64,000 nucleotides of DNA from an uncultured bacterium (GTDB lineage: Bacteria > Krumholzibacteriota > Krumholzibacteriia > LZORAL124-64-63): positions 160,001 through 224,000 of the forward strand of contig CAVSZB010000003.1 of the NCBI GenBank assembly GCA_963732385.1, in the 5' to 3' direction. This document shows, piece by piece, positions 1 through 64,000 of this stretch. The notes beneath the pieces were generated by a model. It was not told where the DNA came from, searched no databases, and was given only the letters and a program-made list of their open reading frames with translations. Made by a program: the position numbers and the translations under genes. Every line of letters begins with the position of its first letter. Positions within the stretch are counted from its first letter, which is position 1.

Positions 1-1
1 G

Positions 2-283
2 GTCGCGAACGAGGTGAAAACGCTGTTTTCCGCCGAGGTCACGGCGATCCTGCCCGACCGTGTGCGCCTGCGCCGGGGGGACGTCGAGATCGAACTGCCG
101 AACGACTACGTTTTCATCTTCGCCGGAGGTGAGCCGCCCTATCCGCTGTTGCAGCGCATGGGCATCGCTTTCGGCGGCAAGGCGACCCGGCGCGCCGATG
201 CGTTGCCCGCGTCGCCCGCGCCCTCCACGTCGCCCGCCCGCGCCGTCGCCTCCGATCTGCCCACCGCCGCCCACAGGCGTTGA
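2..283 (+). CDS. C-terminal fragment of an FAD/NAD(P)-dependent oxidoreductase (thioredoxin reductase/YpdA-like), truncated by the window start
   Basis: Frame is open from the window edge; 'ELPNDYVFIFAGGEPPYPLL' resembles the end of the NAD(P)-binding domain of pyridine nucleotide-disulfide oxidoreductases. Confidence 0.6.
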   Translation, partial: VANEVKTLFSAEVTAILPDRVRLRRGDVEIELPNDYVFIFAGGEPPYPLLQRMGIAFGGKATRRADALPASPAPSTSPARAVASDLPTAAHRR

Positions 284-303
284 TTTCCGGCGGTGTTCGG
301 CTC

Positions 304-1598
304 ATGCTGAGCGGCATGCGCCGGTTCGGACATGCTGCGACTCCACCGTCACCCTGGCTCGTGCCGGCCCTGTTCGTGGCCGTCGGCGCGGCGCTGCAGG
401 CGGTCCATCACGGTCCGCTTCTCCAGACCGTGGAAAACGACTTCGTCGGCCACGCCGCCCGCGCCGCAAGCTGGCGCGCGGTCTTCACCCTGCACGGTCT
501 CTATCCGTTCGGCTATGCGTTCGTGTTGCGGCTCGGGACCCTGCTGCTGGCCGACCCGTTCGTCGCGGCCAGGATAATCGCCGTCGTCTCGGCCGGTCTG
601 TCCCTGCGCGTGGCGCACGCGCTGGCCCGCGAACTGTTCGGGCCGGGCGCGGCGCTGGCCACGCAGGTATTTCTCGCCCTGAACTGGCACTTCCACGAGA
701 CGGCCCTGCTCGTCGGCACGGATCAACTCGCCTCTCTGATCGCCTTGCTGGCCGTGCGGGCGCTGGTCGCGTCGCTGCGGGACGCGACGTTTTCCCGCGC
801 GATCAGCGGGGGGGGTGGGCCGGTGCCGCCGCGCTCGTGCGCCAGACCGCGCTGGTCCTGCTGCCGGCCTTCGTGCTGGCGGCGCTCTGGATCGCGTTGC
901 GCGGGCGCGACGGACGCCGTCGGTGGCTGCTCGCGGTCGTGACCGTGGGCGCCGGCCTGGCGGTCTACGCGCCGCAGATGGCGATCTCCTGGCGCGAGAC
1001 CGGCACGCCGTTCCACCATACCCAGGCCCGGAACGTCTGGTTCGGGCTGCACGGCGAAATGGACTGGAGCCGATCGCCGGGGGAGCGCGAGCTGTCGCTG
1101 ATCGGCATCGTGCGCGACGACCCGCGTCTCTTCTTCACGCACTGGGCGAACGAAACGGTCCTCGGCGGCATCCGTCTCGCGGCGATGACCGTCGGCCAGT
1201 TCCCCCCCTGGCTGGCGCGGCGGGTGGGCGGGATCGTTCCGGTCATCTGCGGCTGCCTGACCGGCCTTGCCGTGCTGGCGACGCTGGTCAGCCTGCGCCC
1301 GCTGCGACTGCGTCGGCTGGCGCGACAGATCGCGCTGCCGGGCGGCGTCGCGCTGTTTTTGATCCTGCTCGTAGGCGGCTGGACGGCCGCAGTGGGCCTC
1401 GCCTTTTCCACTTCGCGGTTCCTGCTCACTCCCTGGATCGTCTGCGCGATCGTCGCCGTGGCTCTTTTCCGGAGCGTCTGCCTGCCGGGCGACGGGGGAC
1501 TGGACCGGCGCGCCGCGCTGGCGCAGGGCGCCTGGCTGCTGACGCTGCTGGTCCACGCCGTCTGCGTGATCTGGTTGACGTTCCGGCTGGGCGCCTGA
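304..1598 (+). pseudogene. Multi-TM ArnT/PMT (GT-C, GT39-like) membrane glycosyltransferase split by a frameshift in a G8 tract (808-815)
   Basis: N-terminal half in the frame of ORF 280-942 (YPFGY, TM helices, 'LVGTDQL'); C-terminal half in the frame of ORF 60-1598 ('WAGAAALVRQ', 'WRETGTPF', 'SRFLL'); the two join at AGC-GGGGGGGG-TGG. Confidence 0.65.
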
Positions 1599-1668
1599 GA
1601 CGCCGAATCCGGACGCGTCGACCGGTCGCGGTTGATTTCTCCGGCCTTCCGGCCCATGCTGTGGCGCG

Positions 1669-2523
1669 ATGAGACCAGGCGAGGAGATCAAGCGGTTCGG
1701 CCTCTTTCTGCGGCGCCTCCAGCGCGAGATGGGGTACGACGACTGCATGGGGATGGCGGCGCAGATCGCCTTCTACATGCTGCTGTCCATCTTTCCCTTC
1801 CTTGTCTTCCTGCTGAGCCTCATCAGTTTCCTGCCCATCCCCGACCTGGATCGCCATGTCATGGGGGTGCTGAGCGAGTCGCTTCCCGTGGAGTCCTTCC
1901 AGCTGGTCGCCGACACGGTGCAGTCGCTGCTGACGACCCGCCGCGAGGAGTTGCTCGGCGTCGGCCTGCTGGTGGCGCTCTGGTCGGGATCGATGGGGAT
2001 CGGCGCCATCATCACCACGATCAATCGCGCCTACAACATCCGCCCGCGGCGTTCGCTCGTGGAGCAGAAGCTCCTCGCCATCGTGCTCACGATCGCACTG
2101 AGCGGCATCATGCTGCTGTCGACGGTGCTTGTGCTGGTCGGCCCCCACGCCACCCACGTCATCTTCCAGTTCCTGGGTCTGGCCGGCGACAGCTACAACG
2201 CCTGGACGCAGCTGCGCCTGGCTGTCGTGTTCGGACTGAACCTGCTCACGCTCGCCCTGCTCTACTATTTCGGACCGGAGGCGCGCCAGGAGTTCCGCTG
2301 GATCCTGCCCGGCGCGGTCACCTCGACCGTGCTGTGGCTCGGCGCCTCCTCGCTGTTCCGCCTGTTCGTGCGCAATTTCGGCTCCTACAACGCCACCTAC
2401 GGCTCACTGGCCGCGTTCGTCATCCTCATGGTGTGGCTCTGGATGAGCGGCCTGATCTTCCTGCTCGGCGCGGAGATCAACGCGGGGATGAAACGCATGG
2501 ACCTGCACGAAGAACGACCCTGA
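1669..2523 (+). CDS. YihY/virulence factor BrkB family membrane protein
   Basis: 'AAQIAFYMLLSIFP', 'INRAY', 'NFGSYNATYGSLAA...W...GAEIN' motifs. Confidence 0.9.
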   Translation: MRPGEEIKRFGLFLRRLQREMGYDDCMGMAAQIAFYMLLSIFPFLVFLLSLISFLPIPDLDRHVMGVLSESLPVESFQLVADTVQSLLTTRREELLGVGLLVALWSGSMGIGAIITTINRAYNIRPRRSLVEQKLLAIVLTIALSGIMLLSTVLVLVGPHATHVIFQFLGLAGDSYNAWTQLRLAVVFGLNLLTLALLYYFGPEARQEFRWILPGAVTSTVLWLGASSLFRLFVRNFGSYNATYGSLAAFVILMVWLWMSGLIFLLGAEINAGMKRMDLHEERP

Positions 2524-2549
2524 CGGATGCGCCACCACGGGAGGTCTGC

Positions 2550-2900
2550 ATGCCGGGCCCCGACTGGATCCGTGAGTTTCCCGCCGCCGTCACCGTTTGC
2601 GACGCGGCGGGCATCATCCTCGACCTGAATGAGCGCGCGGTGGAGACGTTCGCACGGGACGGCGGCGCCGCCCTGATCGGGCGCAACGTGCTCGACTGCC
2701 ATCCCGAGCCGTCGCGTTCGCAGCTTGAGCAGATGCTGGCCGAACGGACGCGCCACGTGTACACGATCGAGAAGGACGGGGTGCGCAAGCTGATCTACCA
2801 GGCTCCGTGGTTCGTGGCTGGCGAGTACTGCGGTTTCGTGGAGCTTGCCCTGCCGTTGCCCGATTCGCTGCCCCATTTCGTGCGGGAGGCGCAACCATGA
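2550..2900 (+). CDS. Stand-alone PAS-domain protein
   Basis: GGAGG RBS before ATG 2550; 'AVTVCDAAGIILDLN...LIGRNVLDCHP...YTIEKDG' PAS pattern. Confidence 0.8.
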   Translation: MPGPDWIREFPAAVTVCDAAGIILDLNERAVETFARDGGAALIGRNVLDCHPEPSRSQLEQMLAERTRHVYTIEKDGVRKLIYQAPWFVAGEYCGFVELALPLPDSLPHFVREAQP

Positions 2901-3310
2901 CCACTGCCAGAGCCAGCTGGGCCGGCGGCCTGCGCTTCGTCGGCGAAGCCGATTCGGGCCACCTCGTCATGATGGACGCCCCCGGTCCGGACGGCGACGA
3001 TCCGCAGGCGCCCACGCCGGTGGAGCACTGCCTGATCGCGTTGTGCGCCTGCAGTGGCATCGACGTGGCGAGCATCCTGCACAAGATGAAGACGCCGTTC
3101 CGTTCACTCGAGGTCTCCGCCGAAGCGGAGCGCGCGCCGGGCCACCCGCGCGTGTTCACGAGGATCCGCTTGAAATACCGCGTGGGCGGTGATGTGCCGG
3201 AGGAGAAGGTGCGCCGGGCCGTGGACCTGTCCGAGGAGACCTACTGTTCGGTCGGCGCGATGCTGCGCGCGACGGCGGAGGTCACGCACGAGATCGAGAT
3301 CGTGCCGTGA
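2897..3310 (+). CDS. OsmC family protein (YhfA-like)
   Basis: ATGA overlap with the PAS gene; 'PTPVEHCLIALCACSGIDV' and 'ETYCSV' conserved Cys motifs. Confidence 0.9.
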   Translation: MTTARASWAGGLRFVGEADSGHLVMMDAPGPDGDDPQAPTPVEHCLIALCACSGIDVASILHKMKTPFRSLEVSAEAERAPGHPRVFTRIRLKYRVGGDVPEEKVRRAVDLSEETYCSVGAMLRATAEVTHEIEIVP

Positions 3311-3478
3311 CGACCGGTCCCGACCCGATTGCGCCGGCGCGCCCACATGTAGTATATTCACCCGATACTGCAAGACTTTCAGATCGAAACAGCGGATCGG
3401 CCGGCCTGCTTTCCCCGCCAGCGCGCCAGCGTCGTTTCTTCACCGCAAACGGCTTCATCCGCGGCCAGGGAGAAACTC

Positions 3479-6400
3479 ATGCTCCGTCGTCACGTGCTGT
3501 TTTCCTGCCTGATTCCGGCCCTTGCGGCGCTGGCTGCGGGGGCCGGTCTCGTGGGCGCCGCCACGATCGATCCCGGCCTGCAGGCTGAACTGGGCGCCAA
3601 GGGCGCCGGCGCCGCGGTCGACGTGCTGATGCTGTTCGACGATACGTTCGATTACCCTGCCCTGGACCGTGGTCTCGATGGAGCTGCGCCGGAGGTGCGG
3701 CGGGCGGCGGTGGTCGCGGCGCTGAAGGAACGCGCGGAGACGGATCAGGCGGAGGCGCGCCACGCGCTCGAGGTCGCCGTGCGCGCCGGTCGCGCCACGA
3801 ACGTGCGCGTGCTCTGGCTTGCCGACGCGCTGGCCTTTCGCGGCGATGCGGCGACAGTGCAGACCCTCGCCGCCACGAAGAGTACCGCCACGCTGATCCA
3901 CGACAAGCCGTACGACATGGCGGGCGGCGTGACCGCGGCTCCGCGCGCCGCAGACCAGCCCCGACCCGCCGCGGCAAGGTTGATGACCTCCGCGAACGAC
4001 ACGGCGTGGAGCGTGAAATGGGTGAAGGCGAACCGCGTATGGCTCGACACCGGCTGCAACGGCTACGGGATCGTGGTGGCGCACTTCGACACCGGCGTGT
4101 GGCTGATGCATCCCGACCTCGCCAGCCGGCTCTGGGTGAATTCGGGCGAAATCGCCGGCAACGGTCTTGACGACGATGGCAACGGCTACGTGGACGACGT
4201 CAACGGCTACGATTTCGCCGACTTCGACGGTGATCCGAATGATGACGTGACCGGCGTCGCCGCCGGCCACGGCACGCACACCGCCGGCACCTTGGCCGGC
4301 GACGGCACGAACGGTACGATTACCGGCGTCGCCCCGGGCGCGCGGGTGATGGTCTGCAAGGTCTTCTATTCGGATGGTTCGGGCGCGCCGTTCAGCGTCA
4401 TCTACGAGGGGCAGCAGTACGCCATCCTGGAGGGGGCCCGGGTCTTCACCATGTCGCTCGGCATCGGCGGCTATCTGCCGGTGTCGCTCCACAAGACCGA
4501 GCGGCAGAACGCCGAGGGCATCCGCACGGCCGGCGTGGCGTTCTTCAACGCGTCCGGCAATGACCACGGCTTCTACAGCCCTCCCGACGAACTTGGCGTG
4601 ACGGCCCGCGTGCCGGCCCCTTGGCACGCCGCCGGCACCGCCTGGAGCTCGCGCGGTGGGGTGATCTCCGTCGGCGGCACTGGCTACCTGAACGACACGA
4701 TCTACGCCGTATCATCGTGGGGCCCGGCTTACTGGGGCGATGTGTCGCCATGGAACGACTGGCCTTCCCCGACCGGCATCATCAAGCCGGACATCTGCGC
4801 GCCGGCCGTCAATGTCAATTCGCTTCTGAAGCCGGACGGCTACTCCGGCGACACCTGGAGCGGGACCTCGATGGCCACCCCGCACGCCGCGGGCGTGGCG
4901 GCGCTCATGCTGTCGAGGAACCCATCGTTGTCTCCAGCCGGCATCGACTCGATCATCGAGCAGACCGCCACACCGCTCGGCGCGGCAGGCAAGGACAACA
5001 CCTACGGCGCGGGCGCCATCAACGCGCTGGCGGCGGTCAACGCGGTGCCGGCGGCGCTGCATCCGTACCTGGTGCGATCCACGCTCACGATCGATGACGC
5101 CGACGCTGACGGCGCGATCGATCCGGGCGAGAGCTTCAACCTGCTCATCACTCTTCGGAACAACAGTTCGCTGGTGAACGCCACCGGCGTCACGGCGGGT
5201 CTGGTCGTGGCGGCGAACCCGTACGTCACCGTCAGTGACGGTTACGCGGTCTACCCGGATCTCGCCACGGGCACAGAATCGGCCGCGAACGCGGGTGATC
5301 TGTTCGCCCTCACGGTTGGCGCCGCCGCCCCGCAGGGCTACGTCTTCACCTGCCGGCTGACCATGTTCGCGGCGGACGGCTATCAGGTGACCGAGGATTT
5401 CAAGCTGCCGGTCGGTCTGCCCGAGTACCGCGATCACGATGCCGGCCGGGTCTACCTGACCGTCACCGATCAGGGCACGCTCGGCTTCATGAACGATACC
5501 CTCAGCCTCGGCAACGGGTTCGGCCGCGTCAATGAAGGCAGCGTGCTTTACCTCGGCTCATTCTGGGGAGGCACCGGCGAGAACTACATCTGTAACCACG
5601 ATTACAGCGGGACCGCCGTCGGCACTACGGTCGAGACCTACGAGTGGGTTGCCTCCTCCACGCCCCTCGGGCGGGTGGCCGCAGTCAACACCGGCGTGGC
5701 GCCGCAGGAATACCAGGCCATCTTCAACGATTCCGGCCATGCCGCGCCGCGGGATCTCCTGGTAACCCAAAACAGCTACGCCTGGACGGATGCGGCCAGC
5801 GAGGACTTCGTCGTTCTCAGGTACACGATACGCAACACCGGCGTGGCCGCGGTGACCGATTACCACGCCGGCGTGTTCTGCGACTGGGACCTTGGCAATT
5901 CCGGCCAGAACTACGGCGATTCCGATATCGCGCGCCACCTGACCTACATGTATGAGAACGCGGCCGGGCCCTGCGTCGGCATCGCGCTGCTTTACCCCGA
6001 TGCGCACCGCAACCTGACGCTGATCGATAATGCCACCTACGTCTATCCGGAGGGGTCGATCGACGATGGCGTGAAGGCGCGCCACCTCAGGGGCACCATG
6101 TCGCTGCCGACCGCCACCACCGCGGCGGACTACTCCGCTCTCACCTCCGCCGGACCGTTCGCGATCGATCCGGGTGCGGAAATTTCTGTGGCCTTCGCGC
6201 TGATCTACGGGGACAACCTCGCCGACCTGCGGGCCAACGCGGACGTCGCGCAACTCATGTACCGCGACCCGTTGGAAGAGGAAACGCCGGTTCGGTGCCT
6301 CGACCAGAACCGCCCGAATCCCTTCAACCCGTTTACGCTGATCAACTACTCGATCGAGCGCGAGGGCCCGGTCACGTTGACTGTGTTCGACCCCGGCGGT

Positions 6401-6565
6401 CGCAAACTGCGCACGTTCGAGCAGGGCGTGCAGGCGCCCGGCCGCCACGCGGTGGTCTGGGACGGTACGGACGAGCGCGGCGCCCGCCAGTCCTCCGGCA
6501 TGTATCTGTACCGGCTGCAGGCCGATGGCCGCTCGCTCACGCGCAAGATGATGCTGGTGAAATGA
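3479..6565 (+). CDS. Secreted S8 (subtilisin-like) serine peptidase with C-terminal FlgD-Ig/T9SS-like domain
   Basis: Signal peptide; catalytic D (HFDTG), H (HGTHTAG), S (GTSMATP); 'DDDGNGYVDD' Ca loop; C-terminal 'PNPFNP...WDG...SGMYLYRL...KMMLVK'. Confidence 0.92.
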   Translation: MLRRHVLFSCLIPALAALAAGAGLVGAATIDPGLQAELGAKGAGAAVDVLMLFDDTFDYPALDRGLDGAAPEVRRAAVVAALKERAETDQAEARHALEVAVRAGRATNVRVLWLADALAFRGDAATVQTLAATKSTATLIHDKPYDMAGGVTAAPRAADQPRPAAARLMTSANDTAWSVKWVKANRVWLDTGCNGYGIVVAHFDTGVWLMHPDLASRLWVNSGEIAGNGLDDDGNGYVDDVNGYDFADFDGDPNDDVTGVAAGHGTHTAGTLAGDGTNGTITGVAPGARVMVCKVFYSDGSGAPFSVIYEGQQYAILEGARVFTMSLGIGGYLPVSLHKTERQNAEGIRTAGVAFFNASGNDHGFYSPPDELGVTARVPAPWHAAGTAWSSRGGVISVGGTGYLNDTIYAVSSWGPAYWGDVSPWNDWPSPTGIIKPDICAPAVNVNSLLKPDGYSGDTWSGTSMATPHAAGVAALMLSRNPSLSPAGIDSIIEQTATPLGAAGKDNTYGAGAINALAAVNAVPAALHPYLVRSTLTIDDADADGAIDPGESFNLLITLRNNSSLVNATGVTAGLVVAANPYVTVSDGYAVYPDLATGTESAANAGDLFALTVGAAAPQGYVFTCRLTMFAADGYQVTEDFKLPVGLPEYRDHDAGRVYLTVTDQGTLGFMNDTLSLGNGFGRVNEGSVLYLGSFWGGTGENYICNHDYSGTAVGTTVETYEWVASSTPLGRVAAVNTGVAPQEYQAIFNDSGHAAPRDLLVTQNSYAWTDAASEDFVVLRYTIRNTGVAAVTDYHAGVFCDWDLGNSGQNYGDSDIARHLTYMYENAAGPCVGIALLYPDAHRNLTLIDNATYVYPEGSIDDGVKARHLRGTMSLPTATTAADYSALTSAGPFAIDPGAEISVAFALIYGDNLADLRANADVAQLMYRDPLEEETPVRCLDQNRPNPFNPFTLINYSIEREGPVTLTVFDPGGRKLRTFEQGVQAPGRHAVVWDGTDERGARQSSGMYLYRLQADGRSLTRKMMLVK

Positions 6566-6643
6566 CATTTCAGGGACGGAGGAGCAGGCCGCGCCCTGCC
6601 CGCATTTCCGGTTGATCGGACCCTTTTCCTGGAGCGTTCGCAC

Positions 6644-9064
6644 ATGAAGCACACTTCGCCGTATTTCGCCGCCGCCCCCCGCGCCGTCGCCCGGATCGTC
6701 GGCCTGCTGTTGGCGCTGACCGCCGTCGCCGTGCCTGGCGTCTCCGCGGAAAGGCCAGGCGGGCCGGACTTCATGCCGGCTCATCCAGAGTTGCTCGCGC
6801 GCGTTGGCAAGGCCGGCCTGGTCCGCCTGACCGGCGAGCAGACGCCGGTGGAGATGTACACCGAGTCGCGCGACGCTCGCGCCAAGGCGGGCGCCGACAA
6901 GATCTCCGGCAGCGGCACCTGCCTGGTCATCCTGTGGCAGTTCACGGATCATCCTGCCGATGTGACGGCGCACCCGGCGTCCGCGTACCAGAACCTGCTG
7001 TTCTCGACCGGGACCTGGCCGACGGGGAGCATGAACGACTACTTCCGTGAGGTCAGCTACGGCGCGTTCGGCGTGTCGGGCGCGCCGATCGGCTGGACGA
7101 CCTCCAGCACCACCTACGCGAGCTACACGCCCTACGATTTCACCACGACGCGCACCATGATCCAGAACGCGGTCGCCCAGCTCGATCCCACCGTGAACTT
7201 CGCCCTCTACGACAACGACGGTCCCGACGGCGTGCCGCACTCGGCCGACGATGACGGCTACGTGGACGCGCTCTTCTTCGTCCACGCCGGCCCCGGTCAG
7301 GAGGAGACCGGCAACCCTGTCGACATCTGGTCGCATGCCTGGTCGTTCACGGGCGGTCTGGCCACCGGCGACGGGGTGCGCATCGGGCGCTACTCGGTTG
7401 AGCCGGAGGAGACCGCCAGCGGCCTCCTCGAATCGATCGGCGTCTTCTGCCACGAGTACGGGCACGTGCTCGGTCTGCCCGACCTCTACGACACCGACTA
7501 CAGTTCGGAGGGCGTGGGGGATTGGTGCCTGATGAGCGGCGGTTCCTGGAACGCGCGTCCCGGCGGACAGTGGGGCTCCTGTCCCGCCCACCCGCTGGCG
7601 TGGTGCAAGCAGCAGCTAGGCTGGCTCTCGCCGACGGTCGTTACCACGACGACCGTCGGTGTTACGCTTCCGCCGGCGGAAACGAGTCCGTCGGCGCGCC
7701 GCATCTTCCGCGGTGGCGTCACCACCGGCGACGAATATTTTCTGGTCGAGAATCGGCGCCAACTCGGCTTCGATGCCGGCCTGACCCGGCGCCAGGTGCG
7801 GTTCGGCCTGCCCGCGCCCGAGGGGCTGCTCGTTCTGCACGTTGACGAGTCGTGCATCAGCAACGCCGGCGACACGCACCGCCTCGTCGACGTCGTGGAG
7901 GCCACTCCCTGGTTCACGCTCGCGGGCGCCCCGTTCGAGCATCTCGACGGCGCGGCCGGCTGGGACGAGCCGCGCTGGCTCGACAACGCCAACCGCGGCG
8001 ACAACGGCGATCTCTGGCCCGGCTTCGCGTCCGCCAGCGCCGACACGACCGACTGGCTCGCGCCGCGCAGCCGCGACCGCTTCGCCGCCGACACCGTGCC
8101 GTCCGCCATCGACTACTTCTGCGAGCCGACCGGCATCGCGCTCACCAATATCACGCTCGCCGCCCCCAACGTGCAGGTCGACTTCGAGATCGGGACCGCG
8201 CTCGCCGCCGTGGCCCTGTCATCGGTGGCCGATCTGACCTGGAACTTCGAGAACGGTCCCGAGGACTGGCAGTTCTGCAACAGCTTCGTTCACGTCGATG
8301 AGACGCAGGCGATCGGCTGTGACGGCGCCGCCGGCCTGTGGTTCGGCGTCAACGATCCCAGCTTCGTCTGCCCGCCCGGCTACGGCAACGGCTGGAACGA
8401 CTTCGCCTGGCACACGATCGTCGTGCAGGCCGGCGCCTCCGTGACTCTGCGCCACAAGTTCGACCTGGAGTGGGCCTACGACTACGGCTGGGTAGAGGTG
8501 CGCTGCGCCGGCGATTCAGGAGCGCCTTGGCATGTGGTGGCCACGTTCACCGGCGACAGCGGCGGCTGCGCCCTGGAGTCGTTCGCGATCCCGGTCGCCG
8601 CCATCACCGAATGCGCCGACCCGGAAACCGGTTACGCCAAACTGGACCTGCGCCTGCGCCTGACCAGTGACTCGGGCTGGTCGGCCGAGGACGGGGATTA
8701 CTGCGGCTTCGGCTGGTGGATCGACGAGTTGACGGTCGGCAACGCCATCACAGCCGCCGGGGACGTCCCCGCCGCCGCCGCCTTGACGACCGTGCTTCTG
8801 CCCGCCAGTCCGAATCCGTTCAATCCGCTCACCACGGTCCGTTTCCATATCCCGTCCGGCGCCCGCGACATCCTGCTGACCGTTCATGATCAGCGCGGTC
8901 GCCTCGTGCGCATTCTCGCCGACGGTCCCCTCGCCTCCGGCTGGCTCGAATGCACCTGGGACGGCCGCGGCGCCTCCGGCCAGGCGATGGCCAGCGGCGT
9001 CTATTTCGCGCGCCTGACCGTGGACGGCGAGGTGAAGATCCAGAAGTTGGCGCTGGTGAAATGA
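6644..9064 (+). CDS. Secreted M6 (immune inhibitor A-like) metalloprotease with C-terminal FlgD-Ig/T9SS-like domain
   Basis: 'GSMNDYFREVSYG', 'HEYGHVLGLPDLYD', 'WCLMSGGSW', 'EYFLVENR'; CTD 'PNPFNP...WDG...SGVYF...KLALVK'. Confidence 0.92.
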   Translation: MKHTSPYFAAAPRAVARIVGLLLALTAVAVPGVSAERPGGPDFMPAHPELLARVGKAGLVRLTGEQTPVEMYTESRDARAKAGADKISGSGTCLVILWQFTDHPADVTAHPASAYQNLLFSTGTWPTGSMNDYFREVSYGAFGVSGAPIGWTTSSTTYASYTPYDFTTTRTMIQNAVAQLDPTVNFALYDNDGPDGVPHSADDDGYVDALFFVHAGPGQEETGNPVDIWSHAWSFTGGLATGDGVRIGRYSVEPEETASGLLESIGVFCHEYGHVLGLPDLYDTDYSSEGVGDWCLMSGGSWNARPGGQWGSCPAHPLAWCKQQLGWLSPTVVTTTTVGVTLPPAETSPSARRIFRGGVTTGDEYFLVENRRQLGFDAGLTRRQVRFGLPAPEGLLVLHVDESCISNAGDTHRLVDVVEATPWFTLAGAPFEHLDGAAGWDEPRWLDNANRGDNGDLWPGFASASADTTDWLAPRSRDRFAADTVPSAIDYFCEPTGIALTNITLAAPNVQVDFEIGTALAAVALSSVADLTWNFENGPEDWQFCNSFVHVDETQAIGCDGAAGLWFGVNDPSFVCPPGYGNGWNDFAWHTIVVQAGASVTLRHKFDLEWAYDYGWVEVRCAGDSGAPWHVVATFTGDSGGCALESFAIPVAAITECADPETGYAKLDLRLRLTSDSGWSAEDGDYCGFGWWIDELTVGNAITAAGDVPAAAALTTVLLPASPNPFNPLTTVRFHIPSGARDILLTVHDQRGRLVRILADGPLASGWLECTWDGRGASGQAMASGVYFARLTVDGEVKIQKLALVK

Positions 9065-9195
9065 TATGGAACGACCGCAGTAGGGACGGTGTTGGCCCTC
9101 TCGGCGGCCCTCGGGACGCTGGTCCCGGGGGCCTTTCCATGCGGGCCAGATATCCTACAAAATTCGTTGGACATTAGCGGTCGCTCTTCACTTAT

Positions 9196-9224
9196 TTGGC
9201 AGTGCCCGCACGTGGCGGTACAAT
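9196..9224 (+). promoter_or_regulatory. sigma70-type promoter for resB-resC
   Basis: TTGGCA-N17-TACAAT. Confidence 0.55.
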
Positions 9225-9284
9225 GCAGTGTGCCGCGGCCCGCCCCGGGCGGTCGGCCCTCCTTTCACTCCGGCAGGTGACGCC

Positions 9285-10787
9285 TTGCCAAGTCTCGGAT
9301 CCGACGCCAAACCCCGCGCCGTCCGCCGGTCCCCCTGGACGCCGGCCCGGCTGTGGGGCCGGCTCTCGAACATGCGCTTCGCAATCTGGCTGCTGTTGCT
9401 CATGGCCATCGGCAGCATCGTGGGCGTGATCGTCAGCGACCAGTTTCCGACCGACCGGATGAACTGGGAACAGCTCGCCGAGAAGAAGGCGGGACCGGCG
9501 CTGTTCCCGATCCTGAAATTCTTCGGCATGTTCGACCCCTTCCGGTCGTGGTGGTTCCGCGGCCTGGTGGGGCTGCTGACGCTGGCGCTGCTGGCCTGCG
9601 CGATCAAGCGCGCCCGCGGCGTCTGGCGGCGCGCGCTGTTCGCGAGCTGGATCGATCACCCGCGTTTCTTCGAGCGCTACGACAATCGCGCCACGTACGA
9701 TTGCAAGGGCGACGATCCGTTCGCCATGATCACCGGGCCGCTGCGGCGCGCCCTGTACAGAGTGGAGCGCCGGCCCGGACCCGGGGACGCGCTCCTGCTG
9801 GCGGCGAATCGCGGCGGTCCGGCCCGCTTCGGTCCGTTCCTGAGCCACGCCGGCCTGCTGTTCCTGCTGGTGGGCGGCCTCGTCTCCACCGTGTTCGGCC
9901 TCAAGACGATGCTCTGGCTGGCGCCGGGCGAGAGTTCCGGCATGCTCACCGTCGGTGATATGGGCGAGCAGGAGCACGCGCTGCCGTTCACGATCACCGT
10001 CGACGATTTCAACGTCGAGTTGAACGAGCAGGGGATGGTCAAACAGTACCGCTCCGACCTCTCGGTCACGCCGCGCGTCGGCGAGACCTTCAAACAGCAG
10101 ATCGCGGTGAACCACCCGTTGCGTTACGGTGGCTACAACTTCTACCAGGCCAGCTACCAGCCGGCCCACGACCGGGTGAAGAGCCTGATCGCGGCGGTGC
10201 GCGACACGTCCGGCAACGAGCTGTCGCCGGCGCGCGAGGTGCGCTTCGGCGAACGCCTGCCGCTCGGCGGCGGGTTCGAGGCGGAGGCGACGCGCTATCT
10301 GTCGGACGCGCGGGTCGGTCCCAACGGCCTGCAGAATGTCTCGCCCGACCCCAACAACCCCGCCTTCCTCTTCCGCATCCTGCAGGACGGGCGGCAGGTC
10401 GGCACCCAGTGGGTGTTCGCGCGCTTCCCTGACCTGGCGATGGGGGACTGGACGGAGCGGCGGGTGGCCGTGCAGAACTTCGAGCCGGCCTACGCGACCG
10501 GACTCGAGGTCACGCGGGCGCCGTTCGTCGGCCTGATCTGGGCCGGCCTGTTGCTGAGCACGGTCGGTCTCGTGCTGTCGTTCAACGTGGCGCACCGGCA
10601 GCTCTGGGCCCATGCCGAACCGGACGGCCGGGGGGGATGGCAGGTCCACGTGGCGGTGTTCACCAACCGGGCCAGCCTGCTCTTCGGCCAGGACTTCCGT
10701 CGCTGGGCCGAGAAGTGGGGCGCCGACCCCGGCGTCAGGAACCTGCGCGTGGCGACGCGCGCGGATGCAAAGGAGAAGGCCGCTTGA
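9285..10787 (+). CDS. resB: Cytochrome c biogenesis protein ResB/Ccs1 (system II)
   Basis: 'LSNMRFAIWLLLLMAIGSIVG', 'DPFRSWWF', 'GPFLSHAGLL' heme His, 'IAVNHPLRYGGYNFYQASY'; start uncertain (TTG 9285 or ATG 9372). Confidence 0.88.
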   Translation: MPSLGSDAKPRAVRRSPWTPARLWGRLSNMRFAIWLLLLMAIGSIVGVIVSDQFPTDRMNWEQLAEKKAGPALFPILKFFGMFDPFRSWWFRGLVGLLTLALLACAIKRARGVWRRALFASWIDHPRFFERYDNRATYDCKGDDPFAMITGPLRRALYRVERRPGPGDALLLAANRGGPARFGPFLSHAGLLFLLVGGLVSTVFGLKTMLWLAPGESSGMLTVGDMGEQEHALPFTITVDDFNVELNEQGMVKQYRSDLSVTPRVGETFKQQIAVNHPLRYGGYNFYQASYQPAHDRVKSLIAAVRDTSGNELSPAREVRFGERLPLGGGFEAEATRYLSDARVGPNGLQNVSPDPNNPAFLFRILQDGRQVGTQWVFARFPDLAMGDWTERRVAVQNFEPAYATGLEVTRAPFVGLIWAGLLLSTVGLVLSFNVAHRQLWAHAEPDGRGGWQVHVAVFTNRASLLFGQDFRRWAEKWGADPGVRNLRVATRADAKEKAA

Positions 10788-11659
10788 CGACGCAACTCGT
10801 TCCCGGCGGGGCGTGGGTCCTCGGGGCGGCCTTCACCGGCGCCCCCGACAGCGCCCTGTTCACGGTCACCTTCGCGCTGTATCTGCTGTCGTTCCTGGCC
10901 TTCGTCGTCTTCGGGGCGACGAAGCGGCCGCCGCTCGCGCGCGCGGCCACCGCGCTGATCGCGCTGGGCGTGGTTGCGCACACGGCGGCCATCATCGTGC
11001 GCTGGCGGGCGTCCGGCCACGTGCCGTTCGCCAACATGTACGAGTACGCGAACATCATGGCCTGGATGGCCGTGGTCTCGTTCCTCATCATCATGTGGCG
11101 CTACAACAAGCCGATCATCGGCGTGGTCGTGTCGCCGCTGGTGGTGATCCTGATCGTCAGCGCCTCGATGCTGCCCAACGACGTCACGCAGCAGCTCGTG
11201 CCGGCGCTGCAGAGCTACTGGCTGCCGATCCACGTGGTGCTCGCCGCGCTGGGCGAGGGGGCGTTCCTGGTCGCCACGGCGGTCAGCGTGATGTACCTGA
11301 TCGTGTCCCGCCGGCGTTTGCGCGCCGCGGCCGACGCCTCGCCGGGAGGGATCTCCCTCGAGATGCTCGAGGAGATCAACTACAAGGCGCTCAGCATCGG
11401 CTACCCCCTGTTCACGGTCGGAGCGCTGTTCGCCGGCGCCGTCTGGGCCTACGAGGCGTGGGGCTCGTTCTGGAGCTGGGACCCGAAGGAAGTGGGCGCG
11501 CTCGTGGTCTGGCTCTTCTACACCCTGTTCCTGCATGGCCGCTACAATCGCGGCTGGCGCGGGCGCAAGGCCGCCTGGATGTCGGTGCTCGGCTTCATCA
11601 TGATTCTGGCGAGCTTCTTCGGGAATCTCGTGCTGGGCGGGCAGCACGCCTACGGATGA
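10784..11659 (+). CDS. ccsA: Cytochrome c biogenesis protein ResC/CcsA (system II heme ligase)
   Basis: TTG start overlapping the resB stop after AGGAG; 'PALQSYWLPIHV', WWD motif 'WGSFWSWDPKE', terminal 'GGQHAY'. Confidence 0.93.
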   Translation: MTTQLVPGGAWVLGAAFTGAPDSALFTVTFALYLLSFLAFVVFGATKRPPLARAATALIALGVVAHTAAIIVRWRASGHVPFANMYEYANIMAWMAVVSFLIIMWRYNKPIIGVVVSPLVVILIVSASMLPNDVTQQLVPALQSYWLPIHVVLAALGEGAFLVATAVSVMYLIVSRRRLRAAADASPGGISLEMLEEINYKALSIGYPLFTVGALFAGAVWAYEAWGSFWSWDPKEVGALVVWLFYTLFLHGRYNRGWRGRKAAWMSVLGFIMILASFFGNLVLGGQHAYG

Positions 11660-11705
11660 TCGCTGGCGTCCGGCCGGCCGCCGCACAAAGGATCGCCGAC
11701 AAACA

Positions 11706-11737
11706 GAACGGTCGGCGCCACGGGGCGCCGACCGTTC
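11706..11737. terminator. Hairpin between convergent ccsA and LamG genes (probable bidirectional terminator)
   Basis: Perfect 14-bp stem GAACGGTCGGCGCC / GGCGCCGACCGTTC with a 4-nt loop. Confidence 0.7.
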
Positions 11738-11755
11738 GCGTCGGGGGATCAGGGA

Positions 11756-12538
11756 TCAGAAGTTCTCCCGCCACTGCAGGCGCGTGAAGCTGGCGCCGGC
11801 GTTCATCTCGTCCACGATCTCGGCCGCGGTGAGGGCGCGCTTCCAGATCTTCACCTCGTCTAGCGTGCCGGGAAAGGCGTTTTCCCACTCCCCGACCGCC
11901 TCGGCCAGCGCCCCCACGCCCAGCGGCAGGCTGGCGTTGCTGCTCACGTTCACGGTCCCCGTGCAGGCCGAGTTGCCGAGTTGAACGCCGTCCAGGTAGA
12001 CCCGCAGCCGGCTGCCGTCGTAGGTGCCGGCCACGTGGTACCAGGTTCCGGCCGACAGGCCGGCGCCGGGGATCGTCGCCGTCAGCGTGCGGCGGGACGA
12101 GCCGACGATCACGCTGAACGGGATGCGCTTGTCGTTGGCGTGCAACTCGAGCTGCCAGTCGGTGGCCTCCGAGCGGCCGACGAGCGTCTGCTCGTCGTTG
12201 TCCGTGCCGGTCAGCTTCAGCCACGCCATGACCGTCAGACCGGTTGTCACCCGCAGGCTCGTGTGCCACGGCACCTGGATGTAGCGCGCGCCGGTCGAGG
12301 TCAGCCCTTCGAACAGGAGCGCCCCGCCGCGATGACCCGTGACCCAGTCGGGCCCGTTCACCCCCGCCACGACCGTGCCGTTGTTGGCCAGCCCGGAGGA
12401 ATCGACCGCGGCCGTGCCGCTGGTCGCGTCGAGCTTCAGGTACAGGATCAGGTCAGGATCGGCCGCGCGCGCCGGCGCGGCAAGCCACACCACGGTCGCC
12501 AGCGCGAACGTCAGGAACGAATTGCGGCGCAACGACAT
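11756..12538 (-). CDS. Secreted LamG/concanavalin A-like domain protein
   Basis: Signal peptide; 'DSSGLANNG', 'TVMAW', 'WYHVAGTYDG...VYLDG', 'FPGTLDEVKIWKRALTAAEI'. Confidence 0.88.
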   Translation of the reverse strand: MSLRRNSFLTFALATVVWLAAPARAADPDLILYLKLDATSGTAAVDSSGLANNGTVVAGVNGPDWVTGHRGGALLFEGLTSTGARYIQVPWHTSLRVTTGLTVMAWLKLTGTDNDEQTLVGRSEATDWQLELHANDKRIPFSVIVGSSRRTLTATIPGAGLSAGTWYHVAGTYDGSRLRVYLDGVQLGNSACTGTVNVSSNASLPLGVGALAEAVGEWENAFPGTLDEVKIWKRALTAAEIVDEMNAGASFTRLQWRENF

Positions 12539-12647
12539 GACAGTAACCTCCGCCGGACGCGGCCGTGCGCCGGCCCCTTCTTATCGGCGGCGGCGGCAGG
12601 GGCTGTAGGGGCAGAGGGGCGGCGGCGTGACAGGTCCGCCGGCCCGC

Positions 12648-13949
12648 TCAGCGGATCCGGGGGGGGGCGGTGGGGCTGAATACGATGGTGGCGGTGCGGA
12701 CGGCGCTGAACCAGTCATTGCGGAACTGACCGTAGACGACCTTTGTCCCGGGCAGGATACGCAGACTGTCGGGGTCAGCGCTGAATGTAAATTCGCTGGC
12801 GGCGGCCCAGGCAAGCCACGGCACGGACGGAAAAGCGGGGTCTTCGCTGAAGCGCATTTCGGTGGCGACGGCGACGCTGGCCAGTGCGACCGACGGCTCA
12901 AGGGTGACGGCGGCGCCGCCGGCGAGCTGGAAGCTGGCGGAGGCGAGATCGTCCGGCTCGCAGAGCAGGCTGTCCACGAACGTGTAGCCGAAGTCCCCCT
13001 CGAACTCCCCGTACAGCCATTGCGGTGACGCCGCGGCGCCGAGAACATCGCCGGTGAACCAGGCGTGGTCGGTCACGAACGAATCGGGCGCGGCCCAGGT
13101 CATCGCCGACAGTTCCGCGCGCGTCGGCGCGAAACGCAGACGGGTCATGCCGGCGCTGCCGGGGATATCCAGGGTGAGACGGCGCGTGGCCAGGGTCGCC
13201 GGCAGGGCGCGAATCTGGAGGTCGGGTCGGAACGACGTCACCACGGAGTCGTGCGTGACGAGCGAGAACACCGCGCCCGTCTTCACGCGCAGCCAGACCC
13301 ACATGCGCTGGCCGTTGGCGGTCGCGGCGCCGAGATCCCATGTCACATGGTTGGTGTCGGTCGTGCTCGCAACCAGGCGCAGCGCGCCGGCGAACGTGGC
13401 GTTGTCCGCGATTTCCAGCGAATCGCCCGCCGCGGTCACGATCGAGAGGGTGACGTGGCGTGTCGGCGTGGTCTGGGCGCCGCCGGCGATGTCGAGACGG
13501 GGATACGTCAGGCCGGCCGCCGCCACCTGGCGCGACGTTCCCGATACCTCTCCCGCCGTGTTGCGCGCGCGCACCTTGTAGTAGTTGACCCGGTTGGGGA
13601 CGAACGAGGTGTCGAAATAGCTGTTCACGTCGGCAGTCGTTGCGTCAACGGAGTAAAAATTCTGGTTGTCGAGAGAACGCCGCACTTCGTAGGCCGCGAT
13701 GTCGGAGAATGGGGGCGCGTCCCAGAGCAGGACGACCGCGTTCTCCGTCGCGAGGGCGGTCAGATGGAACGGATCGGCGGCCTCCGGATCGAACGGATTG
13801 GTCCAGGCGGGGGAGTCGGGCTTGCGCGCGCAGCCCGGGGCGAAGGTTGCAGTCAGCAACCCCAGCAACCCGAGCAGACCCAGAAACGCCGCGGGTGCGA
13901 GGCGAACGGGGGAGCGGGCGGTGAAGCGGCGGTGGCGCATCGCGGACAT
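12648..13949 (-). CDS. Lipoprotein with fibronectin type III domain
   Basis: Lipobox-like 'APGC'; 'NPFDP'; 'VVLLWD...AAYEVRRS...YFD...NYYKVRARN'. Confidence 0.7.
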   Translation of the reverse strand: MSAMRHRRFTARSPVRLAPAAFLGLLGLLGLLTATFAPGCARKPDSPAWTNPFDPEAADPFHLTALATENAVVLLWDAPPFSDIAAYEVRRSLDNQNFYSVDATTADVNSYFDTSFVPNRVNYYKVRARNTAGEVSGTSRQVAAAGLTYPRLDIAGGAQTTPTRHVTLSIVTAAGDSLEIADNATFAGALRLVASTTDTNHVTWDLGAATANGQRMWVWLRVKTGAVFSLVTHDSVVTSFRPDLQIRALPATLATRRLTLDIPGSAGMTRLRFAPTRAELSAMTWAAPDSFVTDHAWFTGDVLGAAASPQWLYGEFEGDFGYTFVDSLLCEPDDLASASFQLAGGAAVTLEPSVALASVAVATEMRFSEDPAFPSVPWLAWAAASEFTFSADPDSLRILPGTKVVYGQFRNDWFSAVRTATIVFSPTAPPRIR

Positions 13950-13966
13950 CCTCCCTGAGCGACCGG

Positions 13967-14746
13967 TCAGAAGCGGGCGGTCCAGCCGACATGCAGCGCG
14001 GCGCCGGCCGTAGACGGTGCTCCCGCCGTCACGGTTTCCGCCGCGGACGCTGAGGCCGCCGCCCCCTCAGGCAGGAGCCCCGCGCCCGTATCGAATGACG
14101 GAAAGCGCAACCAGGCGTCGAGCACGCTGACGACAATTGCGCCGGCAGCCACGAGCAGGCCGGTCCGGCGCAGCGACTCCGCATCTTCCACCCGGGTCCA
14201 CGCCGCCGCGGCTTCGGCGCGCCGCGCAACGATCTCCTCGTCCGTGATGGCGTTAAGGTAGGCGTCGTAGATCACCGCGTAGTCGTCGCGCCGGTTGCGC
14301 AACGACAATTCGCCGACCAGTCCGGTCACCAGACCGCCCGCCTCGAGGCCGGTCAGGGCCCAGCCGAGCGCCGGCCGTCCAATATGCTGTTGCCCCAGCC
14401 CGGCGAACACGAGGCTGAAGAGCGCGCTGTCGCGACGGCGCAGCGGGATCAGGCGGGCGTAAAGGCGATGCGCGTCGCTTTCGTGGGCGATCAGGACGTC
14501 TGCATTGAACGGCTCGTAGCCGCGCAGCGCGCAGGTCACGACATGCAGGCCCGGCGTCAGCGAAACGGGCGAGACCAGCGGCAGCCGCCCTGACGGGGCG
14601 CCGTCGACAGTGACGGCCGTGCCGGCCGGACCGTCGATTTCCAGGGTCGCGGCGGCGGCCATGGTGGTGGCGAGCAGGAGGGCCAGGACCGCGGAGCCGG
14701 CGAACAGCCGTCCAGGGACCGCAACAGGCAAAGGCGCGAAACGCAT
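13967..14746 (-). CDS. PEGA-domain membrane/surface protein
   Basis: 'GPAGTAVTVDG...GRLPL...LTPGLHVVT...GYEPF' PEGA pattern followed by 'SLVFAGLGQ' and hydrophobic segments; start estimated. Confidence 0.7.
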   Translation of the reverse strand: MRFAPLPVAVPGRLFAGSAVLALLLATTMAAAATLEIDGPAGTAVTVDGAPSGRLPLVSPVSLTPGLHVVTCALRGYEPFNADVLIAHESDAHRLYARLIPLRRRDSALFSLVFAGLGQQHIGRPALGWALTGLEAGGLVTGLVGELSLRNRRDDYAVIYDAYLNAITDEEIVARRAEAAAAWTRVEDAESLRRTGLLVAAGAIVVSVLDAWLRFPSFDTGAGLLPEGAAASASAAETVTAGAPSTAGAALHVGWTARF

Positions 14747-14919
14747 GGGCGGCAGCCTTCCCGGGGCGGCAGGTTCATGTTGAGTTGAGCGCCCGCACAT
14801 TATAGGCCACGCCACCGACGGCGCAAAGCACGACCTCCCGCCCGTCCTGCCACCCGGGCATGGCGGCAGGGACTTGTTGCCGACGCAGGAGGTGAGCAGG
14901 GGAGGGCTGGTCAGGCGGC

Positions 14920-15354
14920 TCAATCCCGGTGGTACGCGTGCCCCTTCAGGATCGTCAGGCCGCGGTAGATCTGCTCGGTCAGCAGCAGGCGGGCCAGTTC
15001 GTGGGGGAGGGTCAGGGTGGACAGGCGCACGGTGCGCGCGGCGCGGGCGCGGACGGCGGCGCCGAGGCCGTCGGGGCCGCCGATCAGGAAATCGATCGCG
15101 CCGTGGCGCCCGAGCAGGTCGGCCAGACCGCGGGAGGTCAGTTCGTCGCCCCGCTCGTCGAGCGCCACCACCAGGGAGTGGCCGGCTGCGGAACCGAGGC
15201 GGCGCAACATGGCCTCCGCCTCGCGGTCGGGCCCCTCGTCGCGCAGTTCAACGGTTTCGAAGGGGGCCAGGGGGCGGATGCGCTGCGCGTATTCCTCCAC
15301 TAATGCCGCAATTCGGCGCTCTTTGAGTCGCCCCACGGCGATAACGCGGATCAT
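14920..15354 (-). CDS. rlmH: 23S rRNA (pseudouridine1915-N3)-methyltransferase RlmH
   Basis: 'IAVGRLK', 'LDERG', 'FLIGGPDG', 'TLPHELARLLLTEQIYRG...YHR'. Confidence 0.95.
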   Translation of the reverse strand: MIRVIAVGRLKERRIAALVEEYAQRIRPLAPFETVELRDEGPDREAEAMLRRLGSAAGHSLVVALDERGDELTSRGLADLLGRHGAIDFLIGGPDGLGAAVRARAARTVRLSTLTLPHELARLLLTEQIYRGLTILKGHAYHRD

Positions 15355-15546
15355 TCTTATCTCCTTCGGAATAAAGGAGCTTAACAAGTTCTTGATTCCT
15401 TGGACAGCCCTCCCTTATTTTGTCGCGGCAACCGATCCGTCCGGCGCCGCCGCGCGGTCTGCCCGCCCGGCGGTCCGGAACCGCCGTAGCGGCCAGCTCG
15501 CCAGCCGTGTCGATCCCGGAACACCCAGTCAGGGGCAGTGGTATTG

Positions 15547-16005
15547 ATGAATTCTTCCATGCCTCCCGCCGCGGTCAGCAGTGGCGTACAGGCTGATTTT
15601 GCGACCGTCCTCATCTTTATCCTGTTCGGGATATTTTTCGGCCTCCTCGCGCTGGGCATCGCCCGGCTGCTGCGGCCGAATCATCCCACCCCGGAGAAGC
15701 TGACTACCTACGAGTGCGGAGAGCTGCCGCGCGGCTCGTCGTGGGTGCGCTTCAATGTCCGGTTCTATCTGGTGGCGCTGTTCTTCATCGTCTTTGACGT
15801 CGAGGTCATCTTCCTCTTCCCGTGGGCGGTCGTTTTCCGCCAGTTCCTGGGGGTGAGCGGCCTCGGCGCGCTCGTCTTCTGGGAGATGGTCCTGTTTCTG
15901 ACGATTCTCGCGGCGGGGCTGGCGTATGTCTGGGGCAAGGGGGACCTCGACTGGGTCCGGAGCCTGGCCGCCCGTCCGTCGGGCGAGGAGGTGGCGGCCG
16001 AATGA
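15547..16005 (+). CDS. nuoA: NADH-quinone oxidoreductase subunit A
   Basis: 'TYECGE', '[15 protein letters not shown]', 'WGKGDLDW'; exact start uncertain. Confidence 0.93.
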
Positions 16006-16640
16006 CCGCCCGCGATTACATCCCCGAGAGCACCACGCCGCCGCCCGGTTACGATCCCGCCCGCGAGCAGATGCTCGATTTCGGCGTCGACGACGACCTG
16101 GCGAAGGTGGTCGACAGCGACCGCAAGAATTTCATCCTGACGACGCTCGACGAGGTGTTCAACTGGGCCAGGCTGTCGAGCATCTGGCCGGTCACCTTTG
16201 GCCTCGCCTGCTGCGCGATCGAGATGATGTCCGCGAGCGCGACACGCTATGACATCGACCGCTTCGGCGCCGGCGCGTTCCGGCCCACGCCGCGGCAGGC
16301 CGACCTCATGATCGTTTCGGGCACCGTCACCGCGAAAATGGCCTCGCGCCTCAAGCGCATCTACGACCAGATGCCCGAACCGAAATGGGTCGTGGCGATG
16401 GGTTCGTGCGCCATCGGCGGCGGGCCCTACTTCAAGTACGGTTACCACGTCGTCAAGGGCGTGGACCTGCTGGTGCCGGTCGATGTCTACATTCCGGGCT
16501 GCCCGCCGCGGCCGGAAGTGCTGTTCGACGGGCTGATGCGGCTGCAGGACAAGATCCGCGGGCGCCGGGGCAAATTCCGGCCGCCGGTCTGGGTGTCGGA
16601 ATACGCAAAGAAGATCCCGTACCAGAACACGGGCAAGTAA
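16002..16640 (+). CDS. nuoB: NADH-quinone oxidoreductase subunit B
   Basis: '[11 protein letters not shown]', 'TPRQAD', 'MGSC', 'IPGCPPRPE'. Confidence 0.95.
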
Positions 16641-16649
16641 GGGGGGCGC

Positions 16650-17282
16650 ATGGAGCAGGCGGATATCCACGCGCTGCTGGTCGGGAAGTTCGGCGAAGCC
16701 GTCACCGGCTGGCGTGCCGACGGTCCGGAACCGTGCGCGGAGATCGCGCCGGCGCGGATCGCCGATGTGGCGCTCTTCCTGCGCGATGACCCGCGTCTCG
16801 CCTGCGATTCGCTGATGTGCCTGTCCGGCGTCGACTGGGACGGCTACGATGCGTCGGGCAAGGGCAAGAGCGTGGCGATACTCGGTTACGACGCCGATGG
16901 CAAGGCGCAGCGCAGCGAACGCGTCGGCACCGGTGACTTCGGCGTGGTCTACCACCTCTTCTCGAACACGCACCGCCACAAGTTCACGCTGCAGACGCGC
17001 GTGCCGCGGGCGGAACCGCAGCTGCCGACCGTTGGCGGGGTCTGGGTGACGGCCGCCTGGCATGAGCGCGAGGCGTTCGACCTCTTCGGTATCGTCTTCG
17101 AGGGCCACCCCGATCTCCGGCGCATCCTGCTCGAGGACGGCTGGGTCGGTCATCCGCTGCGCAAGGACTACCAGATGCCGGACCAGTGGGACGGCGTGCC
17201 GCTCGAGGGTCGATCTTACAGCGTCAGCCACGCGCAGCCGGTGCTGCCCCCGCCCGGCCCCGCGGCCCCCAGCGAAGGATGA
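16650..17282 (+). CDS. nuoC: NADH-quinone oxidoreductase subunit C
   Basis: 'WHEREAFDLFGIVFEGHPDLRRIL...GHPLRKDY'. Confidence 0.95.
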   Translation: MEQADIHALLVGKFGEAVTGWRADGPEPCAEIAPARIADVALFLRDDPRLACDSLMCLSGVDWDGYDASGKGKSVAILGYDADGKAQRSERVGTGDFGVVYHLFSNTHRHKFTLQTRVPRAEPQLPTVGGVWVTAAWHEREAFDLFGIVFEGHPDLRRILLEDGWVGHPLRKDYQMPDQWDGVPLEGRSYSVSHAQPVLPPPGPAAPSEG

Positions 17283-18457
17283 ACGGCATGGCCACCACGC
17301 ATGACGGCGTCCCCCCGCGGGACGACACCGGCTCGCTGCCGCGGATGAAGTCGGATCTGCTGGAGCTCAACATGGGGCCGCAGCATCCGTCCACGCACGG
17401 CGTGCTGCGCCTGCTCATCCACACCGACGGCGAGATCGTGCACTCGGTGCGCCCGTACATCGGCTACCTGCACCGCTGCGCTGAGAAGACCGCCGAGGGC
17501 TGCGACTACCGGCAGTGGATCGTCTATACGGACCGCTTCGACTATCTCGCCCCGATGAACTGCAACTTCGGCTACGTGGTGGCGGTGGAGAAGCTGCTGG
17601 GGATTGCGATTCCGGAGCGCGCCGACTACATCCGGGTCATCTGCGCCGAGCTGCAGCGCATCGCCAGCCATCTTATCGCCTTCGGCACCTTCGGGCTCGA
17701 CATGGGGGCCTGGACTCCTCTGCTGTACGCCTTCCGCGAGCGCGAGGTGATCCTGAACATTTTCGAGCGGCTGTGCGGCGGGCGGATGCTCTACAACTAC
17801 TACGACATCGGCGGCGTCCGCTTCGACCTTCCGGATCGCCTGGTTGAGGAAATCACGGAATTCCTCGACATCTTCGAGCCGAAGCTCGACGAGTACAACA
17901 CGCTGCTCAGCTACAACAAGATCTTCATCGAGCGCACCGCAGACGTGGGCGTGCTGAGCGTGGCCGACGCCCACGCGTTCGGCTGCACGGGGCCGGTGCT
18001 GCGCGGGTCCGGCGTGTCGTGGGACTGTCGTCGCGACGACCCGTACTCGGTCTATGACCGGTTCGAGTTCGACATCCCGGTCGGCCAGGGCGAGGTGGGC
18101 ACGGTCGGCGACTGCTGGGACCGGTACATGGTGCGCGTCCGCGAGATGGCGGAGTCGTGCCGTATCGTGCGGCAGGCCCTGAGCAGTCTGCCGGACGGCC
18201 CGGTGAAGTCGGACCAGGTGAAGAAAGTCGTGAAGGTGCCTGCGGGCGCGGCCTATACGCGCACGGAGAGCAGCAAGGGCGAACTGGGCTTCTACGTCGT
18301 CGCCGACGGCGGCGCCACGCCGTTCCGCCTGAAGGTGCGGTCGCCCTCGTTCTCCAATCTGCACGTGATCGAGAAGCTCGGGCCGGGTCAGATGATCTCG
18401 GATCTGGTGGCGGCCGTGGGCTCGCTGGACCTCGTTCTCGGGGAGATCGACAGGTAG
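17279..18457 (+). CDS. nuoD: NADH-quinone oxidoreductase subunit D
   Basis: 'NMGPQHPSTHGVLRL', 'GYLHR', 'DRFDY', C-terminal 'GEIDR'; no NiFe-binding CxxC. Confidence 0.95.
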   Translation: MNGMATTHDGVPPRDDTGSLPRMKSDLLELNMGPQHPSTHGVLRLLIHTDGEIVHSVRPYIGYLHRCAEKTAEGCDYRQWIVYTDRFDYLAPMNCNFGYVVAVEKLLGIAIPERADYIRVICAELQRIASHLIAFGTFGLDMGAWTPLLYAFREREVILNIFERLCGGRMLYNYYDIGGVRFDLPDRLVEEITEFLDIFEPKLDEYNTLLSYNKIFIERTADVGVLSVADAHAFGCTGPVLRGSGVSWDCRRDDPYSVYDRFEFDIPVGQGEVGTVGDCWDRYMVRVREMAESCRIVRQALSSLPDGPVKSDQVKKVVKVPAGAAYTRTESSKGELGFYVVADGGATPFRLKVRSPSFSNLHVIEKLGPGQMISDLVAAVGSLDLVLGEIDR

Positions 18458-18459
18458 CC

Positions 18460-19512
18460 ATGGATCAGGTGACCCGGTTGTTCACGGCCCTGGGCGGCGG
18501 CGCACTCGCGCCGCAGGTCCTGTTCGCGCTGGTCGGGCTGACGATGGCGCTGATCATGGCGCTGGTGATGGCGTCGTGCGCGATCGTCTTCACCTGGGCC
18601 GAACGCAAGGTGGCGGGCTACATCCAGAGCCGCTTCGGACCGATGCGCGTCGGCCGCTGGCACGGCGTCGGCCAGCCGATCGCCGATATGCTGAAGATCC
18701 TCCAGAAGGAGGACATCATTCCGGCCGAGGCCGACAAGCGGTTTTTCATCCTTGCGCCGTTCGTGCTCTTTCTCGGCTCGCTTCTGTCCTGGGCGGTGAT
18801 CCCGTTCGCGCCCGGGTTCCTGGCTGCCGACCTGGACACTGGCCTGCTCTTCATTTTCGCGGCCAGCAGCCTGGTCACGATCGGCATCCTGATGGCGGGC
18901 TGGGCCTCGAACAACAAGTGGTCGCTTTACGGGGCGGCGCGCGGCGCGGCGCAGATCGTCAGCTACGAGATCCCGCTCGCGCTGGCGGTGGTGCCGGTCG
19001 TTCTGTATGCCGGCTCGCTCAACATGACCGCCATCATCGACGCCCAGCAGGGCGGCTTCTGGCGCTGGTTCGTGTTCCGCAATCCATTCCTGTTCGTGTC
19101 GTTCTTCATCTACTACATCTGCTCCATCGCCGAGGTGAACCGCACCCCGTTCGACCTTCCCGAGACCGAATCGGAGCTGGTGGCCGGCTACCACACCGAG
19201 TATTCCGGGATGCGCTTCGCCTTCTTCTTCCTGGCCGAGTACGCGAACCTGTTCCTGGTTTCCTGCATCGCCACGGTCGTTTTCCTGGGCGGCTGGCAGC
19301 ACGCGATCCCCGGCGTGCACGTCGCGCCGGCCGCCGTGTTCCTGATCAAGGCGGTGCTGCTGGTTCTGGGGCAGATGTGGATCCGCTGGACGCTGCCGCG
19401 CCTGCGTGTCGACCAGCTCATGCACGTCTGCTGGAAAGTCATGATCCCGCTCGCGCTCCTCTGTCTGGTGGGCGCGGGCTTTTGGCTGATGGCGTTCAGC
19501 CGGCCGGCCTGA
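18460..19512 (+). CDS. nuoH: NADH-quinone oxidoreductase subunit H
   Basis: 'ERKVAGYIQSRFGP', 'ASNNKWS', 'AEVNRTPFDLPETESELVAGYHTEYSG'. Confidence 0.95.
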   Translation: MDQVTRLFTALGGGALAPQVLFALVGLTMALIMALVMASCAIVFTWAERKVAGYIQSRFGPMRVGRWHGVGQPIADMLKILQKEDIIPAEADKRFFILAPFVLFLGSLLSWAVIPFAPGFLAADLDTGLLFIFAASSLVTIGILMAGWASNNKWSLYGAARGAAQIVSYEIPLALAVVPVVLYAGSLNMTAIIDAQQGGFWRWFVFRNPFLFVSFFIYYICSIAEVNRTPFDLPETESELVAGYHTEYSGMRFAFFFLAEYANLFLVSCIATVVFLGGWQHAIPGVHVAPAAVFLIKAVLLVLGQMWIRWTLPRLRVDQLMHVCWKVMIPLALLCLVGAGFWLMAFSRPA

Positions 19513-19545
19513 CGGTCTGGCGCCGGACGCCCCGGGAGAGGCCCC

Positions 19546-20019
19546 ATGCGGCAGTATTTCGCCAATATCCGGCACGCGCTGCTCTCGACGCTGCAGGGAA
19601 TGGGCATCACCATCAAGCATGTGGTGAAGAAGCCGGTCACCCTGCAGTATCCGGACGAGCGCTGGGTGTTGCCCGAGCGTTTCCGCGGCTTCGTCCACCT
19701 TGATACCAACCGCTGCAACGCCTGCCTGCAGTGCGCCCGAGCCTGTCCGGTCTCCTGCATCTACATCGAGACTGCGGGCAAGGGCGTCGACCGGTACATG
19801 ACCCGCTACGCCGTGGATTTCAACAAGTGCATCTGGTGCGGTCTCTGCACCGAGCCGTGCCCGACCGACGCGGTCACCATGAGTCACGACTACGATCACG
19901 CGCTTTATTTCCGGCAGAAGCTGGTATACGAGTTCGTCTCGCCCGAGCGCCCAATCCCGACGCACAAGCAGAAGCGCGCGGAGCTCGGGATGTTCGTTGA
20001 AGAGGAGGAACACGAGTGA
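19546..20019 (+). CDS. nuoI: NADH-quinone oxidoreductase subunit I
   Basis: 'VTLQYP', two CxxCxxCxxxCP ferredoxin motifs. Confidence 0.95.
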   Translation: MRQYFANIRHALLSTLQGMGITIKHVVKKPVTLQYPDERWVLPERFRGFVHLDTNRCNACLQCARACPVSCIYIETAGKGVDRYMTRYAVDFNKCIWCGLCTEPCPTDAVTMSHDYDHALYFRQKLVYEFVSPERPIPTHKQKRAELGMFVEEEEHE

Positions 20020-20573
20020 CCGGCGACCTCGTCTTCTACGCGTTCGCCCTGCTGATCGTGCTGTCGGCCTTCTGCGTCGTGTTCAGCCGCAACATCGTGC
20101 ATGCCGGCTTCAGCCTGTTGTTCACGCTGTTCGGGGTGGCCGGACTGTACGCTCTGCTCGGCGCCGACTTTCTGGCCGTGACGCAGGTGATCGTCTACAT
20201 CGGCGGCATCCTGGTGCTCGTGCTGTTCACCGTGATGATGACGCGCATCCCGCGCGCCGGCTCCGGCGGCCGCGGTCTCGACCGCTTCGTGCCGGCCGGC
20301 ATCTTCGCGCTGATGCTCTTCGCGCTGCTCTACAAGGTGATTACCGGCACGACGTGGGCCGCGCGCGCGCCGGAGGCGGCTCAGGGCACTACCGCGCGCC
20401 TGGGCGCCCAATTCCTGACCCGCTTCGTCTTTCCGTTCGAATTCGTGTCGATCGTTCTGCTCGTCGCCATGATCGGCGCGGCGATCCTGATCCGTGAGCC
20501 GCGGCGCCAGGACCCGGCCGGTCTTGCCGGCGATGCCGGCGGCGACACAGCCGACAAGGAGGTGCGGTCGTGA
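20016..20573 (+). CDS. nuoJ: NADH-quinone oxidoreductase subunit J
   Basis: 'ADFLAVTQVIVYIGGILVL', 'PFEFVSIVLLVAMIGA'. Confidence 0.93.
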   Translation: MTGDLVFYAFALLIVLSAFCVVFSRNIVHAGFSLLFTLFGVAGLYALLGADFLAVTQVIVYIGGILVLVLFTVMMTRIPRAGSGGRGLDRFVPAGIFALMLFALLYKVITGTTWAARAPEAAQGTTARLGAQFLTRFVFPFEFVSIVLLVAMIGAAILIREPRRQDPAGLAGDAGGDTADKEVRS

Positions 20574-20878
20574 ACGTCGGCCTGGAGCACTTCCTCACTG
20601 TCGGCGCGGTGCTGTTCGGCCTGGGCGTCTTCGCCGTGATGACGCGGCGGAACGCGGTCGGGCTGCTGATGGGCGTGGAGCTGATTCTCAACGCCGCGAA
20701 CGTGAATTTCGTGGCCTTCGCGCGCTTCGTCGAGCACGGGCTGGACGGGCAGGTCGTGGCGGCCTTCGTGATCGTGCTGGCGGCCGCGGAGGCCGCGGTG
20801 GCGCTGGCCATCGTGCTCGCGATGTTCCGCAACTTCGGTACCGTGCACGTGGACGCCGCCAGCCGGTTGCAGCGATAG
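20570..20878 (+). CDS. nuoK: NADH-quinone oxidoreductase subunit K
   Basis: 'RRNAVGLLMGVELILNAANVN', 'AAAEAAVALAI'. Confidence 0.95.
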   Translation: MNVGLEHFLTVGAVLFGLGVFAVMTRRNAVGLLMGVELILNAANVNFVAFARFVEHGLDGQVVAAFVIVLAAAEAAVALAIVLAMFRNFGTVHVDAASRLQR

Positions 20879-20942
20879 CGCCGGACGCGCCGCGTCGGCG
20901 CGCCGCGCCGGGCCCGCGGCCCGAAGGGGGAGCGCAGAAACG

Positions 20943-23120
20943 ATGACCGACACCGCCGTCCTGCAGACCGCCCTGACGATCCTGCTGCTGCCGATCGTCT
21001 CCTACGCCATCCTGTTCTTCCTGGGCCGCCGGCTGCCGCGGCAGGGGGACTGGCTCGGCGTGGGGCTGCTGGGCATCGCCTGGTTGCTGGCGCTGCGCAT
21101 TTTCTTCCACTTCTGGGGGCTGAACGACCCGGGGTACCGCGTCGAGGGGGTCTGGCGCTGGCTCGACCTCGGGGCTTTCCGCATCGACGCCGGCATCCTG
21201 GTCGACGGCATGACCGCCGTGATGCTGGTAGTGGTGACGACCGTCAGCTTCCTGGTCCACCTGTTCTCCACCGGATACATGCAGGGCGAGAAGCGCTATG
21301 AGCGGTACTTCGCGTTCCTGGGCTTCTTCACGTTCGCCATGCTCGGCATCGTACTGTCGAACAGCCTCTTCTTCCTGTACGTGTTCTGGGAACTGGTCGG
21401 CCTGGCCAGCTACCTGCTGATCGGCTTCTTCTTCTTCAAGCCGTCGGCCGCGGCCGCGAACAAGAAGGCGTTCCTGACCAACCGGGTGGGAGACTTCGGC
21501 TTCTTCTTCGGGATCCTGGCCCTCTTCACGGCGTGCGGGACGTTCAACTACCTCGAACTGTTCACGAAGGTGAGCCAGGGCGCTTTGACCGGCAGCGTGC
21601 TGACCTGGGCCGGCATCGGCCTGTTCATGGGCTGCGTCGGCAAGTCCGCCCAGGCGCCCCTGCACATCTGGCTGCCCGACGCCATGGAGGGCCCGACCCC
21701 GGTCAGCGCCCTCATCCACGCCGCCACGATGGTCGCCGCGGGCGTCTACATGGTGGCGCGCCTGCTGCCGCTGTTCGACCCGAACGCCCTGCTCGTCGTG
21801 GCTTACGTCGGTGCGATCACCGCTTTCCTCGCCGCGACCATCGCCATGGTGAAGACCGACATCAAGAAGTCGCTCGCCTACTCCACCATCAGCCAGCTCG
21901 GCTACATGGTGATGGCGATCGGGGTCGGCGGCGCGGCCGCGGGCATGTTCCATCTGACGACGCACGCCTTCTTCAAAGCGCTCCTTTTCCTCGGCGCCGG
22001 CTCGGTCATCCACGCCGTGCACACGCAGGAGATGCCCGAGATGGGCGGCCTGCGGCACAAGATGCCGATCACGTTCTGGACGTTCCTCATCGCCACGCTG
22101 GCGATCTCCGGCGTGCCCCTGTTTGCGGGCTTCTACAGCAAGGACGCCATTCTCGGCTCGGCGCTCGCCTTCGCCATGCTCAGCCCGGCGCACTTCCTGC
22201 CGTTTGCGCTGGCGCTGGCCGCGGCGGGCCTGACGGCTTTCTACATGTTCCGCATGGTGTTCCTCACCTTCACCGGCAAGCCGCGCGACCACCACAAATA
22301 CGAGCACGCGCACGAATCGCCCTGGGTGATAACGGCGCCCCTGGTGATGCTGGCGTTCCTGTCCGTGGTGAGCGCCGGCTGGCGCGGTCCGGCGGACGGC
22401 TGGTTCGCGCGCTTCGTCGGTCCGTATGACCTGGCCCGGATCGCGGCGGATCATGGCGGGCCGACAGCGTCGGCGCCGATCATGGTGGCGGCCCACGAGA
22501 CGGAAGCCGCGACGGAGCCGGCTGAAGCGGACGCCGGGGAGGCGCACGGCGAACCGGCGCATGCCGAGCCCCACGCCGCGGGGGACGGCGCGCACGCGGC
22601 GCCGGCCGGCGGCCACGGCGCCGTGGCGGGCCACGACGCGCACGTCGAGCACGTGCACCATGTGGCGCACCGGCTCGCCATGTATTTGTCGATCCTGGTG
22701 GCCGGCGCCGGCATCGGGTTGTCGTGGCTGACGTACCAGAAGGGGCGCATCAGCGCGCCGGCGATCCTGGCCCGGCTGCCGCGCCTGCACCATGTCCTGC
22801 AGAACATGTATTTCTTCGACCAATTCTACGCCGCCACGGTCTATCGCGGCACGCTCGGCTGGAGCCGGCTGTGCGGGTGGTTCGACCTGACGGTGGTTGA
22901 CGGTATCGTGAACGGTTGTGGCTATCTGACGCGCTTCACGAGCTGGGTCGTGGGCCTGTTCGATCTGCGCGGGGTCGACGGCTTCGTGAACGGCATCGCC
23001 TGGGTTCTGCAGGGGACGGGCGAGGGCTTCCGGCGCGTACAGACCGGCCGGGTGCAGACCTATCTGGTGTTCGTCTGCTTCTCGGTCGTGCTTCTGATTT
23101 TTGTCTTCAGGGCCCTGTAA
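20943..23120 (+). CDS. nuoL: NADH-quinone oxidoreductase subunit L
   Basis: 'WELVGLASYLLIGF', 'NRVGDFG', 'GKSAQAPLHIWLPDAMEGPTPVSALIHAATMV', 'HAFFKALLFL'. Confidence 0.95.
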   Translation: MTDTAVLQTALTILLLPIVSYAILFFLGRRLPRQGDWLGVGLLGIAWLLALRIFFHFWGLNDPGYRVEGVWRWLDLGAFRIDAGILVDGMTAVMLVVVTTVSFLVHLFSTGYMQGEKRYERYFAFLGFFTFAMLGIVLSNSLFFLYVFWELVGLASYLLIGFFFFKPSAAAANKKAFLTNRVGDFGFFFGILALFTACGTFNYLELFTKVSQGALTGSVLTWAGIGLFMGCVGKSAQAPLHIWLPDAMEGPTPVSALIHAATMVAAGVYMVARLLPLFDPNALLVVAYVGAITAFLAATIAMVKTDIKKSLAYSTISQLGYMVMAIGVGGAAAGMFHLTTHAFFKALLFLGAGSVIHAVHTQEMPEMGGLRHKMPITFWTFLIATLAISGVPLFAGFYSKDAILGSALAFAMLSPAHFLPFALALAAAGLTAFYMFRMVFLTFTGKPRDHHKYEHAHESPWVITAPLVMLAFLSVVSAGWRGPADGWFARFVGPYDLARIAADHGGPTASAPIMVAAHETEAATEPAEADAGEAHGEPAHAEPHAAGDGAHAAPAGGHGAVAGHDAHVEHVHHVAHRLAMYLSILVAGAGIGLSWLTYQKGRISAPAILARLPRLHHVLQNMYFFDQFYAATVYRGTLGWSRLCGWFDLTVVDGIVNGCGYLTRFTSWVVGLFDLRGVDGFVNGIAWVLQGTGEGFRRVQTGRVQTYLVFVCFSVVLLIFVFRAL

Positions 23121-23150
23121 GAGGGCGGCAACTCGAGAGGAGCGGCACGC

Positions 23151-24647
23151 ATGGGTGAGCACGTGTTGTCCTGGATGACCTTCTTCCCCCTCCTCGGGGC
23201 GGCGGTGATCGCCTTCCTGCCCCGCGAGCGGAAGACGCTCATCAAGTACGTGGCGGCTGCGGCCACGGCCGTGCCGCTGCTGCTGGGCGTCCAGGTCTTC
23301 ATCGGCTTCGATCGCGGCACGGCGGCGATGCAGCTGGTGGAGAAAGCGGCCTGGATCCCGCCGTTCAACATCGAGTACTTCATGGGCGTCGATGGCCTGA
23401 GCGTGCCGATGGTGCTGCTGACGGCGCTGCTCTCGTTCATCTGCGTGATCGCCTCGTGGGGCATCGACAAGGCGCCCAAGGGCTATTTCTCGCTTTTCCT
23501 GCTGCTCGAGACCGGCATGATGGGCGTCTTCTGCGCGCTCGACTTCTTCCTCTTCTACATGTTCTGGGAAGTCATGCTTCTGCCGATGTACTTTCTCATC
23601 GGCATCTGGGGCGGGCCGCGCAAGGAATACGCCGCGATCAAGTTCTTCCTCTACACGCTCTCCGGTTCCGTGCTGATGCTGTTGGCGATGCTGGCGCTGT
23701 ACTTCAACGTGAAGGACCCCGCCACCGGAGGCCACACCTTCAACATGCTGCACATGATGAGCCAGGCCAACCACTCGCCCTGGCTGCTCGGAGGCCACGT
23801 GCGGCACCTCGTCTGGATGGCGCTGTTCATCGGTTTCGCCATCAAGGTGCCGATCTTCCCGTTCCACACCTGGCTGCCCGACGCCCACGTCGAGGCGCCG
23901 ACCGCCGTGTCGGTCATCCTGGCTGGCGTGCTGCTGAAGATGGGCACCTACGGCATTTTGCGGATCAGCTATCCGATGTTGCCGGACGCCGCGCGCTGGT
24001 TCGCGCTGCCGCTGGCGGTGCTGGGGATGATCAACATCATCTACGGCGCCTTCTGCGCCATGGCGCAAAGCGACATGAAGAAGCTGGTGGCCTATTCATC
24101 GATCAGCCATATGGGCTACGTGCTGCTCGGCATGGCGGCCTTCACGACGCAGGGCATCAACGGCGCCGTATTCCAGATGTTCAATCACGGCACGATCACC
24201 GCCATGCTGTTCCTCGGCGTCGGCGTGATCTACGACCGGGCGCATCATCGCCGGATCGACGGCTTCGGAGGCCTGATGCAGCAGATGCCGGTCTACGGCA
24301 GCGTCTTCTCGTTCGCCCTGTTCGCGGCGCTCGGCCTGCCGGGCCTGTCGGGATTCATCAGTGAGGCGCTGGTCTTCATGGGCGCCTTCCAGACGTTCCC
24401 CGTGATCACGATCATCAGCGGGCTCGGCATCGTCATCGGCGCGGCCTACGTGCTGTGGCTGTTGCAGCGGGTCTTCCTGGGCGAGAAGAATCCCCAGTAC
24501 GACAACCTGCCCGACATCAGCGCGCGCGAACTGGTGACGCTGGTGCCGATCGGCCTGATCGTCCTGCTGCTGGGCGTGTTCCCGATGCCGGTGTTGAATC
24601 TGATGAAGGTGACGTTGAACAACCTGATCACCGTCGTGGCCAACTGA
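23151..24647 (+). CDS. nuoM: NADH-quinone oxidoreductase subunit M
   Basis: 'FWEVMLLPMYFLIGIWG', 'KVPIFPFHTWLPDAHVEAPT', 'KKLVAYSSISHMG'. Confidence 0.95.
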   Translation: MGEHVLSWMTFFPLLGAAVIAFLPRERKTLIKYVAAAATAVPLLLGVQVFIGFDRGTAAMQLVEKAAWIPPFNIEYFMGVDGLSVPMVLLTALLSFICVIASWGIDKAPKGYFSLFLLLETGMMGVFCALDFFLFYMFWEVMLLPMYFLIGIWGGPRKEYAAIKFFLYTLSGSVLMLLAMLALYFNVKDPATGGHTFNMLHMMSQANHSPWLLGGHVRHLVWMALFIGFAIKVPIFPFHTWLPDAHVEAPTAVSVILAGVLLKMGTYGILRISYPMLPDAARWFALPLAVLGMINIIYGAFCAMAQSDMKKLVAYSSISHMGYVLLGMAAFTTQGINGAVFQMFNHGTITAMLFLGVGVIYDRAHHRRIDGFGGLMQQMPVYGSVFSFALFAALGLPGLSGFISEALVFMGAFQTFPVITIISGLGIVIGAAYVLWLLQRVFLGEKNPQYDNLPDISARELVTLVPIGLIVLLLGVFPMPVLNLMKVTLNNLITVVAN

Positions 24648-24675
24648 CCGGCCTCGCGCCAAGGAGGCGCCGCCC

Positions 24676-26181
24676 TTGACGCCGATTGCCCTGATCGCAC
24701 CGAGCTGGGGGGACCTGAGGCATTTTCTGCCCGAGACCGTCCTCGCGGCCACGTTCCTGCTGGCGCTGCTCGCCGACCTGGTCGTGCGGGGCCGTCGTCC
24801 GGCCGTGTCGTTCACCGTATCCCTGGCCGGCTGCCTGCTGGCGCTCGCGCTTGGCGTGGCCGGCCTGCCGGATCGCGCCCACGCCGTTCTCGGCTCATCG
24901 ATCGTCGTGGACGGGCTGGCCGGGTTCTTCCGCATACTGTTCGCCGGCGTGGCTGTCGTGACGATCCTGTTCTCCTGGGCCAGCGAGGAGATCATGGGTC
25001 GGCGCCGCGAGAACAAGGGCGAGTTCTACGCCCTGGTCGCGCTGATGACCTTCGGCATGTGCGTGATGGCCGAGGCGCGCGATCTGGTCATGCTTTACCT
25101 GTCCCTTGAGCTGACAAGCCTCACCAGCTACGTGATGGCCGGCTACATGCGCACCAGCCTCCGCTCGACCGAAGCGTCGTTGAAGTACGTCATTTTCGGC
25201 GCGGTCTCGTCGGGCATCATGCTCTACGGCCTTTCGCTTCTCTATGGCCTGACCGGCGCGGTGACGTTCGAGGGCATTCGCACGGCGCTGGTGGCCGGCC
25301 GCGCGGACAATTTTGCATTGCTCGTGGTGTTGGTTCTGGTCATGGTCGGCATGGGCTACAAAATCGCCGCGGTGCCGTTCCACTTCTGGTGTCCCGACGT
25401 CTACGAAGGGGCGCCGACGCCAGTGGCGGCCCTCTTTTCCGTGGGCCCGAAGGCGGCCGGCTTCGCGCTGATGATCCGCTTCTTCTACTCGACGCTGCTC
25501 GCCCCGAACGTTGGCGCGGCGCCCGGCGCGCTGGTCGGTCCGACCGACTGGCCGCTGCTCATCGCGGTGCTCTCGGTGGTGACGATGACCTACGGAAATC
25601 TCGTGGCGCTGCGCCAGACCAACGTCAAAAGGCTGCTCGCCTACTCCAGCATCGCCCACGTGGGCTATCTGCTGATGGGCTTTTTGATGCTTACGCGCGG
25701 CGGCCTGCAGGCGATCCTGTTCTATCTGCTGGTCTACGCGATCATGAATCTCGGCGCCTTCCTCTTCGTGATCGCGCTCAACAACCGCCTGCACAGCGAG
25801 GAGATCGACGACTACGCCGGACTCGGCTCGCGCGCCCCCGCGGCGGCGATCATGATGACGATCTTCCTCTTTTCGCTGACCGGCCTGCCGCCCACCGCCG
25901 GCTTCATCGGGAAGTTCTACCTTTTCGCCGAAGTGGTGAACCGCCACTACTTCTGGCTCGCGGTGATCGGCGCCCTCAACAGCGTGGTAAGCCTTTTCTA
26001 CTATATGAAAATCGTCAGGGCGATGTACTTCGCGCCCGGGTCGGGGGAGGAGATCCGTCTCGCGCCACTGCATTTGGCCGTGCTCGGACTGCTGGCGGCG
26101 CCGACCCTGCTGCTTGGCGTCTACTGGACGCCCCTGAAGGCACTGGCCGACCGGGCCATCGCCGCTTTTTCCCTGGGCTAG
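24676..26181 (+). CDS. nuoN: NADH-quinone oxidoreductase subunit N
   Basis: 'EASLKY', 'KIAAVPFHFWCPDVYEGAPTP', 'KRLLAYSSIAHVG', 'SLTGLPPTAGFIGK'. Confidence 0.95.
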   Translation: MTPIALIAPSWGDLRHFLPETVLAATFLLALLADLVVRGRRPAVSFTVSLAGCLLALALGVAGLPDRAHAVLGSSIVVDGLAGFFRILFAGVAVVTILFSWASEEIMGRRRENKGEFYALVALMTFGMCVMAEARDLVMLYLSLELTSLTSYVMAGYMRTSLRSTEASLKYVIFGAVSSGIMLYGLSLLYGLTGAVTFEGIRTALVAGRADNFALLVVLVLVMVGMGYKIAAVPFHFWCPDVYEGAPTPVAALFSVGPKAAGFALMIRFFYSTLLAPNVGAAPGALVGPTDWPLLIAVLSVVTMTYGNLVALRQTNVKRLLAYSSIAHVGYLLMGFLMLTRGGLQAILFYLLVYAIMNLGAFLFVIALNNRLHSEEIDDYAGLGSRAPAAAIMMTIFLFSLTGLPPTAGFIGKFYLFAEVVNRHYFWLAVIGALNSVVSLFYYMKIVRAMYFAPGSGEEIRLAPLHLAVLGLLAAPTLLLGVYWTPLKALADRAIAAFSLG

Positions 26182-26348
26182 GCGGCGCCCGGGAGCGTTT
26201 CTGCGGTTAGGTTGCGGCGGGATGGCACAACATGCGATCCCGCCGTTCCATGTCCGGCGGACGACGCGGGGGAAGCGGCGGATCCGGCCGTTCTGTGGCA
26301 TATTACTGATTGGTATTTGGGAGAGTCGGCCAGTCCGGGGAGGATCCC

Positions 26349-27155
26349 ATGCGATTGAGCGTACTGTTTCCACTGCTGTCGGTGTGCCTGTTCGCTTCAT
26401 CCTGCGCCACGGTGCCGATCACCGGACGACGGCAGCTCAGCCTGGTCCCCGAGTCGCAGATGATGGCCACGAGCTACCAGCAGTACGACGAGTTCATCAA
26501 GAGCAACCAGCTCAGCACCGACACCCGCCAGACCGCCCTGGTGCAGGGCGTCGGCCGGCGTGTCCAGGGGGCCGTCGAACAGTACTTCGCCCGGCAGGGA
26601 CAGACGCAGCGCCTGGCTGACTATCGCTGGGAGTTCAACCTCGTGGAGAGTCCGGAGGTGAACGCCTGGTGCATGCCGGGCGGCAAGGTGGTCGTCTATT
26701 CAGGACTGTTGCCGGTGGCGCAGAACGAGGCGGGTCTGGCCGTGGTCGTGGGCCATGAGATCGCGCACGCCATCGCCGACCATGGCGGCGAGCGCATGAG
26801 CCAGCAGCTTCTGGCACAGTTCGGCGGCCTGGCGCTCGACACGGCGCTGCAGAGCCGCCCCGACCAGACCCGCCAGCTCTGGATGGGCGTTTACGGCGCC
26901 GGAGCCCAGTACGGCGTACTGATGCCGTTCAGCCGGCAGCAGGAGAGTGAAGCGGACCGCCTCGGCCTTATCTTCATGGCCATGGCCGGCTACGACCCGC
27001 AAGAGGCGGTCACGTTCTGGACCCGCATGGCTGCGGCATCCGGCGGCCAGAAGCCGCCCGAATTCATGAGCACGCATCCGTCGGACGCAACGCGGATCGC
27101 CAACCTGAACAAGCTGCTGCCGGAGGCGACCGGGTACTTCCAGCAAAAGCCGTGA
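26349..27155 (+). CDS. M48 family metallopeptidase lipoprotein (Oma1/LoiP-like)
   Basis: GGAGG RBS; lipobox 'ASSC'; 'NAWCMPGG', 'HEIAH', 'ESEAD', 'STHPS'. Confidence 0.93.
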   Translation: MRLSVLFPLLSVCLFASSCATVPITGRRQLSLVPESQMMATSYQQYDEFIKSNQLSTDTRQTALVQGVGRRVQGAVEQYFARQGQTQRLADYRWEFNLVESPEVNAWCMPGGKVVVYSGLLPVAQNEAGLAVVVGHEIAHAIADHGGERMSQQLLAQFGGLALDTALQSRPDQTRQLWMGVYGAGAQYGVLMPFSRQQESEADRLGLIFMAMAGYDPQEAVTFWTRMAAASGGQKPPEFMSTHPSDATRIANLNKLLPEATGYFQQKP

Positions 27156-27194
27156 GAGAATTTCAGGCATCCGGATGTAGGCGTTCATAAGGGA

Positions 27195-27259
27195 CGCACC
27201 AACAGAAGCGGCCCCCCCGTGCGGGGGGGCCGCTCCCTTCAGACTCGGCCGTGAAGCAA
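27195..27259. repeat. ~65-bp direct repeat, copy 1 of 4 (others at ~31048-31112, 36493-36556, 40450-40514), containing a minus-strand intrinsic terminator
   Basis: CGCACCAACAGAAGCGGCCCCCCCGTGCGGGGGGGCCGCTCCCTTCAGACTCGGCCGTGAAGCAA; 12-bp stem 27207-27234 followed by TCTGTT on the minus strand. Confidence 0.9.
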
Positions 27260-27264
27260 CCGGA

Positions 27265-30200
27265 TTACTTCACCAGCGTCATCTTCTCCATCTTCTCGTA
27301 GCTGCCGGCCTTCAGGCTGTAGAAGTACACGCCCGAGGAGACCGACTGACCGGTGGAGTTGCGGCCGTCCCAGATCACGGAGTGCGTCGTCGCATCCATG
27401 TTCTCGTTCAGCAGCGTCTTCACCAGTTCGCCGCGCACGTTGTAGATCTTCAGCTCAACCTGGCTCTTGGCCGGCAGGGTGAACTCGATCTTCGTGCTCG
27501 GGTTGAACGGGTTCGGGAAGTTCCTGGCCGTGAATACTGCCTCGGGCGTCACGCCCACTGCAGCCCCGCCAGGCAAATGACCGAAGAAGGCCAGAACGTC
27601 CTGCAAAATCTGGGTACGGACCGGGAGCCCGCCGGTCGGGGCGCCGTTCCAGATGTAGCTCAGGTCGTAGGGCATGAAAACGACGCGGGCCGTGTTCGCC
27701 GTGACGTTGTTGTAGACCGCCGCCGCGTACGGGTAGACCCCGAGGGCGCCGGTCGGGCTGGTGAACTGGGCAATCCGGACCGCCGGAGCAACCACGGTGA
27801 TGGCGTCAAAGTCGTTGATGCCGCCCTCACAGCCACCCTGCACCATGTAGGGCTTGGTCAGCACCGGCGCGTCCGCCACGGTGATCGGGCTCACGTGTGG
27901 CGTCAGCTGGCCACCAATGAGCGGCGCGAGGTAGAAGTTGTTGTATGTGACCCCGAACCACTTGTCCCTGAAGGCAACCGCGTTGACGCCGGAGGCCGAC
28001 AGGTCCTGGATGATGTTATCGCCGGTGGCAAAGAAGTTCTTGCCGCCCTGCTGCAGCCAGGAATCCACCACGTAGATATCGTTGCCGGAATCCGCTTTCT
28101 TAATATCCCCGTTGGAGAGCGTAATAGAGCCCAGATTTCCGGGAGTGTAAAGCAACGTGTTGTAACCGGACATCTGCAGCGCGTTCGTCCGGCCGCCGAG
28201 GCCGTTGCCCAGGCCGGAGGACGGGCCGGCATTGCAGTAGATGTCATAGTCGATGCCCTGACGGAAGCCGAGATTGTCCAGGGCAGCGAACCACTCATCC
28301 TGGTTGGCGCGGTCCTGAGAATCGTCCCAGAACAGCAGGTGAGGCTGCCCAACGTCCTTCTCCGCCGTAATCAGCGTCGGCAGGGCGTCAATCTTGTAGA
28401 GTTCATAATAGCGGTACGAGTCGTAGTGCAGGTCGCCAGGGAAATAGGCGAAACCGGTGGTATCCCTGGGCATATGCGTGACACCGGGAACCCCGCCCAC
28501 GGAGTCCTCGGCTCTGAAGTAGTAATGGAAACTGTCGCCGGGGAAGAAGAACCCGGTGTCGGGCAGGTCGAATTGATAGAGGTTCGGCAAGCGGACTGGC
28601 GGAACGGACGTATTCCAGACCGTGTCGCCGACCACGGTGCCGTAGAGATAATTACCGTCCTGGGTAAAGCCGGCCGGAATGGCCGTACGGCAGGTGGAGT
28701 CGAACAGAGGATTCATCTTCATCTTGACGTGCATGGTGGGCCGACCGGTAAGCACAGCACCGTTGCGGACCGCCTTGACTGTCACGACGACAGAGTCGCC
28801 AATGTCGCTCTCGAGAGTGTCGATGTTCTGCGCGATGTCCACGCGCACGGAATTTTTGGTCAGATCCGCATAGTCGATTTCAGGATTTTCCGGCCAGCCG
28901 TCGTTGAACAGGTCCCAGGCACCCAACACCGTAATCGTGGGGCCATAGAAGGGGAAGGCGCACAGCATCACGTTGTCGAAATACGGTGCCGGCGTGTTAT
29001 CGTTGCCGAGATAATCATCGGGCCACGTCTCGTTCACGCCCAGCGAGATCTGGACCGCATTGCGGCCGGCGTTCAGCAGGGCGGTCACCGGAGTTGCATA
29101 CGGAAAGCGGCCATACGAGGCCAGGCCGCCGCCGTAGTACACGGTATTGAAATCCTTCCAGCCGCCGGGCCAGGTGAGCCCGCCGTCCATGGAGGTGCGG
29201 ATGCCAAAGAAGTAGAAGATCCCGTTGGAGAGCGGAAGGTGGGTGTAATTGTCCCAAGTGTAATTGGCGCCGTCGTAACCCCCATCAGCACCCCCGGGCC
29301 ATTCCATTACAGGGGACCAGACGTTGTTGTTGATCGCGTAAGTGTCGCCGGCGAGACCACCGGTCGTCGTCACGCCCCAGCCACCGGGGCCGTAGTTCCA
29401 GGTCGTGCACTGGGTGCCGCCCGTTCCGGGGACCACGATGCCATCGTCGATGAACGCCATTTGCGGTGTGCTGTTGGTGTTGCACTCGTCGGCGTCCCCC
29501 AGCAACGGCCACACCTTGTGGAATTCGCCGACATACGGCGGCTTGACGTTGACCCAGTGCACCGGATCGCCGGGCTGGAAAGTATCATAAGTCTGCCGCA
29601 CCTCTGCGTGCAGTTTGCCGAACAGCACCTCGATGTTGTCGAGCTGCGCGAGGCCATTGCTGGGCCAGAAGCAGTCGCCGTCGGACCAGCCGCCATCGGA
29701 AAAACCTAGCCAGCGCAGGTGGATCTCGTTGTTGAGGTCCCCGACGTAGCTGTCCGGTTCTACGGTGAAGGCCACTGCCACAGCCACGGCGACATTCACG
29801 CCGTCCCAGGCGCTCGTCGGTTTCGCCTGTTCCATAACGCCGAGCTTCTCGACCTGGAGAATCAGATAGTCGTAGCGCTTCTCGGAGTTGGAGTTGAAAA
29901 TCGCCCTCACGGTGACGTCCGTGGGCACGGTATTGTCCACGACCTGGCCGTACCAATCGAGCCAAAGGTTGTAGTTGTTGTCGTAGCCTTCGAGCGGATC
30001 CTCTGGACTGCAGGATCCGGAGAAAACCTCACCGCACCACATGGCGAGGTTGGCGGCGCCGAGTGGATCCAGGTTCGCGCAATTGTAGTCGGAGATGTGC
30101 CAGATGGCCGTCATGTTCGTATAGTCTTTGCCGGTCCACCCCTGGTCGTCCGCAACCCCCAAAGCAGTCTGGAACTTGCCGTCCAGCCGGGCCGGGCCGC

Positions 30201-30396
30201 CCATGATATAAACTGTATCGGCCGCAGCCTTGCCGCTGCTTATGGGCCCGCCAGAAAGTATGCTGGTGTCGGCGCCCCTGGCGTCAAATATGTGACGCTG
30301 GGCCTGTTGACTGTCATCCCTGGAAGAATCGTCAGCGATAGCGAGGCTGGCGAAGAGCGCCAGAGACAGACATACGGTAAATGTGAGTCTCTTCAT
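27265..30396 (-). CDS. Large secreted protein with FlgD-Ig/T9SS-like CTD, paralogue 1 of 3 (function unknown; possible surface-layer protein)
   Basis: Signal peptide MKRLTFTVCLSLALFASLAIA; ~1040 aa; CTD 'NFPNPFNPSTKIEF...WDGRN...SGVYFY...KMTLVK'. Confidence 0.85.
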   Translation of the reverse strand: MKRLTFTVCLSLALFASLAIADDSSRDDSQQAQRHIFDARGADTSILSGGPISSGKAAADTVYIMGGPARLDGKFQTALGVADDQGWTGKDYTNMTAIWHISDYNCANLDPLGAANLAMWCGEVFSGSCSPEDPLEGYDNNYNLWLDWYGQVVDNTVPTDVTVRAIFNSNSEKRYDYLILQVEKLGVMEQAKPTSAWDGVNVAVAVAVAFTVEPDSYVGDLNNEIHLRWLGFSDGGWSDGDCFWPSNGLAQLDNIEVLFGKLHAEVRQTYDTFQPGDPVHWVNVKPPYVGEFHKVWPLLGDADECNTNSTPQMAFIDDGIVVPGTGGTQCTTWNYGPGGWGVTTTGGLAGDTYAINNNVWSPVMEWPGGADGGYDGANYTWDNYTHLPLSNGIFYFFGIRTSMDGGLTWPGGWKDFNTVYYGGGLASYGRFPYATPVTALLNAGRNAVQISLGVNETWPDDYLGNDNTPAPYFDNVMLCAFPFYGPTITVLGAWDLFNDGWPENPEIDYADLTKNSVRVDIAQNIDTLESDIGDSVVVTVKAVRNGAVLTGRPTMHVKMKMNPLFDSTCRTAIPAGFTQDGNYLYGTVVGDTVWNTSVPPVRLPNLYQFDLPDTGFFFPGDSFHYYFRAEDSVGGVPGVTHMPRDTTGFAYFPGDLHYDSYRYYELYKIDALPTLITAEKDVGQPHLLFWDDSQDRANQDEWFAALDNLGFRQGIDYDIYCNAGPSSGLGNGLGGRTNALQMSGYNTLLYTPGNLGSITLSNGDIKKADSGNDIYVVDSWLQQGGKNFFATGDNIIQDLSASGVNAVAFRDKWFGVTYNNFYLAPLIGGQLTPHVSPITVADAPVLTKPYMVQGGCEGGINDFDAITVVAPAVRIAQFTSPTGALGVYPYAAAVYNNVTANTARVVFMPYDLSYIWNGAPTGGLPVRTQILQDVLAFFGHLPGGAAVGVTPEAVFTARNFPNPFNPSTKIEFTLPAKSQVELKIYNVRGELVKTLLNENMDATTHSVIWDGRNSTGQSVSSGVYFYSLKAGSYEKMEKMTLVK

Positions 30397-30897
30397 GTTT
30401 TCCCCCAAACGTTGATCAAATCAACGCAATCAAGGTTGCGCACACGTCACCGGCCGCCACTCACTCAGCCGGGCGCAATTCAAGGGAGGCCAAAGTTCAT
30501 TCCCGCACAGTTGCGCGGCGCAAAGCCGGGCGAGAAATGAAGCTTACCTCCTTCGAATTGGAACGTGGGCGTATGGAACTTAGCAACAGTACCGAATGTC
30601 AAGTGCGCGGACGGCTGAGAGAGTGGAACCCAAAGACAGCGCGCATTGCACGAACTTTTGCCCATGAGCCACTACATGAGTCACAAAGGTGAGATTGGCC
30701 TCCTTTTCGTTTTGTGTGTTTGGTGCGGTCGCAAAAGCATCCTTCTCCAAACCCTCCCTAACCTCAATGCCAGGCCAAGACCGGAATGGTCCAGACAGCA
30801 GCGCGGCACTGACGATAGGCCCAGCAGCAGGTCGGCGAGGATGGTATTGCAGAGTCTTCCCGTCGGGCTTTGCCCGCGGGAATCAGCGAGGATCCTC

Positions 30898-30927
30898 AGA
30901 TTACCAGATTGCCCTTCCCTCTGTCAA
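30898..30927 (-). promoter_or_regulatory. sigma70-like promoter in the conserved upstream spacer of paralogue 1
   Basis: TTGACA-N18-TAATCT with extended -10 TG; equivalents at 36345-36373 and 40300-40329. Confidence 0.55.
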
Positions 30928-31047
30928 CGGTCCCCTGCATGGAAGTGGGGAATAACTTCACTGCTTATTATTAAACTTGCCGTTTCGCCATATATAAGAA
31001 CCTTTTAGGTTTGGCATTGTCTCGAGTTGTGAAATCCCCGGATCGGG

Positions 31048-31112
31048 CGCACCAACAGAAGCGGCCCCCCCGTGCGGGGGGGCCGCTCCCTTCAGACTCG
31101 GCCGTGAAGCAA
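31048..31112. repeat. ~65-bp direct repeat copy 2 (terminator of paralogue 2, now separated from it by the IS)
   Basis: Matches copy 1; hairpin 31060-31087. Confidence 0.9.
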
Positions 31113-31220
31113 CCGGATTAGACATAATGGAACGGCTGGGCCCCTCGGGTATCGTGTGTTAGTCCGCACGGACCAGGGACACTAGGGAGCCGAAACTCCC
31201 GCTCACGAAAGGACCCAGCC

Positions 31221-32336
31221 ATGACACACGATAGCACAGCGACCGTTTGGGTGGGCATGGATGTTCACCAGGAGTCCATCACCGCGGCGATCCTCTTTGG
31301 AGACAAGGACATCCCGGAGATTGTCCGGTTGCCAGGGGACCTCAACGCGGTTCGCCGGCTCTTCCGCCGCTTGACCAAGCAGGGCTCCCCGCGGGCATGC
31401 TACGAGGCCTCGGGTGCAGGCTACGTCCTGCAGCGGGCCCTGGACCACGATGGGTTCCAGTGCGAGGTGATCGCCCCGAGTCTGATCCCCCGCTGCCCGG
31501 GCGATCACCGCAAGACCGATCGCCTGGATGCCGTGCGCTTGGCGCGCATGTATCGCAGCGGCCATCTGCGGGCGGTGACGATACCAGATGAGGAGCAAGA
31601 GGCGGTACGCCAGCTCGTGCGATGCCGACTGTCGCTGCAGCGTCAGATCGTGCGCAGCAAGCATCGGATCGTCCGGGTGCTGGCTACCCACGGACATCGT
31701 TTCACCGGGACCAAAAGCAATTGGACGAAGCAGCATCGCGCCTGGCTGGCCACGTTGCGCCGCGAGATGACGGGCCCGCTGCAGACGGTCCTGGCCTACG
31801 ACCTCGACCACCTGGAGTACCTCGAGTCTCAGCAGCGGTCGCTCGACGCCGAGATCGAGCAGTGGTCCTGTCGCGAGCCCTGGCGGGCGACCGTCGAGGC
31901 GCTGCAGTGCTTCCGCGGCATCAAGACCCTGACGGCGATGACGTTGGTCACCGAGATCGGAGACATCCGTCGCTTCAGTCACCCGGACCGGCTGATGGGG
32001 TACACGGGGTTGGTGTCAAAGGAGCACTCCAGCGGCGAGCAACAACATCGTGGTTCGATCACCAAGGCGGGCAACACATTCCTAAGACGGATCCTAGTCG
32101 AAGCCGCTTGGCACTACCAGTACAGGGTAGGCTCGACCTTGATCCTCGATCGCCGCCGGATGGGTCAGGATCCTGAAATGGTCGCGATCGCCGTGAAGGC
32201 CCAGCATCGACTCGGCAGGCGATTCCATCACCTGGAGAAGACGAAGCATCGCAACAAGGTCGCCGTCGCGGTGGCCCGTGAACTGAGTGGATTCGTGTGG
32301 GCCGCGATGTGGGTCGCAGCCACGAAGCAACACTAG
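31221..32336 (+). CDS. IS110 family transposase/recombinase (DEDD RuvC-like + Tnp20 domain)
   Basis: 'VGMDVH', 'YEAS', 'KTDRLDA' DEDD residues; 'GIKTLTAMTLVTEIGD', 'HSSG', 'GSITKAGN', 'AVARE'. Confidence 0.95.
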   Translation: MTHDSTATVWVGMDVHQESITAAILFGDKDIPEIVRLPGDLNAVRRLFRRLTKQGSPRACYEASGAGYVLQRALDHDGFQCEVIAPSLIPRCPGDHRKTDRLDAVRLARMYRSGHLRAVTIPDEEQEAVRQLVRCRLSLQRQIVRSKHRIVRVLATHGHRFTGTKSNWTKQHRAWLATLRREMTGPLQTVLAYDLDHLEYLESQQRSLDAEIEQWSCREPWRATVEALQCFRGIKTLTAMTLVTEIGDIRRFSHPDRLMGYTGLVSKEHSSGEQQHRGSITKAGNTFLRRILVEAAWHYQYRVGSTLILDRRRMGQDPEMVAIAVKAQHRLGRRFHHLEKTKHRNKVAVAVARELSGFVWAAMWVAATKQH

Positions 32337-32346
32337 GACGCTGAGT

Positions 32347-32507
32347 GGAGCAGGGACCGGTCAGGGGAATCCTCGTTTGAAGTATGCGGCAGGCCATGAG
32401 CTGGACCCGCGGTGTTAGACGGAGGTCACCCCGAGACGGACAGAATTGTGTGCGGTAACCAACCCGCGGATATCAGTCTGATCAACCGTCGTTGCAGTCC
32501 CTGCTCC
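32347..32507 (+). ncRNA. Putative bridge/seekRNA of the IS1111-type element
   Basis: 11-bp enclosing stem GGAGCAGGGAC/GTCCCTGCTCC; two TGCGG...CCGCG stem modules with internal loops matching the target (TGAAGTA) and the predicted circle junction (ATATCAG). Confidence 0.7.
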
Positions 32508-32526
32508 CAACAACCAGGCGTAAGAA

Positions 32527-32550
32527 GGGCCCCGGCTGTCGCCGGGGCCC
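32527..32550 (-). terminator. IS-borne hairpin oriented to stop transcription entering from the right flank
   Basis: GGGCCCCGGC-TGTC-GCCGGGGCCC, followed by TTCTTA on the minus strand. Confidence 0.6.
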
Positions 32551-32591
32551 CCGAGGAGCGCACTAATCAACGTTTGACTAGCCGTTCCATA

Positions 32592-35500
32592 TCACTTCAC
32601 CAGCGTCATCTTCTCCGTCTTCTCGTAGCTGCCGGCCTTCAGGCTGTAGAAGTACACGCCCGAGGAGACCGACTGACCGGTGGAGTTGCGGCCGTCCCAG
32701 ATCACGGAGTGCGTCGTCGCATCCATGTTCTCGTTCAGCAGCGTCTTCACCAGTTCACCGCGCACGTTGTAGATCTTCAGCTCAACCTGGCTCTTGGCCG
32801 GCAGGGTGAACTCGATTTTCGTGCTCGGGTTGAAAGGATTCGGGAAGTTCCTGGCCGTGAACACTGCCGCGGGCGTCACGCCCACTGCAGCCCCGCTAGG
32901 CAACTTGCCGAAGAAGGCCAGAACGTCCATAAGGATCTGGGTACGGACCGCGATCCCGCCGGTCGGGGCCCCGTCCCAGATGATGCTCAGGTCGCAGGGC
33001 ATGAAAACGACGCGAGCCGTGTTGTCTGTGACGTTGTTGTAGACCGCCGCCGCGTACGGGTAGGCCCCGAGGGCGCCGGTCGGGCTGGTGAACTGGGCAA
33101 TCCGGACCGCCGGAGCGAGCGCGGTGACGGCGTCAAAGTCACTGATGAAGTTTGCACAGCCACCCTGCACCAGGTAGGACTTGGTCAGCACCGGCGCGTC
33201 CGCCACGGTGATCGGGCTCACGTGTGGCGTCAGCTGGCCACCAATAAGCGGCGCGAGGTTGAAGCCGTTGTATGCGACCTTGAACCACTTGTCTCTGAAC
33301 AGGACCGCGTTGACGCCGGAGCGTGACAGATCCTGGATGAGGTTATCTCCGGTGGCAAAGAAGTTCTTGCCGCCCTGATTCAGCCAGGCATCCAGACAGG
33401 CGATATCGTTGCCGGGATCGCCTTTTGTGGTGCTGGATATCGTATACGCGTCCAGGCTTCCTGAAGTGTAAAGCAACGTGTTGTAACCGGACATTTGCAG
33501 CGCGTTCGTCCGGCCGCCGAGGCCGTTGCCCAGGCCGGAGGACGGGCCGGCATTGCAGTAAATGTCATAGTCGATGCCCTGGCGGAAGCCGAGATTGTCC
33601 AGGGAAGAGAACCATTCATTCTGGTTGCTGCGGTCCTGGGAATCGTCCCAGAACAGCACTTCGGGCTGGACAAAGGTCGTATCACCCTTGTCCGGTGATA
33701 TCGTCATCGACATCGTCGGCAGAGCGTCAATCTTCCAGAGTTCATAATAGCAGTACGAGTCGTAGTGCAGGTCGCCCGGGAAATAGGAGAAGCCGGTGGT
33801 ATCTGTCGGCATGATCGTGACACCCTCAACCCCGCCCACGATGTCCGAGGCTCTGAAATAGTAGTGGAAACTGTCGCCGGGGAAGAAGAACCCGGTGTCG
33901 GGCAGGTCGAACTGGAAGAGGTTCGGCAGGCGAACCGGCGGAATGGACTCATTCCAGACCGTGTCGCCCAGCACGGTACCGTAGAGATAGGGACCGTCCT
34001 GGGTAAAGCCGGCCGGAATGGCCGTGCGGTAGGCGTCGAACAGGGGATTCATCTTCATCTTGACGTGCATGGTGGGCTGACCGGTAAGCACGGCGCCGTT
34101 GCGGACCGCCTTGACTGTCACGACGACAGAGTCGCCCGGAGTGTTGAGCACGTCGTCGGTGTTCCCGGCGATATCCACGCGCACCCAGTTCTGGGCCAGA
34201 TCCGTATAGTTGATTTCGGCATTTTCGGGCCAGCCGTCGTTGAACATGTTCCAATCACCATTGAACATGATCGCGGGCCCGCCGAAGGGGAAGGTGAGCA
34301 GCCTCACGTTGTCGAAATACGGTGCCGGCGTGTTGTCGTTGTTGGTATATTTATCGAGCCACGGCTCAGTTACGCCCAGCAGGATTTGGACCTTGTCGCG
34401 GCCGGAGTTCAGCAGGGAGGTCACTGCCTCGCCGTGCACGTAGTACTCGGCCAGAAGGCCGCCGTACCAGACGGTATTGAAATCCTTCCAGCCGCCGGGC
34501 CAGGTGAGACCGCCGTCCTTGGAGGTGCGGATGCCCCAGAAGTAGAAGATGCCGTTTTCGATCGGAAGGTGGGCGTAATTGTCCCACATTAAATAGCAGC
34601 CGTCGAAGCCTCCATCAGCGCCCCCGGGCCAATCCATAGGAGGTGACCAGACGCTGTTGTTGATCCCGTAAAGATCGCCGGCGAGACCACCGGTTGTCGT
34701 CACGCCCCAGCCACCGGGGCCGTAGTTCCAGGTCGTGCATTGAGTGCCGCCCGTCCCGGGGACCACAATGCCGTCGTCGATGAACGCCATTTGCGGCGTG
34801 TTGTTGCTGGCGCACACGTCGGCGTCCCCCAGCAACGGCCACACCTTGTGGAAATCTCCGACATACGGCGGTTTGACGTTGACCCAGTGCACCGGATCGC
34901 CGGGCTGGAAAGTATCATAAGTCTGCCGCACCTCAGCGTGCAGCTTGCCGAACAGCACCTCGATGTTGTCGAGCTGCGCGAGGCCATCGCTGGGCCAATA
35001 GCAGTCGTCGTCGGACCAGGCGCCGTCGGAATAACCGAGCCAGCGCAGGTGGATCTCGTTGTTGAGGTCCCCGACGTAGCAGTCCGGTTCTACGGTGAAG
35101 GCCACTTCCACAGCCACGGCGACATTCACGCCGTCCCAGGCGCTCGTCTTGCCCGCCTGTTCCATAACGCCGAGCTTCTCGACCTGGAGAATCAGATAGT
35201 CGTAGCGCTTCTCGGAATTGGAGTTGAAAATCGCTCTTACGGTGACGTCCGTGGCCACGGTATTGCTCGCGACCTGGCCGTACCAATCGAGCCAAAGGTT
35301 GTAGCCGTTAGCGTAGCCTTCGACCGGGTCCTCTTCGGTGCAGCTCGCTGCAAAAGTCTCGCCGCACCACATGGCGAGGTTGGCGGCGCCGAGGGGATCC
35401 AGGTTCGCGCAATTGTAGTCGGAGATGTGCCAAAAGGCCGTCATGTTCGTGATGTCCTTGCCGGTCCATCCCTGATCGTCCGGCACCAATGCCTTGGTTG

Positions 35501-35732
35501 AAGTCTGGAACTTGCCGTCCAGCCGGTCCGGGCCGCCCATAATATAAACTGTATCGGCCGCGGCTTTGCCGCTGCTCACGGGCCCGCCAGTAAGCGCGCT
35601 GTTGATGGCGCCCCTGGCGTTAAACGGGTAAAGCCGGCCCTGTCCGCTGTCATCCCTGGAAGAATCGCCAGCGATCGCGAGGCTGGCGAAGAGCGCCAGA
35701 GACAGACATACGGAAAATGTGAGTCTCCTCAT
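32592..35732 (-). CDS. Large secreted FlgD-Ig/T9SS-like CTD protein, paralogue 2 of 3
   Basis: 1046 aa, colinear with paralogues 1 and 3; TGA stop lies at the IS junction. Confidence 0.85.
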   Translation of the reverse strand: MRRLTFSVCLSLALFASLAIAGDSSRDDSGQGRLYPFNARGAINSALTGGPVSSGKAAADTVYIMGGPDRLDGKFQTSTKALVPDDQGWTGKDITNMTAFWHISDYNCANLDPLGAANLAMWCGETFAASCTEEDPVEGYANGYNLWLDWYGQVASNTVATDVTVRAIFNSNSEKRYDYLILQVEKLGVMEQAGKTSAWDGVNVAVAVEVAFTVEPDCYVGDLNNEIHLRWLGYSDGAWSDDDCYWPSDGLAQLDNIEVLFGKLHAEVRQTYDTFQPGDPVHWVNVKPPYVGDFHKVWPLLGDADVCASNNTPQMAFIDDGIVVPGTGGTQCTTWNYGPGGWGVTTTGGLAGDLYGINNSVWSPPMDWPGGADGGFDGCYLMWDNYAHLPIENGIFYFWGIRTSKDGGLTWPGGWKDFNTVWYGGLLAEYYVHGEAVTSLLNSGRDKVQILLGVTEPWLDKYTNNDNTPAPYFDNVRLLTFPFGGPAIMFNGDWNMFNDGWPENAEINYTDLAQNWVRVDIAGNTDDVLNTPGDSVVVTVKAVRNGAVLTGQPTMHVKMKMNPLFDAYRTAIPAGFTQDGPYLYGTVLGDTVWNESIPPVRLPNLFQFDLPDTGFFFPGDSFHYYFRASDIVGGVEGVTIMPTDTTGFSYFPGDLHYDSYCYYELWKIDALPTMSMTISPDKGDTTFVQPEVLFWDDSQDRSNQNEWFSSLDNLGFRQGIDYDIYCNAGPSSGLGNGLGGRTNALQMSGYNTLLYTSGSLDAYTISSTTKGDPGNDIACLDAWLNQGGKNFFATGDNLIQDLSRSGVNAVLFRDKWFKVAYNGFNLAPLIGGQLTPHVSPITVADAPVLTKSYLVQGGCANFISDFDAVTALAPAVRIAQFTSPTGALGAYPYAAAVYNNVTDNTARVVFMPCDLSIIWDGAPTGGIAVRTQILMDVLAFFGKLPSGAAVGVTPAAVFTARNFPNPFNPSTKIEFTLPAKSQVELKIYNVRGELVKTLLNENMDATTHSVIWDGRNSTGQSVSSGVYFYSLKAGSYEKTEKMTLVK

Positions 35733-36492
35733 GTTTTCCCCCTAACGTTGATCCAATCAACGCAATCAAGGTTGCGCACACGTCACCGGCGGCCACTCAC
35801 TAACTCAGCCGGGAGCAAATCAAGGGAGGCCAAAGTTCATTCCCGCACAGTTTCGCGGCGCAAAGCCGGGCGAGAAATGAAGCTTACCTCCTTCGAATTG
35901 GAACGTGGGCGTATGGAACTTAGCTACAGTACCGAATGTCAAGTGCGCGGACGACTGAGAGAGTGGAACCCAGGGACAGCGCGCATTGCACGAACTTTTG
36001 CCCATGAGCCACTACATGAGACACAAAGGTGAGATTGGCCTCCTCTGTATATTTGGTGGGGAATGATGCAATTTGGAGCAACAGCAGCAGAAAGGGCTTG
36101 GGCGGGGGCATATCGACCCGAGCCATCGACCACGGCTTCGCCAGTCCTAAAGCCACATCGTCGAACCGCTCGGTCGCAAACACATCCATCTCCAGGCCCC
36201 TCTCTAAGCCTCAATGCCAGGCCAAGACCGGAATGGTCCAAACAGCGGCGCAGCACTGACGATAGGCTCAGCAGCAGGGCGGCGAGGATGGTATTGCAGA
36301 GACTTCCTGCCGGACTCTTCCCACGGGAAGCAGCGAGGAACATGAGGTTACCAAATTGCCGCCTCTCTGTCAACGGTCCCTGCATGGAGGTGAAGAACAA
36401 TCTCACCGTCTGTTATTAAATTTACCCTTTCGCCATATATGCAAACCTCTTAGGTTGGGCATTGTCGCTGTTTGTGAAATCCCCGGATCGGG

Positions 36493-36556
36493 CGCACCAA
36501 CAGAAGCGGCCCCCCGTGCGGGGGGGCCGCTCCCTTGAGACTCGGCCGTGAAGCAA
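36493..36556. repeat. ~65-bp direct repeat copy 3 (terminator of paralogue 3)
   Basis: Near-identical to copy 1 (one C fewer in the run; TTGAGA instead of TTCAGA). Confidence 0.9.
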
Positions 36557-36561
36557 CCGGA

Positions 36562-39500
36562 TCACTTCACCAGCGTCATCTTCTCCATCTTCTCGTAGCT
36601 GCCGGCCTTCAGGCTGTAGAAGTACACGCCCGAGGAGACCGACTGACCGGTGGAGTTGCGGCCGTCCCAGATCACGGAGTGCGTCGTCGCATCCATGTTC
36701 TCGTTCAGCAGCGTCTTCACCAGTTCACCGCGCACGTTGTAGATCTTCAGCTCAACCTGGCTCTTGGCCGGCAGGGTGAACTCGATTTTCGTGCTCGGGT
36801 TGAAAGGATTCGGGAAGTTCCTGGCCGTGAACACTGCCTCGGGCGTCACGCCCACTGCAGCCCCGCCAGGCAAATTGCCGAAGAAGGCCAGAACGTCCAT
36901 AAGGATCTGGGTACGGACCGCGATCCCGCCGGTCGGGGCGCCGTCCCAGATATTGCTCAGGTCGTAGGGCATGAAAACGACGCGAGCCGTGTTTTCTGTG
37001 ACGTTGTTGTAGACCGCCGCCGCGTACGGGTAGGCCCCGAGGGCGCCGGTCGGGCTGGTGAACTGGGCAATCCGGACCGCCGGAGCAAGCGCGGTGACGG
37101 CGTCAAAGTCACTGATGTAGTTTGCACAGCCACCCTGCACCAGGTAGGACTTGGTAAGCACAGGCGCGCCCGCGACGGTGATCGGGCTCACGTGCGGTGC
37201 AACCTGGCCGCCGATGAGCGGCGCGAGGTTGAAGCCGTTGTATGCGACCTTGAACCACTTGTCTCTGAACAGGACCGCATTGACGCCGGAGCGTGAGATG
37301 TCCTGGATGAGGTTATCTCCGGTGGCAAAGAAGTTCTTGCCGCCCTGATTCAGCCAGGCATCCAGACAGGCGATATCGTTGCCGGGATCGCCTTTTGTGG
37401 TGCTGGATATCGTATACGCGTCCAGGCTTCCTGAAGTGTAAAGCAGCGTGTTGTAACCGGACATTTTCAGCGCGTTCGTCCGGCCGCCGAGGCCGTTGCC
37501 CAGGCCGGAGGACGGGCCGGCATTGGCGTAAATGTCATAGTCGATGCCCTGGCGGAAGCCGAGATTGTCCAGGGAAGAGAACCATTCATTCTGGTTGCCG
37601 CGGTCCGCGGAATCGTCCCAGAACAGCAGGTGAGGCTGCCCAACGTCCTTCACCGCCGTGATCATCGTCGGCAGAGCGTCGACCTTCCAGACTTCATAAT
37701 AGCGGTACGAGTCGTAGTGCAGATCGCCAGGGAAATAGGAGAAACCGGTGGAATCCCTGGGCATTTGCGAGACACCGACAACCCCGCCCACGGTGTCCTC
37801 GGCTCTGATGTAGTAGTGGAAACTGTCGCCGGGGAAGAAGAACCCGGTGTCGGGCAGGTCGAACTGGAAGAGGTTCGGCAGGCGAACCGGCGGGATGGAC
37901 TCATTCCAGACCGTGTCGCCCAGCACGGTACCGTAGAGATAGGGACCGTCCTGGGTAAAGCCGGCCGGAATGGCCGTGCGGTAGGCGTCGAACAGGGGAT
38001 TCATCTTCATCTTGACGTGCATGGTGGGCGGACCGGTAAGCACGGCGCCGTTGCGGACCGCCTTGACTGTCACGACGACAGAGTCGCCCGGAGTGTTGGC
38101 AACGTCGTCGGTGTTCCCGGCGATGTCCACGCGCACCCAGTTCTGGGCCAGATCCGTATAGTTGATTTCGGCATTTTCGGGCCAGCCGTCGTTGAACAAG
38201 GCCCACTCACCCGTCACCGACAGCGCGGGCCCCCCGAAGGGGTAAACGGCCAGCGCCACGTTGTCGAAGTACGGCGACGGCGTGTTATCGTTGCTGAGAT
38301 ATTTATCGAGCCAGGGCTCAGTCACGCCCAACGAGAGCTGGACCGCGTTGCGGCCGGAGTTCAGCAGGGAGGTCACTCCATACCAGTCGCGGTAGTACTC
38401 ACCCAGGACGCCGCCGTAGATCACGGTATTGAAATCCTTCCAGCCTCCGGGCCAGGTGATGCCGCCGTCTTTGGAAGTGCGGATGCCCCAGAAGTAGAAG
38501 ATCCCGTTATCGATCGGGAGGTGGTTGTAAACGTCCCACAGGAAAGTGGCGCCGTCGTAGCCCCCATCAGCGCCCCCGGGCCAGGCCATTACGGGGGAAA
38601 TGACGCTGTTGTTGATCCCGTAAAGATCGCCGGCGAGACCACCGGTTGTCGTCACGCCCCAGCCACCGGGGCCGTAGTTCCAGGTCGTGCATTGAGTGCC
38701 GCCCGTCCCGGGGACCACAATGCCGTCGTCGATGAACGCCATTTGCGGCGTGTTGTTGCTAAGACACACGTCGGCGTCCCCCAGCAACGGCCACACCTTG
38801 TGGAATTCGCCGACATACGGCGGTTTGACGTTGACCCAGTGCACCGGATCGCCGGGCTGGAAAGTATCATAAGTCTGCCGCACCTCAGCGTGCAGCTTGC
38901 CGAAGAGCACCTCGATGTTGTCGAGCTGCGCGAGGCCATCGCTGGGCCAATAGCAGTCGCCGTCGGACCAGCCGGTGTCGGAATAACCGAGCCAGCGCAG
39001 GTGGATCTCGTTGTTGAGATCCCCGACGTAGCTGTCCGGTTCTACGGTGAAGGCCACTTCCACAGCCACGGCGACATTCACGCCGTCCCAGGCGCTCGTC
39101 TTGCCCGCCTGTTCCATAACGCCGAGCTTCTCGACCTGGAGAATCAGATAGTCGTAGCGCTTCTCGGAATTGGAGTTGAAAATCGCTCTTACGGTGACGT
39201 CCGTGGCCACGGTATTGCTCGCGACCTGGCCGTACCAATCGAGCCAAAGGTTATAGTTGTTATCGTAGCCTTCGACCGGATCCACTTCACTGCAGGATCC
39301 GGAGAAAACCTCGCCGCACCACATGGCGAGGTTGGCGGCGCCGAGGGGATCCAGGTTCGCGCAATTGTAGTCGGAGATGTGCCAGGTTGCCGTCATGTTC
39401 GTGTCGTCATTGCCGGTCCATCCCTGATCGTCAGGCACCAATGCCTTGGTCGAAGACTCGAACTTTCCGTCCAGCCGGTTCGGTCCGCCCATGATATAAA

Positions 39501-39684
39501 CTGAATCGACGGCGGCCTTGCCGCTGCTCACGGGCCCGCCAGTAAGCGCGCTGTTGTTGGCGCCCCTGGCGTTAAACGGGTAAAGCCGGGCCTGTCCGCT
39601 GTCATCCCTGGAAGAATCGTCGGCGATCGCGAGGCTGGCGAAGAGCGCCAGAGACAGACATACGGTAAATGTGAGTCTCTTCAT
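36562..39684 (-). CDS. Large secreted FlgD-Ig/T9SS-like CTD protein, paralogue 3 of 3
   Basis: 1040 aa, same signal peptide and CTD as paralogue 1. Confidence 0.85.
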   Translation of the reverse strand: MKRLTFTVCLSLALFASLAIADDSSRDDSGQARLYPFNARGANNSALTGGPVSSGKAAVDSVYIMGGPNRLDGKFESSTKALVPDDQGWTGNDDTNMTATWHISDYNCANLDPLGAANLAMWCGEVFSGSCSEVDPVEGYDNNYNLWLDWYGQVASNTVATDVTVRAIFNSNSEKRYDYLILQVEKLGVMEQAGKTSAWDGVNVAVAVEVAFTVEPDSYVGDLNNEIHLRWLGYSDTGWSDGDCYWPSDGLAQLDNIEVLFGKLHAEVRQTYDTFQPGDPVHWVNVKPPYVGEFHKVWPLLGDADVCLSNNTPQMAFIDDGIVVPGTGGTQCTTWNYGPGGWGVTTTGGLAGDLYGINNSVISPVMAWPGGADGGYDGATFLWDVYNHLPIDNGIFYFWGIRTSKDGGITWPGGWKDFNTVIYGGVLGEYYRDWYGVTSLLNSGRNAVQLSLGVTEPWLDKYLSNDNTPSPYFDNVALAVYPFGGPALSVTGEWALFNDGWPENAEINYTDLAQNWVRVDIAGNTDDVANTPGDSVVVTVKAVRNGAVLTGPPTMHVKMKMNPLFDAYRTAIPAGFTQDGPYLYGTVLGDTVWNESIPPVRLPNLFQFDLPDTGFFFPGDSFHYYIRAEDTVGGVVGVSQMPRDSTGFSYFPGDLHYDSYRYYEVWKVDALPTMITAVKDVGQPHLLFWDDSADRGNQNEWFSSLDNLGFRQGIDYDIYANAGPSSGLGNGLGGRTNALKMSGYNTLLYTSGSLDAYTISSTTKGDPGNDIACLDAWLNQGGKNFFATGDNLIQDISRSGVNAVLFRDKWFKVAYNGFNLAPLIGGQVAPHVSPITVAGAPVLTKSYLVQGGCANYISDFDAVTALAPAVRIAQFTSPTGALGAYPYAAAVYNNVTENTARVVFMPYDLSNIWDGAPTGGIAVRTQILMDVLAFFGNLPGGAAVGVTPEAVFTARNFPNPFNPSTKIEFTLPAKSQVELKIYNVRGELVKTLLNENMDATTHSVIWDGRNSTGQSVSSGVYFYSLKAGSYEKMEKMTLVK

Positions 39685-40449
39685 GTTTCCCCCTAACGTT
39701 GATTCGATTCAACGCAATCAAGGTTGCGCACACGTCACCGGCTGCCACTTACTAACTCAGCCGGGAGCAAATCAAGGGAGGCCAAAGTTCATCCCCGCAC
39801 AGTTTCGCGGCGCAAAGCCGGGCGAGAAATGAAGCTTATCTCCTTCAAGCTGGAACGTGGGCGAGTGGAACTTGGCAACAGTGCAACAGTACCGAATGTC
39901 AAGTGCGCGGACGACTGAGAGAGTGGAGCCCAGGGACAGCGCGCATCGCACGAACTTTTGCCCATGAGCCACTACATGAGTCACAAAGGTGAGATCGCCT
40001 CCTCTGAATATTTTGGTGGAGAATGATGCAATTTGGAGCAGCAGCAGCAGAAAGGGCTTGGGCGGGGGCATATCGACCCGAACCATCGACCACGGCTTCG
40101 CCAATCCCAAAGCCAAGCCGAACCGCTCGGTCGCAATCACACCCATCTCCAAGACCTCTCTAACCTCAATGCCAGGCCAAGACCGGAATGGTCCAAACAG
40201 CGGCGCAGCACTGACGATAGGCTCAGCAGCAGGTCGGCGAGGATGGTATTGCAGAGTCTTCCCGTCGGACTTTGCCAACGGGAAGCAGCGAGGATACTCA
40301 GATTACCAGATTGCCCTTCCCTCTGTCAACGGTCCTCTACATGGAAGTGGGGAATAATCTCACCGTCTGTTATCAAATTTGCCCCTTCGCTATATATGCA
40401 AACCTCTTAGGTTGGGCATTGTCTCGAGTTGTGAAATCCCCGGATCGGG

Positions 40450-40514
40450 CGCACCAACAGAAGCGGCCCCCCCGTGCGGGGGGGCCGCTCCCTTCAGACT
40501 CGGCCGTGAAGCAA
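40450..40514. repeat. ~65-bp direct repeat copy 4, with no associated paralogue
   Basis: Matches copy 1 up to GTGAAGCAA, then unrelated sequence. Confidence 0.88.
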
Positions 40515-40709
40515 AGGGAAATGGATCGAGCAGCACTTCAGGCAGAAGATAGGAATTTCAACCGCCCGGTCCGCCTTTTCGCTCCCTGTCGGTTGGACGG
40601 TTACGCTCCGGCGTTCTCGGCGGCATGACCCAATTGTGTCTGGCAGCAGTCTCCAGTATTGGCTGGCGGCGCGCGGGAAAAGGGACGGTCCGCAATCGCT
40701 GCCGTCACC

Positions 40710-42362
40710 TCAGATGTCCAGTTCAGCCATCCGTTCCGCCGCCGCGCGGCCGGCCAGCATAGCCACGGCGAGCGCGCCAAGATTGACCACGACCGGCACC
40801 GCCCAGACCACGCCCGGCGGCAGATCCAGCGAAATGCAGCCCACCAGCACCACGGCGTTCACCGCCAGCAACGCGATTCCCGCCAGCAGGCCGAAAAGCA
40901 CGTTCAGATTCTGCTTAACCGCCTCGATGGTCTCTTTCCAGGCCAGCTTGGGGCGCGAGGCATCGATGGCCAGACCGAACGCGCCGGCCGCCGCCAGGGC
41001 CAGCTCGCCCGTGAACCAGGCGTAGAGCCACGGCCCGGGCGTCAGGCGCAACAGCAGGCCGGCCGCCGCCATCGTGGCCAGATGCGCCACCGAGGCGATC
41101 GTCAGGGCGCCGAGCCATTTGCCGAAAAACAGCGCGAACGGCTCCACCGGCAGAGACCGCTCGATCCAGAGCCGGCGGCCGTCCTTCGACCAGCTCGCCG
41201 AGAACAGCGATGACAGAGTGCCGAGGGCGGCCACGGCGAGCCCGAGACCGGCCGCCGCGACCGGGCGCAGCGCCGACTCCTGAGGGGCGGCGAACGCCCC
41301 CGCCAGTTCCCGCAGGCCGCCGCCGTCGGCGCCGCCGTGCCGGGTCAGCAACGACATCGTCACCCCGATCGGAACCGCCACGTAGCCGCCCAGCGCGTTC
41401 ATCGCCACCGCGGGGTCGCGCATGACGCAGGCGATCTCCTTGCGCGCGCAGGAGAGCAGGAACGCACGCGGTCGCGACGCTTCCGCACGCCCCCGTCCGC
41501 GCGCGCTGGCGCCCGCCCCCTCGAGCACGGGGCGCAGGTAGATACGTTCCGCCGCCAGCAGCACGACGCCGACCGCGACGGCCGGGGCGGCCAGCGCGAG
41601 CAGGAAATTCACGGCCGCCGTCGGCCCCGGCGCGGTCAGAGCGCGGATCGCGAAGAGGGAGCCGGGCAGTTGGCGACCGATCGACTCGAACTGGCGCATC
41701 TTGACCTGCACGAAATCCATGGCGTCGGTCACCGGCAGGCCCGGGTCGACGACCCGTCGCAGGACCAGCCAGGCGGCCAGCATGGCGGAGGTCAGCATCA
41801 GGTGCCAGAACCAGCGGTTACGCCCCAGTCCCGGGATGTTTCCCACCAGCAGCACCAGCAGCGTGCCGGCGCAGAGCGGGATCACCGGCATGGCCAGCGC
41901 CAGTGGTGCCGCCGCCAGCCAGCGCAGCGGTCCGGCCCCGGTGTGCGCGAGGTGCTGGAGGAGCGGCGGCAGGAAGAACGCCCCCCCGATGGCGAGTTCG
42001 ATCAGCCAGACCACCGCCAGCTTGGCCGCCACGATCTGCGTCGGGCGGTACGGCAGTGGCAGCAATATCGACAGATCCCGCGCGCGCAACAGCGTGGCGT
42101 GCGCGACGGTCACCGAGGTGAACAGGACCGTGATCTGGGCGAGCGCGTAGATCCCCGCCAGCAGCAGGTCCTGCAGCGGCAGTCCCTGCTGCTCCATCGC
42201 GGCGTAGGCGCCGCCGATTCCGACCGTGTAGGCGACCGCCAGCGGCGCCACGCCGAGCGTGATCACGCCGAGCGTGGCCAGCATCCGCCAGCGCCGGCGC
42301 GGCGACCGCAGAGCATTGAGATCGAAGTTGGCGATCAGCATGGTGCGCATCAGCGTGAGCAT
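40710..42362 (-). CDS. ABC-2 type exporter permease (multi-TM)
   Basis: Two TM blocks with 'DLSILLPLP...IVAAKL' and 'SKDGRRLWIERSLPV'; directly downstream of an ABC ATPase. Confidence 0.8.
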   Translation of the reverse strand: MLTLMRTMLIANFDLNALRSPRRRWRMLATLGVITLGVAPLAVAYTVGIGGAYAAMEQQGLPLQDLLLAGIYALAQITVLFTSVTVAHATLLRARDLSILLPLPYRPTQIVAAKLAVVWLIELAIGGAFFLPPLLQHLAHTGAGPLRWLAAAPLALAMPVIPLCAGTLLVLLVGNIPGLGRNRWFWHLMLTSAMLAAWLVLRRVVDPGLPVTDAMDFVQVKMRQFESIGRQLPGSLFAIRALTAPGPTAAVNFLLALAAPAVAVGVVLLAAERIYLRPVLEGAGASARGRGRAEASRPRAFLLSCARKEIACVMRDPAVAMNALGGYVAVPIGVTMSLLTRHGGADGGGLRELAGAFAAPQESALRPVAAAGLGLAVAALGTLSSLFSASWSKDGRRLWIERSLPVEPFALFFGKWLGALTIASVAHLATMAAAGLLLRLTPGPWLYAWFTGELALAAAGAFGLAIDASRPKLAWKETIEAVKQNLNVLFGLLAGIALLAVNAVVLVGCISLDLPPGVVWAVPVVVNLGALAVAMLAGRAAAERMAELDI

Positions 42363-42372
42363 GGGAGTATCC

Positions 42373-43086
42373 TCACCGCTCGGTCCGCTCGAGGAAGAGA
42401 CTCTCCAGTGACTCGCCGGGGCGCGAGCGCAGCTCGTCGAGCGTTCCGCATGCGATCAACCGCCCGTTCACGATGATGCCCACCCGGTCGCACAGCTTTT
42501 CGGCCACTTCGAGGATGTGCGTGGAGAAGAAGACGGTGTTCCCGGCGTCGGCGTGCGTCCGCATCATGTTCTTGAGCGTGAACGCCGAGCGCGGGTCGAG
42601 CCCCACCAGCGGCTCGTCGAGGATCCAGATGCGCGGAGCGTGCACCAGCGCCGCCAGCAGCACGATCTTCTGCCGCATGCCGTGCGAGTACGACTCGATA
42701 AGGTCGCCCAACGCCGCGGTCAGTTCGAACGCGGCCGACAGCTCGGTCGTCCGCCGCGCCCGCTCCACCCGCGGCACGCGGTAGGCGTCGGCCACGAAGT
42801 TCACGAACTGCGCGCCAGTCAGTTTCTCGTATACGTCCGGGCCGTCGGGCACGTAGGCCAGCTGCCGCTTCGCGCGGATCGGCTCCCGCCGCACATCCAC
42901 GTGGTCGACCAGCACCGCCCCCGCGTCGGGCCGCAGCAATCCCGCGATCATCCTGATGGTGGTCGTCTTCCCGGCTCCGTTCGGCCCGAGGAACCCGAAG
43001 ATTTCCCCGTCCCGCACGGTGAGGTCGAGCCCCTCGACCGCCACCTTGTCCCCGAAACTCTTGCGCGCGCCCTGGATTTCGATCAT
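42373..43086 (-). CDS. ABC transporter ATP-binding protein
   Basis: Walker A GPNGAGKTT, signature YSHGMRQK, Walker B ILDEP, STH. Confidence 0.95.
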   Translation of the reverse strand: MIEIQGARKSFGDKVAVEGLDLTVRDGEIFGFLGPNGAGKTTTIRMIAGLLRPDAGAVLVDHVDVRREPIRAKRQLAYVPDGPDVYEKLTGAQFVNFVADAYRVPRVERARRTTELSAAFELTAALGDLIESYSHGMRQKIVLLAALVHAPRIWILDEPLVGLDPRSAFTLKNMMRTHADAGNTVFFSTHILEVAEKLCDRVGIIVNGRLIACGTLDELRSRPGESLESLFLERTER

Positions 43087-43275
43087 CGGCCCGCCTCTCG
43101 CGGCTGGGGAAAGAGGCCCAGTTTAGGGCTCCGCCTGCCGGAAGGCCAGAGTCCGGTGTCCGTGCCCCGCCATGCCGCATCGCGCCATCTCAGGAATTGC
43201 GAGTATTTTCTTGAGCGATATTTCCCCCCTGACAGACAATCCTCTGTGAGATCACCTGCCACGCGAGGAGAACCG

Positions 43276-44625
43276 ATGGCCGCGCTCGAAAGATTCCTTC
43301 AGGCCGTGAGCAACGTTGTCTGGGGGCCGCCGCTGCTGGTGCTCCTGTTCGGCACGCACCTCTATCTGACGTTCCGTCTGCGTTTCATGCAGCGCTACAT
43401 TTTCCGTGCGATCCGGCTCTCGTTCTCGCGGAGGCGCGAGGGGGAGGGAGACATCTCACAGTTCGGGGCGCTTACCACCGCGCTTGCCGCGACCATTGGC
43501 ACCGGGAACATCGTCGGAGTGGCCACCGCCATCGGCGCGGGCGGACCGGGCGCGGTGCTCTGGATGTGGCTGACCGGCGTGTTCGGCATCGCCACCAAGT
43601 ACGCCGAGGCGGTGCTGGCGGTGAAATTCCGGGTCCGCACGCCGCAGGGGACGATGGCCGGCGGACCGATGTACGCGCTGGAGCGGGGACTCGGCCTGCG
43701 CTGGCTGGCCGTGCTGTTCGCCGCCTTTACCGCGATCGCCGCCTTCGGGATCGGCTGCATGGTGCAGGCGAACTCGATCTCATCGCTCGCCCGGGAGACG
43801 TTCCGGGTCTCGCCCTGGCTCACCGGCGCAATCATGACCGCCTTCACGGCGGTGGTGATATTGGGCGGGATCAGGAGCATCGCCGCAGTCTGCGAACGGC
43901 TGGTGCCGTTCATGGCGGTGTTCTATGTGCTCGGCTGTGTCGTCCTGCTCGTCCTGCGCGCCGACACGCTGCCCGACAGCCTCGGTCTGATCGTGCGCGG
44001 CGCCTTCAATGGCCAGGCGGCCGTGGGCGGCTTCCTTGGCGCCGGCATGAAGGAGGCGGTGCGCTACGGCATCGCGCGCGGCCTTTTCTCCAACGAATCG
44101 GGTCTGGGCAGCGCGCCGATCGTCGCGGCCGCCGCGCAGACGCGCAATCCGGTGCGCCAGGCGCTCGTATCATCGACCGGCACGTTCTGGGACACCGTCG
44201 TCGTCTGCGCCCTGACGGGGCTCATGCTCGTCAACATGGGGGATTGGCGGCAGGGGCTGCAGGGGGCTGCCCTGACGAGCGCCGCCTTCGGAGAGATCCA
44301 CGCGTTCGGCCCGATGGTGCTGACGGTCGGGCTGCTGACCTTCGTCTTCTCGACGATCCTCGGCTGGTCGTACTACGGGGAGCGCGCCGCCGAGTACCTC
44401 TTCGGAACGCGCGCGATCCGTCCCTACAGGCTGGCCTGGGTGGCGGCTGTGATGGTGGGGTCGGTGGTCTCGCTGCCGGCCGTCTGGGCCTTCGCAGACA
44501 TCGCCAACGGCCTGATGGCCGTGCCCAACCTCGTGTCGTTGCTCCTGCTCTCGGGCGTCATCGTGGCCGAAACGAGGGAGCACCTCTGGAAGCAGCCGGC
44601 GGCCGGGACGCGCCGCGATATCTGA
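43276..44625 (+). CDS. Sodium:alanine/glycine symporter (AGCS family)
   Basis: GAGGAG RBS; 'LAATIGTGNIVGVA', 'GGPGAVLWMW', 'GGPMY', 'RGLFSNESGLGS', 'MAVPNL'. Confidence 0.93.
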   Translation: MAALERFLQAVSNVVWGPPLLVLLFGTHLYLTFRLRFMQRYIFRAIRLSFSRRREGEGDISQFGALTTALAATIGTGNIVGVATAIGAGGPGAVLWMWLTGVFGIATKYAEAVLAVKFRVRTPQGTMAGGPMYALERGLGLRWLAVLFAAFTAIAAFGIGCMVQANSISSLARETFRVSPWLTGAIMTAFTAVVILGGIRSIAAVCERLVPFMAVFYVLGCVVLLVLRADTLPDSLGLIVRGAFNGQAAVGGFLGAGMKEAVRYGIARGLFSNESGLGSAPIVAAAAQTRNPVRQALVSSTGTFWDTVVVCALTGLMLVNMGDWRQGLQGAALTSAAFGEIHAFGPMVLTVGLLTFVFSTILGWSYYGERAAEYLFGTRAIRPYRLAWVAAVMVGSVVSLPAVWAFADIANGLMAVPNLVSLLLLSGVIVAETREHLWKQPAAGTRRDI

Positions 44626-44686
44626 GCCGGGCCGCGTCGGGTCGGCCCGGCGGCCGATGTTGCGCGCGGAGTCGCCTGCAAACGAC

Positions 44687-44712
44687 GGCGGCCCGGCTGA
44701 AGCCGGGCCGCC
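44687..44712. terminator. Hairpin between convergent symporter and lipoprotein genes
   Basis: GGCGGCCCGGC-TGAA-GCCGGGCCGCC. Confidence 0.55.
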
Positions 44713-44759
44713 GCCTGGAGGAGCGCGCGGTCACGCGCCTTCCACTACAGATTCCCTCA

Positions 44760-45854
44760 TCAGTCGGTCACGAACAGGTCCAGGTAAGTGTAGGACCCGG
44801 TCGGATCGTCCGACAACACAACGGTCGGATGGAAATCGCAGGTGTCGTCGAGGTCGCCCAGGTCGAGGCCCTTGATCGCCGCGTTGCGGGTGGTGGTGTC
44901 CCAGCTCGGATCGAAATTGAAGGTCAGACGCCACCAGCCGACCTTGGTCACGCCAGGAACCCAGTTGAACCCCGGGGTGGGCTTCTTCGGCGTTGTTGGC
45001 GGCTTGAAGTGCGCCAGATCCCAGTTGTAGCCGTAGATGACCTTGCCCGGCACGTTCAGCTCGGCCGAGTAGGCTCCGCTCGGACCGTCCACGCCGTAAA
45101 GCTCGTAGACGGCGCTGTTGTAGTACGTGGAGGCGATGTAGTCAGCATAGCCCGGCGCGAAGGTGTCCGGGATGAGGCCGGTCGGCACGTTCGAGATGTC
45201 AGCCGGCCAGTCCAGCTTCTCGATCCGGAAGCGGGCGCAGCTCGAATAGGCGGTCGCGGCGTCGGCCGGGATGAGCGTGCCCGTCGCGTTGCCGGTGGCC
45301 GGATCGGCCGGAGTGCCCCAGACCTCTTCGATGCCCTCGCCGAACAGGTAGTTCATCGCGTAGGCGTTCAGCGGCGCGGCCAGGCTGGCCTGATACGCCG
45401 CGAAGTCGGTCTTGAACAGCACGACTTCGGTACGGATGATGGAGTGCTCGGTCCAGATCTGGTGGGTCAGAGCGTCGGCCCAGTCGCTGTCGACCTCAAC
45501 GGGCGGGGCGCCGGCGCCGCTCGCCCAGTCGGCCTGCCAGATGTTACCGCTCTGCTGCAGGTAGTAGAGAACGTCGAGATAACTGTAGGTCGCGCCCCAG
45601 ACATCGCCGGCATCGCCCGGCATGCCGGTGCTCTCGAGCACGTTCAGACCCGTGAGGCCAACGCCCTCCGTGAAGAAAACCGGCAAAGACAGATTGTTGG
45701 CTCCGGCGGTGTTACCGCCCATCTTGGCCAACGACGCGCCGTCGGTGGCCGGCGCCAGAGGATCGCTGCGTTCGCAACCGGCCAGCAGCACCATGCCCAT
45801 GCATAAAGCCACGGTCAGGGCGGCCCAGCGCACTCGGTGGGAAGTGCCAGTCAT
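44760..45854 (-). CDS. Lipoprotein of unknown function, paralogue A
   Basis: Lipobox 'LAGC'; 'NNLSLPVFF', 'AELNVPGKVIYGYNW'; colinear with 47367-48458. Confidence 0.8.
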   Translation of the reverse strand: MTGTSHRVRWAALTVALCMGMVLLAGCERSDPLAPATDGASLAKMGGNTAGANNLSLPVFFTEGVGLTGLNVLESTGMPGDAGDVWGATYSYLDVLYYLQQSGNIWQADWASGAGAPPVEVDSDWADALTHQIWTEHSIIRTEVVLFKTDFAAYQASLAAPLNAYAMNYLFGEGIEEVWGTPADPATGNATGTLIPADAATAYSSCARFRIEKLDWPADISNVPTGLIPDTFAPGYADYIASTYYNSAVYELYGVDGPSGAYSAELNVPGKVIYGYNWDLAHFKPPTTPKKPTPGFNWVPGVTKVGWWRLTFNFDPSWDTTTRNAAIKGLDLGDLDDTCDFHPTVVLSDDPTGSYTYLDLFVTD

Positions 45855-46068
45855 CGTCTACCCCCTTGTGAAACAATGATGTCGAATCGCTAAGCTATCA
45901 TGGCCTGATCGTCCGAATCATCACCTCCGTATCCGCGAGGCTAAGACACAGCGATTTCGGTGGGCAGACGAGGATGCCGCTACACGAGTGACTGTTGGCG
46001 GGCCGCACTCGGCCTGGGTGCGTCCGAATCAACGTTGAGTTCCCTCAACCCCCTGAGGGAGCTTTTTG

Positions 46069-46098
46069 ATTGTGCAGCAGAACGGATTCAAAAGTCAA
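46069..46098 (-). promoter_or_regulatory. Promoter of lipoprotein paralogue A
   Basis: TTGACT-N18-CACAAT; same -35 and spacing upstream of paralogue B despite a diverged spacer. Confidence 0.55.
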
Positions 46099-46180
46099 CA
46101 TGAAAGTAATGAGATGTTTATTATTTCGGGCATGGGGCGTCGCGGTTCGTGCGGTGCCGCGAAACCGGAGGCGGAAACGA

Positions 46181-46211
46181 GCGCCGCCCGGAGCGGGGCT
46201 CCGGGCGGCGC
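46181..46211 (-). terminator. Intrinsic terminator downstream of the 46237-47022 gene
   Basis: 14-bp stem GCGCCGCCCGGAGC/GCTCCGGGCGGCGC, then TCGTTT on the minus strand. Confidence 0.6.
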
Positions 46212-46236
46212 GAACTCCCGGGGGTTCGGGTCTCGG

Positions 46237-47022
46237 TCAGGTGCGCACGATTTCACCGGTGCGCAAATTGAGCTGATAGGTCCAGCCACCCTCCACTTCG
46301 AGCTCGGCCGTGTCGCCGCCGGTGAAGCGCACGGTTACCGTAGCCCGCAGCTGCGCCGCGAGCTGGGTACGCTCAGCGTCCATGTAGCGGGCGGCGATCA
46401 TCTCCCAGGTCATCACGCCGGAGCACGGCAGCTCGCCGCTTTCGACCGGCTTCAGGTAGGCCACGTTCTGCACCTGGACCTGGCTCTCCAGTCGGAAGTG
46501 CCGCTGGTACTGGTACATGAGTGCAGTGAAGGAGCTCTGGCACGAGTCGCTGCAGGTGCCGTTGAATTTCAGCGAGTCAGCCAGCGCGTTCACGCCCTGC
46601 AGTTCGAACTGCGAGCGGTGCTGCACCTGGGCCTGGTAGCGGACCGTCGTGATCTCGCCCGCGGCCCGCAGCTGCGTCTGCAGTCGCACGGTCAGCAGGG
46701 GATCGTAGCTGGCCATGGTGTCGCCGGCGGCATTGATGAAGCGGATCTGGTAGTGATAGGTGAAACCGCCGATCGTGGTCTCTCCCTCGGTCGGAGGGGG
46801 GGCGGTCTTCGCGACCGTGGTCTCCACATTGAGCGTCGGCAGCACGGCCAGTGTGCCGCCGTTGTCGAGGGCCAGCGTGGAGGCGACCTGGGTCGCCAGA
46901 TCGTCGGCTTCATCCTGCGTCAGGGTAGCCGGAGAGGTGGCATCGTCGCTGCAGCCGGCGGCCAGGCTCAGAACGGTCAGCGCGGCGAGCGACAACATTG
47001 ATCTCATAACCCGGGAACTCAT
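46237..47022 (-). CDS. Lipoprotein of unknown function (beta-rich)
   Basis: AGGAGG RBS before ATG 47022; lipobox 'AAGC'; 'TVTVRFTG...YQLNLRTG' C-terminus. Confidence 0.75.
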   Translation of the reverse strand: MSSRVMRSMLSLAALTVLSLAAGCSDDATSPATLTQDEADDLATQVASTLALDNGGTLAVLPTLNVETTVAKTAPPPTEGETTIGGFTYHYQIRFINAAGDTMASYDPLLTVRLQTQLRAAGEITTVRYQAQVQHRSQFELQGVNALADSLKFNGTCSDSCQSSFTALMYQYQRHFRLESQVQVQNVAYLKPVESGELPCSGVMTWEMIAARYMDAERTQLAAQLRATVTVRFTGGDTAELEVEGGWTYQLNLRTGEIVRT

Positions 47023-47185
47023 AACGGCCTCCTTGGGCATTCGGGCTCCTGCCTGGCGAGGAACTGGTGCCGGGGAATGCAAGGGGCGTTCCAGATTGAG
47101 AATAGTCTGCATGCCGGTTCAGGATAACCCGCTGTTGCCGGATGTGGCGTATCGCGGCCGGACGCCGGCAGACTGCTTTGGCAGG

Positions 47186-47270
47186 CTGAACCCAGGGGTG
47201 CGCCCGCCGACCCGATCCGACCGGAGTACCCGCGGCGTTGCTGCCCCCTCTTGGACTCCGCCGGTTTCGC
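47186..47270. repeat. Diverged copy of 48834-48920 (remnant of a tandem duplication)
   Basis: CTGAACCCAGGGG.TGCGCCCG...CCGGAGT.CCC...GCCGGTTT.GC shared between the two sites. Confidence 0.7.
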
Positions 47271-47291
47271 TGCAGCGGAATCAAATGGGAA

Positions 47292-47319
47292 AGCGGCCCG
47301 GCCGAGTGGCCGGGCCGCT
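47292..47319 (-). terminator. Intrinsic terminator of lipoprotein paralogue B
   Basis: 12-bp stem AGCGGCCCGGCC/GGCCGGGCCGCT, then TTCCCATTT on the minus strand. Confidence 0.6.
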
Positions 47320-47366
47320 GTCTGCCGATTCGCGACGTTACGCGCCAGCCGCGAAAAATCTCTCTG

Positions 47367-48458
47367 TCAGTCGGCCACGAAGAGGTCCAGGTACGTGTAC
47401 GCGGCCGTGGGATCGTCCGTCGGCACGACAACCACCGGATGGAAGTCGCAGATGTCTTCGAGGTCGCCGGGATCCAGCGCCGTTATGGCGGCGTTGCGGG
47501 TCGTGGTGTCCCAGCTCGGATCCAGGTTGAAGGTCAGACGCCACCAGCCGACTTTGGTCACGCCGTTGACCCAGTCGAAACCGGCGGTGACCTTCGGCGC
47601 CACCGGCGGCTTGAAGTGCGCCAGATCCCAGTTGTAGCCGTAGATGACCTTGCCCGGCACGTTCAGCTCGGCCGAGTAGGCTGCGGTCGGTCCGTCCACG
47701 CCGTAGCGTTCGTAGACGCTGCTGTTGTAGAAGGTCGACGCGATGTAAGCGTCATAACCCGGCGCAAAGGTGTCCGGGATGATGCCGGTCGGCACGTTCG
47801 TGATGTCGGCCGGCCAGGCCAGCTTCTCGATCCTGAAGCGGGCGCAGCTCGAATACGCGGTCGCCGCGGTGGCCGGGATGACCGTGCCCATGGCGGGGTT
47901 GGCCGGGTCGGCGGGCGTGCCCCAGACCTCTTCGAGGCCGTCGCCGTACAGGTAGTTCATGGCATAACCGGTCAGCGGGGTGGCCTGGGCGGCCTGATAT
48001 GCCTCGAAGTCGGACTTGAACAGCACCACTTCGGTGCGGATGAGCGAATGCTGGTCCCAGGCCTGGTGGGTCAGGGCGTCGGCCCAGTCGCTGACGACCT
48101 CCACCGGCGGCGAACCGGCGCCGTTCACCCAGTCGGCCTGCCAGACGTTGACGGTCTGCTGCAGGTAATAGGTAACGTCGAGATAAGTGAAGGTCCCGGC
48201 CCAGATATCGCCGGCATCGCCCGGCAGGCCGGTGGCGATGGCCACGTTCGATCCGGTGAGGCCAATGCCTTCCGTGAAGAAGACCGGCGTGGACAGGTTG
48301 TTGCCGACCGTGGTCGTGGGCGCGGGCTTGGTCAGCGATGCGCCGTCGGCGCCGGGCGAAAGAGGATCGCTGCGTTCGCAACCGGCCAGAAACGCCATGC
48401 ACATGCAAGCGGCCACGGCCAAAGTGACCCAGCGCACTCGGTGGGAAGTGCTAGTCAT
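47367..48458 (-). CDS. Lipoprotein of unknown function, paralogue B
   Basis: Lipobox 'LAGC'; long identical stretches shared with 44760-45854. Confidence 0.8.
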   Translation of the reverse strand: MTSTSHRVRWVTLAVAACMCMAFLAGCERSDPLSPGADGASLTKPAPTTTVGNNLSTPVFFTEGIGLTGSNVAIATGLPGDAGDIWAGTFTYLDVTYYLQQTVNVWQADWVNGAGSPPVEVVSDWADALTHQAWDQHSLIRTEVVLFKSDFEAYQAAQATPLTGYAMNYLYGDGLEEVWGTPADPANPAMGTVIPATAATAYSSCARFRIEKLAWPADITNVPTGIIPDTFAPGYDAYIASTFYNSSVYERYGVDGPTAAYSAELNVPGKVIYGYNWDLAHFKPPVAPKVTAGFDWVNGVTKVGWWRLTFNLDPSWDTTTRNAAITALDPGDLEDICDFHPVVVVPTDDPTAAYTYLDLFVAD

Positions 48459-48682
48459 TGTCTACTCCCTATGTGACACAATTAATGATATAGAATCGCG
48501 AAGCAACCATGGCCTGACCGTACGAATCATCACCTCCGCATCCGCGAGGCAAAGACCCTACAACTTCAGCGGTCAGACGAGGATGCCGCGACACCAGAGA
48601 GTGCTGCTGGCGGGTCGCCAGGGCGAAGTGCGACCGGATCAACCGCGAGTTCCCTCAACCCCCCCTTGAGGGGCGCTTTTTG

Positions 48683-48712
48683 ATCATGCAATAGAATGGA
48701 GCTAATAGTCAA
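48683..48712 (-). promoter_or_regulatory. Promoter of lipoprotein paralogue B
   Basis: TTGACT-N18-CATGAT. Confidence 0.55.
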
Positions 48713-48901
48713 TGGGAAAGTAACGAAGAGTCAACAATATTGGGCGTGGTGCGTCGGGGCAGGGTCGTCGCGGCCTTTAAGAAGCGGGTCTGGTAGCGAC
48801 AGGCGAAATCGCCGGTCGTGGTCTCTCCCTCGACTGAACCCAGGGGGTGCGCCCGGCGGCCCGTTCCGGCCGGAGTGCCCCCTGAGTCGCTCCCCTCCTC
48901 T

Positions 48902-48930
48902 TTGACACAGCCGGTTTTGCCTGATAGCCT
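48902..48930 (+). promoter_or_regulatory. sigma70-like promoter for the polyferredoxin/HMA genes
   Basis: TTGACA-N17-TAGCCT with extended -10 TG. Confidence 0.55.
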
Positions 48931-48984
48931 TGTCTCGGCGGAGAGGGCCCCGGGCCGATCTCTGCATACCGGGGAGATCTGGTC

Positions 48985-49779
48985 TTGAAGTGGTTGCGCC
49001 TCGCCCTGCAAACCGCTGTCATGGCTGCCGCCGTCTTCGCTGGCGCGCGGTTCGCGATGGGCCGCTCCGTGGTTTCCGTGGAGACCTGGTGTCCCTTCGG
49101 CGGCCTGGAAACGGCCTGGTCGTTCGTCACGCACAGGCGCTTCTCCTGCGCTGCGGGTGAATTGAACCTGGCGCTTTTCCTGGGGTTGCTGATTCTCACT
49201 TTGCTGGCGCGCAAGGCCTTCTGCGGCTGGGTCTGTCCGGTCGGGGCGCTTTTCGAGTGGGAGGGACGGCTGGCGCGGCGCCTGTTCCACCGGCCCGGAT
49301 TCACCGGGCTTGTGCGGGTGCCTCCCCGCGTGGACCGGTGGCTGAAGGTCGTCCTGCGGCTCGTGGTTTTGGCCGTCGTGCTGGCCGCCACCTGGAAGAC
49401 CGGGGAGCTGGTCTTCCGCGGCTACGATCCCTATTACATCCTCTTCAGCGCCAATGGGCACGACGTGCAGGCCTGGAGCTACGCCATCCTGGGCGGCCTG
49501 CTGCTGCTGGCCCTGCTGTGGCCGATGGCGTGGTGCAAATACCTCTGCCCGCTCGGGGCGGCGATCTGGCCGTTCTCAGTGGCGGGTCGGCTGAGGCTGG
49601 CAAGGGTCGCCTCCGTCTGCACCGGCTGTGGCGCCTGCGACCGGGCCTGCCCGCAGGCGCTGGACGTTTCGGGTGTGGACGAGGTGCGGTCGGGGGAATG
49701 CACCTTGTGCTTCGAGTGCACGGCTGTCTGCCCGTCTGAGGAGGCGCTCGAACTGCGCTGGGCGGGGGTGAAGCGGTGA
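48985..49779 (+). CDS. Membrane 4Fe-4S binding protein (NapH/MauN/YccM family)
   Basis: 'CPFGGLE', 'FCGWVCP', 'WCKYLCP', two CxxCxxCxxxCP motifs. Confidence 0.88.
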   Translation: MKWLRLALQTAVMAAAVFAGARFAMGRSVVSVETWCPFGGLETAWSFVTHRRFSCAAGELNLALFLGLLILTLLARKAFCGWVCPVGALFEWEGRLARRLFHRPGFTGLVRVPPRVDRWLKVVLRLVVLAVVLAATWKTGELVFRGYDPYYILFSANGHDVQAWSYAILGGLLLLALLWPMAWCKYLCPLGAAIWPFSVAGRLRLARVASVCTGCGACDRACPQALDVSGVDEVRSGECTLCFECTAVCPSEEALELRWAGVKR

Positions 49780-50183
49780 AGGCGCCGTTGTGGATCGTGC
49801 CGGCGCTGATCGTGGCGTGCACCGCGGCTGCCGCGGGGGGGGCGCGGCTGTTCGCGGCCCCGAGCGTCACCCGGGAATTCGCCGCGGCGGCGCAGGGAAC
49901 CGTGTCGCGGCGCGTTGTGTTCGTGGTGAGCGGCGTCAGGTGCGTCGACACGGCGGAGGGGGCCGCGCGGCAGCTTGCGGAAACACCGGGCGCGCTCTCC
50001 TTCGCGGCGTACGCATCGCGCGGGCGGGTGGAAGTGACCTACGACGCCGCCGTCACCGATGTCCCGGCTCTGATCGAGGCGATCGAGGGGCCCGCCTACG
50101 ACGAGGCCGCGCAGGAGTTCCGGTTCGGCGTCTACGTCGTGCGCGAAGTGGATGGCGCGCGGGTCGACCAGCCCTTTCCTTGA
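49776..50183 (+). CDS. Exported HMA-like domain protein
   Basis: N-terminal TM/signal; 'FVVSGVRCVDTA...VEVTYD...LIEAIE' ferredoxin-like HMA pattern with a single Cys. Confidence 0.6.
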   Translation: MKAPLWIVPALIVACTAAAAGGARLFAAPSVTREFAAAAQGTVSRRVVFVVSGVRCVDTAEGAARQLAETPGALSFAAYASRGRVEVTYDAAVTDVPALIEAIEGPAYDEAAQEFRFGVYVVREVDGARVDQPFP

Positions 50184-50259
50184 CAGCCTGCCGATCATTT
50201 TGACGGGCTGAAGATCATTCTGACCGCTTGCAGATCATCATCACAGGAGGCGGATTTCG

Positions 50260-50658
50260 ATGCGCATCAAGAACCTCGCCCTGATTCCCGGCATTCTCCT
50301 GCTCCTGGTCGCGACTTCGGCGCTGGCGGACGAGGCCCCCGCCAAAGACGCCGTGCCGGCCGCCGAAACCGCGATTTTCGCGGTGCCGGGCCTGACCGAC
50401 GCCGCGTTGGTCAAGGATCTGACGAAGGCGCTCGCGAAACACAAGGGGGTCGTCGCCGCGAAGGCGGACGCCGAAACCGGCAAGTTCCTCGTCACCTTCG
50501 AGCCGGGCAGGACCAGCCCCGAGGCGCTGACGCGAATCGTGGCGAAGGTGGCGCCGAAGGCGCATTTCGAAACTGTCCAGGCGGCCGATGGCAAGGCGGC
50601 CGGCGGTGATCCCTGTGGCGGGTGCCCGAGCAAGGCGACCTGCGGCGGGAAGAAGTAG
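50260..50658 (+). CDS. Secreted HMA-like protein with Cys-rich tail
   Basis: AGGAGG RBS; signal peptide; 'AIFAVPGL...LAKHKGVVAAKAD...VTFEP'; tail CGGCPSKATCG. Confidence 0.6.
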   Translation: MRIKNLALIPGILLLLVATSALADEAPAKDAVPAAETAIFAVPGLTDAALVKDLTKALAKHKGVVAAKADAETGKFLVTFEPGRTSPEALTRIVAKVAPKAHFETVQAADGKAAGGDPCGGCPSKATCGGKK

Positions 50659-50821
50659 GAGTCGGCGGGAAGCCGTCAGGGCGGACATGGCTCGGGGAGG
50701 GCGGTGCATGACCTGGCGCCGCCCTGACCGTCTCGGGTCGTATCGACCTGCCAGGGGGCCGCGGATTTCAGCAGGTACTTGCAGGACCAGCGTGTAGCCA
50801 GTCTGAGCCGGCGCCACGCGA

Positions 50822-50851
50822 TTGACGCCAGGCTTCCGGCGATGCTAGCAT
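50822..50851 (+). promoter_or_regulatory. Candidate promoter of the fdrA operon
   Basis: TTGACG-N18-TAGCAT with extended -10 TG. Confidence 0.45.
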
Positions 50852-50968
50852 TCGGCAGCCAGACGGGAAAAAGGGGAATATGCGGTTGGACAGCCCGTTT
50901 CCTGTCGTATGGCATTGCCTGAACGCAGGCTCCGTGGAGCCTGGCGAGCAGGTTATCGGAGGCTTCCG

Positions 50969-52564
50969 GTGGTGAGGGTTTTCGTCCACAAGGAAGCGTA
51001 CTTCGATTCCGTGGTGCTGATGCTCCTCGGCCGGGAACTCAAGGGCCTGCCCGGGGTCACGGATGCCGCGGTGGCCATGGGCACCCCGATGAATCTCGCC
51101 CTGCTGACGTCCATGGGCTGCGCCGCTGGTGACCTCGCGGGGGTCGGGCCTAACGATCTCGTGATCGCTGTGGATTGCGCGGATCCTGCGCTGCTGGAGG
51201 CGGCGCTGGCGGCCGCCGAGACGGCGCTGACTCGCAGGAAAGGCTCGTCCGCGCCCGCGGGCCGGGCCGTGCGCGAGCCCTCGACGCTGGCTGGCGCGCT
51301 CGAGATGTTGCCCGGCGCCAACGTCGTGATGATCTCCATCCCCGGCGTGTACGCCGCGCGCGAGGCGCGCAAGGCGCTCGATCGCGGGCGGCATGTGATG
51401 CTCTTCTCGGACAACGTCACGCTCGATGACGAGATCGCGCTCAAGACGCACGCGCGCGAGAAGGGCCTGCTCGTGATGGGGCCCGACTGCGGTTCGGCGA
51501 TCCTGAACGGCAGGCCGCTCGGCTTCGCGAACGTCGTGCGTCGCGGACCCATTGGTGTGGTCGCCGCGTCGGGCACGGGTCTGCAGGAACTGTCCGTGCT
51601 GATCGACCGCGCGGGCTCGGGCGTCAGCCAGGCGATCGGCACCGGTGGGCGCGATCTCAGGAACGAGAGGGTCGGGGGCATCACCATGCTCATGGGCATC
51701 GAGGCGCTTGCGCGCGACGAGGCGACCAGGGTCATCGTCGTGATCTCGAAGCCGCCGGCGCCCGCGGTCGCCGCGAAGGTCGTCGCCGCGCTCGAGGCGA
51801 CGGGCAAGAGTGCGGTGGTGCATTTCATCGGCCAGGCGCGCGCGGGCGGCCCGGCGCGGTCGAACTCGCGCCTGCGACACGCGACGAACCTCGAGGAGGC
51901 CGCGGGCATGGCGGTCGCCATCGCCGGAGGGCAGAGCTACACGCCGCGCCTGTTCGCGCGGCCGGACGTCGAGATCGACGCGATCGTCGCGCGCGAGACC
52001 GCCGGTATGGCGAAGGCGCAGCGCTGGATCCGTGGCTACTTCACGGGTGGCACGCTGGCCGACGAGGCGTGGATCCTGCTGCACGCGCTCACCGGCGCGG
52101 TGTACTCGAACAACCAGACGGACCCGGCGTTCGTTCTGGCGGACCCCCGTACGTCGGTCGGGCACACGGTGGTGGATCTGGGCGACGACATGTTCACCGT
52201 CGGCCGTCCGCACCCGATGATCGACCCGGGCACGCGCACGGAGCGGATAGACGCCGAGGCCGGCGACGATTCGATCGCCGTCATGCTCGTCGACATCGTG
52301 CTCGGTTATGGTTCGCACGCCGATCCGGCGGGCGCCCTCGCGCCGTCGCTGGTCGCGGCGAAGCAGGCGGCCGCGCAACGCGGGGGGCGCCTCGCGGTGG
52401 TCGCCTCGATCACCGGCACGAACGGCGACCACCAGGGCTACGCGCGGCAGAAGGCGGTGCTCGAGGCGGCCGACGTCGTGGTAATGCCCTCGAACTTCCA
52501 GGCGTCGATGCTGGCGGTGCGCATCCTGGAGAAGGTTCTGGCGAACGCGGCCGGTGCGCGATGA
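50969..52564 (+). CDS. fdrA: Acyl-CoA synthetase FdrA (succinyl-CoA ligase alpha-like; E. coli FdrA/AllF homologue)
   Basis: GGAGG RBS + GTG; 'YFDSVVLM', 'MGTPMN', 'FSDNV', 'MGPDCG', 'ASGTG', 'ISKPP', 'GRPHPMIDP'. Confidence 0.9.
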   Translation: MVRVFVHKEAYFDSVVLMLLGRELKGLPGVTDAAVAMGTPMNLALLTSMGCAAGDLAGVGPNDLVIAVDCADPALLEAALAAAETALTRRKGSSAPAGRAVREPSTLAGALEMLPGANVVMISIPGVYAAREARKALDRGRHVMLFSDNVTLDDEIALKTHAREKGLLVMGPDCGSAILNGRPLGFANVVRRGPIGVVAASGTGLQELSVLIDRAGSGVSQAIGTGGRDLRNERVGGITMLMGIEALARDEATRVIVVISKPPAPAVAAKVVAALEATGKSAVVHFIGQARAGGPARSNSRLRHATNLEEAAGMAVAIAGGQSYTPRLFARPDVEIDAIVARETAGMAKAQRWIRGYFTGGTLADEAWILLHALTGAVYSNNQTDPAFVLADPRTSVGHTVVDLGDDMFTVGRPHPMIDPGTRTERIDAEAGDDSIAVMLVDIVLGYGSHADPAGALAPSLVAAKQAAAQRGGRLAVVASITGTNGDHQGYARQKAVLEAADVVVMPSNFQASMLAVRILEKVLANAAGAR

Positions 52565-53994
52565 GCGGGCCCGACGTCCAGGCGGTCACCGATTTGTTTG
52601 CGTCCGAACTGGCGGTCATCAACCTCGGTCTGGAGGCCTTCGCGGAGAACCTGCGGGCGTGCGACACGCCCGTGGTGCAGGTGCGCTGGAAGCCGCCGGC
52701 AGGCGGTGACGCGCGCATGATCGAGGCTCTTGACCGCATCGCGAGCAACCCGCGCGTGGATGTCGATGCCGCCAACGCGCTCGCCGCGGAGCGCATCATG
52801 AAGAGCAGGCCGATGCTCATGGGTGTCGGTGTCGCGGGCGAGGTCGTGCCCGGGATGAAGCCGAACATGGTGCTTCACTCCGGTCCGCCGGTGACGTGGC
52901 AGAGGATGTGCGGCCCCCTGAAGGGCGCGGTCATCGGCGGCCTGCTCTACGAGGGCCTGGCGAATACGCGCGCCCAGGCCGAGGACCTCGCCGCTTCGGG
53001 CGCCATTGTATTCGAGCCCTGTCATCACCACGACGCGGTGGGCCCCATGGCGGGGGTGATGACGTCGCGCATGCCGGTGTGGATCCTCGGGAACGCCACG
53101 TACGGCAACCGCGCCTACTGCACGTTCAACGAGGGGCTTGGCAAGGTCCTGCGGTACGGTGCGTTTTCCGGCGAAGTGCTCGAGCGGTTGCGCTGGCTGG
53201 AGACCGATCTCGCACCAGTTCTGAGCAAGGCGCTGGAACTCCACGGGCCGATCGACATGCGCAGCCTTATCGCGCAGGCGCTGCAGATGGGGGATGAAGG
53301 GCATAACCGCAATCGCGCCGGCACTTCGCTGTTGATCCGCGAGCTCGCGTCCTTCCTGGTGCAGGTGGACGAGCCGAAGGAGCGTATTGCGAAGGTCCTC
53401 TTATTCATGCATGAGAACGACCATTTCTTCCTCAACCTCACGATGCCTTCCGCCAAGTGCGCGGTGGACGCGGCGCGGGGCATCGAGGGCAGCTCCGTCA
53501 TCACGACCATGGCGCGCAACGGCACCGACTTCGGCATTCGCCTCTCCGGCCTGGGGGAGCGCTGGTTCACCGGTCCGGCGGGGATGGTCGACGGGCTCTA
53601 CCTGCCGGGCTTCGGTCCGCAGGACGCCGCGCCGGACATCGGCGACTCGGTGATCACCGAGACCGCGGGCATCGGCGGATTCGCGATGGCCGCTGCGCCC
53701 GCGATCGTGAAGTTCATCGGCGGCAAACCGGCGGATGCGATCGACTTCACGCTGAGCATGTACGAGATCACAGTAGCGGAAAACAACGCCTATCAGATTC
53801 CGGTTCTCGATTTCCGCGGCACGCCCACGGGCATCGACGTCCGCAAGGTCGTCGAATCGGGGATCCTCCCGGTAATCAATACGGGAATCGCCCATCGAGA
53901 GCCGGGGATCGGCATGGTGGGCGCGGGGCTCGTCAAGCCCCCCAGGAACTGTTTCGAGGACGCGTTGCTGGCGTTCGCGGCGGCAATCGCCTGA
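52561..53994 (+). CDS. ylbE: YlbE/DUF1116 family protein (AllG-like) with an N-terminal FdrA-tail-like segment
   Basis: 'VINLGL...WKPPAGGD', 'LHSGPP', 'PCHHHDAVGPMAG', 'NEGLGKVLRYGA', 'MGDEGHNRN', 'DIGDSVITE', 'INTGIAH'. Confidence 0.88.
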   Translation: MSGPDVQAVTDLFASELAVINLGLEAFAENLRACDTPVVQVRWKPPAGGDARMIEALDRIASNPRVDVDAANALAAERIMKSRPMLMGVGVAGEVVPGMKPNMVLHSGPPVTWQRMCGPLKGAVIGGLLYEGLANTRAQAEDLAASGAIVFEPCHHHDAVGPMAGVMTSRMPVWILGNATYGNRAYCTFNEGLGKVLRYGAFSGEVLERLRWLETDLAPVLSKALELHGPIDMRSLIAQALQMGDEGHNRNRAGTSLLIRELASFLVQVDEPKERIAKVLLFMHENDHFFLNLTMPSAKCAVDAARGIEGSSVITTMARNGTDFGIRLSGLGERWFTGPAGMVDGLYLPGFGPQDAAPDIGDSVITETAGIGGFAMAAAPAIVKFIGGKPADAIDFTLSMYEITVAENNAYQIPVLDFRGTPTGIDVRKVVESGILPVINTGIAHREPGIGMVGAGLVKPPRNCFEDALLAFAAAIA

Positions 53995-54022
53995 ACGGGA
54001 AACACGGTCCAGGAGACGCACC

Positions 54023-54901
54023 ATGAAGATGATCGATTTGACCATTCCGCTCGGCATCGGCACCCCGCCGTGGCCGACGTACACGCCGCTGCAGGTCCAG
54101 TACTTCAAGCGCCTCGCTCCCCACGGCGCCAATGGACAGGTGGTGACGCACTCGAACCATGTCGGCACCCATCTCGACGGCGAGATCCACTTCCACTCGC
54201 CGGGCAAGGACATCGCAAGTCTCGACATGGATTTCCTGGTCCACGATGGCGCGATCGTCGATCTCTCGGACGTCTGCGGCGACTATGACGTGTACACGTC
54301 GAAGATGGTCGAGGAGCGCGTCGAGGTCTTGCCGGGCGACATCCTTCTCATCCACACCGGTTTCCATCACTACGGCTGGGATCAGCCGACCGCGGACGAG
54401 GTCCGCTACATGGTCAGGCACCCGGGTCCGGATCGGGAGTTCGCCGTCTGGGCCAAGAAGAAGAAGCTGCGCTGGATCGGCGTGGACTGCGGCAGCGCCG
54501 ACCATCCGATGAACACCAAGATCCGCGAATGGATGCCTGTCCAGGCCAGGGAGTGCGACGAGCACTTTCGCGCCAGATACAAGCGGGGCCTGGAAGAGGT
54601 GTTCACTCCGGACAAGTACCAGTTGATGCACCTGGAGATGTTCCACAAGGGCCTGATCCATGCCGAGTGCGTCGGCGGCGACATCGACCTGCTGCTGAAC
54701 CAGAGGGCGCTCATCGGCTGCTTCCCGTGGCGGTTCGTCGACGGCGAGTCGAGCATCGCCCGCATCGTCGCCATGGTTGAAGACGCACGCTACGCCAGGC
54801 TCATGGCCAAAAAGAAGAAAGCCAGGCTCACGAAGTTCGGCGACGTCGCGGGCGCCCGGAATCCGTGGCTCCACGACGAGGCGAAGAAGAAACGGAAGTA
54901 A
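54023..54901 (+). CDS. Cyclase family metal-dependent hydrolase (kynurenine formamidase/isatin hydrolase-like)
   Basis: 'IDLTIP', HxGTHxDxxxH motif 'HVGTHLDGEIH', 'GDILLIHTG', 'IGVD', 'IHAE'. Confidence 0.88.
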   Translation: MKMIDLTIPLGIGTPPWPTYTPLQVQYFKRLAPHGANGQVVTHSNHVGTHLDGEIHFHSPGKDIASLDMDFLVHDGAIVDLSDVCGDYDVYTSKMVEERVEVLPGDILLIHTGFHHYGWDQPTADEVRYMVRHPGPDREFAVWAKKKKLRWIGVDCGSADHPMNTKIREWMPVQARECDEHFRARYKRGLEEVFTPDKYQLMHLEMFHKGLIHAECVGGDIDLLLNQRALIGCFPWRFVDGESSIARIVAMVEDARYARLMAKKKKARLTKFGDVAGARNPWLHDEAKKKRK

Positions 54902-54974
54902 GGCGGGCCCGCGAACGCCCGGAAACCTGCCGGCCGACAAGCGCCGGCGTCATTGACCGGAATGGAGAAGCACG

Positions 54975-55667
54975 ATGGCGATCGACCAGCTGGAAATGAA
55001 ACTCCGGCCCCCGGCAGCGAAGCTGGCGCCGTACCCCGCGAAGCTGATCACTCTCGCCTCAGGGGAGAAGATGGTCGTGCGCGAGGCGCGTCGCGAAGAC
55101 ACCGGCGCCCTGCTGGGCACCGTGTACCCGTTGCTTGCGGTAGCGAAGGACTACTACGACATCGTCGCCGCCCGCATGTACAGCGAGATTCTCGGCTGGT
55201 TTCGCTATCGGGTCGCCAACGAATTCATCATCGTCGGAGCCATCGATGGCATCATCGCGGGCATTGTCACGAGCCGTCACGTCAAAGAAGGGCTCGGCAT
55301 GAGCCTGCACACGCTTACCATCAAGCGCGGCCTGCGCGTCGGCGCCCAGCTCTTCGCGGCCAAGATGGAGCATCATATCGAATATCTGGACGAGAACGAG
55401 GTGCACATCGTCGCGGAGAGCCCGATCGGCTTCAAGCGCTGGATGATCGAGTACGAACTCGAGGACCGTTCCGCCCAGTACCCGGAACTGCGCCACGAAC
55501 TCGGCGGCGTGCCCACGTTCACGCTCACGCGCAAGCTGTGGGAAGCGGTCAGGCCGGCGAAGTGCACGGGCACGCGGCCCGTGCCGGCCGAGCTTCTGAA
55601 GACTGCGGAAAAGCTCATCATGCCCGATGAGTACGTGCAGCTTCCCGGCTGGAAGCGGGGCGACTGA
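54975..55667 (+). CDS. Uncharacterised protein, probable GNAT-fold acyltransferase
   Basis: 'ITLASGEKMVVREARRED', 'IVGAIDGIIAG', 'KRGLRVGAQL' (motif A-like); translationally coupled to the thiolase. Confidence 0.55.
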   Translation: MAIDQLEMKLRPPAAKLAPYPAKLITLASGEKMVVREARREDTGALLGTVYPLLAVAKDYYDIVAARMYSEILGWFRYRVANEFIIVGAIDGIIAGIVTSRHVKEGLGMSLHTLTIKRGLRVGAQLFAAKMEHHIEYLDENEVHIVAESPIGFKRWMIEYELEDRSAQYPELRHELGGVPTFTLTRKLWEAVRPAKCTGTRPVPAELLKTAEKLIMPDEYVQLPGWKRGD

Positions 55668-56866
55668 TGGCGCCTCGTATCGGAATCGTCGGCATCGGAC
55701 ATTGCCGGTTCGGCAATTCGAGCGAGTACGATCTCGTGGACGTGATCGCGTATTCGGCGAACGACGCCTTCCGCGACGCGGGCGGTCTTCACTTGCGCAA
55801 GCAGGTCGACCAGGTCCTCGTCGGCAACATGGCGGCGGGCCTGTTCAACCACCAGACCTCCGTGGCCTCCGCGCTGGTCAGCCGGATGGATATGGAACCG
55901 TGTCCGGCCGAACTTGTCGAGAACGGTCCAGCCTCGGGTGCGAGCGCGATACGTTTGGGGTACATGGCGATCGCCTCGGGCATGGCCGACGTCGTCCTGG
56001 TGGCGGCGGGTGAGGTCATGCGGACGGTGTCGGGCTGGGAGGCCACGAACATCGTGGCCACCATGGCGCACACCGAGGCCGAGTACAACATGGGTCTTAC
56101 GCTGCCTGGTTTCGCCGGGATGTTCACGCGGTTGTACATGCAGAAGTACGGCATGACCGAGCGCGATCTCGCCCTGGTGGCGGTGAAGGACCACGCGAAC
56201 GGCGCGAAGAACATCTATGCGCATGTCCAGATCCCCGTCACGATCGAGGCGATCGCCGATGGCGAGAACGCAAGCGTGGTGAACAACTACGTCGCCGAGC
56301 CGCTGCGCATGTATTCGACCTGCCCGATCAGCGACGGCTCCGCGGCGGTGATCCTGGTCAACATGGACTCGCCCAAGGTGGATCTCTTCAGGAACAAGCC
56401 CATCCGGATCGCGGGGATCGCTTCAGCGACCGATACCCACTGCGTACACAATCGCAAGGATCCGCTCGTACTCGACGCCGTCCGCTTGTCGGCGGAAAAA
56501 GCGTATGCCATGGCGGGCGTGACGCCGCAGGACATCTCTCTGGCCGAGCTGCACGATGCGTTCGTGATCTTCGAGCTTCTCAACAGCGAGGAAGTCGGCT
56601 TCTTCGAGCGCGGCAAGTCGTTTCTCGGCGTGCGCAACGGCGAGACCGAAATCGGCGGCCGGATCCCGATCAACACCTCGGGCGGCCTCAAGGCCAAAGG
56701 GCACCCCGTGGGCGCCACCGGCGTATCTCAGGTCGTGGAACTCGTCCGGCAGCTGCGCGGCGAGGCCGAAGAAGGGCGCCAGGTCAAGGACCCAAAATTC
56801 GGCCTGGCGGTCAATTTCGGCGGTTTTGGCAACAATGTCGTAACCACGATCCTGGCGAAGGACTAG
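55667..56866 (+). CDS. Thiolase-superfamily protein (SCP2/archaeal type) lacking the canonical nucleophilic Cys
   Basis: 'VENGPASG' where ExACASG is expected; 'CPISDGSAA', 'AELHDAF', 'INTSGGLKAKGHPVGATG'. Confidence 0.88.
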   Translation: MAPRIGIVGIGHCRFGNSSEYDLVDVIAYSANDAFRDAGGLHLRKQVDQVLVGNMAAGLFNHQTSVASALVSRMDMEPCPAELVENGPASGASAIRLGYMAIASGMADVVLVAAGEVMRTVSGWEATNIVATMAHTEAEYNMGLTLPGFAGMFTRLYMQKYGMTERDLALVAVKDHANGAKNIYAHVQIPVTIEAIADGENASVVNNYVAEPLRMYSTCPISDGSAAVILVNMDSPKVDLFRNKPIRIAGIASATDTHCVHNRKDPLVLDAVRLSAEKAYAMAGVTPQDISLAELHDAFVIFELLNSEEVGFFERGKSFLGVRNGETEIGGRIPINTSGGLKAKGHPVGATGVSQVVELVRQLRGEAEEGRQVKDPKFGLAVNFGGFGNNVVTTILAKD

Positions 56867-56876
56867 GGAGCCACTG

Positions 56877-57260
56877 ATGATCGATTTCAGCATTTACGGC
56901 GAGCAGACGCCCCACATCAGCGGCTACCGGTGCCTGAAGTGCGGCTCGATCTATTACCCTGCGCCCATGGTGTGCAGGAAGTGCGACGCCCCCCGCGACC
57001 CCTCCACGGGGCGCCATTGGGAGCCCTTCGATCTCGAAGGACCGTGCACCCTGCTTACCTGGACACGGGTGTGGAATCTGCCCGAGGGCTTCAACGTGAA
57101 GTTCCTGATGTTCGCCATGGTGGAGTTCCCGAACGGCCTGCGCGCTTCAGGGCGTCTCGAATGCGAAGGAGACCCGGTTATCGGGGCGAAGCTCGATGCG
57201 AGGGTGATCGAGGCTGACGAACGCCCCGGCCCGGCGGTGAAGGTGTTCGTTTTCAGTTGA
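56877..57260 (+). CDS. Zn-ribbon/OB-fold (DUF35) thiolase partner protein
   Basis: 'RCLKCG...PMVCRKC', 'LLTWT', 'PEGF', 'VEFPNG'. Confidence 0.85.
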   Translation: MIDFSIYGEQTPHISGYRCLKCGSIYYPAPMVCRKCDAPRDPSTGRHWEPFDLEGPCTLLTWTRVWNLPEGFNVKFLMFAMVEFPNGLRASGRLECEGDPVIGAKLDARVIEADERPGPAVKVFVFS

Positions 57261-57291
57261 GACGGGATTCCCGTGAAGGAAGCCCTGATCC

Positions 57292-58224
57292 GTGCATCAC
57301 GTGTCCCTCATAACAACGCGGCGGACCGCGGTCGCGATCGGCTCCGAAGTCCCGGTCGGGGGCTTCGATTTTCGCGTCCACAGCCTGTTCGGCCCGGCGA
57401 TGAATCTGGCGGTTCCGGGACGCCGCGGCCTCATCACGCTCGTCGGTGCAGACGCCGACGATTACCCTCAGGGCATCCGGCTCGCGACGCACGAACGCTT
57501 CGATGCGTGGCCTGTGTCCGCCGGAACGCGCGGTCATCGCGAGGGCGACACGCTGGTGTTCGAAGGCCAGGACGGCGATGATAACCCCGTTGTCGATCTC
57601 TCGGTCGCCGTCAGGGCGACGCGCCGGGCGCCGCCGCGCATCGACCCGGGCGCCAAGACGTCACGCGAAACCTGGGTGGTCTGCGCCCGCCATCTCGACG
57701 CGCTGCAGGAGGAGAAGCGGACGGACCTGCGGCTGGCGGCGCTCTGCGGCGGATCATCCCCGCCTACGCGCCTGGGTGCGCGGCTGGCCGGGGAGGCGCG
57801 CAGGCTGGCGAGCGGTTTGCGCGCGAAGAACGCGGACCTGGCTGGCGGCGCCGCGGCCGGCATGATGGGTCTTGGCGCGGGGCTGACCCCCGCGGGAGAC
57901 GATTTCCTGTGCGGGCTCCTCGCCGCGCTCTGGTGCGCGAGCGGAGAGGGCAGCCAGGAGCGCGGTTTCATGGTCGAGTGGGGCGGGACTCTCGCGGCCC
58001 GGCTGGGGGCGACGACCGTGATCAGCGCGACCTGTCTGGAGTGCGCGATCGCCGGATGTTTCTCCGGAGCGGTGTCCGCGCTCGCCGCCGCCTTCGCCGG
58101 CGATCATGCGCACGAAGGCGCGCGCGCGGCACTGGACGACCTGTGCGCGCATGGTCACAGTTCAGGGATGGATACCGCGACCGGATTCCTGTTCGGACTC
58201 CGGCTCCGGGCCACCGAGGAATGA
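57292..58224 (+). CDS. ylbF: DUF2877/YlbF family protein (AllH-like)
   Basis: 'VHSLF', 'GLGAGLTPAGDDFLCG', 'TTVIS', 'GHSSGMD'. Confidence 0.82.
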   Translation: MHHVSLITTRRTAVAIGSEVPVGGFDFRVHSLFGPAMNLAVPGRRGLITLVGADADDYPQGIRLATHERFDAWPVSAGTRGHREGDTLVFEGQDGDDNPVVDLSVAVRATRRAPPRIDPGAKTSRETWVVCARHLDALQEEKRTDLRLAALCGGSSPPTRLGARLAGEARRLASGLRAKNADLAGGAAAGMMGLGAGLTPAGDDFLCGLLAALWCASGEGSQERGFMVEWGGTLAARLGATTVISATCLECAIAGCFSGAVSALAAAFAGDHAHEGARAALDDLCAHGHSSGMDTATGFLFGLRLRATEE

Positions 58225-58230
58225 GGCGAT

Positions 58231-59046
58231 ATGCTCCACAGCTTTGAATACCGGGCGCCACGGCAGCGCGCCGAGCTCCTCGGGCTCCTCGCCGACCACG
58301 GCGGGGCGGCCAGGCTGCTGGCCGGAGGCACCGATCTGCTCGTCAACATCCGCGCCGGTTCCGTTTCGCCGGCGCTGGTGCTCGATGTCAAGCGCGTGGC
58401 GGGCTATGGCGAGATGTCGTGGAGCGAGGCGGAAGGTCTCGTGATCCGGCCCGCGACGACGATCAACGACATCCTGCGCGATTCGCGAATCCATGAGGAC
58501 TATCCGCTGCTCGTTTCGTGCGCGCGCGACCTCGCGTCCTACCAGATACGCAATCGCGCGACGGTGATCGGCAACATAGTCAACGCGTCGCCGTGCGCCG
58601 ATATGGCGCCGGCCCTGCTGTGCCTGGACGCGTACGCGGTGATCGCCTCGATGAAGGGTGAGCGCGTGGTTCCGCTTCGCGAGTTCTTCACCGGCGTCCG
58701 GCGCACCGTGCTCGCGACCGGTGAAATCATCGACCGCGTCGTGGTGCCCGCCGCGGCCGCCGGCGCTCGCGGCGCATACCGGAAGCTCAAGCGCATCAAT
58801 GGCCACGACCTCGGCATTGTCGGAGTGGCCGTCCACAAGCAGTCCGGAGCAATGCGGCTCGCCATCAGCTCGGCGGCGCCAACGCCCGTGCTCGTGGACG
58901 GGCTCGCGGAGTCCGCGCCCGCCGATACGGTCGTCGCGGCCGTCCGCGAGGCGATCAGCCCCATCAGCGACCTGCGCTGCACGAAGGAGTATCGCGAACA
59001 CATGGTTGAGGTCTTCGTTCGTCGGCTGTTGCTGGAGGTGAAGTAA
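58231..59046 (+). CDS. Xanthine dehydrogenase-family Mo hydroxylase, FAD-binding subunit
   Basis: 'LAGGTDL', 'QIRNRATVIGNIVNASPCAD', 'PISDLRCTKEYR'. Confidence 0.93.
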   Translation: MLHSFEYRAPRQRAELLGLLADHGGAARLLAGGTDLLVNIRAGSVSPALVLDVKRVAGYGEMSWSEAEGLVIRPATTINDILRDSRIHEDYPLLVSCARDLASYQIRNRATVIGNIVNASPCADMAPALLCLDAYAVIASMKGERVVPLREFFTGVRRTVLATGEIIDRVVVPAAAAGARGAYRKLKRINGHDLGIVGVAVHKQSGAMRLAISSAAPTPVLVDGLAESAPADTVVAAVREAISPISDLRCTKEYREHMVEVFVRRLLLEVK

Positions 59047-59531
59047 TGAAGATCTCGGTCACGGTCAACGGACAGGCTTACGAGCGCGAGATAGTGGGAC
59101 ACCGCACGCTGCTGCATTTCCTGCGTGAGGATGTCGGGCTGACGGGCGCCAGGGAGGGCTGCGGCGCCGGCGAGTGTGGCGCCTGCACCGTACTGCTCGA
59201 CGGGCTCGCCGTGAACGCATGCATGATCCTCGCCGTCGAAGCCGACGGGCGCAGGATCGAGACGATCGAAGGCGAGGCGAAGGACGGGCGGCTCTCGGCG
59301 ATCCAGGAGGCGTTCAGCCGCAATCACGCCGTGCAGTGCGGCTTCTGCACCGGCGGCATGATCATGTCTGTACGCGAACTGCTGGCGCGCAACCCGAAAC
59401 CCACGATTGCCGAGATCAAGGCGGGCATCGAGGGCAACTTCTGCCGTTGCACCGGTTACCAGCAGATCATCGAGGCCGTGCTTGACGCGTCCGGTCAGCT
59501 CACGGAAAAGGGCGGGGTGAAGTATGCATGA
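59046..59531 (+). CDS. Xanthine dehydrogenase-family Mo hydroxylase, 2Fe-2S subunit
   Basis: 'GCGAGECGACTV', 'QCGFCTGG', 'GNFCRCTGY'. Confidence 0.95.
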   Translation: MKISVTVNGQAYEREIVGHRTLLHFLREDVGLTGAREGCGAGECGACTVLLDGLAVNACMILAVEADGRRIETIEGEAKDGRLSAIQEAFSRNHAVQCGFCTGGMIMSVRELLARNPKPTIAEIKAGIEGNFCRCTGYQQIIEAVLDASGQLTEKGGVKYA

Positions 59532-61935
59532 GAACGCCGACCCCGGGACGCTGAAGTACGTCGGCAAAAGCAGCGATCGCTCGGAGGTCACCGAGAAGCT
59601 GACCGGCGAGGCCGTCTATACCAGCGACCTGTCGTTTCCCGGCATGCTGCACGCCCAGATCAAGCAGAGCCCGCACGCACGGGCGCGCATCTGCAGCATC
59701 GACACCTCGCAGGCCGAGCGTCTGCCTGGAGTGCGCGCCGTACTCACGGGCGCAGAACTGGACTACCGGCTCGGTCTTTACATTGTCGACAAGCACATCC
59801 TTGCCCGCGGTGAAGTGCGCCACTTCGGCGAAGCCGTCGCCGCGGTCGCCGCGGACACGCTTGCCATCGCCCGGCGCGCGGCCGACCTGATCGAGGTGGA
59901 ATACGCCGTGCTGCCCGCCGTCCTGAACCACATGGACGCACTGAAGGAAGGCGCCCCGCTGGTTCATCCGGACCTTGGCCGGTACGACCACGTCGCCGCG
60001 GCCTTCACGCCGGCTCCGGGCACCAACATCGCGAACCTGACCAGGCTGCGGAAGGGTGACGTCGAGCAGGGCTTTGCCGAATCCGCGTGGCTGATCGAGC
60101 GCGAGTACACGAATCCCTCGGTGCAGCACGTGCCGATGGAGACACACGTCGCGATCGCCGAATGGAAGGCGGGCGACAACATCAACATCTGGTCCAGCGC
60201 GCAGTCGCCGTTCACCGTGCGCAATCTGTTCTGCCATACGTTCGGGCTGCCGCTCAACAAGGTGCGGGTGATGGTGCCGCACGTCGGCGGCGGATTCGGA
60301 GGCAAGGCCGGCATCCATCTCGAGCCCCTCGTGGCCTGCCTCTCGCGCAAGGCGGGCGGCCGGCCGGTCAAATTCCAGGCCACGCGCGAAGAGGAGTTCA
60401 GCCTGCTGCCGTGCCGCAGCGCGCTCACCTACCGGATCAAGACCGGCGTCGCCGCTGACGGCAAAATCATCGCCCAGAAGATGACCATGTATTGGGACGC
60501 CGGCGCCTACGCCGACTACGCGGTGAATGTCACGCGCGCGTCGGGCTACTCCGCTGCGGGTCCCTACGAGATTCCCAACGCCTGGGTGGACGCCTACACG
60601 CTTTACACGAACAAGCCGTACGGCACGGCGTATCGCGGCTTCGGGCACGTTGAGTTCTTCTGGGGGGTCGAGCGCCACATGGAGCTCATCGCCGATGTTA
60701 TCGGCATGGACCCGCTTGAGTTCCGCCGCAGGAACGCGCTCGTGCCCGGTTCGAAAACGTTGACTGGCGAGACGATCACCAGCAACACCGGCGACGTCAC
60801 CCGGTGCATCGACGCGGTTGCCGAGTCGATCGGTTACGGCCGGCTCGATGCTGACGAATCGGCCCGCGAGCAGCGCACCGGCCGCAAGATCGGCAAGGGC
60901 CTCGCGGCATTGCACAAGGCGCCGGCCATGCCGCCGTTCACCGCCTCGGCCATTGTCATCAAGATGAACTCCGACGGCACCGTGGTCGTCAACCTCGGCC
61001 TGACCGAAATCGGCCAGGGCTCCACCACGGCGATGGCGCAGATCGTGGCCGAGCGGCTGAAATTCGATATGGCGAAAGTAAAGATCTGCGTAGACAAGGA
61101 TACCGACCGCGATCCGTACGACTGGCAGACCGTCGCCTCGAAGGGGCTGATCCTGAGTGGAAACGCGGCGATCCTGGCGTGTGATGACCTGCTGGGAAAC
61201 GCGTACAGCGTCGCCGCCCAGGTGCTGCGGGCCCAGGTGCTGGACCTCGATCATGACTCCGAGAAGGTGTTCGTGAAGCACCATCCCGATCACTCGGTGA
61301 CCTTCGCGGCCCTTGCGGTCGGCTATGCGTTTCCCAACGGCAATGCGATCGGCGGTCCGCTCATCGGCGTGGGACGATACGTGGCGCAGGGGCTTTCGAA
61401 CCTCGACAAGGAGACCGGACAGGGCAACCCCGCCCTCGACTGGACCTATGGGGCGCACGGCGTGATCGTGGAGGTGGATCCCGTGAGCGGCGAGTACCAC
61501 GTCCTCAAGATTGCGTCGGCGTTCGACGTCGGCAAGGTGATCAACCCGGAGATCGTGCGCGGCCAGTGCATCGGCGGCATGGTGCAGGGCCTCGGGACCG
61601 CGATCTGCGAAGGCTACATCTACGACGAGCAGGGGCACCTCCTGAACCCGTCGTTTACGGACAACAAGATCCCCACCGCGCGCGATATCCCCGATGTGAT
61701 CGAAAGCATTGCGGTGGAGACGCCGCAGCTCGACGGACCATACGGCGCCCGCGGCGTTGGCGAGCATCCGATGATTTCCGTGGCTCCCGCGCTCGGCAAT
61801 GCCATCAGGCATGCCGTCGGCGCCGAGCTGACGCACATGCCGATTCGGGCCGAGGACGTGTGGCGCGCGATGGGAAACAGGGAATCAATCGATAACTGGA
61901 TCACGAAGACGCCGAACAGGTCCTGCAAAGCGTGA
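59524..61935 (+). CDS. Xanthine dehydrogenase-family Mo hydroxylase, molybdopterin-binding subunit (substrate unknown)
   Basis: 'SPHARARI', 'VGGGFGGK', 'AYRGFG', 'EIGQG', 'GQCIGGMVQGLG', 'GARGVGE' (catalytic Glu). Confidence 0.93.
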   Translation: MHENADPGTLKYVGKSSDRSEVTEKLTGEAVYTSDLSFPGMLHAQIKQSPHARARICSIDTSQAERLPGVRAVLTGAELDYRLGLYIVDKHILARGEVRHFGEAVAAVAADTLAIARRAADLIEVEYAVLPAVLNHMDALKEGAPLVHPDLGRYDHVAAAFTPAPGTNIANLTRLRKGDVEQGFAESAWLIEREYTNPSVQHVPMETHVAIAEWKAGDNINIWSSAQSPFTVRNLFCHTFGLPLNKVRVMVPHVGGGFGGKAGIHLEPLVACLSRKAGGRPVKFQATREEEFSLLPCRSALTYRIKTGVAADGKIIAQKMTMYWDAGAYADYAVNVTRASGYSAAGPYEIPNAWVDAYTLYTNKPYGTAYRGFGHVEFFWGVERHMELIADVIGMDPLEFRRRNALVPGSKTLTGETITSNTGDVTRCIDAVAESIGYGRLDADESAREQRTGRKIGKGLAALHKAPAMPPFTASAIVIKMNSDGTVVVNLGLTEIGQGSTTAMAQIVAERLKFDMAKVKICVDKDTDRDPYDWQTVASKGLILSGNAAILACDDLLGNAYSVAAQVLRAQVLDLDHDSEKVFVKHHPDHSVTFAALAVGYAFPNGNAIGGPLIGVGRYVAQGLSNLDKETGQGNPALDWTYGAHGVIVEVDPVSGEYHVLKIASAFDVGKVINPEIVRGQCIGGMVQGLGTAICEGYIYDEQGHLLNPSFTDNKIPTARDIPDVIESIAVETPQLDGPYGARGVGEHPMISVAPALGNAIRHAVGAELTHMPIRAEDVWRAMGNRESIDNWITKTPNRSCKA

Positions 61936-62353
61936 GGTGCGTGAGGGGGCGTGGCGGCGCATACGTACAGCGGTTGCTACGGGAGCAATAAGTGCGCGGC
62001 GGCGAGTCGCCGGGGTGCGCGGCGCTTCCGGCGGGAATTGCGGTGTCGGTGCGCATGGGGTGCGCCGTCTAAGGTCCTCGTCCCGCGGTCCGGGGGATCT
62101 GAAGCCCGAACCGGACTTATCCCGCACATCGCGCTAGCTTTTCCCAGTACCAGGCTCAGAAAGGCGGGCTCTAAGTATACTTCAGCAAATTAACAATCTT
62201 TAGCGCAAAATACATTTCCGACCCGAAGCGCTGCTATCATTCACTCCTGTAGTCATTTACGGGACCAGTATCCCGACCGCAACCCCCCAATAATGAAAAT
62301 CCCTTGACAGCCGCAGAGCAGGCTACGAATTTGCCCCCGTGCATAGCATCACA

Positions 62354-62371
62354 GTGTGACTTTCTTCACAA
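62354..62371. promoter_or_regulatory. Candidate Rex operator
   Basis: GTGTGACTTTCTTCACAA vs Rex consensus TTGTGAA-N4-TTCACAA (12/14), ~120 bp upstream of a NADH-module operon. Confidence 0.5.
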
Positions 62372-62488
62372 TGTCGATTGCAAATGCTCGTCCAGAACGT
62401 GTAGCAGCTGCCGATAGCATAACGGGAACAGGCGGGCGCTCTTATTCCGCGGGCGTTGATGAGCCTGGCACAGAGGGGAGTCGGGAGC

Positions 62489-62983
62489 ATGAGCAGTCAG
62501 GTTGAAGCTGTCCTGGCGAGTCACCCCGGGGCGGGGCGAGACAAGCTGATCCCGATCCTGCAGGAGGTGCAGGAGGCCGAGGGCTACCTGTCGGAGCCGG
62601 CGATCGTGGCGATAGGCCGGCACCTGAAGCTGCCGGCCAGCAAGATCTACGGGGTGGCCACCTTCTACAACCAGTTCCGCTTCGCGCCAAAGGGGCGCTT
62701 CCACGTCATGATCTGCCGCGGCACCGCCTGTCACGTGAAGGGCTCGGCCAAGGTGCTCGATACGGTGACCCGGTCGCTGCGCCTGGAGCCGGGGCAGACC
62801 TCCCGCGACGGGCTGTTCAGCCTCGAGGTGGTGGCGTGCATGGGCGCCTGCGCCCTGTCGCCGGCGATCGCCATCAACGGGCAGTTCTTTCCGAAGGTGT
62901 CGCCCACGAAGATCGTCAAGCTGCTGGACCAGTGCCGGCAGGAAGCGGCGGCGAAGACCCCGGATGCGGTGACCAACGCGTGA
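62489..62983 (+). CDS. NuoE/HydC-like 2Fe-2S subunit
   Basis: 'LIPILQEVQEAEGYL', 'GVATFYNQF', 'CRGTACHVKG', 'ACMGACAL'. Confidence 0.92.
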   Translation: MSSQVEAVLASHPGAGRDKLIPILQEVQEAEGYLSEPAIVAIGRHLKLPASKIYGVATFYNQFRFAPKGRFHVMICRGTACHVKGSAKVLDTVTRSLRLEPGQTSRDGLFSLEVVACMGACALSPAIAINGQFFPKVSPTKIVKLLDQCRQEAAAKTPDAVTNA

Positions 62984-63043
62984 CGAAGTAACCCCCCGCG
63001 CCGGCGGTCGGGCCGCGGGCGGCGGGGCCGAGGAGAGTACGTC

Positions 63044-64000
63044 ATGATGCGATTCGCCAATGAACGGCAGCTGGAAACCTACCGAGAGTCCCTCAAGGCC
63101 GCACACGACCCGACCAGAACGCGCATCTGCGTGTGCGGCGGCACGGGGTGCAACGCGCAGGGGTCGATCGATCTGGTGCGCGAGCTGCGGGCGGCGGTCG
63201 GGAAGTACGGGCTGGCCGACAGGGTCGAGGTCAAGGCCACCGGGTGCCACGGCTTCTGCGAGAAGGGGCCGGTAGTGGTGGTGCGGCCCGAGAACATCTT
63301 CTACGTGCTCGTGAAGCCGGACGACGCCGACGAACTGGTGCGGGTGACCTGCGTCGAGAAAGGCGTGGTTGAGCGGCTGCAGTACATCGACCCGACCTCC
63401 GGGCAGCGCATCTTGCGTGAGCAGGACGTGCCATTCTACAAGCAGCAGATGCGCGTCATTCTGGGCGACAACGGGCACCTCGACCCCACCTCCATCGACG
63501 ACTACCTGCTCAACGGCGGCTACATGGCGCTGGGGAAGGCCCTCACGAACCTGACGCCGGAAGACGTCATCGACGAAGTGAAGCGCGCCGGGCTGCGCGG
63601 GCGCGGGGGAGCCGGCTTCCCCACCGCCCGCAAGTGGGAGCTGTGCCGCCAGCAGCCGGGCGACGAGAAATACATCATCTGCAACGCCGATGAGGGCGAT
63701 CCGGGCGCCTACATGAACCGCTCGGAGCTGGAAGGCAATCCGCACCTCATGATCGAGGGCATGATGATCGGGGCCTACGCCATCGGGGCGAGCAAGGCCT
63801 ACATCTACTGCCGCGCGGAGTATCCCCTGGCGATCGAGCAGGTGGAACGGGCGATCGCGCAGGCCCGGGAATGCGGGCTGCTCGGGGAGAACATCCTCGA
63901 CAGCGGCTTCAGCCTCGACATGGTCATCAAGATGGGCGCCGGCGCCTTCGTGTGCGGCGAGGAGACCGCCCTCATGGCCAGCATCGAGGGCAAGCGCGGC
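63044..64000 (+). CDS. NuoF/HydB-like FMN/NADH subunit with N-terminal thioredoxin-like 2Fe-2S domain, truncated by the window end
   Basis: AGGAG RBS; translated by hand: 'ICVCGGTGC', 'TGCHGFCEKGP', 'GLRGRGGAGFPT', 'ICNADEGDPGAYMNRS', 'GAGAFVCGEETAL'. Confidence 0.9.
   Translation, partial: MMRFANERQLETYRESLKAAHDPTRTRICVCGGTGCNAQGSIDLVRELRAAVGKYGLADRVEVKATGCHGFCEKGPVVVVRPENIFYVLVKPDDADELVRVTCVEKGVVERLQYIDPTSGQRILREQDVPFYKQQMRVILGDNGHLDPTSIDDYLLNGGYMALGKALTNLTPEDVIDEVKRAGLRGRGGAGFPTARKWELCRQQPGDEKYIICNADEGDPGAYMNRSELEGNPHLMIEGMMIGAYAIGASKAYIYCRAEYPLAIEQVERAIAQARECGLLGENILDSGFSLDMVIKMGAGAFVCGEETALMASIEGKRG

Follow-up and report, generated by a model that had tools for sequence, protein, structure and literature searches.

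Among the closest described systems to the element reported here are the bridge recombinases IS621 and ISCro4 (IS622) and the seekRNA elements of the IS1111 group. According to the sections of the published accounts that deal with them (PMC11208160, PMC11208158, PMC13626964, and bioRxiv 10.1101/2025.05.14.653916), IS621 and IS622 have a two-loop RNA with a long 5' and a short 3' guide in each loop, a recombinase combining DEDD residues with a serine, and, in their own numbering, a donor core CT, a cut 3' of the T, handshake-like letters, and a junction promoter. IS621 is described as cutting 3' of the T in its CT core and exchanging that strand first (passages of PMC11208158 and PMC13626964), with the handshake guide placed right after the donor guide (passage of PMC11208158), and engineered IS621 and IS622 pairs were chosen with identical cores (design passages of PMC11208160 and bioRxiv 10.1101/2025.05.14.653916). 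For the IS1111 elements ISEc11, ISKpn4, ISPa11, ISPst6, and IS4321, PMC11187229 gives subterminal repeats, a 7-nt left extension, a 3' noncoding region, an RNA whose match to the top strand is 5' of its match to the bottom strand, insertion without target duplication, a junction promoter, transposases of 330 to 350 aa, and targets that are REPs, attC sites, or transposon ends. In the corresponding parts of PMC11208160, the subterminal inverted repeats of the group measure 7 to 17 bp, right-end bridge RNAs are predicted for 93% of IS1111s, and ISCARN28 is one of six elements with a modelled bridge RNA (Extended Data Fig. 10c).

The window analysed here, 64,000 nucleotides of a contig from an uncultured Krumholzibacteriota bacterium, contains an element that resembles both groups. 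It shares the IS621/IS622 features listed above, in part by prediction, and differs in that its RNA lies downstream of the gene (theirs is upstream), it has 11-bp subterminal repeats, its target is a stop codon and not a REP, and core position 8 is usually not the same in target and donor. With the seekRNA elements it has in common all of the listed features, the junction promoter as a prediction, except transposase length (371 aa here) and target. Our main reading, to which we give a probability of about 0.88, is that this is an IS110-family element with a predicted bridge RNA whose target loop matches the last codon and stop codon of secretion-tail (FlgD_ig/T9SS) genes and whose donor loop matches the element's own right end. 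The RNA itself is of an already known type, since right-end bridge RNAs are so widely predicted among IS1111s; the mechanism, too, has been published, and the element appears from its sequence to work like a bridge recombinase. The element and its surroundings comprise the following features:

31120–32593, plus strand: whole insertion sequence, 1,474 bp, with an A common to element and target at 31120 or 32594
31120–31126, plus strand: 7-nt left extension outside the subterminal repeat, holding donor positions 3–9 and most of the predicted -10 box
31127–31137, plus strand: left subterminal inverted repeat ATGGAACGGCT, 11 bp, 7 nt inside the left end
31221–32336, plus strand: IS110-family DEDD recombinase, 371 aa (Pfam DEDD_Tnp_IS110 and Transposase_20; NCBIfam NF033542)
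32527–32550, plus strand: G+C-rich hairpin 3' of the RNA; read on the strand of the host gene, it closely follows the new stop
32580–32593, plus strand: right subterminal repeat AGCCGTTCCAT (32580–32590, 3 nt inside the right end) and 3-nt extension ATC
32592–35732, minus strand: host gene, 1,046 aa, with a C-terminal FlgD_ig/T9SS type A tail, ending MTLVK and then TGA, the last two stop letters coming from the element
31118–31120, minus strand: displaced original host stop TAA at the left junction, in the same context as the empty paralogue at 27262–27272
27262–27272, plus strand: empty target, with its sequence context, in the paralogous gene 27265–30408 (stop TAA)

We delimit the element as 31120–32593, with one base in common with the target, because three copies of identical sequence occur in the genome, each between different flanks, because paralogous genes have empty sites (27262 in the window and on two other contigs of the genome), and because contigs from two of three public runs join 31119 to 32594, skipping 1,474 bases with 1 letter ambiguous, and thus represent exact empty alleles. 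Comparison of empty and filled alleles reveals no repeats at the very ends and no target duplication beyond the one shared base. Within the element, the recombinase ORF is flanked by 101 bp of noncoding DNA upstream and 257 bp downstream; hairpins similar to that at 32527–32550 are seen in several homologues.

The recombinase scores 239 bits against NCBIfam NF033542 (cut-off, 140) and has the domain composition that defines IS110 elements, an N-terminal DEDD RuvC-like domain and a C-terminal PF02371 domain with a catalytic serine. Residues D14, E62, D100, D103, and S271 are invariant in an alignment of 11 homologues, and S271 aligns to the serine loop of IS621, the overall likeness to IS621 being weak (E 3e-7). 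The best named relatives are ISSfr2 and ISEc45 (42.6% and 39.5% transposase identity), and in a quick tree with long-branch warnings, computed without IS1111 itself, ISEc11, and ISCARN28, the window transposase falls with both in a 35-row branch (SH-aLRT, 99) and with its stop-seeking relatives of 55–95% identity in a branch of their own (23 rows; SH-aLRT, 99). IS4321 and IS5708 are far away in this tree and only 26% identical, over ∼240 aa. The element has the 11-bp subterminal repeats, 7-nt left extension, long downstream noncoding region, and guide order (top-strand match 5' of bottom-strand match) of the IS1111 type, and ISCARN28, by eye, has the same domain-row motifs and stands next to ISEc45 and ISSfr2 in the part of the PMC11187229 source-data matrix that covers them. 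The transposase, in contrast, lies outside the narrow definition of IS1111 in the same source (330–350 aa and full-length relatedness). The label IS1111 in the original prediction thus suits the ends, the RNA position, and the guide order, but not the transposase, which is 40–43% identical to ISEc45 and ISSfr2 as against 26% to IS4321 and IS5708; judged from sequence, the element is an IS110-family member of the ISSfr2/ISEc45/ISCARN28 subgroup with IS1111-type ends. An ISSfr2-annotated locus and four other plasmid loci have, by eye, the same 3' RNA layout. Inspected in the same way, ISSfr2 and ISEc45 loci have right ends that do not spell a stop, unlike those of the window element's branch with its stop-codon targets.

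Homologues were collected as a set of 147 loci (one contributing search supplied the best 80 of 483, together with those of its pattern-scan hits that were among the matches listed), 123 of them matching at 50% or more. Together with the third genome copy these gave 124 rows, of which 25 were not parsed by the end-finding patterns and 11 were duplicates, leaving 88. The patterns accepted a left end only if it had AGA and a right end only if it had one of four words. One locus with an ambiguous right end (L053) was left out of most counts, and the left flank of L083 (another element's end) and the left end of L143 (miscalled) were left out of the covariation counts. To allow for kinship, associations were also scored in independent pairs on a FastTree tree of the transposases. 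Matches at E<=1e-80 occur in 32 of 208 genomes of a sample of the phylum, and the named records among the relatives include Candidatus Krumholzibacteriia, Fibrobacteraceae, Eisenbacteria, and others.

The features of the predicted RNA are as follows:

32347–32507, plus strand: predicted bridge/seek RNA, an outer stem around a target arm and a donor arm, starting 10 bases behind the recombinase ORF
32347–32357 and 32497–32507, plus strand: outer stem GGAGCAGGGAC / GTCCCTGCTCC, a perfect 11-bp inverted repeat
32378–32384, plus strand: 5' target guide TGAAGTA, corresponding to two bases of the penultimate codon, the last codon AAG, and the first two stop letters of the host gene
32385–32389 and 32407–32411, plus strand: closing stem of module 1, TGCGG / CCGCG
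32414–32417, plus strand: 3' target guide, its last 3 letters TTA being complementary to the stop codon, with the 4th weak
32418–32420, plus strand: GAC following the target guide, where core/handshake pairing to the left end as it comes in is predicted (a concept from the relevant part of PMC11208158)
32442–32450, plus strand: 5' donor strand, which across the family matches the left end one position out of register; in this copy the match is weak (3 of the first 6)
32451–32455 and 32464–32468, plus strand: closing stem of module 2, TGCGG / CCGCG
32470–32475, plus strand: 3' donor guide ATATCA, equal to the last 6 bases of the right junction
32476–32478, plus strand: GTC after the donor guide, predicted handshake, its middle letter tracking the middle base of the target's last codon

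The original prediction described an 11-bp outer stem enclosing two modules, each closed by TGCGG and CCGCG, and all of these strings are present at the positions it gave. Folding of the plus strand of 32347–32507 gives -70.5 kcal/mol (z, -3.25), and 1 of 200 shuffles is as good; the single-sequence minimum-energy structure itself mispairs both loops and the guide strands, and it was dropped in favour of a covarying consensus in which the loops are open. That consensus, built from 79 distinct homologue RNA regions, consists of an outer stem and two arms, each with an internal loop, and its 29 pairs are formed in 97.6% of cells, a value favoured by the derivation of the structure from the same 79-row alignment. 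Changes on both sides are found in 16 of the 29 pairs, a level reached by none of 500 shuffles, and slid controls are 36–58% paired, so that the comparison with homologues suggested at the outset bears out the two-loop fold. A scan of 26000–42000 against Rfam yielded no match to the RNA and only a sub-threshold sX6 elsewhere. A short likeness links 31170–31193, in the left noncoding end, to the RNA start (32330–32357), and this left copy could compete for the 3' stem arm of the RNA. The RNA is partly deleted in four homologue loci (L015, L012, L052, and L142), and a contig from one public run (X2) joins the left end to the RNA with the transposase skipped (31147–32342; 1,194 bases, with 10 other letters between and 29 letters on the short side), possibly a nonautonomous mini-element.

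At this locus considered singly, the guide matches say little. TGAAGTA is indeed the reverse complement of TACTTCA at 27266–27272, but the genome has 249 occurrences of it. Among 2,000 shuffles of the RNA, 393 achieve a 7-nt match to the 20-nt target window, 231 a 7-nt junction match, and 34 both together. The caution that came with the prediction, that the matches are only 6–7 nt, was well placed, the pair being barely above chance. That each match is reached by 12–20% of shuffles, in an RNA belonging to no Rfam family, is what would be expected if the matches were accidents of a G+C-rich hairpin region acting as a terminator or stability element. The homologues refute this, since the covariation is position-specific, involves both strands of the site, and is robust to relatedness, and we regard the chance explanation as having a negligible probability.

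The 10-nt 5' strand of loop 1 matches the bottom strand of the rebuilt target at positions 4–10 and not at 1–3 (n=57), with a total identity of 0.649 versus 0.495 when permuted and none of 20,000 permutations as good. Position by position from 4 to 10, identities are 0.98, 0.65, 0.95, 0.96, 0.70, 0.98, and 0.96, and the permuted values are 0.95, 0.36, 0.62, 0.58, 0.42, 0.98, and 0.73 (n=57 for both). Seven of seven letters agree in 30 of 61 elements and six of seven in 24, with one locus (L095) matching at only 3 of 7. Independent pairs give median p values of 0.004, 0.008, 0.004, and 0.0002 for positions 5–8, the last three being codon positions 1, 2, and 3; the stop letter gives 0.03 on each of the two target guides, the third-last letter of the 3' guide gives 0.008, and wrong-way pairs for the codon and stop-letter contrasts average at most 0.2. 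For the 3' target guide, the last three letters agree with the left flank at 0.91, 1.00, and 1.00, versus 0.51, 0.72, and 1.00 permuted (n=64). GTGTTA (32412–32417), proposed as the opposing guide, is therefore upheld clearly in its last three letters and faintly in the fourth from the end (0.47 versus 0.30), while the first two are at chance. The target loop thus varies together with both strands of the target, in independent pairs as well, and is not invariant across differing targets, the outcome that had been named as fatal to the prediction.

What the guide spells is the end of a gene. In 79 of 80 cases, it encodes the same amino acid as the one that ends the protein at the site (Lys, 55; Arg, 20; other, 5). 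Here, the TAA that formerly ended the host gene is found at the left junction, and TGA is supplied by the element end; because the element brings a new stop codon, the host protein is likely unchanged, so that a large multi-copy gene family would be a safe landing place. All three genome copies are at the stops of tail genes, and FlgD_ig or Por_Secre_tail is found in the target genes at 54 of 62 testable homologue sites (E<=0.01), the other 8 not being tail genes; the 62 are those long enough among 89 distinct right flanks, 23 being under 120 bases and 4 having an in-frame stop within 20 codons. Pfam FlgD_ig is matched 87 times in the genome, and 93 ORFs there end in our own profile of the tail, a family of ∼90 genes. 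The expectation that a natural target would be identifiable in the same window was correct as regards the empty site in the paralogue at 27262–27272, but it overlooked that the site belongs to a gene family of ∼90 members and is their stop codon.

The tail genes of the window form a tandem array (27265–40510, minus strand) of three near-identical ∼1,045-aa tail proteins with repeated spacers, in which a further copy of the downstream hairpin lies at ∼40460–40514; two more paralogues of these proteins are on other contigs (C4 and C7). Beside the array, at 23151–26181 and 26310–27155, are two large ORFs, which we take to encode membrane proteins resembling NADH-quinone oxidoreductase subunits M and N, and a Peptidase_M48 gene (Pfam).

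The guides are loose. The same RNA is found behind TAA and TAG, a 98.6%-identical copy with no listed guide change is behind a TGA stop in one public run (X4), and 164 empty sites in the genome fit TGAARTAR, of which only 8 are tail-gene stops. A guided element might insert wherever the 8–10-nt guide fits, with only the harmless insertions persisting, so that the tail-stop preference would be mainly a survival filter. Because 141 of the 156 other fitting sites lie inside stop-free frames of at least 250 codons, survival may explain much of the preference, and the 8 of 62 scanned homologue sites that are not tail genes are in keeping with this, as is the behavior of hairpins: a terminator hairpin was considered as a targeting cue and rejected, because element left flanks fold no better than other fitting sites (p 0.35; G+C differs between the sets). 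Against it, all three genome copies are at tail stops, though these make up 11 of 167 fitting sites; 69 of 72 sites have a T at position -8 relative to the stop, which the matched guide does not cover; and the guide keeps spelling Lys or Arg plus a stop across the tree, so that selection acts at least on the guide. The T at -8 narrows the 164 fitting sites to 42 with all 8 tail stops retained, and it may be an extra targeting cue or only reflect a hydrophobic codon. We consider a preference owed mainly to survival a serious but doubtful alternative, at about one chance in three, to a preference specified by the element.

The stop is supplied by the element end in 84 of 85 elements, although this count, like the invariance of the end letters, is partly built in because the end patterns demanded those letters. 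The stop that is sought differs from the one supplied in 74 of 81 elements (7 the same versus 23 expected by permutation; Fisher p 2e-6), with p 0.25–0.5 in independent pairs. As a lead only, this swap may reflect avoidance by the element of its own junction as a target. In one locus (L083), a TAG-seeking element sits in the TAG of another element's right-end remnant, a natural right-end/left-end junction, which shows that the right ends of such elements can be hit.

The donor arm is more equivocal. The 3' donor guide is identical to the right end in 75 of 78 elements, and its variable dinucleotide agrees with the right end in 79 of 79, with only 3–5 independent switches (p 0.25). ATATCAG (32470–32476), predicted to equal the circle junction, does equal the right and left ends joined, but its last G is outside the variable guide and is invariant in our parse. 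The 5' donor strand covaries with the left end in the shifted register (0.446 versus 0.275 permuted), not significantly in independent pairs; a register ending on the TA/CA dinucleotide shows no covariation (0.222 versus 0.225), and shifts of -2, -1, 2, and 3 are at chance level. The donor match TG of the prediction fails, as only 19 of 82 elements show complementarity to the junction dinucleotide there, which is chance.

These figures bear on whether the donor arm is used at all. In the seekRNA model, the target arm alone is needed, the protein reads the subterminal repeats of 11 bp, and the donor arm plays an accessory part or is removed by trimming; for ISEc11, an 82-nt seekRNA is sufficient and more efficient than the long form in the experiments described in the relevant section of PMC11187229. 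The 3/6 match of the 5' donor strand in this copy, donor covariation resting on 3–5 switches, and a locus at a tail stop lacking the 3' donor guide (L052) would fit such a model, although L052 may have lost its donor piece after insertion. The donor-arm stems, however, are 99–100% paired in the 79 homologues, the 3' donor strand follows the right end almost throughout, and a donor-arm letter tracks the target's last codon, as handshake pairing predicts. A dispensable donor arm is therefore improbable in our judgement, and a donor loop that specifies the right end is preferred.

The handshake-like letter just mentioned is the second after the donor guide, the position of the IS621 handshake guide; in 72 of 79 elements it agrees with the base in the middle of the last codon of the target (median p 0.016 in independent pairs). 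A matching handshake between the target arm and the left end was rejected: the third letter of the target-arm GAC follows the left end in 50 of 72, yet p is 0.6–1 in independent pairs. A G comes after each of the two 3' guides (87 of 87 and 84 of 84, these Gs also being used as anchors), and this G would pair with the donor's C. In IS621 numbering on the host sense strand, the donor has TCT at positions 7–9 in 67 of 67 elements (built into the parse) and GATAT (57), AGTAT (21), or AATAT (3) at positions 10–14. At target position 9 stands the stop codon's T. Position 8, where the last codon has its third base (G 45, A 24, C 9, and T 2 of 80), therefore usually differs from the donor's C. The TA and CA first read as a shared core are positions 9–10 in this numbering, and that reading does not hold, since one base alone is common to target and donor and the dinucleotides differ between the junctions in 54 of 67 elements, with one odd end.

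Because the target loop fits the codon and stop and the donor loop fits the right end, the element likely inserts behind the stop-codon T and completes a new stop. By analogy with IS621, as described in the mechanistic sections of PMC11208158 and PMC13626964, the element would leave as a circle whose joined ends form a promoter, TTGACT-17-CATAAT, driving the recombinase and the RNA; one recombinase dimer would hold each loop, and the host sense strand and the donor would be cut 3' of the T and then exchanged. The donor core would be CT as in IS621, and the stop would be finished by GA, AG, or AA from the right end; cleavage following the T would reproduce both observed junctions. The promoter boxes, predicted to be functional only with the ends joined, are:

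31123–31128, plus strand: predicted -10 box CATAAT
32574–32579, plus strand: predicted -35 box TTGACT, 17 nt from CATAAT once the ends are joined

A strict pattern for this promoter fits 24 of 68 homologues, 20 of them with 17-nt spacing, and a promoter scan of the linear stretch found none. No circle joint was seen among the assembled contigs of 6 distinct public runs, and no transcription of the stretch in the assembled contigs of public RNA runs X19 and X20, which hold 5–6% of its words, X19 covering only scattered diverged pieces.

A broader reading extends this to the clade, as a renewable safe harbour at the ends of secretion signals: any stop's T would do before the cut, the guide would be rewritten with Lys/Arg codons and stop type, the element's end would be held to stop-completing letters and would usually swap the stop, leaving its own junction unsuitable as a target, cores would be unequal, a further cue beyond the RNA would single out true gene ends, and a second lineage would behave alike at another motif. 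This composite is tentative, and we put it somewhat below even odds. The second lineage is represented by an IS110 element 41% identical to the first, on a separate branch and with the same RNA layout (G000:C6:53883-55399; C5 near 377573; L147; L025), which sits at the stop of genes ending W-x-x-x-K-x-x-Y-R. Sixteen ORFs of the genome end in this motif, and in two of them the second element's right end follows; one member of the main clade (L049) has switched to the same motif.

No description of stop-codon targeting with stop restoration was found in our searches of an open-access library, the stop-codon passages in the portions of PMC3196728 and PMC2516522 that came up being unrelated. IS900 is cited as targeting translation initiation signals (Doran 1997, as cited in a passage of PMC8141618), and ISEc21 targets conserved codons of IS3 transposases (section on that element in PMC11187229); start signals in the one and a disrupted catalytic codon in the other contrast with this clade, in which the host stop codon is struck and restored. 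What is added is a natural, many-times-repeated reprogramming series for a branch of bridge recombinases untried at the bench, in which sequence alone fixes guide registers, a handshake position, and the core mismatches that are tolerated. To this comes a target class of which those searches gave no description: the element inserts without a scar at the stop of genes from a secreted-protein family of ∼90 and rebuilds that stop. Should a single T be all that target and donor must have in common, the design space for bridge editing would be wider, and insertion at a stop codon offers a natural model for placing cargo behind a gene with the protein unaltered.

Several places in the genome may record earlier events. 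At 9050–9073, a fourth tail gene ends in a Lys codon plus TGATATGGAACG, of which 12 bases are identical to the element right end and behind which the transposase is absent, likely the scar of a lost copy. In a third paralogue (36557–36567), TGA stands in place of the TAA of the others, the context being the same, a single change to the letter that the element supplies, which could be either an excision footprint or a neutral change. On another contig (C7 near 425130, minus strand), a left-end-like word stands beside a right-end-like word in an A+T-rich patch, apparently in or beside an ORF, and is either a relic or chance.

Follow-up and report, generated by a model that had tools for sequence, protein, structure and literature searches.

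Introduction

The closest described systems are the seekRNA or bridge-RNA elements of the IS1111 group, among them ISEc11, ISKpn4, ISPst6 and ISPa11 (PMC11187229 and PMC11208160, both available in part). With these the insertion sequence analyzed here shares a DEDD recombinase, 11-bp subterminal repeats, terminal extensions of 7 + 3 bp, a long non-coding region after the transposase gene, a junction promoter, insertion without target duplication, a fixed orientation and a target matched by a guide. The targets described for the group, in the same partly available sources, are attC sites, REP sequences, transposon ends and a short linear site; the present target, in contrast, is formed by the last codons and the stop of a multi-copy gene family, where the stop is rebuilt and a hairpin faces the host gene.

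Two other elements are close in their way of targeting. ISEc21 (PMC11187229, the part available) resembles the present element in the RNA-guided recognition of a conserved coding motif, the codons around the catalytic Asp of IS3 transposases, and in the natural redirection of the guide in a relative; it differs in belonging to the IS110 group, in carrying its RNA upstream and in breaking the gene of another element, whereas the present one spares the host frame. IS621 (PMC11208158, available in part) likewise has a core with an invariant T, a 9-nt left and a short right target guide and handshake bases, but its RNA lies in the left end, its targets are REP sequences and it has no stop-codon logic. 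RNA-guided targeting of a coding motif is already known from ISEc21 (PMC11187229), and safe-site targeting from the elements at REP and attC sites. In the literature searched, no description was found of IS110 or IS1111 elements that target stop codons or T9SS tails; the supplements and sequence logos of PMC11187229 and PMC11208160 could hold one, and the main text of a 2026 survey preprint (10.64898/2026.08.14.744561), the part available, contains neither 'stop codon' nor 'terminator'.

The element was found in a window of 64,000 nucleotides, the whole stretch of DNA that was analyzed, from an uncultured bacterium of the Krumholzibacteriota. Tn7, at attTn7/glmS, and the integrases that restore 3' ends recognize a conserved gene end and insert there harmlessly; their sites are read by protein and are usually single-copy, while the present element appears to be RNA-read and has about 100 paralogous tails before it. 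IS900 and IS901 target translation starts. They too are IS110-family elements at a translation signal common to many genes, but on the start side, not the stop side, and they are not bound to one protein family. Both come from Mycobacterium avium; their membership of the IS110 family and a hed ORF have been described (PMC8141618, available in part).

Results

An IS1111-type element at the end of a T9SS-tail gene

The right end under study belongs to an IS1111-type element of the IS110 family, of which the genome carries three identical copies (Table 1). One base is shared by its two junctions and can be assigned to position 31120 or to 32594. The subterminal repeats are perfect over 11 bp, in keeping with the definition of the IS1111 group (about 11-13 bp; PMC11187229, the part available), and outside them lie extensions of 7 bp on the left (31120-31126) and 3 bp on the right (32591-32593), as in that group. 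Two further traits of the group were found: the non-coding region downstream of the transposase gene is about 257 nt long, against 100 nt on the left, and the joined ends would read TTGACT-17 nt-CATAAT, a predicted junction promoter.

The recombinase contains a DEDD RuvC domain (PF01548) and a Tnp domain (PF02371) with the catalytic serine of the IS110 family; S271 is aligned with S241 of IS621. It scored 239 bits against NF033542 (cut-off 140) and is distant from the solved recombinases (E about 1e-6 to 1e-7). No target-site duplication was found: all three copies and the empty-allele joints have one shared core base, with the invariant T. Judged from its sequence, the element fits every IS110 and IS1111 feature checked.

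No relative was found in the viral contigs searched. The circle joint was absent from the contigs of eight sequencing runs, a result uninformative either way on circle formation. In a contig of run X2, position 31147 of the window, in the left end, is joined to 32342, in the bridge-RNA region, with 10 letters between them; this could be a non-autonomous mini-element, with a short side of only 29 letters.

The insertion lies among three tandem paralogues of approximately 1,045 aa on the minus strand, each with a FlgD_ig / Por_Secre_tail domain and an MTLVK end. The tails exceed the cut-offs of PF18962 and TIGR04183; outside the tail no family match was obtained for any of the three. T9SS genes were detected in the host genome (SprA/Sov above the cut-off, a PorU-like protein just under it), and the proteins of the tail family are likely secreted. 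Between 27265 and 40520 each paralogue has a repeated upstream region of 700-800 nt and the same hairpin. A fourth copy of this hairpin lies at 40447-40522, and two further close paralogue tails occur on contigs C4 and C7.

According to the original prediction, the element had inserted within the stop codon of paralogue 2, leaving the protein unchanged and moving the native terminator by 1.5 kb. These points were borne out, and every coordinate of that prediction proved correct: the gene now ends in GTG AAG TGA, with the stop at 32594-32592; as the T of the stop precedes the crossover and the element adds GA, the reading frame and the protein sequence are kept; and 1,474 bp of element now separate the gene from its native 3' region and the GC hairpin there. 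The insertion would be expected to be harmless in vivo.

Table 1. Positions in the window of the element, its predicted parts and the neighbouring genes.
Feature	Position	Strand	Remarks
Insertion sequence, IS1111-type, 1,474 bp	31120..32593	+	3 identical copies; empty-allele joint skips 1,474 nt
Left subterminal inverted repeat, 11 bp	31127..31137	+	
Right subterminal inverted repeat, 11 bp	32580..32590	+	
-10 box, predicted circle-junction promoter	31123..31128	+	predicted from sequence
-35 box, predicted circle-junction promoter	32574..32579	+	predicted from sequence
IS110-family DEDD recombinase, 371 aa	31221..32336	+	D14, E62, D100, D103
Predicted bridge/seek RNA, two internal loops, long right end	32347..32507	+	fold; compensatory changes
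Predicted left target guide, 9 nt	32376..32384	+	positions 3-9 match T-N-AA[G/A]-TA
Predicted right target guide and handshake bases	32414..32420	+	complementary to core and first bases past crossover; IS621 analogy
Predicted right donor guide	32470..32476	+	complementary to donor core and element right end
Terminator-like hairpin, facing host gene	32520..32550	-	hairpin 32527-32550, T-rich tail 32526-32520
New stop TGA	32592..32594	-	T is the shared core base, GA from the element
Host paralogue 2, 1,046 aa, C-terminal FlgD_ig / T9SS type A sorting domain	32592..35732	-	ends MTLVK, frame intact
Host paralogue 1, unoccupied	27265..30408	-	ends GTG AAG TAA
Host paralogue 3, unoccupied	36562..39684	-	ends GTG AAG TGA
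Displaced native 3' end	31060..31120	-	old TAA 31120-31118 and native hairpin 31060-31087
Possible relic right end behind CTD gene ending LALVK	9050..9140	+	12 nt identical to element end

Relatives insert at the stop codons of tail genes

Relatives with E of 1e-40 or better were found in 46 of the 208 genomes of the class; a search at the level of the phylum gave only genomes of this class. The collection comprised 209 loci, 194 of them with RNA, and 113 hits with a located right junction and enough upstream sequence, which correspond to 105 unique sites. Three extra right ends (L009, L046, L070) were placed by motif. The tree was built from the collected relatives with at least 225 aligned residues (69 rows), shorter rows such as L088 being left out. 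It is unrooted, with no outgroup, so the grouping of the two tail-targeting clades described below does not establish separate origins.

The clade of the element itself (26 rows, support 100/100) was found mostly at the ends of genes with this tail (CTD genes): by a profile made from the tails of the host genome, 34 of the 39 scorable sites, in 27 genomes, were at CTD stops, and a further 2 sites had flanks too short to score. Four of the 39 (L041, L042, L066, L070) lie off tail stops and one, L088, is at the other tail type. Of the genome copies, 3/3 are at Lys-stop ends of CTD genes. L066 belongs to the clade, comes from a contig labelled Gemmatimonadota and lacks the whole target-binding loop.

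A second clade, approximately 40% identical (7 rows, support 100/100), was found at stops of genes with a [W/F]G..K..[Y/F]R tail in 8/8 sites, L007 included. In the host genome, 18 ORFs carry a tail of this kind, and one second-clade element is present as an intact copy. At G000:C6:53880-55400 (L029) a second IS1111-type element, 41% identical to the first, occupies the stop of a W[G/S]..K..[Y/F]R protein. No NCBIfam model matched this tail, which appears to be another, so far unnamed C-terminal signal. In L088 (genome G167) the N-terminal part of the recombinase is nearer to the CTD clade (48-57% against 30-47% identity), while its guide and its insertion site fit the second tail type; a natural retargeting or guide swap is possible.

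Among the metagenome sites listed (54 unique, from 120 stretches), none was at either tail type, and most show no gene end. Two have a recognizable one: L118 lies at the end of an outer-membrane barrel gene (PF25183) and L126 at the end of a TIGR03435 gene, where the match reaches the end of the model; both have a matching guide. At L136, L157 and L179 the guides also match, and the gene ends carry what we take to be a barrel-like terminal Phe motif; these three host genes gave no family match in the libraries tried.

A predicted guide RNA follows the last codons of the target genes

The right-end RNA folds with z -4.5, and compensatory changes were seen in 7 of 19 consensus pairs among 38 relatives; Rfam gave no match in 30400-32700. 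Its predicted left target guide corresponds to the core T with the seven bases that precede it and the one that follows, and positions 3-9 read as a hydrophobic codon, Lys and the first two bases of a stop. The right donor guide matches in 7/7 positions; the left donor guide does so only loosely, and its register is ambiguous.

Within the CTD set (31 sites) an average of 5.35 of 7 guide positions could pair, against 4.71 after shuffling (0 of 5,000 shuffles; kinship ignored). The same register in 36 related elements with unrelated targets gave 5.31 of 7 pairable positions against 3.36 shuffled. Positions 1-2 pair in only 39-45% of the sites; position 3, which stands for the middle T of the penultimate codon, does so in 31/31 CTD sites. 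In 28 of the 31, the guide triplet fits the final residue of the protein (23 Lys, 5 Arg). At the sites with both junctions the last guide base follows the stop type in 27/27 cases: G with TGA (4/4), A with TAG or TAA (23/23). One exception was seen outside this set, a near-identical element with an unchanged guide in a TGA allele (run X3; X6 has this junction too). Since related elements do not count as independent, the P values are overstated. By these observations the predicted guides covary with the last codon and with the stop type; by analogy with IS621, the guide RNA probably pairs with its target.

Copy 1 had been described as a perfect match to the guide, which holds for guide positions 3-9 and not for the whole 9 nt. 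The TGA of copy 3 does mismatch the guide, as was also stated, but this gives no protection: in 2 of the 8 runs a near-identical element lies in a TGA allele of this gene family.

A longer match, extending the guide by the preceding CUCG, was considered and rejected, because CUCG is a conserved stem arm that is also present in elements with unrelated targets. A guide variant with G to C at position 4 (window 32379) was seen in near-identical elements (runs X2 and X5; L031) and fits a CAAG target in genome G128.

Guide pairing and the choice of sites in the host genome

The host genome has 277 sites compatible with the guide: 223 in genes, 35 intergenic, 8 at other stops and 11 at CTD stops. 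All three copies are at T9SS/FlgD-tail stops, against 11/277 of the compatible sites (P 4.7e-5). By crude gene calls, guide-compatible stops end 11 of 96 CTD genes and 8 of 2,727 other genes. The guide 5-mer ranked first of 1,022 for the TAR stops of CTD genes (9/43, including 2 occupied sites restored to the count). Sites matching all nine guide positions number 53 in the genome, and none is a CTD stop.

According to the original prediction, the guide may exploit the LVK-stop tail as a multi-copy safe harbour. Targeting of the Lys-stop end stands, but the guide cannot be its only cause: it fits 277 sites, 223 of them inside genes, so base pairing alone cannot yield the pattern observed. With approximately 270 other matches, most of them in genes, selection against insertions that are disruptive or polar, a second cue or both would be needed.

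A second cue is an alternative that we regard as possible, though well short of probable. The recombinase itself would prefer CTD ends, through a terminator hairpin, transcription or flanks read by the protein, and survival bias would be small. This could explain why 3/3 copies at tail stops is still a skewed result once every in-gene site is left out (P 0.007 under the guide-derived pattern); under a tighter consensus, itself derived from the observed sites, P was 0.055. A downstream hairpin was present at 15 of 26 occupied sites and at 60 of 266 guide-compatible non-CTD sites. Among CTD genes, however, a selecting role of the native hairpin found no support: it was no commoner at occupied than at unoccupied stops (15/26 and 48/93, P 0.45), and 11 of the 26 occupied sites have no hairpin by the threshold used. 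A target stem-loop adds specificity for ISPpu10 (10.64898/2026.03.19.712850, available in part); in that system the stem overlaps the left target, whereas the hairpins considered here are 10-55 nt away.

A terminator-like hairpin faces the host gene

A hairpin of the element at 32527-32550, with a minus-strand T-rich tail about 40 nt after the new stop, had also been predicted and was found as described: a 10-bp stem with a 4-nt loop, inward-facing, starting 41 nt past the stop and followed by the tail TTCTTAC. The segment folds with z -3.6. A simple terminator scan called neither this hairpin nor the native ones, and a custom hairpin count was therefore used; for this element it counts two T's of the tail as part of the stem, and the tail is therefore scored with 2 T. 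By this count, 26 of 38 distinct tail-targeting elements and 7 of 60 others have a strong hairpin in the stretch from the RNA to the right repeat. It may end transcription of the host gene.

A less probable reading, which we consider unlikely but worth weighing, is that the hairpin is an RNA-processing or insulation element that serves only the insertion sequence. With 4 T in 7 the tail is short, the terminator scan did not report the hairpin, and 12 of the 38 tail-targeting elements manage without a hairpin. Against this, tails with at least 4 T in 8 were found on the strand of the host gene in 17/23 and 6/8 rows and on the strand of the element in 0/23 and 0/8. The hairpin tails behind CTD genes of the host, which is GC-rich, are equally weak, with at least 5 T in only 2/61. 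In addition, one relic right end, at C5:377574, is preserved exactly up to the tail.

This relic is one of three orphan right ends past the stops of tail genes in the host genome, the others being at C4:12184 and C8:445420. Those at G000:C5:377574 and G000:C4:12100-12190 lie at stops of W[G/S]..K..[Y/F]R proteins; that at G000:C8:445414-445500 is a degenerate first-clade right end behind a CTD gene ending RQLSLVK (E 8.7e-5). A weak relic candidate was seen on the minus strand of G000:C7 (offset 283778), where a shorter stretch behind a CTD gene ending MSLVK resembles the element end and a hairpin is present. In the window, the candidate at 9050..9140 has a hairpin with a short T tail and no transposase. 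Its 12-mer (window 9062) occurs only four times in the genome; the end profile did not detect it.

The stop-forming end is older than the targeting of tail genes

The junctions place the crossover at T|AR: the shared core is the T of the stop, and the element makes the GA. All three genome copies lie opposite in orientation to their CTD gene, and their reconstructed empty sites read AAG TAA, AAG TAG and AAA TAG, all at LVK gene ends. The right end is constant (ATCA); on the left, the base two positions before the junction differs from target to target. If the crossover were moved by one base, the empty sites of the other two copies would become TGG, a sense codon. These observations assign the T to the core and the GA to the element. 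In contigs of 3 of the 8 runs an empty allele was found that skips exactly 1,474 nt with one shared letter; these may be paralogues instead. IS621 is cut on the top strand after an invariant T and tolerates GT and AT cores (PMC11208158, the part available), and the T|A cut and the GT/AT core tolerance of the present element agree with this.

Both junctions are known for 27 tail sites, and in 27/27 of these the crossover in the reconstructed empty site lies at a stop (19 TAG, 4 TAA, 4 TGA). In the set of relatives a stop is present after insertion at 41/41 tail sites, a count biased by the right-end finder, whose matrix was trained mostly on TGA-type ends. The TGA-forming end was, with the same finder, also present in 60/60 located ends at non-tail sites, where TAG or TAA stands at the cut in 24/33 targets. 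Since elements with other targets have the same end, stop regeneration is a pre-existing property of a wider subgroup, and a reading of the TGA end as a special adaptation was discarded. The stop-forming end predates the targeting; the guide is what the clade tuned.

The same two properties of the wider subgroup, the T|AR cut and the TGA end, make insertions at stop codons harmless by default. They could be taken to mean that the guide is untuned, that insertion occurs at any match and that only harmless copies persist, and the location of most compatible sites in genes is in line with this. We consider such pure survivorship improbable. It leaves unexplained that the guides of the clade stay on a hydrophobic-Lys/Arg-stop end while swapping synonymous and Lys/Arg codons, that the guide 5-mer is the best one for CTD stops, that 43 other non-coding or stop sites are unused, and that related elements are at CTD stops in 0/54 of the metagenome sites listed.

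The caveat of the original prediction, that the stop was already TGA with the crossover one base further and nothing regenerated, can be set aside as very improbable: although paralogue 3 has a TGA and shares AT with the element end, the shift would leave the other two copies with TGG and a tail that is read through, in relatives sharing these ends the left junction reads TTA, CTA or TCA and the right one always CA, and the predicted donor guide matches the CA form.

Discussion

We favour the reading, with a probability of roughly 0.8, that this is an IS1111-type element which inserts in the stops of genes with T9SS/FlgD tails and rebuilds the stop, its bridge RNA likely aiming at the last codons and selection likely purging insertions within genes. 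A guide tuned to the last codons of the family would let insertions leave the host proteins unchanged.

The steps can be put in order. On excision, joining of the ends in a circle would create the TTGACT-17-CATAAT sequence, which would act as a promoter. The RNA of the right end would then pair, as in IS621, with T-N-(Lys/Arg codon)-T|A[A/G] and some of the bases that follow, a pairing to which the covariation of guides and targets points. Strand exchange takes place just behind the T of the stop, and with the GA that the element contributes the protein stays the same. The hairpin 41 nt further on may end the host transcript and could shield the bridge RNA and the recombinase gene from antisense RNA.

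A broader account, to which we give even odds, is that a single subgroup with a stop-spelling end has repeatedly re-aimed its guide at the conserved C-terminal codons of large families of paralogues: those of T9SS/FlgD, [W/F]G..K..[Y/F]R, outer-membrane beta-barrel and TIGR03435 proteins. Sorting signals would then serve as multi-copy safe harbours, a terminator facing the host gene would have been acquired in the process, and stop-plus-terminator ends would be left behind as permanent 3' ends of host genes.

The clade would represent a natural bridge-RNA guide that evolves under protein-level constraint and that follows, throughout a bacterial class, both the type of stop and the codons for a secretion signal. 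It offers dozens of natural guide-target pairs, with their wobble and mismatch tolerance, in a recombinase group of high engineering interest. It also poses a clean test of how a guide of 8-9 bases avoids hundreds of in-gene sites, by selection or by a second cue. Finally, these elements suggest how mobile DNA may come to replace the terminators of its host, and they point to a natural design for insertions that stay silent at the ends of genes.

Follow-up and report, generated by a model that had tools for sequence, protein, structure and literature searches.

A conserved ten-gene operon of uncultured bacteria that probably encodes a variant of oxidative pyrimidine catabolism with new enzymes

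Which substrate is degraded by an operon that combines a molybdenum enzyme, FdrA/YlbE/YlbF relatives, and a thiolase-fold protein? The window analyzed here is a 64,000-nucleotide stretch of contig CAVSZB010000003.1 from an uncultured member of the Krumholzibacteriota. Positions 50969..61935 hold ten ORFs, all intact and on the + strand, in the order fdrA, ylbE, cyclase, GNAT, thiolase-like, DUF35, ylbF, and the FAD, 2Fe-2S, and Mo subunits of a molybdenum enzyme. The gaps from gene 1 to gene 10 are -4, +28, +73, -1, +10, +31, +6, -1, and -8 nt, and GC3 of the ten genes is 0.81-0.90. These genes form one operon, and their coordinates, gaps, and families agree with the ten co-oriented, tightly coupled genes described in a first-pass annotation. 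Scans for promoters and terminators gave no signal above chance, with 1 found where 1.2 were expected and 4 where 5.8 were.

The GNAT marker is encoded in 511 GTDB loci, and locus counts were drawn from 80 fetched GTDB loci unless stated otherwise. The full ten-gene set is present in 31 of the 80 and the identical order in 27, spanning several phyla, so the cluster is not a product of chance; many of the genomes in these counts are closely related. The operon is thus kept whole in many uncultured bacteria. The first-pass annotation had staked its reading beforehand on the four genes between ylbE and ylbF recurring with fdrA/ylbE/ylbF elsewhere, as they do in those 31 loci, but the four are not one unit: the cyclase forms a module with fdrA-ylbE, and GNAT-thiolase-DUF35 forms a second, separable one. 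The gene set has no published description in the open-access literature searched, which together with the GTDB co-occurrence supports the earlier view of a conserved, undescribed operon for N-heterocycle catabolism.

The first enzyme of the oxidative pyrimidine pathway of Rhodococcus erythropolis is a Mo hydroxylase. The pathway comprises oxidation to barbiturate, barbiturase, and ureidomalonase (PMC3758960). We consider it fairly probable that the present operon serves an O2-independent, energy-conserving form of this breakdown, with uracil or thymine degraded via barbiturate. All reactions are ones that we infer from the observed gene set, conservation, folds, cysteine loss, and neighborhoods. 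The three-subunit Mo enzyme would oxidize uracil (or thymine) to barbiturate (5-methylbarbiturate), and the cyclase-family hydrolase, replacing barbiturase, would open barbiturate to ureidomalonate, a homolog of oxalurate that is one carbon longer. FdrA-YlbE-YlbF would then use Pi to convert ureidomalonate to malonamate and carbamoyl phosphate, from which carbamate kinase would form ATP, CO2, and NH3. Our confidence is slightly higher for these three steps, from uracil to malonamate and carbamoyl phosphate. In a fourth step, the GNAT/Cys-less thiolase/DUF35 trio would convert malonamate via CoA esters to an acetyl unit, CO2, and NH3. The proposed order agrees with the previously suggested sequence of hydroxylation, ring opening, ureide cleavage, and CoA chemistry. 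R. erythropolis shares the predicted conversion of uracil via barbiturate to ureidomalonate, whereas the present operon has a cyclase-family hydrolase and no AtzD/barbiturase-family gene, is predicted to cleave the ureide by phosphorolysis rather than hydrolysis to urea and malonate, and occurs mostly in anaerobe-type lineages.

The Xdh-family enzyme consists of an FAD subunit (58231..59046, +; PF00941, PF03450), a 2Fe-2S subunit (59046..59531, +; PF00111, PF01799), and a molybdopterin subunit (59524..61935, +) that is a predicted uracil/thymine dehydrogenase. It shares the three-subunit fold, the catalytic Glu747, and the Moco motifs with R. capsulatus XdhAB, nicotinate dehydrogenase, and 4-hydroxybenzoyl-CoA reductase, and Gln227 and Arg371 are also kept. 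Unlike XdhAB, it has an alanine, Ala262, at the position of Rhodobacter XDH Glu232, the residue that binds xanthine; PDB 2W55 differs from 1JRO at this site. The Arg310 position holds Ala339 in register, with Arg338 one residue before. The Mo subunit falls below every NCBIfam cut-off, XdhA being the best model, and its best PDB match is 4-hydroxybenzoyl-CoA reductase at full length and nicotinate dehydrogenase in the active-site region. Identity is 31% to the Mo enzyme of Embleya and 30-36% to other references, among which there is no characterized ortholog. The phylogeny that had been suggested as a check gives a separate clade, measured against few references and a set without a characterized uracil dehydrogenase.

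The cyclase-family metal amidohydrolase (54023..54901, +; PF04199) likely opens the barbiturate ring as a predicted barbiturase analog. Its HxGTHxDxxxH metal motif reads HVGTHLDGEIH; HxGTHxD, H56, and H213 are conserved in 60 of 60 aligned sequences and E215 in 59. The gene remains beside fdrA-ylbE where the operon splits, and the best PDB matches are kynurenine formamidases, which hydrolyze linear amides. When AtzD, TrzD, and the Embleya barbiturase served as tblastn queries, no homolog came up in this genome or in any GNAT/thiolase/DUF35 locus, with positive matches in L216, L220, and L221; these searches were relied on because PF09663 searches of 5 and 208 genomes gave no match and their controls were silent too. 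Against this assignment, related cyclases from haloarchaea (about 50% identity) and Rhodococcus (43%) adjoin unrelated Mo enzymes or aromatic dioxygenases; the haloarchaeal loci, with Mo subunits just 28-29% identical, are not counted as examples of this system. Replacement of the cyclase by a CN hydrolase was rejected, since split genomes carry both.

All three AllFGH-type subunits are present in the operon. FdrA (50969..52564, +) scores 517 bits against NF004760 (cut-off 433), is 43% identical to YahF and 41% to AllF, and is without the C-terminal segment present on AllF. YlbE (52561..53994, +; DUF1116, PF06545, E 5e-100) is 50% identical to YahG over 462 aa. The start codon of ylbF (57292..58224, +; DUF2877, PF11392, E 3e-25), a YlbF/AllH/YahE-type gene, is uncertain by about 16 codons, with close relatives called about 16 residues shorter. 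Identities to AllF, AllG, and AllH over the aligned parts are 41%, 48%, and 32%. By profile search, ylbF is present in 43/80 loci, including divergent copies that tblastn (21/80) does not pick up; the YlbE tree is a quick tree with an open backbone and was not used for orthology. As a correction to the proposed link with the E. coli allantoin locus, FdrA and YlbE are divided at the same point as E. coli YahF and YahG, not as AllF and AllG. As previously reported, allantoin genes and carbamate kinase are absent from the ten genes, and there is no AllC, AllD, AllE, or AllA match in this genome.

E. coli AllFGH reversibly converts oxalurate and Pi to oxamate and carbamoyl phosphate, and oxalurate is its sole proven substrate (PMC11326118). 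By analogy, FdrA/YlbE/YlbF likely cleave a ureide by phosphorolysis, with FdrA as a predicted N-acylurea phosphorylase/transcarbamoylase subunit; this is favored over the ureide cleavage with CoA activation suggested earlier. The likeness to AllFGH and its carbamate kinase AllK (PMC11326118) lies in three homologous subunits and a carbamate kinase that is often present, whereas the operon has the YahF/YahG-type split, no allantoin genes, and ureidomalonate as predicted substrate. Parallels in subunit architecture, a ring opener by ylbE, and carbamate kinase are offered by the uncharacterized E. coli yahEFG-yahI cluster and the triazine-plasmid cluster fdrA-ylbE-trzD-arcC-ylbF; the regions fetched for both are without the Mo enzyme, cyclase, and GNAT/thiolase/DUF35. 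In 11 of the 80 related GTDB loci, carbamate kinase is encoded within 10 kb, 8 times between ylbF and the FAD gene, and the present genome has it elsewhere, at C4:112274-113209. Its absence from the operon is therefore local, and the earlier statement that there is none applies to the operon but not in a wider sense. As 123 of 128 genomes of the phylum encode this enzyme, its presence here says nothing specific and was dropped as pathway evidence.

The fourth ORF (54975..55667, +) has no Pfam or NCBIfam match and belongs to an unnamed, highly conserved family with 2556 homologs. Its alignment-based model (pLDDT 91.9; 33.7 for the single-sequence model) adopts a GNAT fold (VIA Z 13.7, rmsd 2.8, 160 aligned; Foldseek E 4e-6), and the 50 best structural matches are N-acyltransferase-type GNATs. 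No malonyl-CoA decarboxylase or CurA entry is among the structure matches listed, although the protein may still have such an activity; S110, H112, S149, and H174 are conserved and may or may not correspond to the Ser/Thr-His dyad positions of MCD. There was no match on plasmids and no fused form among the longer proteins searched, the latter being weak evidence. The fifth gene (55667..56866, +) encodes an SCP2/archaeal-type thiolase fold with Pro88 at the nucleophilic Cys position in 77 of 77 aligned sequences, HDAF for HDCF in 76 and HDPF in one, and NFGG at the C-terminus, where a CxG could have supplied the acid/base Cys instead. His296 and His346 are kept, and a canonical thiolase of the same genome has Cys at both sites. 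With both catalytic cysteines missing, the protein, as judged from the alignment, cannot perform classical thiolysis. Its LHDAF sequence is also without the YDHF or YDCY aldolase motif (motifs from PMC12329534). The sixth gene (56877..57260, +; PF12172, zf-ChsH2/DUF35, E 2.5e-6) encodes a DUF35/ChsH2 zinc ribbon, the predicted partner, with four Zn cysteines in 75 of 75 aligned sequences.

The fold, the DUF35 partner, and both histidines are shared with the archaeal thiolase-HMGS-DUF35 complex (6ESQ), Ltp2-ChsH2, Sal-Shy aldolases, BbsAB, and PhlABC. The operon protein differs in its Pro and Ala at the two cysteine positions and its lack of YDHF/YDCY, and the predicted third partner is GNAT rather than HMG-CoA synthase. 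The trio is likely an unstudied three-protein enzyme that takes the three-carbon remainder. YlbF, a Mo subunit of at least 42% identity, and carbamate kinase occur in 25 of 29 hand-picked trio genomes, even where the operon is split; in three of the other four, genes for an ActP-like monocarboxylate importer and a nitrilase-family protein precede the trio, which suggests that its substrate is probably a small acid. A CN hydrolase beside the trio (14/80 GTDB and 2/80 metagenome loci; another CN hydrolase in 3/80) fits malonate as the trio's substrate equally well, and no ortholog of it was found in five of five full-operon genomes (best 27-36% identity against 47-48% among orthologs). In the version of the fourth step that we prefer, GNAT would catalyze reverse N-acyl transfer, from malonamate and CoA to malonyl-CoA and NH3, and the Cys-less thiolase would pull this reaction by removing CO2 from malonyl-CoA to give acetyl-CoA. 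Weak decarboxylation of malonyl-CoA is documented for a thiolase-like protein from trypanosomes (PMC12329534). This exact chemistry is put forward tentatively. More speculative still is a fifth, fermentative pyrimidine catabolism that would gain ATP twice from the ring through a cyclase-fold barbiturase, a ureidomalonate phosphorylase, and a trio converting malonamate and CoA to acetyl-CoA, CO2, and NH3 without ATP, by reverse N-acyl transfer and decarboxylation or by a C-C lyase releasing cyanate or carbamate.

Neighboring genes point to pyrimidines. An NCS2 permease is present in 30 of 80 loci, with UraA (22), RutG (5), XanP (2), or UacT (1) as best E. coli match, so that 27 are UraA/RutG-like, and several distinct NCS2 lineages have been recruited next to the operon. 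One passes the uracil-permease cut-off, and in a distant clade UraA-type queries are the best match for nine of nine permeases. All 28 permeases with a readable signature have the E-N of UraA/RutG rather than the Q-N of XanP/XanQ/UacT. Against this, E-N also occurs in permeases with a purine-carrier best match, and most are just 32-52% identical to UraA/RutG and were not resolved by the tree, a quick one with an open backbone that was not used for orthology. In locus G063, genes for PreT/PreA, dihydropyrimidinase, M20 carbamoylase, class III aminotransferase, and methylmalonate-semialdehyde dehydrogenase lie between DUF35 and ylbF, a reductive pyrimidine pathway inside the operon. In an Embleya locus, ylbF-fdrA-ylbE are accompanied by a Mo enzyme, a CN hydrolase, and a RutG-like permease, and an operon there encodes a CoA-transferase, an AccD/A carboxyltransferase, carbamate kinase, and a barbiturase, which scores 594 bits to PDB 5HWE but 324 to the best cyanuric acid hydrolase. 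By analogy, it is likely the same route with other parts in place of the cyclase and GNAT/thiolase/DUF35; both cases are single loci. An Aminobacter plasmid has a gene for a TrzD-type ring opener directly after ylbE, where the present operon has its cyclase, followed by carbamate kinase. Cytosine-deaminase-like genes occur in 2/80 metagenome loci and a GntR regulator in 34/80 loci, while in L184, against this reading, the trio adjoins purine-type deaminase/hydantoinase-like genes. Based on the permeases, G063, and Embleya, the purine-, pyrimidine-, or pyridine-type substrate first envisaged narrows to a pyrimidine degraded via barbiturate.

The same pyrimidine route could instead yield malonate, if an amidase, either the cyclase or an unlinked enzyme, acted on malonamate. 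The trio would then be a new malonate decarboxylase with one CoA-transferase subunit and the GNAT or thiolase-fold protein as malonyl-CoA decarboxylase, and a cyclase acting as amidase would leave barbiturate to another enzyme. The GNAT fold is shared by malonyl-CoA decarboxylase and the loading domain of CurA (PMC3701320), and CaiB-type CoA-transferases neighboring the trio in L127 and L140, the CN hydrolases, and the kynurenine formamidase matches also agree with this version. We consider it improbable because the cyclase follows fdrA-ylbE rather than the trio, split genomes carry both cyclase and CN hydrolase, the searches found no barbiturase to open the ring instead, and the GNAT model resembles N-acyltransferases. 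Slightly less probable is a different or altered N-heterocycle as substrate, be it a substituted pyrimidine, a hydantoin, or a pyridine such as nicotinate, from which hydroxylation and ring opening would produce an N-acylurea or amide. The Mo subunit is without a characterized close relative and its active-site region is nearest to nicotinate dehydrogenase, FdrA/YlbE/YlbF are accompanied elsewhere by ring openers, triazine-type ones among them, and permease similarity to UraA is moderate; yet UraA/RutG-type permeases were recruited repeatedly, the reductive insert, cytosine-deaminase neighbors, and barbiturase parallel all concern pyrimidines, and a pyridine ring yields no ureide for the carbamoyl-phosphate-forming step.

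A purine route, from xanthine via urate to oxalurate with the trio taking oxamate, would match the only proven AllFGH substrate, the XdhA model that scores best below its cut-off, and the L184 neighbors. It is very unlikely given Ala262 and perhaps also the Ala339/Arg338 arrangement, the pyrimidine-type permeases, the Yah-type split, the separate purine genes of this genome (XdhA/YgeW/YgeY/HyuA/SsnA/YgfK), and the inability of a single hydrolase to stand in for the allantoin enzymes. Operation in reverse for salvage or biosynthesis, with the Mo enzyme reducing barbiturate to uracil, is hardly credible: the reversible AllFGH reaction and the reductase as best full-length match would allow it, but importers, carbamate kinase, the GntR regulator, and catabolic neighbors argue for degradation, and genes resembling those for aspartate carbamoyltransferase and dihydroorotase are present in this genome.

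The host genome is 95.8% complete. It has no detected NCS2 permease, MoaA above cut-off, MoaC, or MoeA, and the Mo-enzyme step may therefore be idle here or dependent on scavenged cofactor. A nucleoside transporter and a pyrimidine-nucleoside phosphorylase could supply bases.

AtzD/barbiturase homologs were found in 3% of 6423 genomes, and oxidative pyrimidine breakdown was thought rare (PMC3758960). The operon is probably a variant of this catabolism with new enzymes, which, if true, would widen its known range to hundreds of species and mean that barbiturase searches have missed enzymes of this route. It would also assign a substrate to the YahF/YahG/YahE-type enzyme, show that the AllFGH transcarbamoylase family acts on several acylureas, and add a new reaction to the thiolase fold. 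A cultured Sphaerochaeta (L063) has the operon, and all steps are testable with purchasable substrates.

The operon at 50969-61935 on the forward strand consists of ten intact ORFs in the order fdrA, ylbE, cyclase, GNAT, thiolase-like, DUF35, ylbF, FAD, 2Fe-2S, and Mo genes. Four start/stop junctions overlap and the largest gap is 73 nt, which bears out the co-oriented, tightly coupled unit described in the first-pass annotation. Nine of its ten gene labels are backed by Pfam and NCBIfam, and the fourth ORF has no family match in either. An AlphaFold model of this ORF, built from a 32-row alignment (pLDDT 91.9), resembles GNAT acetyltransferases, and a protein atlas groups it with clusters named N-acetyltransferase, in line with the earlier GNAT-like label.

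The thiolase-like protein is not a thiolase. Pro88 replaces the thiolase nucleophilic Cys in 77 of 77 aligned sequences, and HDAF stands where thiolases have HDCF in 76 of the 77 (window included in both counts). A second thiolase of the window's genome adjoins an HMG-CoA synthase-like gene and keeps both cysteines. A 55-residue segment forms the C-terminal end of AllF from the E. coli oxamate carbamoyltransferase AllFGH, but the start of YlbE in the window, as in the uncharacterized E. coli homologues YahF/YahG. Neither this split point nor the loss of the thiolase cysteines appears in the first-pass annotation. The fdrA and ylbE genes are fused into one ORF of ~1000 aa in spirochaete loci L035, L044-L047, L051, L054, L057-L059, L063, and L065. 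In the congener locus L003, the fdrA, FAD, and Mo genes are fragmented, possibly through sequencing errors.

Only 9 of 208 genomes of the window's own phylum match the GNAT, one of these marginally, so the operon has a patchy distribution and is probably mobile. Scanning GTDB with the GNAT alignment gave 511 confirmed loci, and the closest 80 were fetched. Conservation of the full cluster, proposed earlier as a check, is found in 31 of these 80 loci (29 of the 44 long enough on both sides), with the window's gene order kept in 27. The records carry the labels Spirochaetota, Ca. Eisenbacteria, Acidobacteriota, Anaeromyxobacter, and Caldiserica. Metagenomes were scanned around a clade with 50-59% GNAT identity; of the resulting 80 mostly short contigs, six hold all ten genes (5 of the 10 long contigs), always in an order different from the window's.

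Split operons yield three blocks: fdrA-ylbE-cyclase, the GNAT-thiolase-DUF35 trio, and Mo-FAD-FeS with ylbF. Among 29 hand-picked trio-bearing genomes, 11 of them close kin, the same 25 hold YlbF, a Mo subunit at no less than 42% identity, and carbamate kinase; YlbE was found in 17 of the 22 tested. One of the four genomes lacking this set is a 1.4 Mb bin. In the other three (L062, L067, L082) the trio follows genes for an ActP-like importer and a nitrilase-family protein, and searches of these genomes found no YlbE, YlbF, carbamate kinase, or Mo orthologue.

The commonest extra genes at the 80 GTDB loci encode a GntR regulator (34/80), an NCS2 permease (29-30/80), and carbamate kinase (11/80, lying between ylbF and the FAD gene in eight). 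E. coli UraA or RutG is the best match for 27 of 30 permeases. The signature is readable in 28, and each of these has the E-N of UraA/RutG; since E-N also occurs in three whose best match is a purine carrier, it does not settle the matter by itself. In another genome, G063, reductive pyrimidine genes interrupt the operon. Purine-type neighbours at a single locus, L184, count against the pyrimidine reading. The window's Mo subunit has no xanthine-binding glutamate, which argues against purines without proving uracil. Also counting against the pyrimidine reading, it is only 31% identical to the Embleya Mo enzyme and close to no characterized enzyme compared; its best PDB match is 4-hydroxybenzoyl-CoA reductase and, locally, nicotinate dehydrogenase. 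A purine/urate degradation set separate from the operon (YgeW, YgeY, SsnA, HyuA, YgfK, and a second Xdh) lies elsewhere in the window's genome (G000:C8:244711-268316 and C7:362219-366639).

The strongest parallel for the substrate is Embleya (NZ_CP108785.1, 2146000-2178000), where a RutG-like permease, a Mo enzyme, ylbF-fdrA-ylbE, a CN hydrolase, and cytosine deaminase accompany an operon of CoA-transferase, an AccD/A fusion, carbamate kinase, and barbiturase. NCBIfam labels this Mo enzyme an aerobic CO dehydrogenase (NF040766, above cut-off), which may mask a uracil dehydrogenase. On the Aminobacter triazine plasmid pSR8 (locus L220, 7058-20870), a TrzD-type hydrolase directly follows ylbE and precedes carbamate kinase. 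This fdrA-ylbE-trzD-arcC cluster with ylbF suggests that cyanuric acid breakdown has an undescribed branch through biuret phosphorolysis. In both systems, FdrA/YlbE/YlbF come after the opener of a cyclic imide to an acylurea. No barbiturase homologue was found in the trio loci or the window's genome, and the cyclase occupies the ring opener's place.

Further results also count against the reading. No NCS2 permease was found in the window's genome (control detected in 12/14), although a nucleoside transporter and pyrimidine-nucleoside phosphorylase are encoded there. MoaC, MoeA, and above-cut-off MoaA were likewise not found there or in a 62%-complete congener; all three are present in two operon-bearing members of the window's family. 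The genome keeps MobA/MocA-like and XdhC-like genes and two intact Xdh-family enzymes. The missing genes could be accounted for by a gap in the assembly, by scavenging of the cofactor, or by a first step that is idle.

Directly upstream on the same strand (48985-50658) lie genes for a 4Fe-4S membrane protein and two heavy-metal-associated-domain proteins, shared only with L003 among three close loci checked. Farther upstream, on the reverse strand, are paralogous lipoprotein-like ORFs of 364 and 363 aa (44760-45854 and 47367-48458), the latter without a match in a Pfam scan. Downstream, from 62456 to 64000 and on to G000:C3:231593, follow NuoE-like and NuoF-like genes, an [FeFe]-hydrogenase-like subunit that matches two of three H-cluster motifs, a response regulator, and a sensory-hydrogenase-like protein. 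This set, also downstream in L003 but not in L005 or L007, is a possible electron-bifurcating sink and fits anaerobic metabolism.

From its context, the Mo enzyme would oxidize uracil or thymine to barbiturate, whose ring the cyclase would open. Ureidomalonate is the homologue of oxalurate, one carbon longer. AllFGH is described as phosphorolysing oxalurate (PMC11326118), and by analogy the opened ring would yield malonamate and carbamoyl phosphate. Embleya appears to finish with its amidase (the CN hydrolase), CoA-transferase, and carboxyltransferase. Malonamate is favoured as the trio's substrate because only the trio remains here for the final job and no orthologue of the Embleya amidase was found in five full-operon genomes; other CN hydrolases occur in all five and amidase-signature proteins in four. 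Thiolysis of an amide costs roughly 17-20 kJ/mol, which the GNAT could in principle overcome if malonyl-CoA decarboxylation (roughly -15 kJ/mol) and product dilution pulled the reaction. An acyl-CoA enolate could be stabilized by a thiolase fold that lacks the cysteines but has two histidines, and a trypanosome thiolase-like protein is described as decarboxylating malonyl-CoA weakly (PMC12329534). The GNAT and the thiolase-like protein may also have these roles the other way round, as malonyl-CoA decarboxylase is itself reported to be a GNAT (PMC3701320).

Searches of the open-access literature turned up no account of either this gene set or ureidomalonate phosphorolysis. The operon is real, widespread, and uncharacterized. 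In its working it most likely resembles oxidative pyrimidine catabolism, but it belongs to neither the barbiturase/ureidomalonase nor the allantoin pathway, and the GNAT/thiolase-like/DUF35 trio may hold new chemistry.
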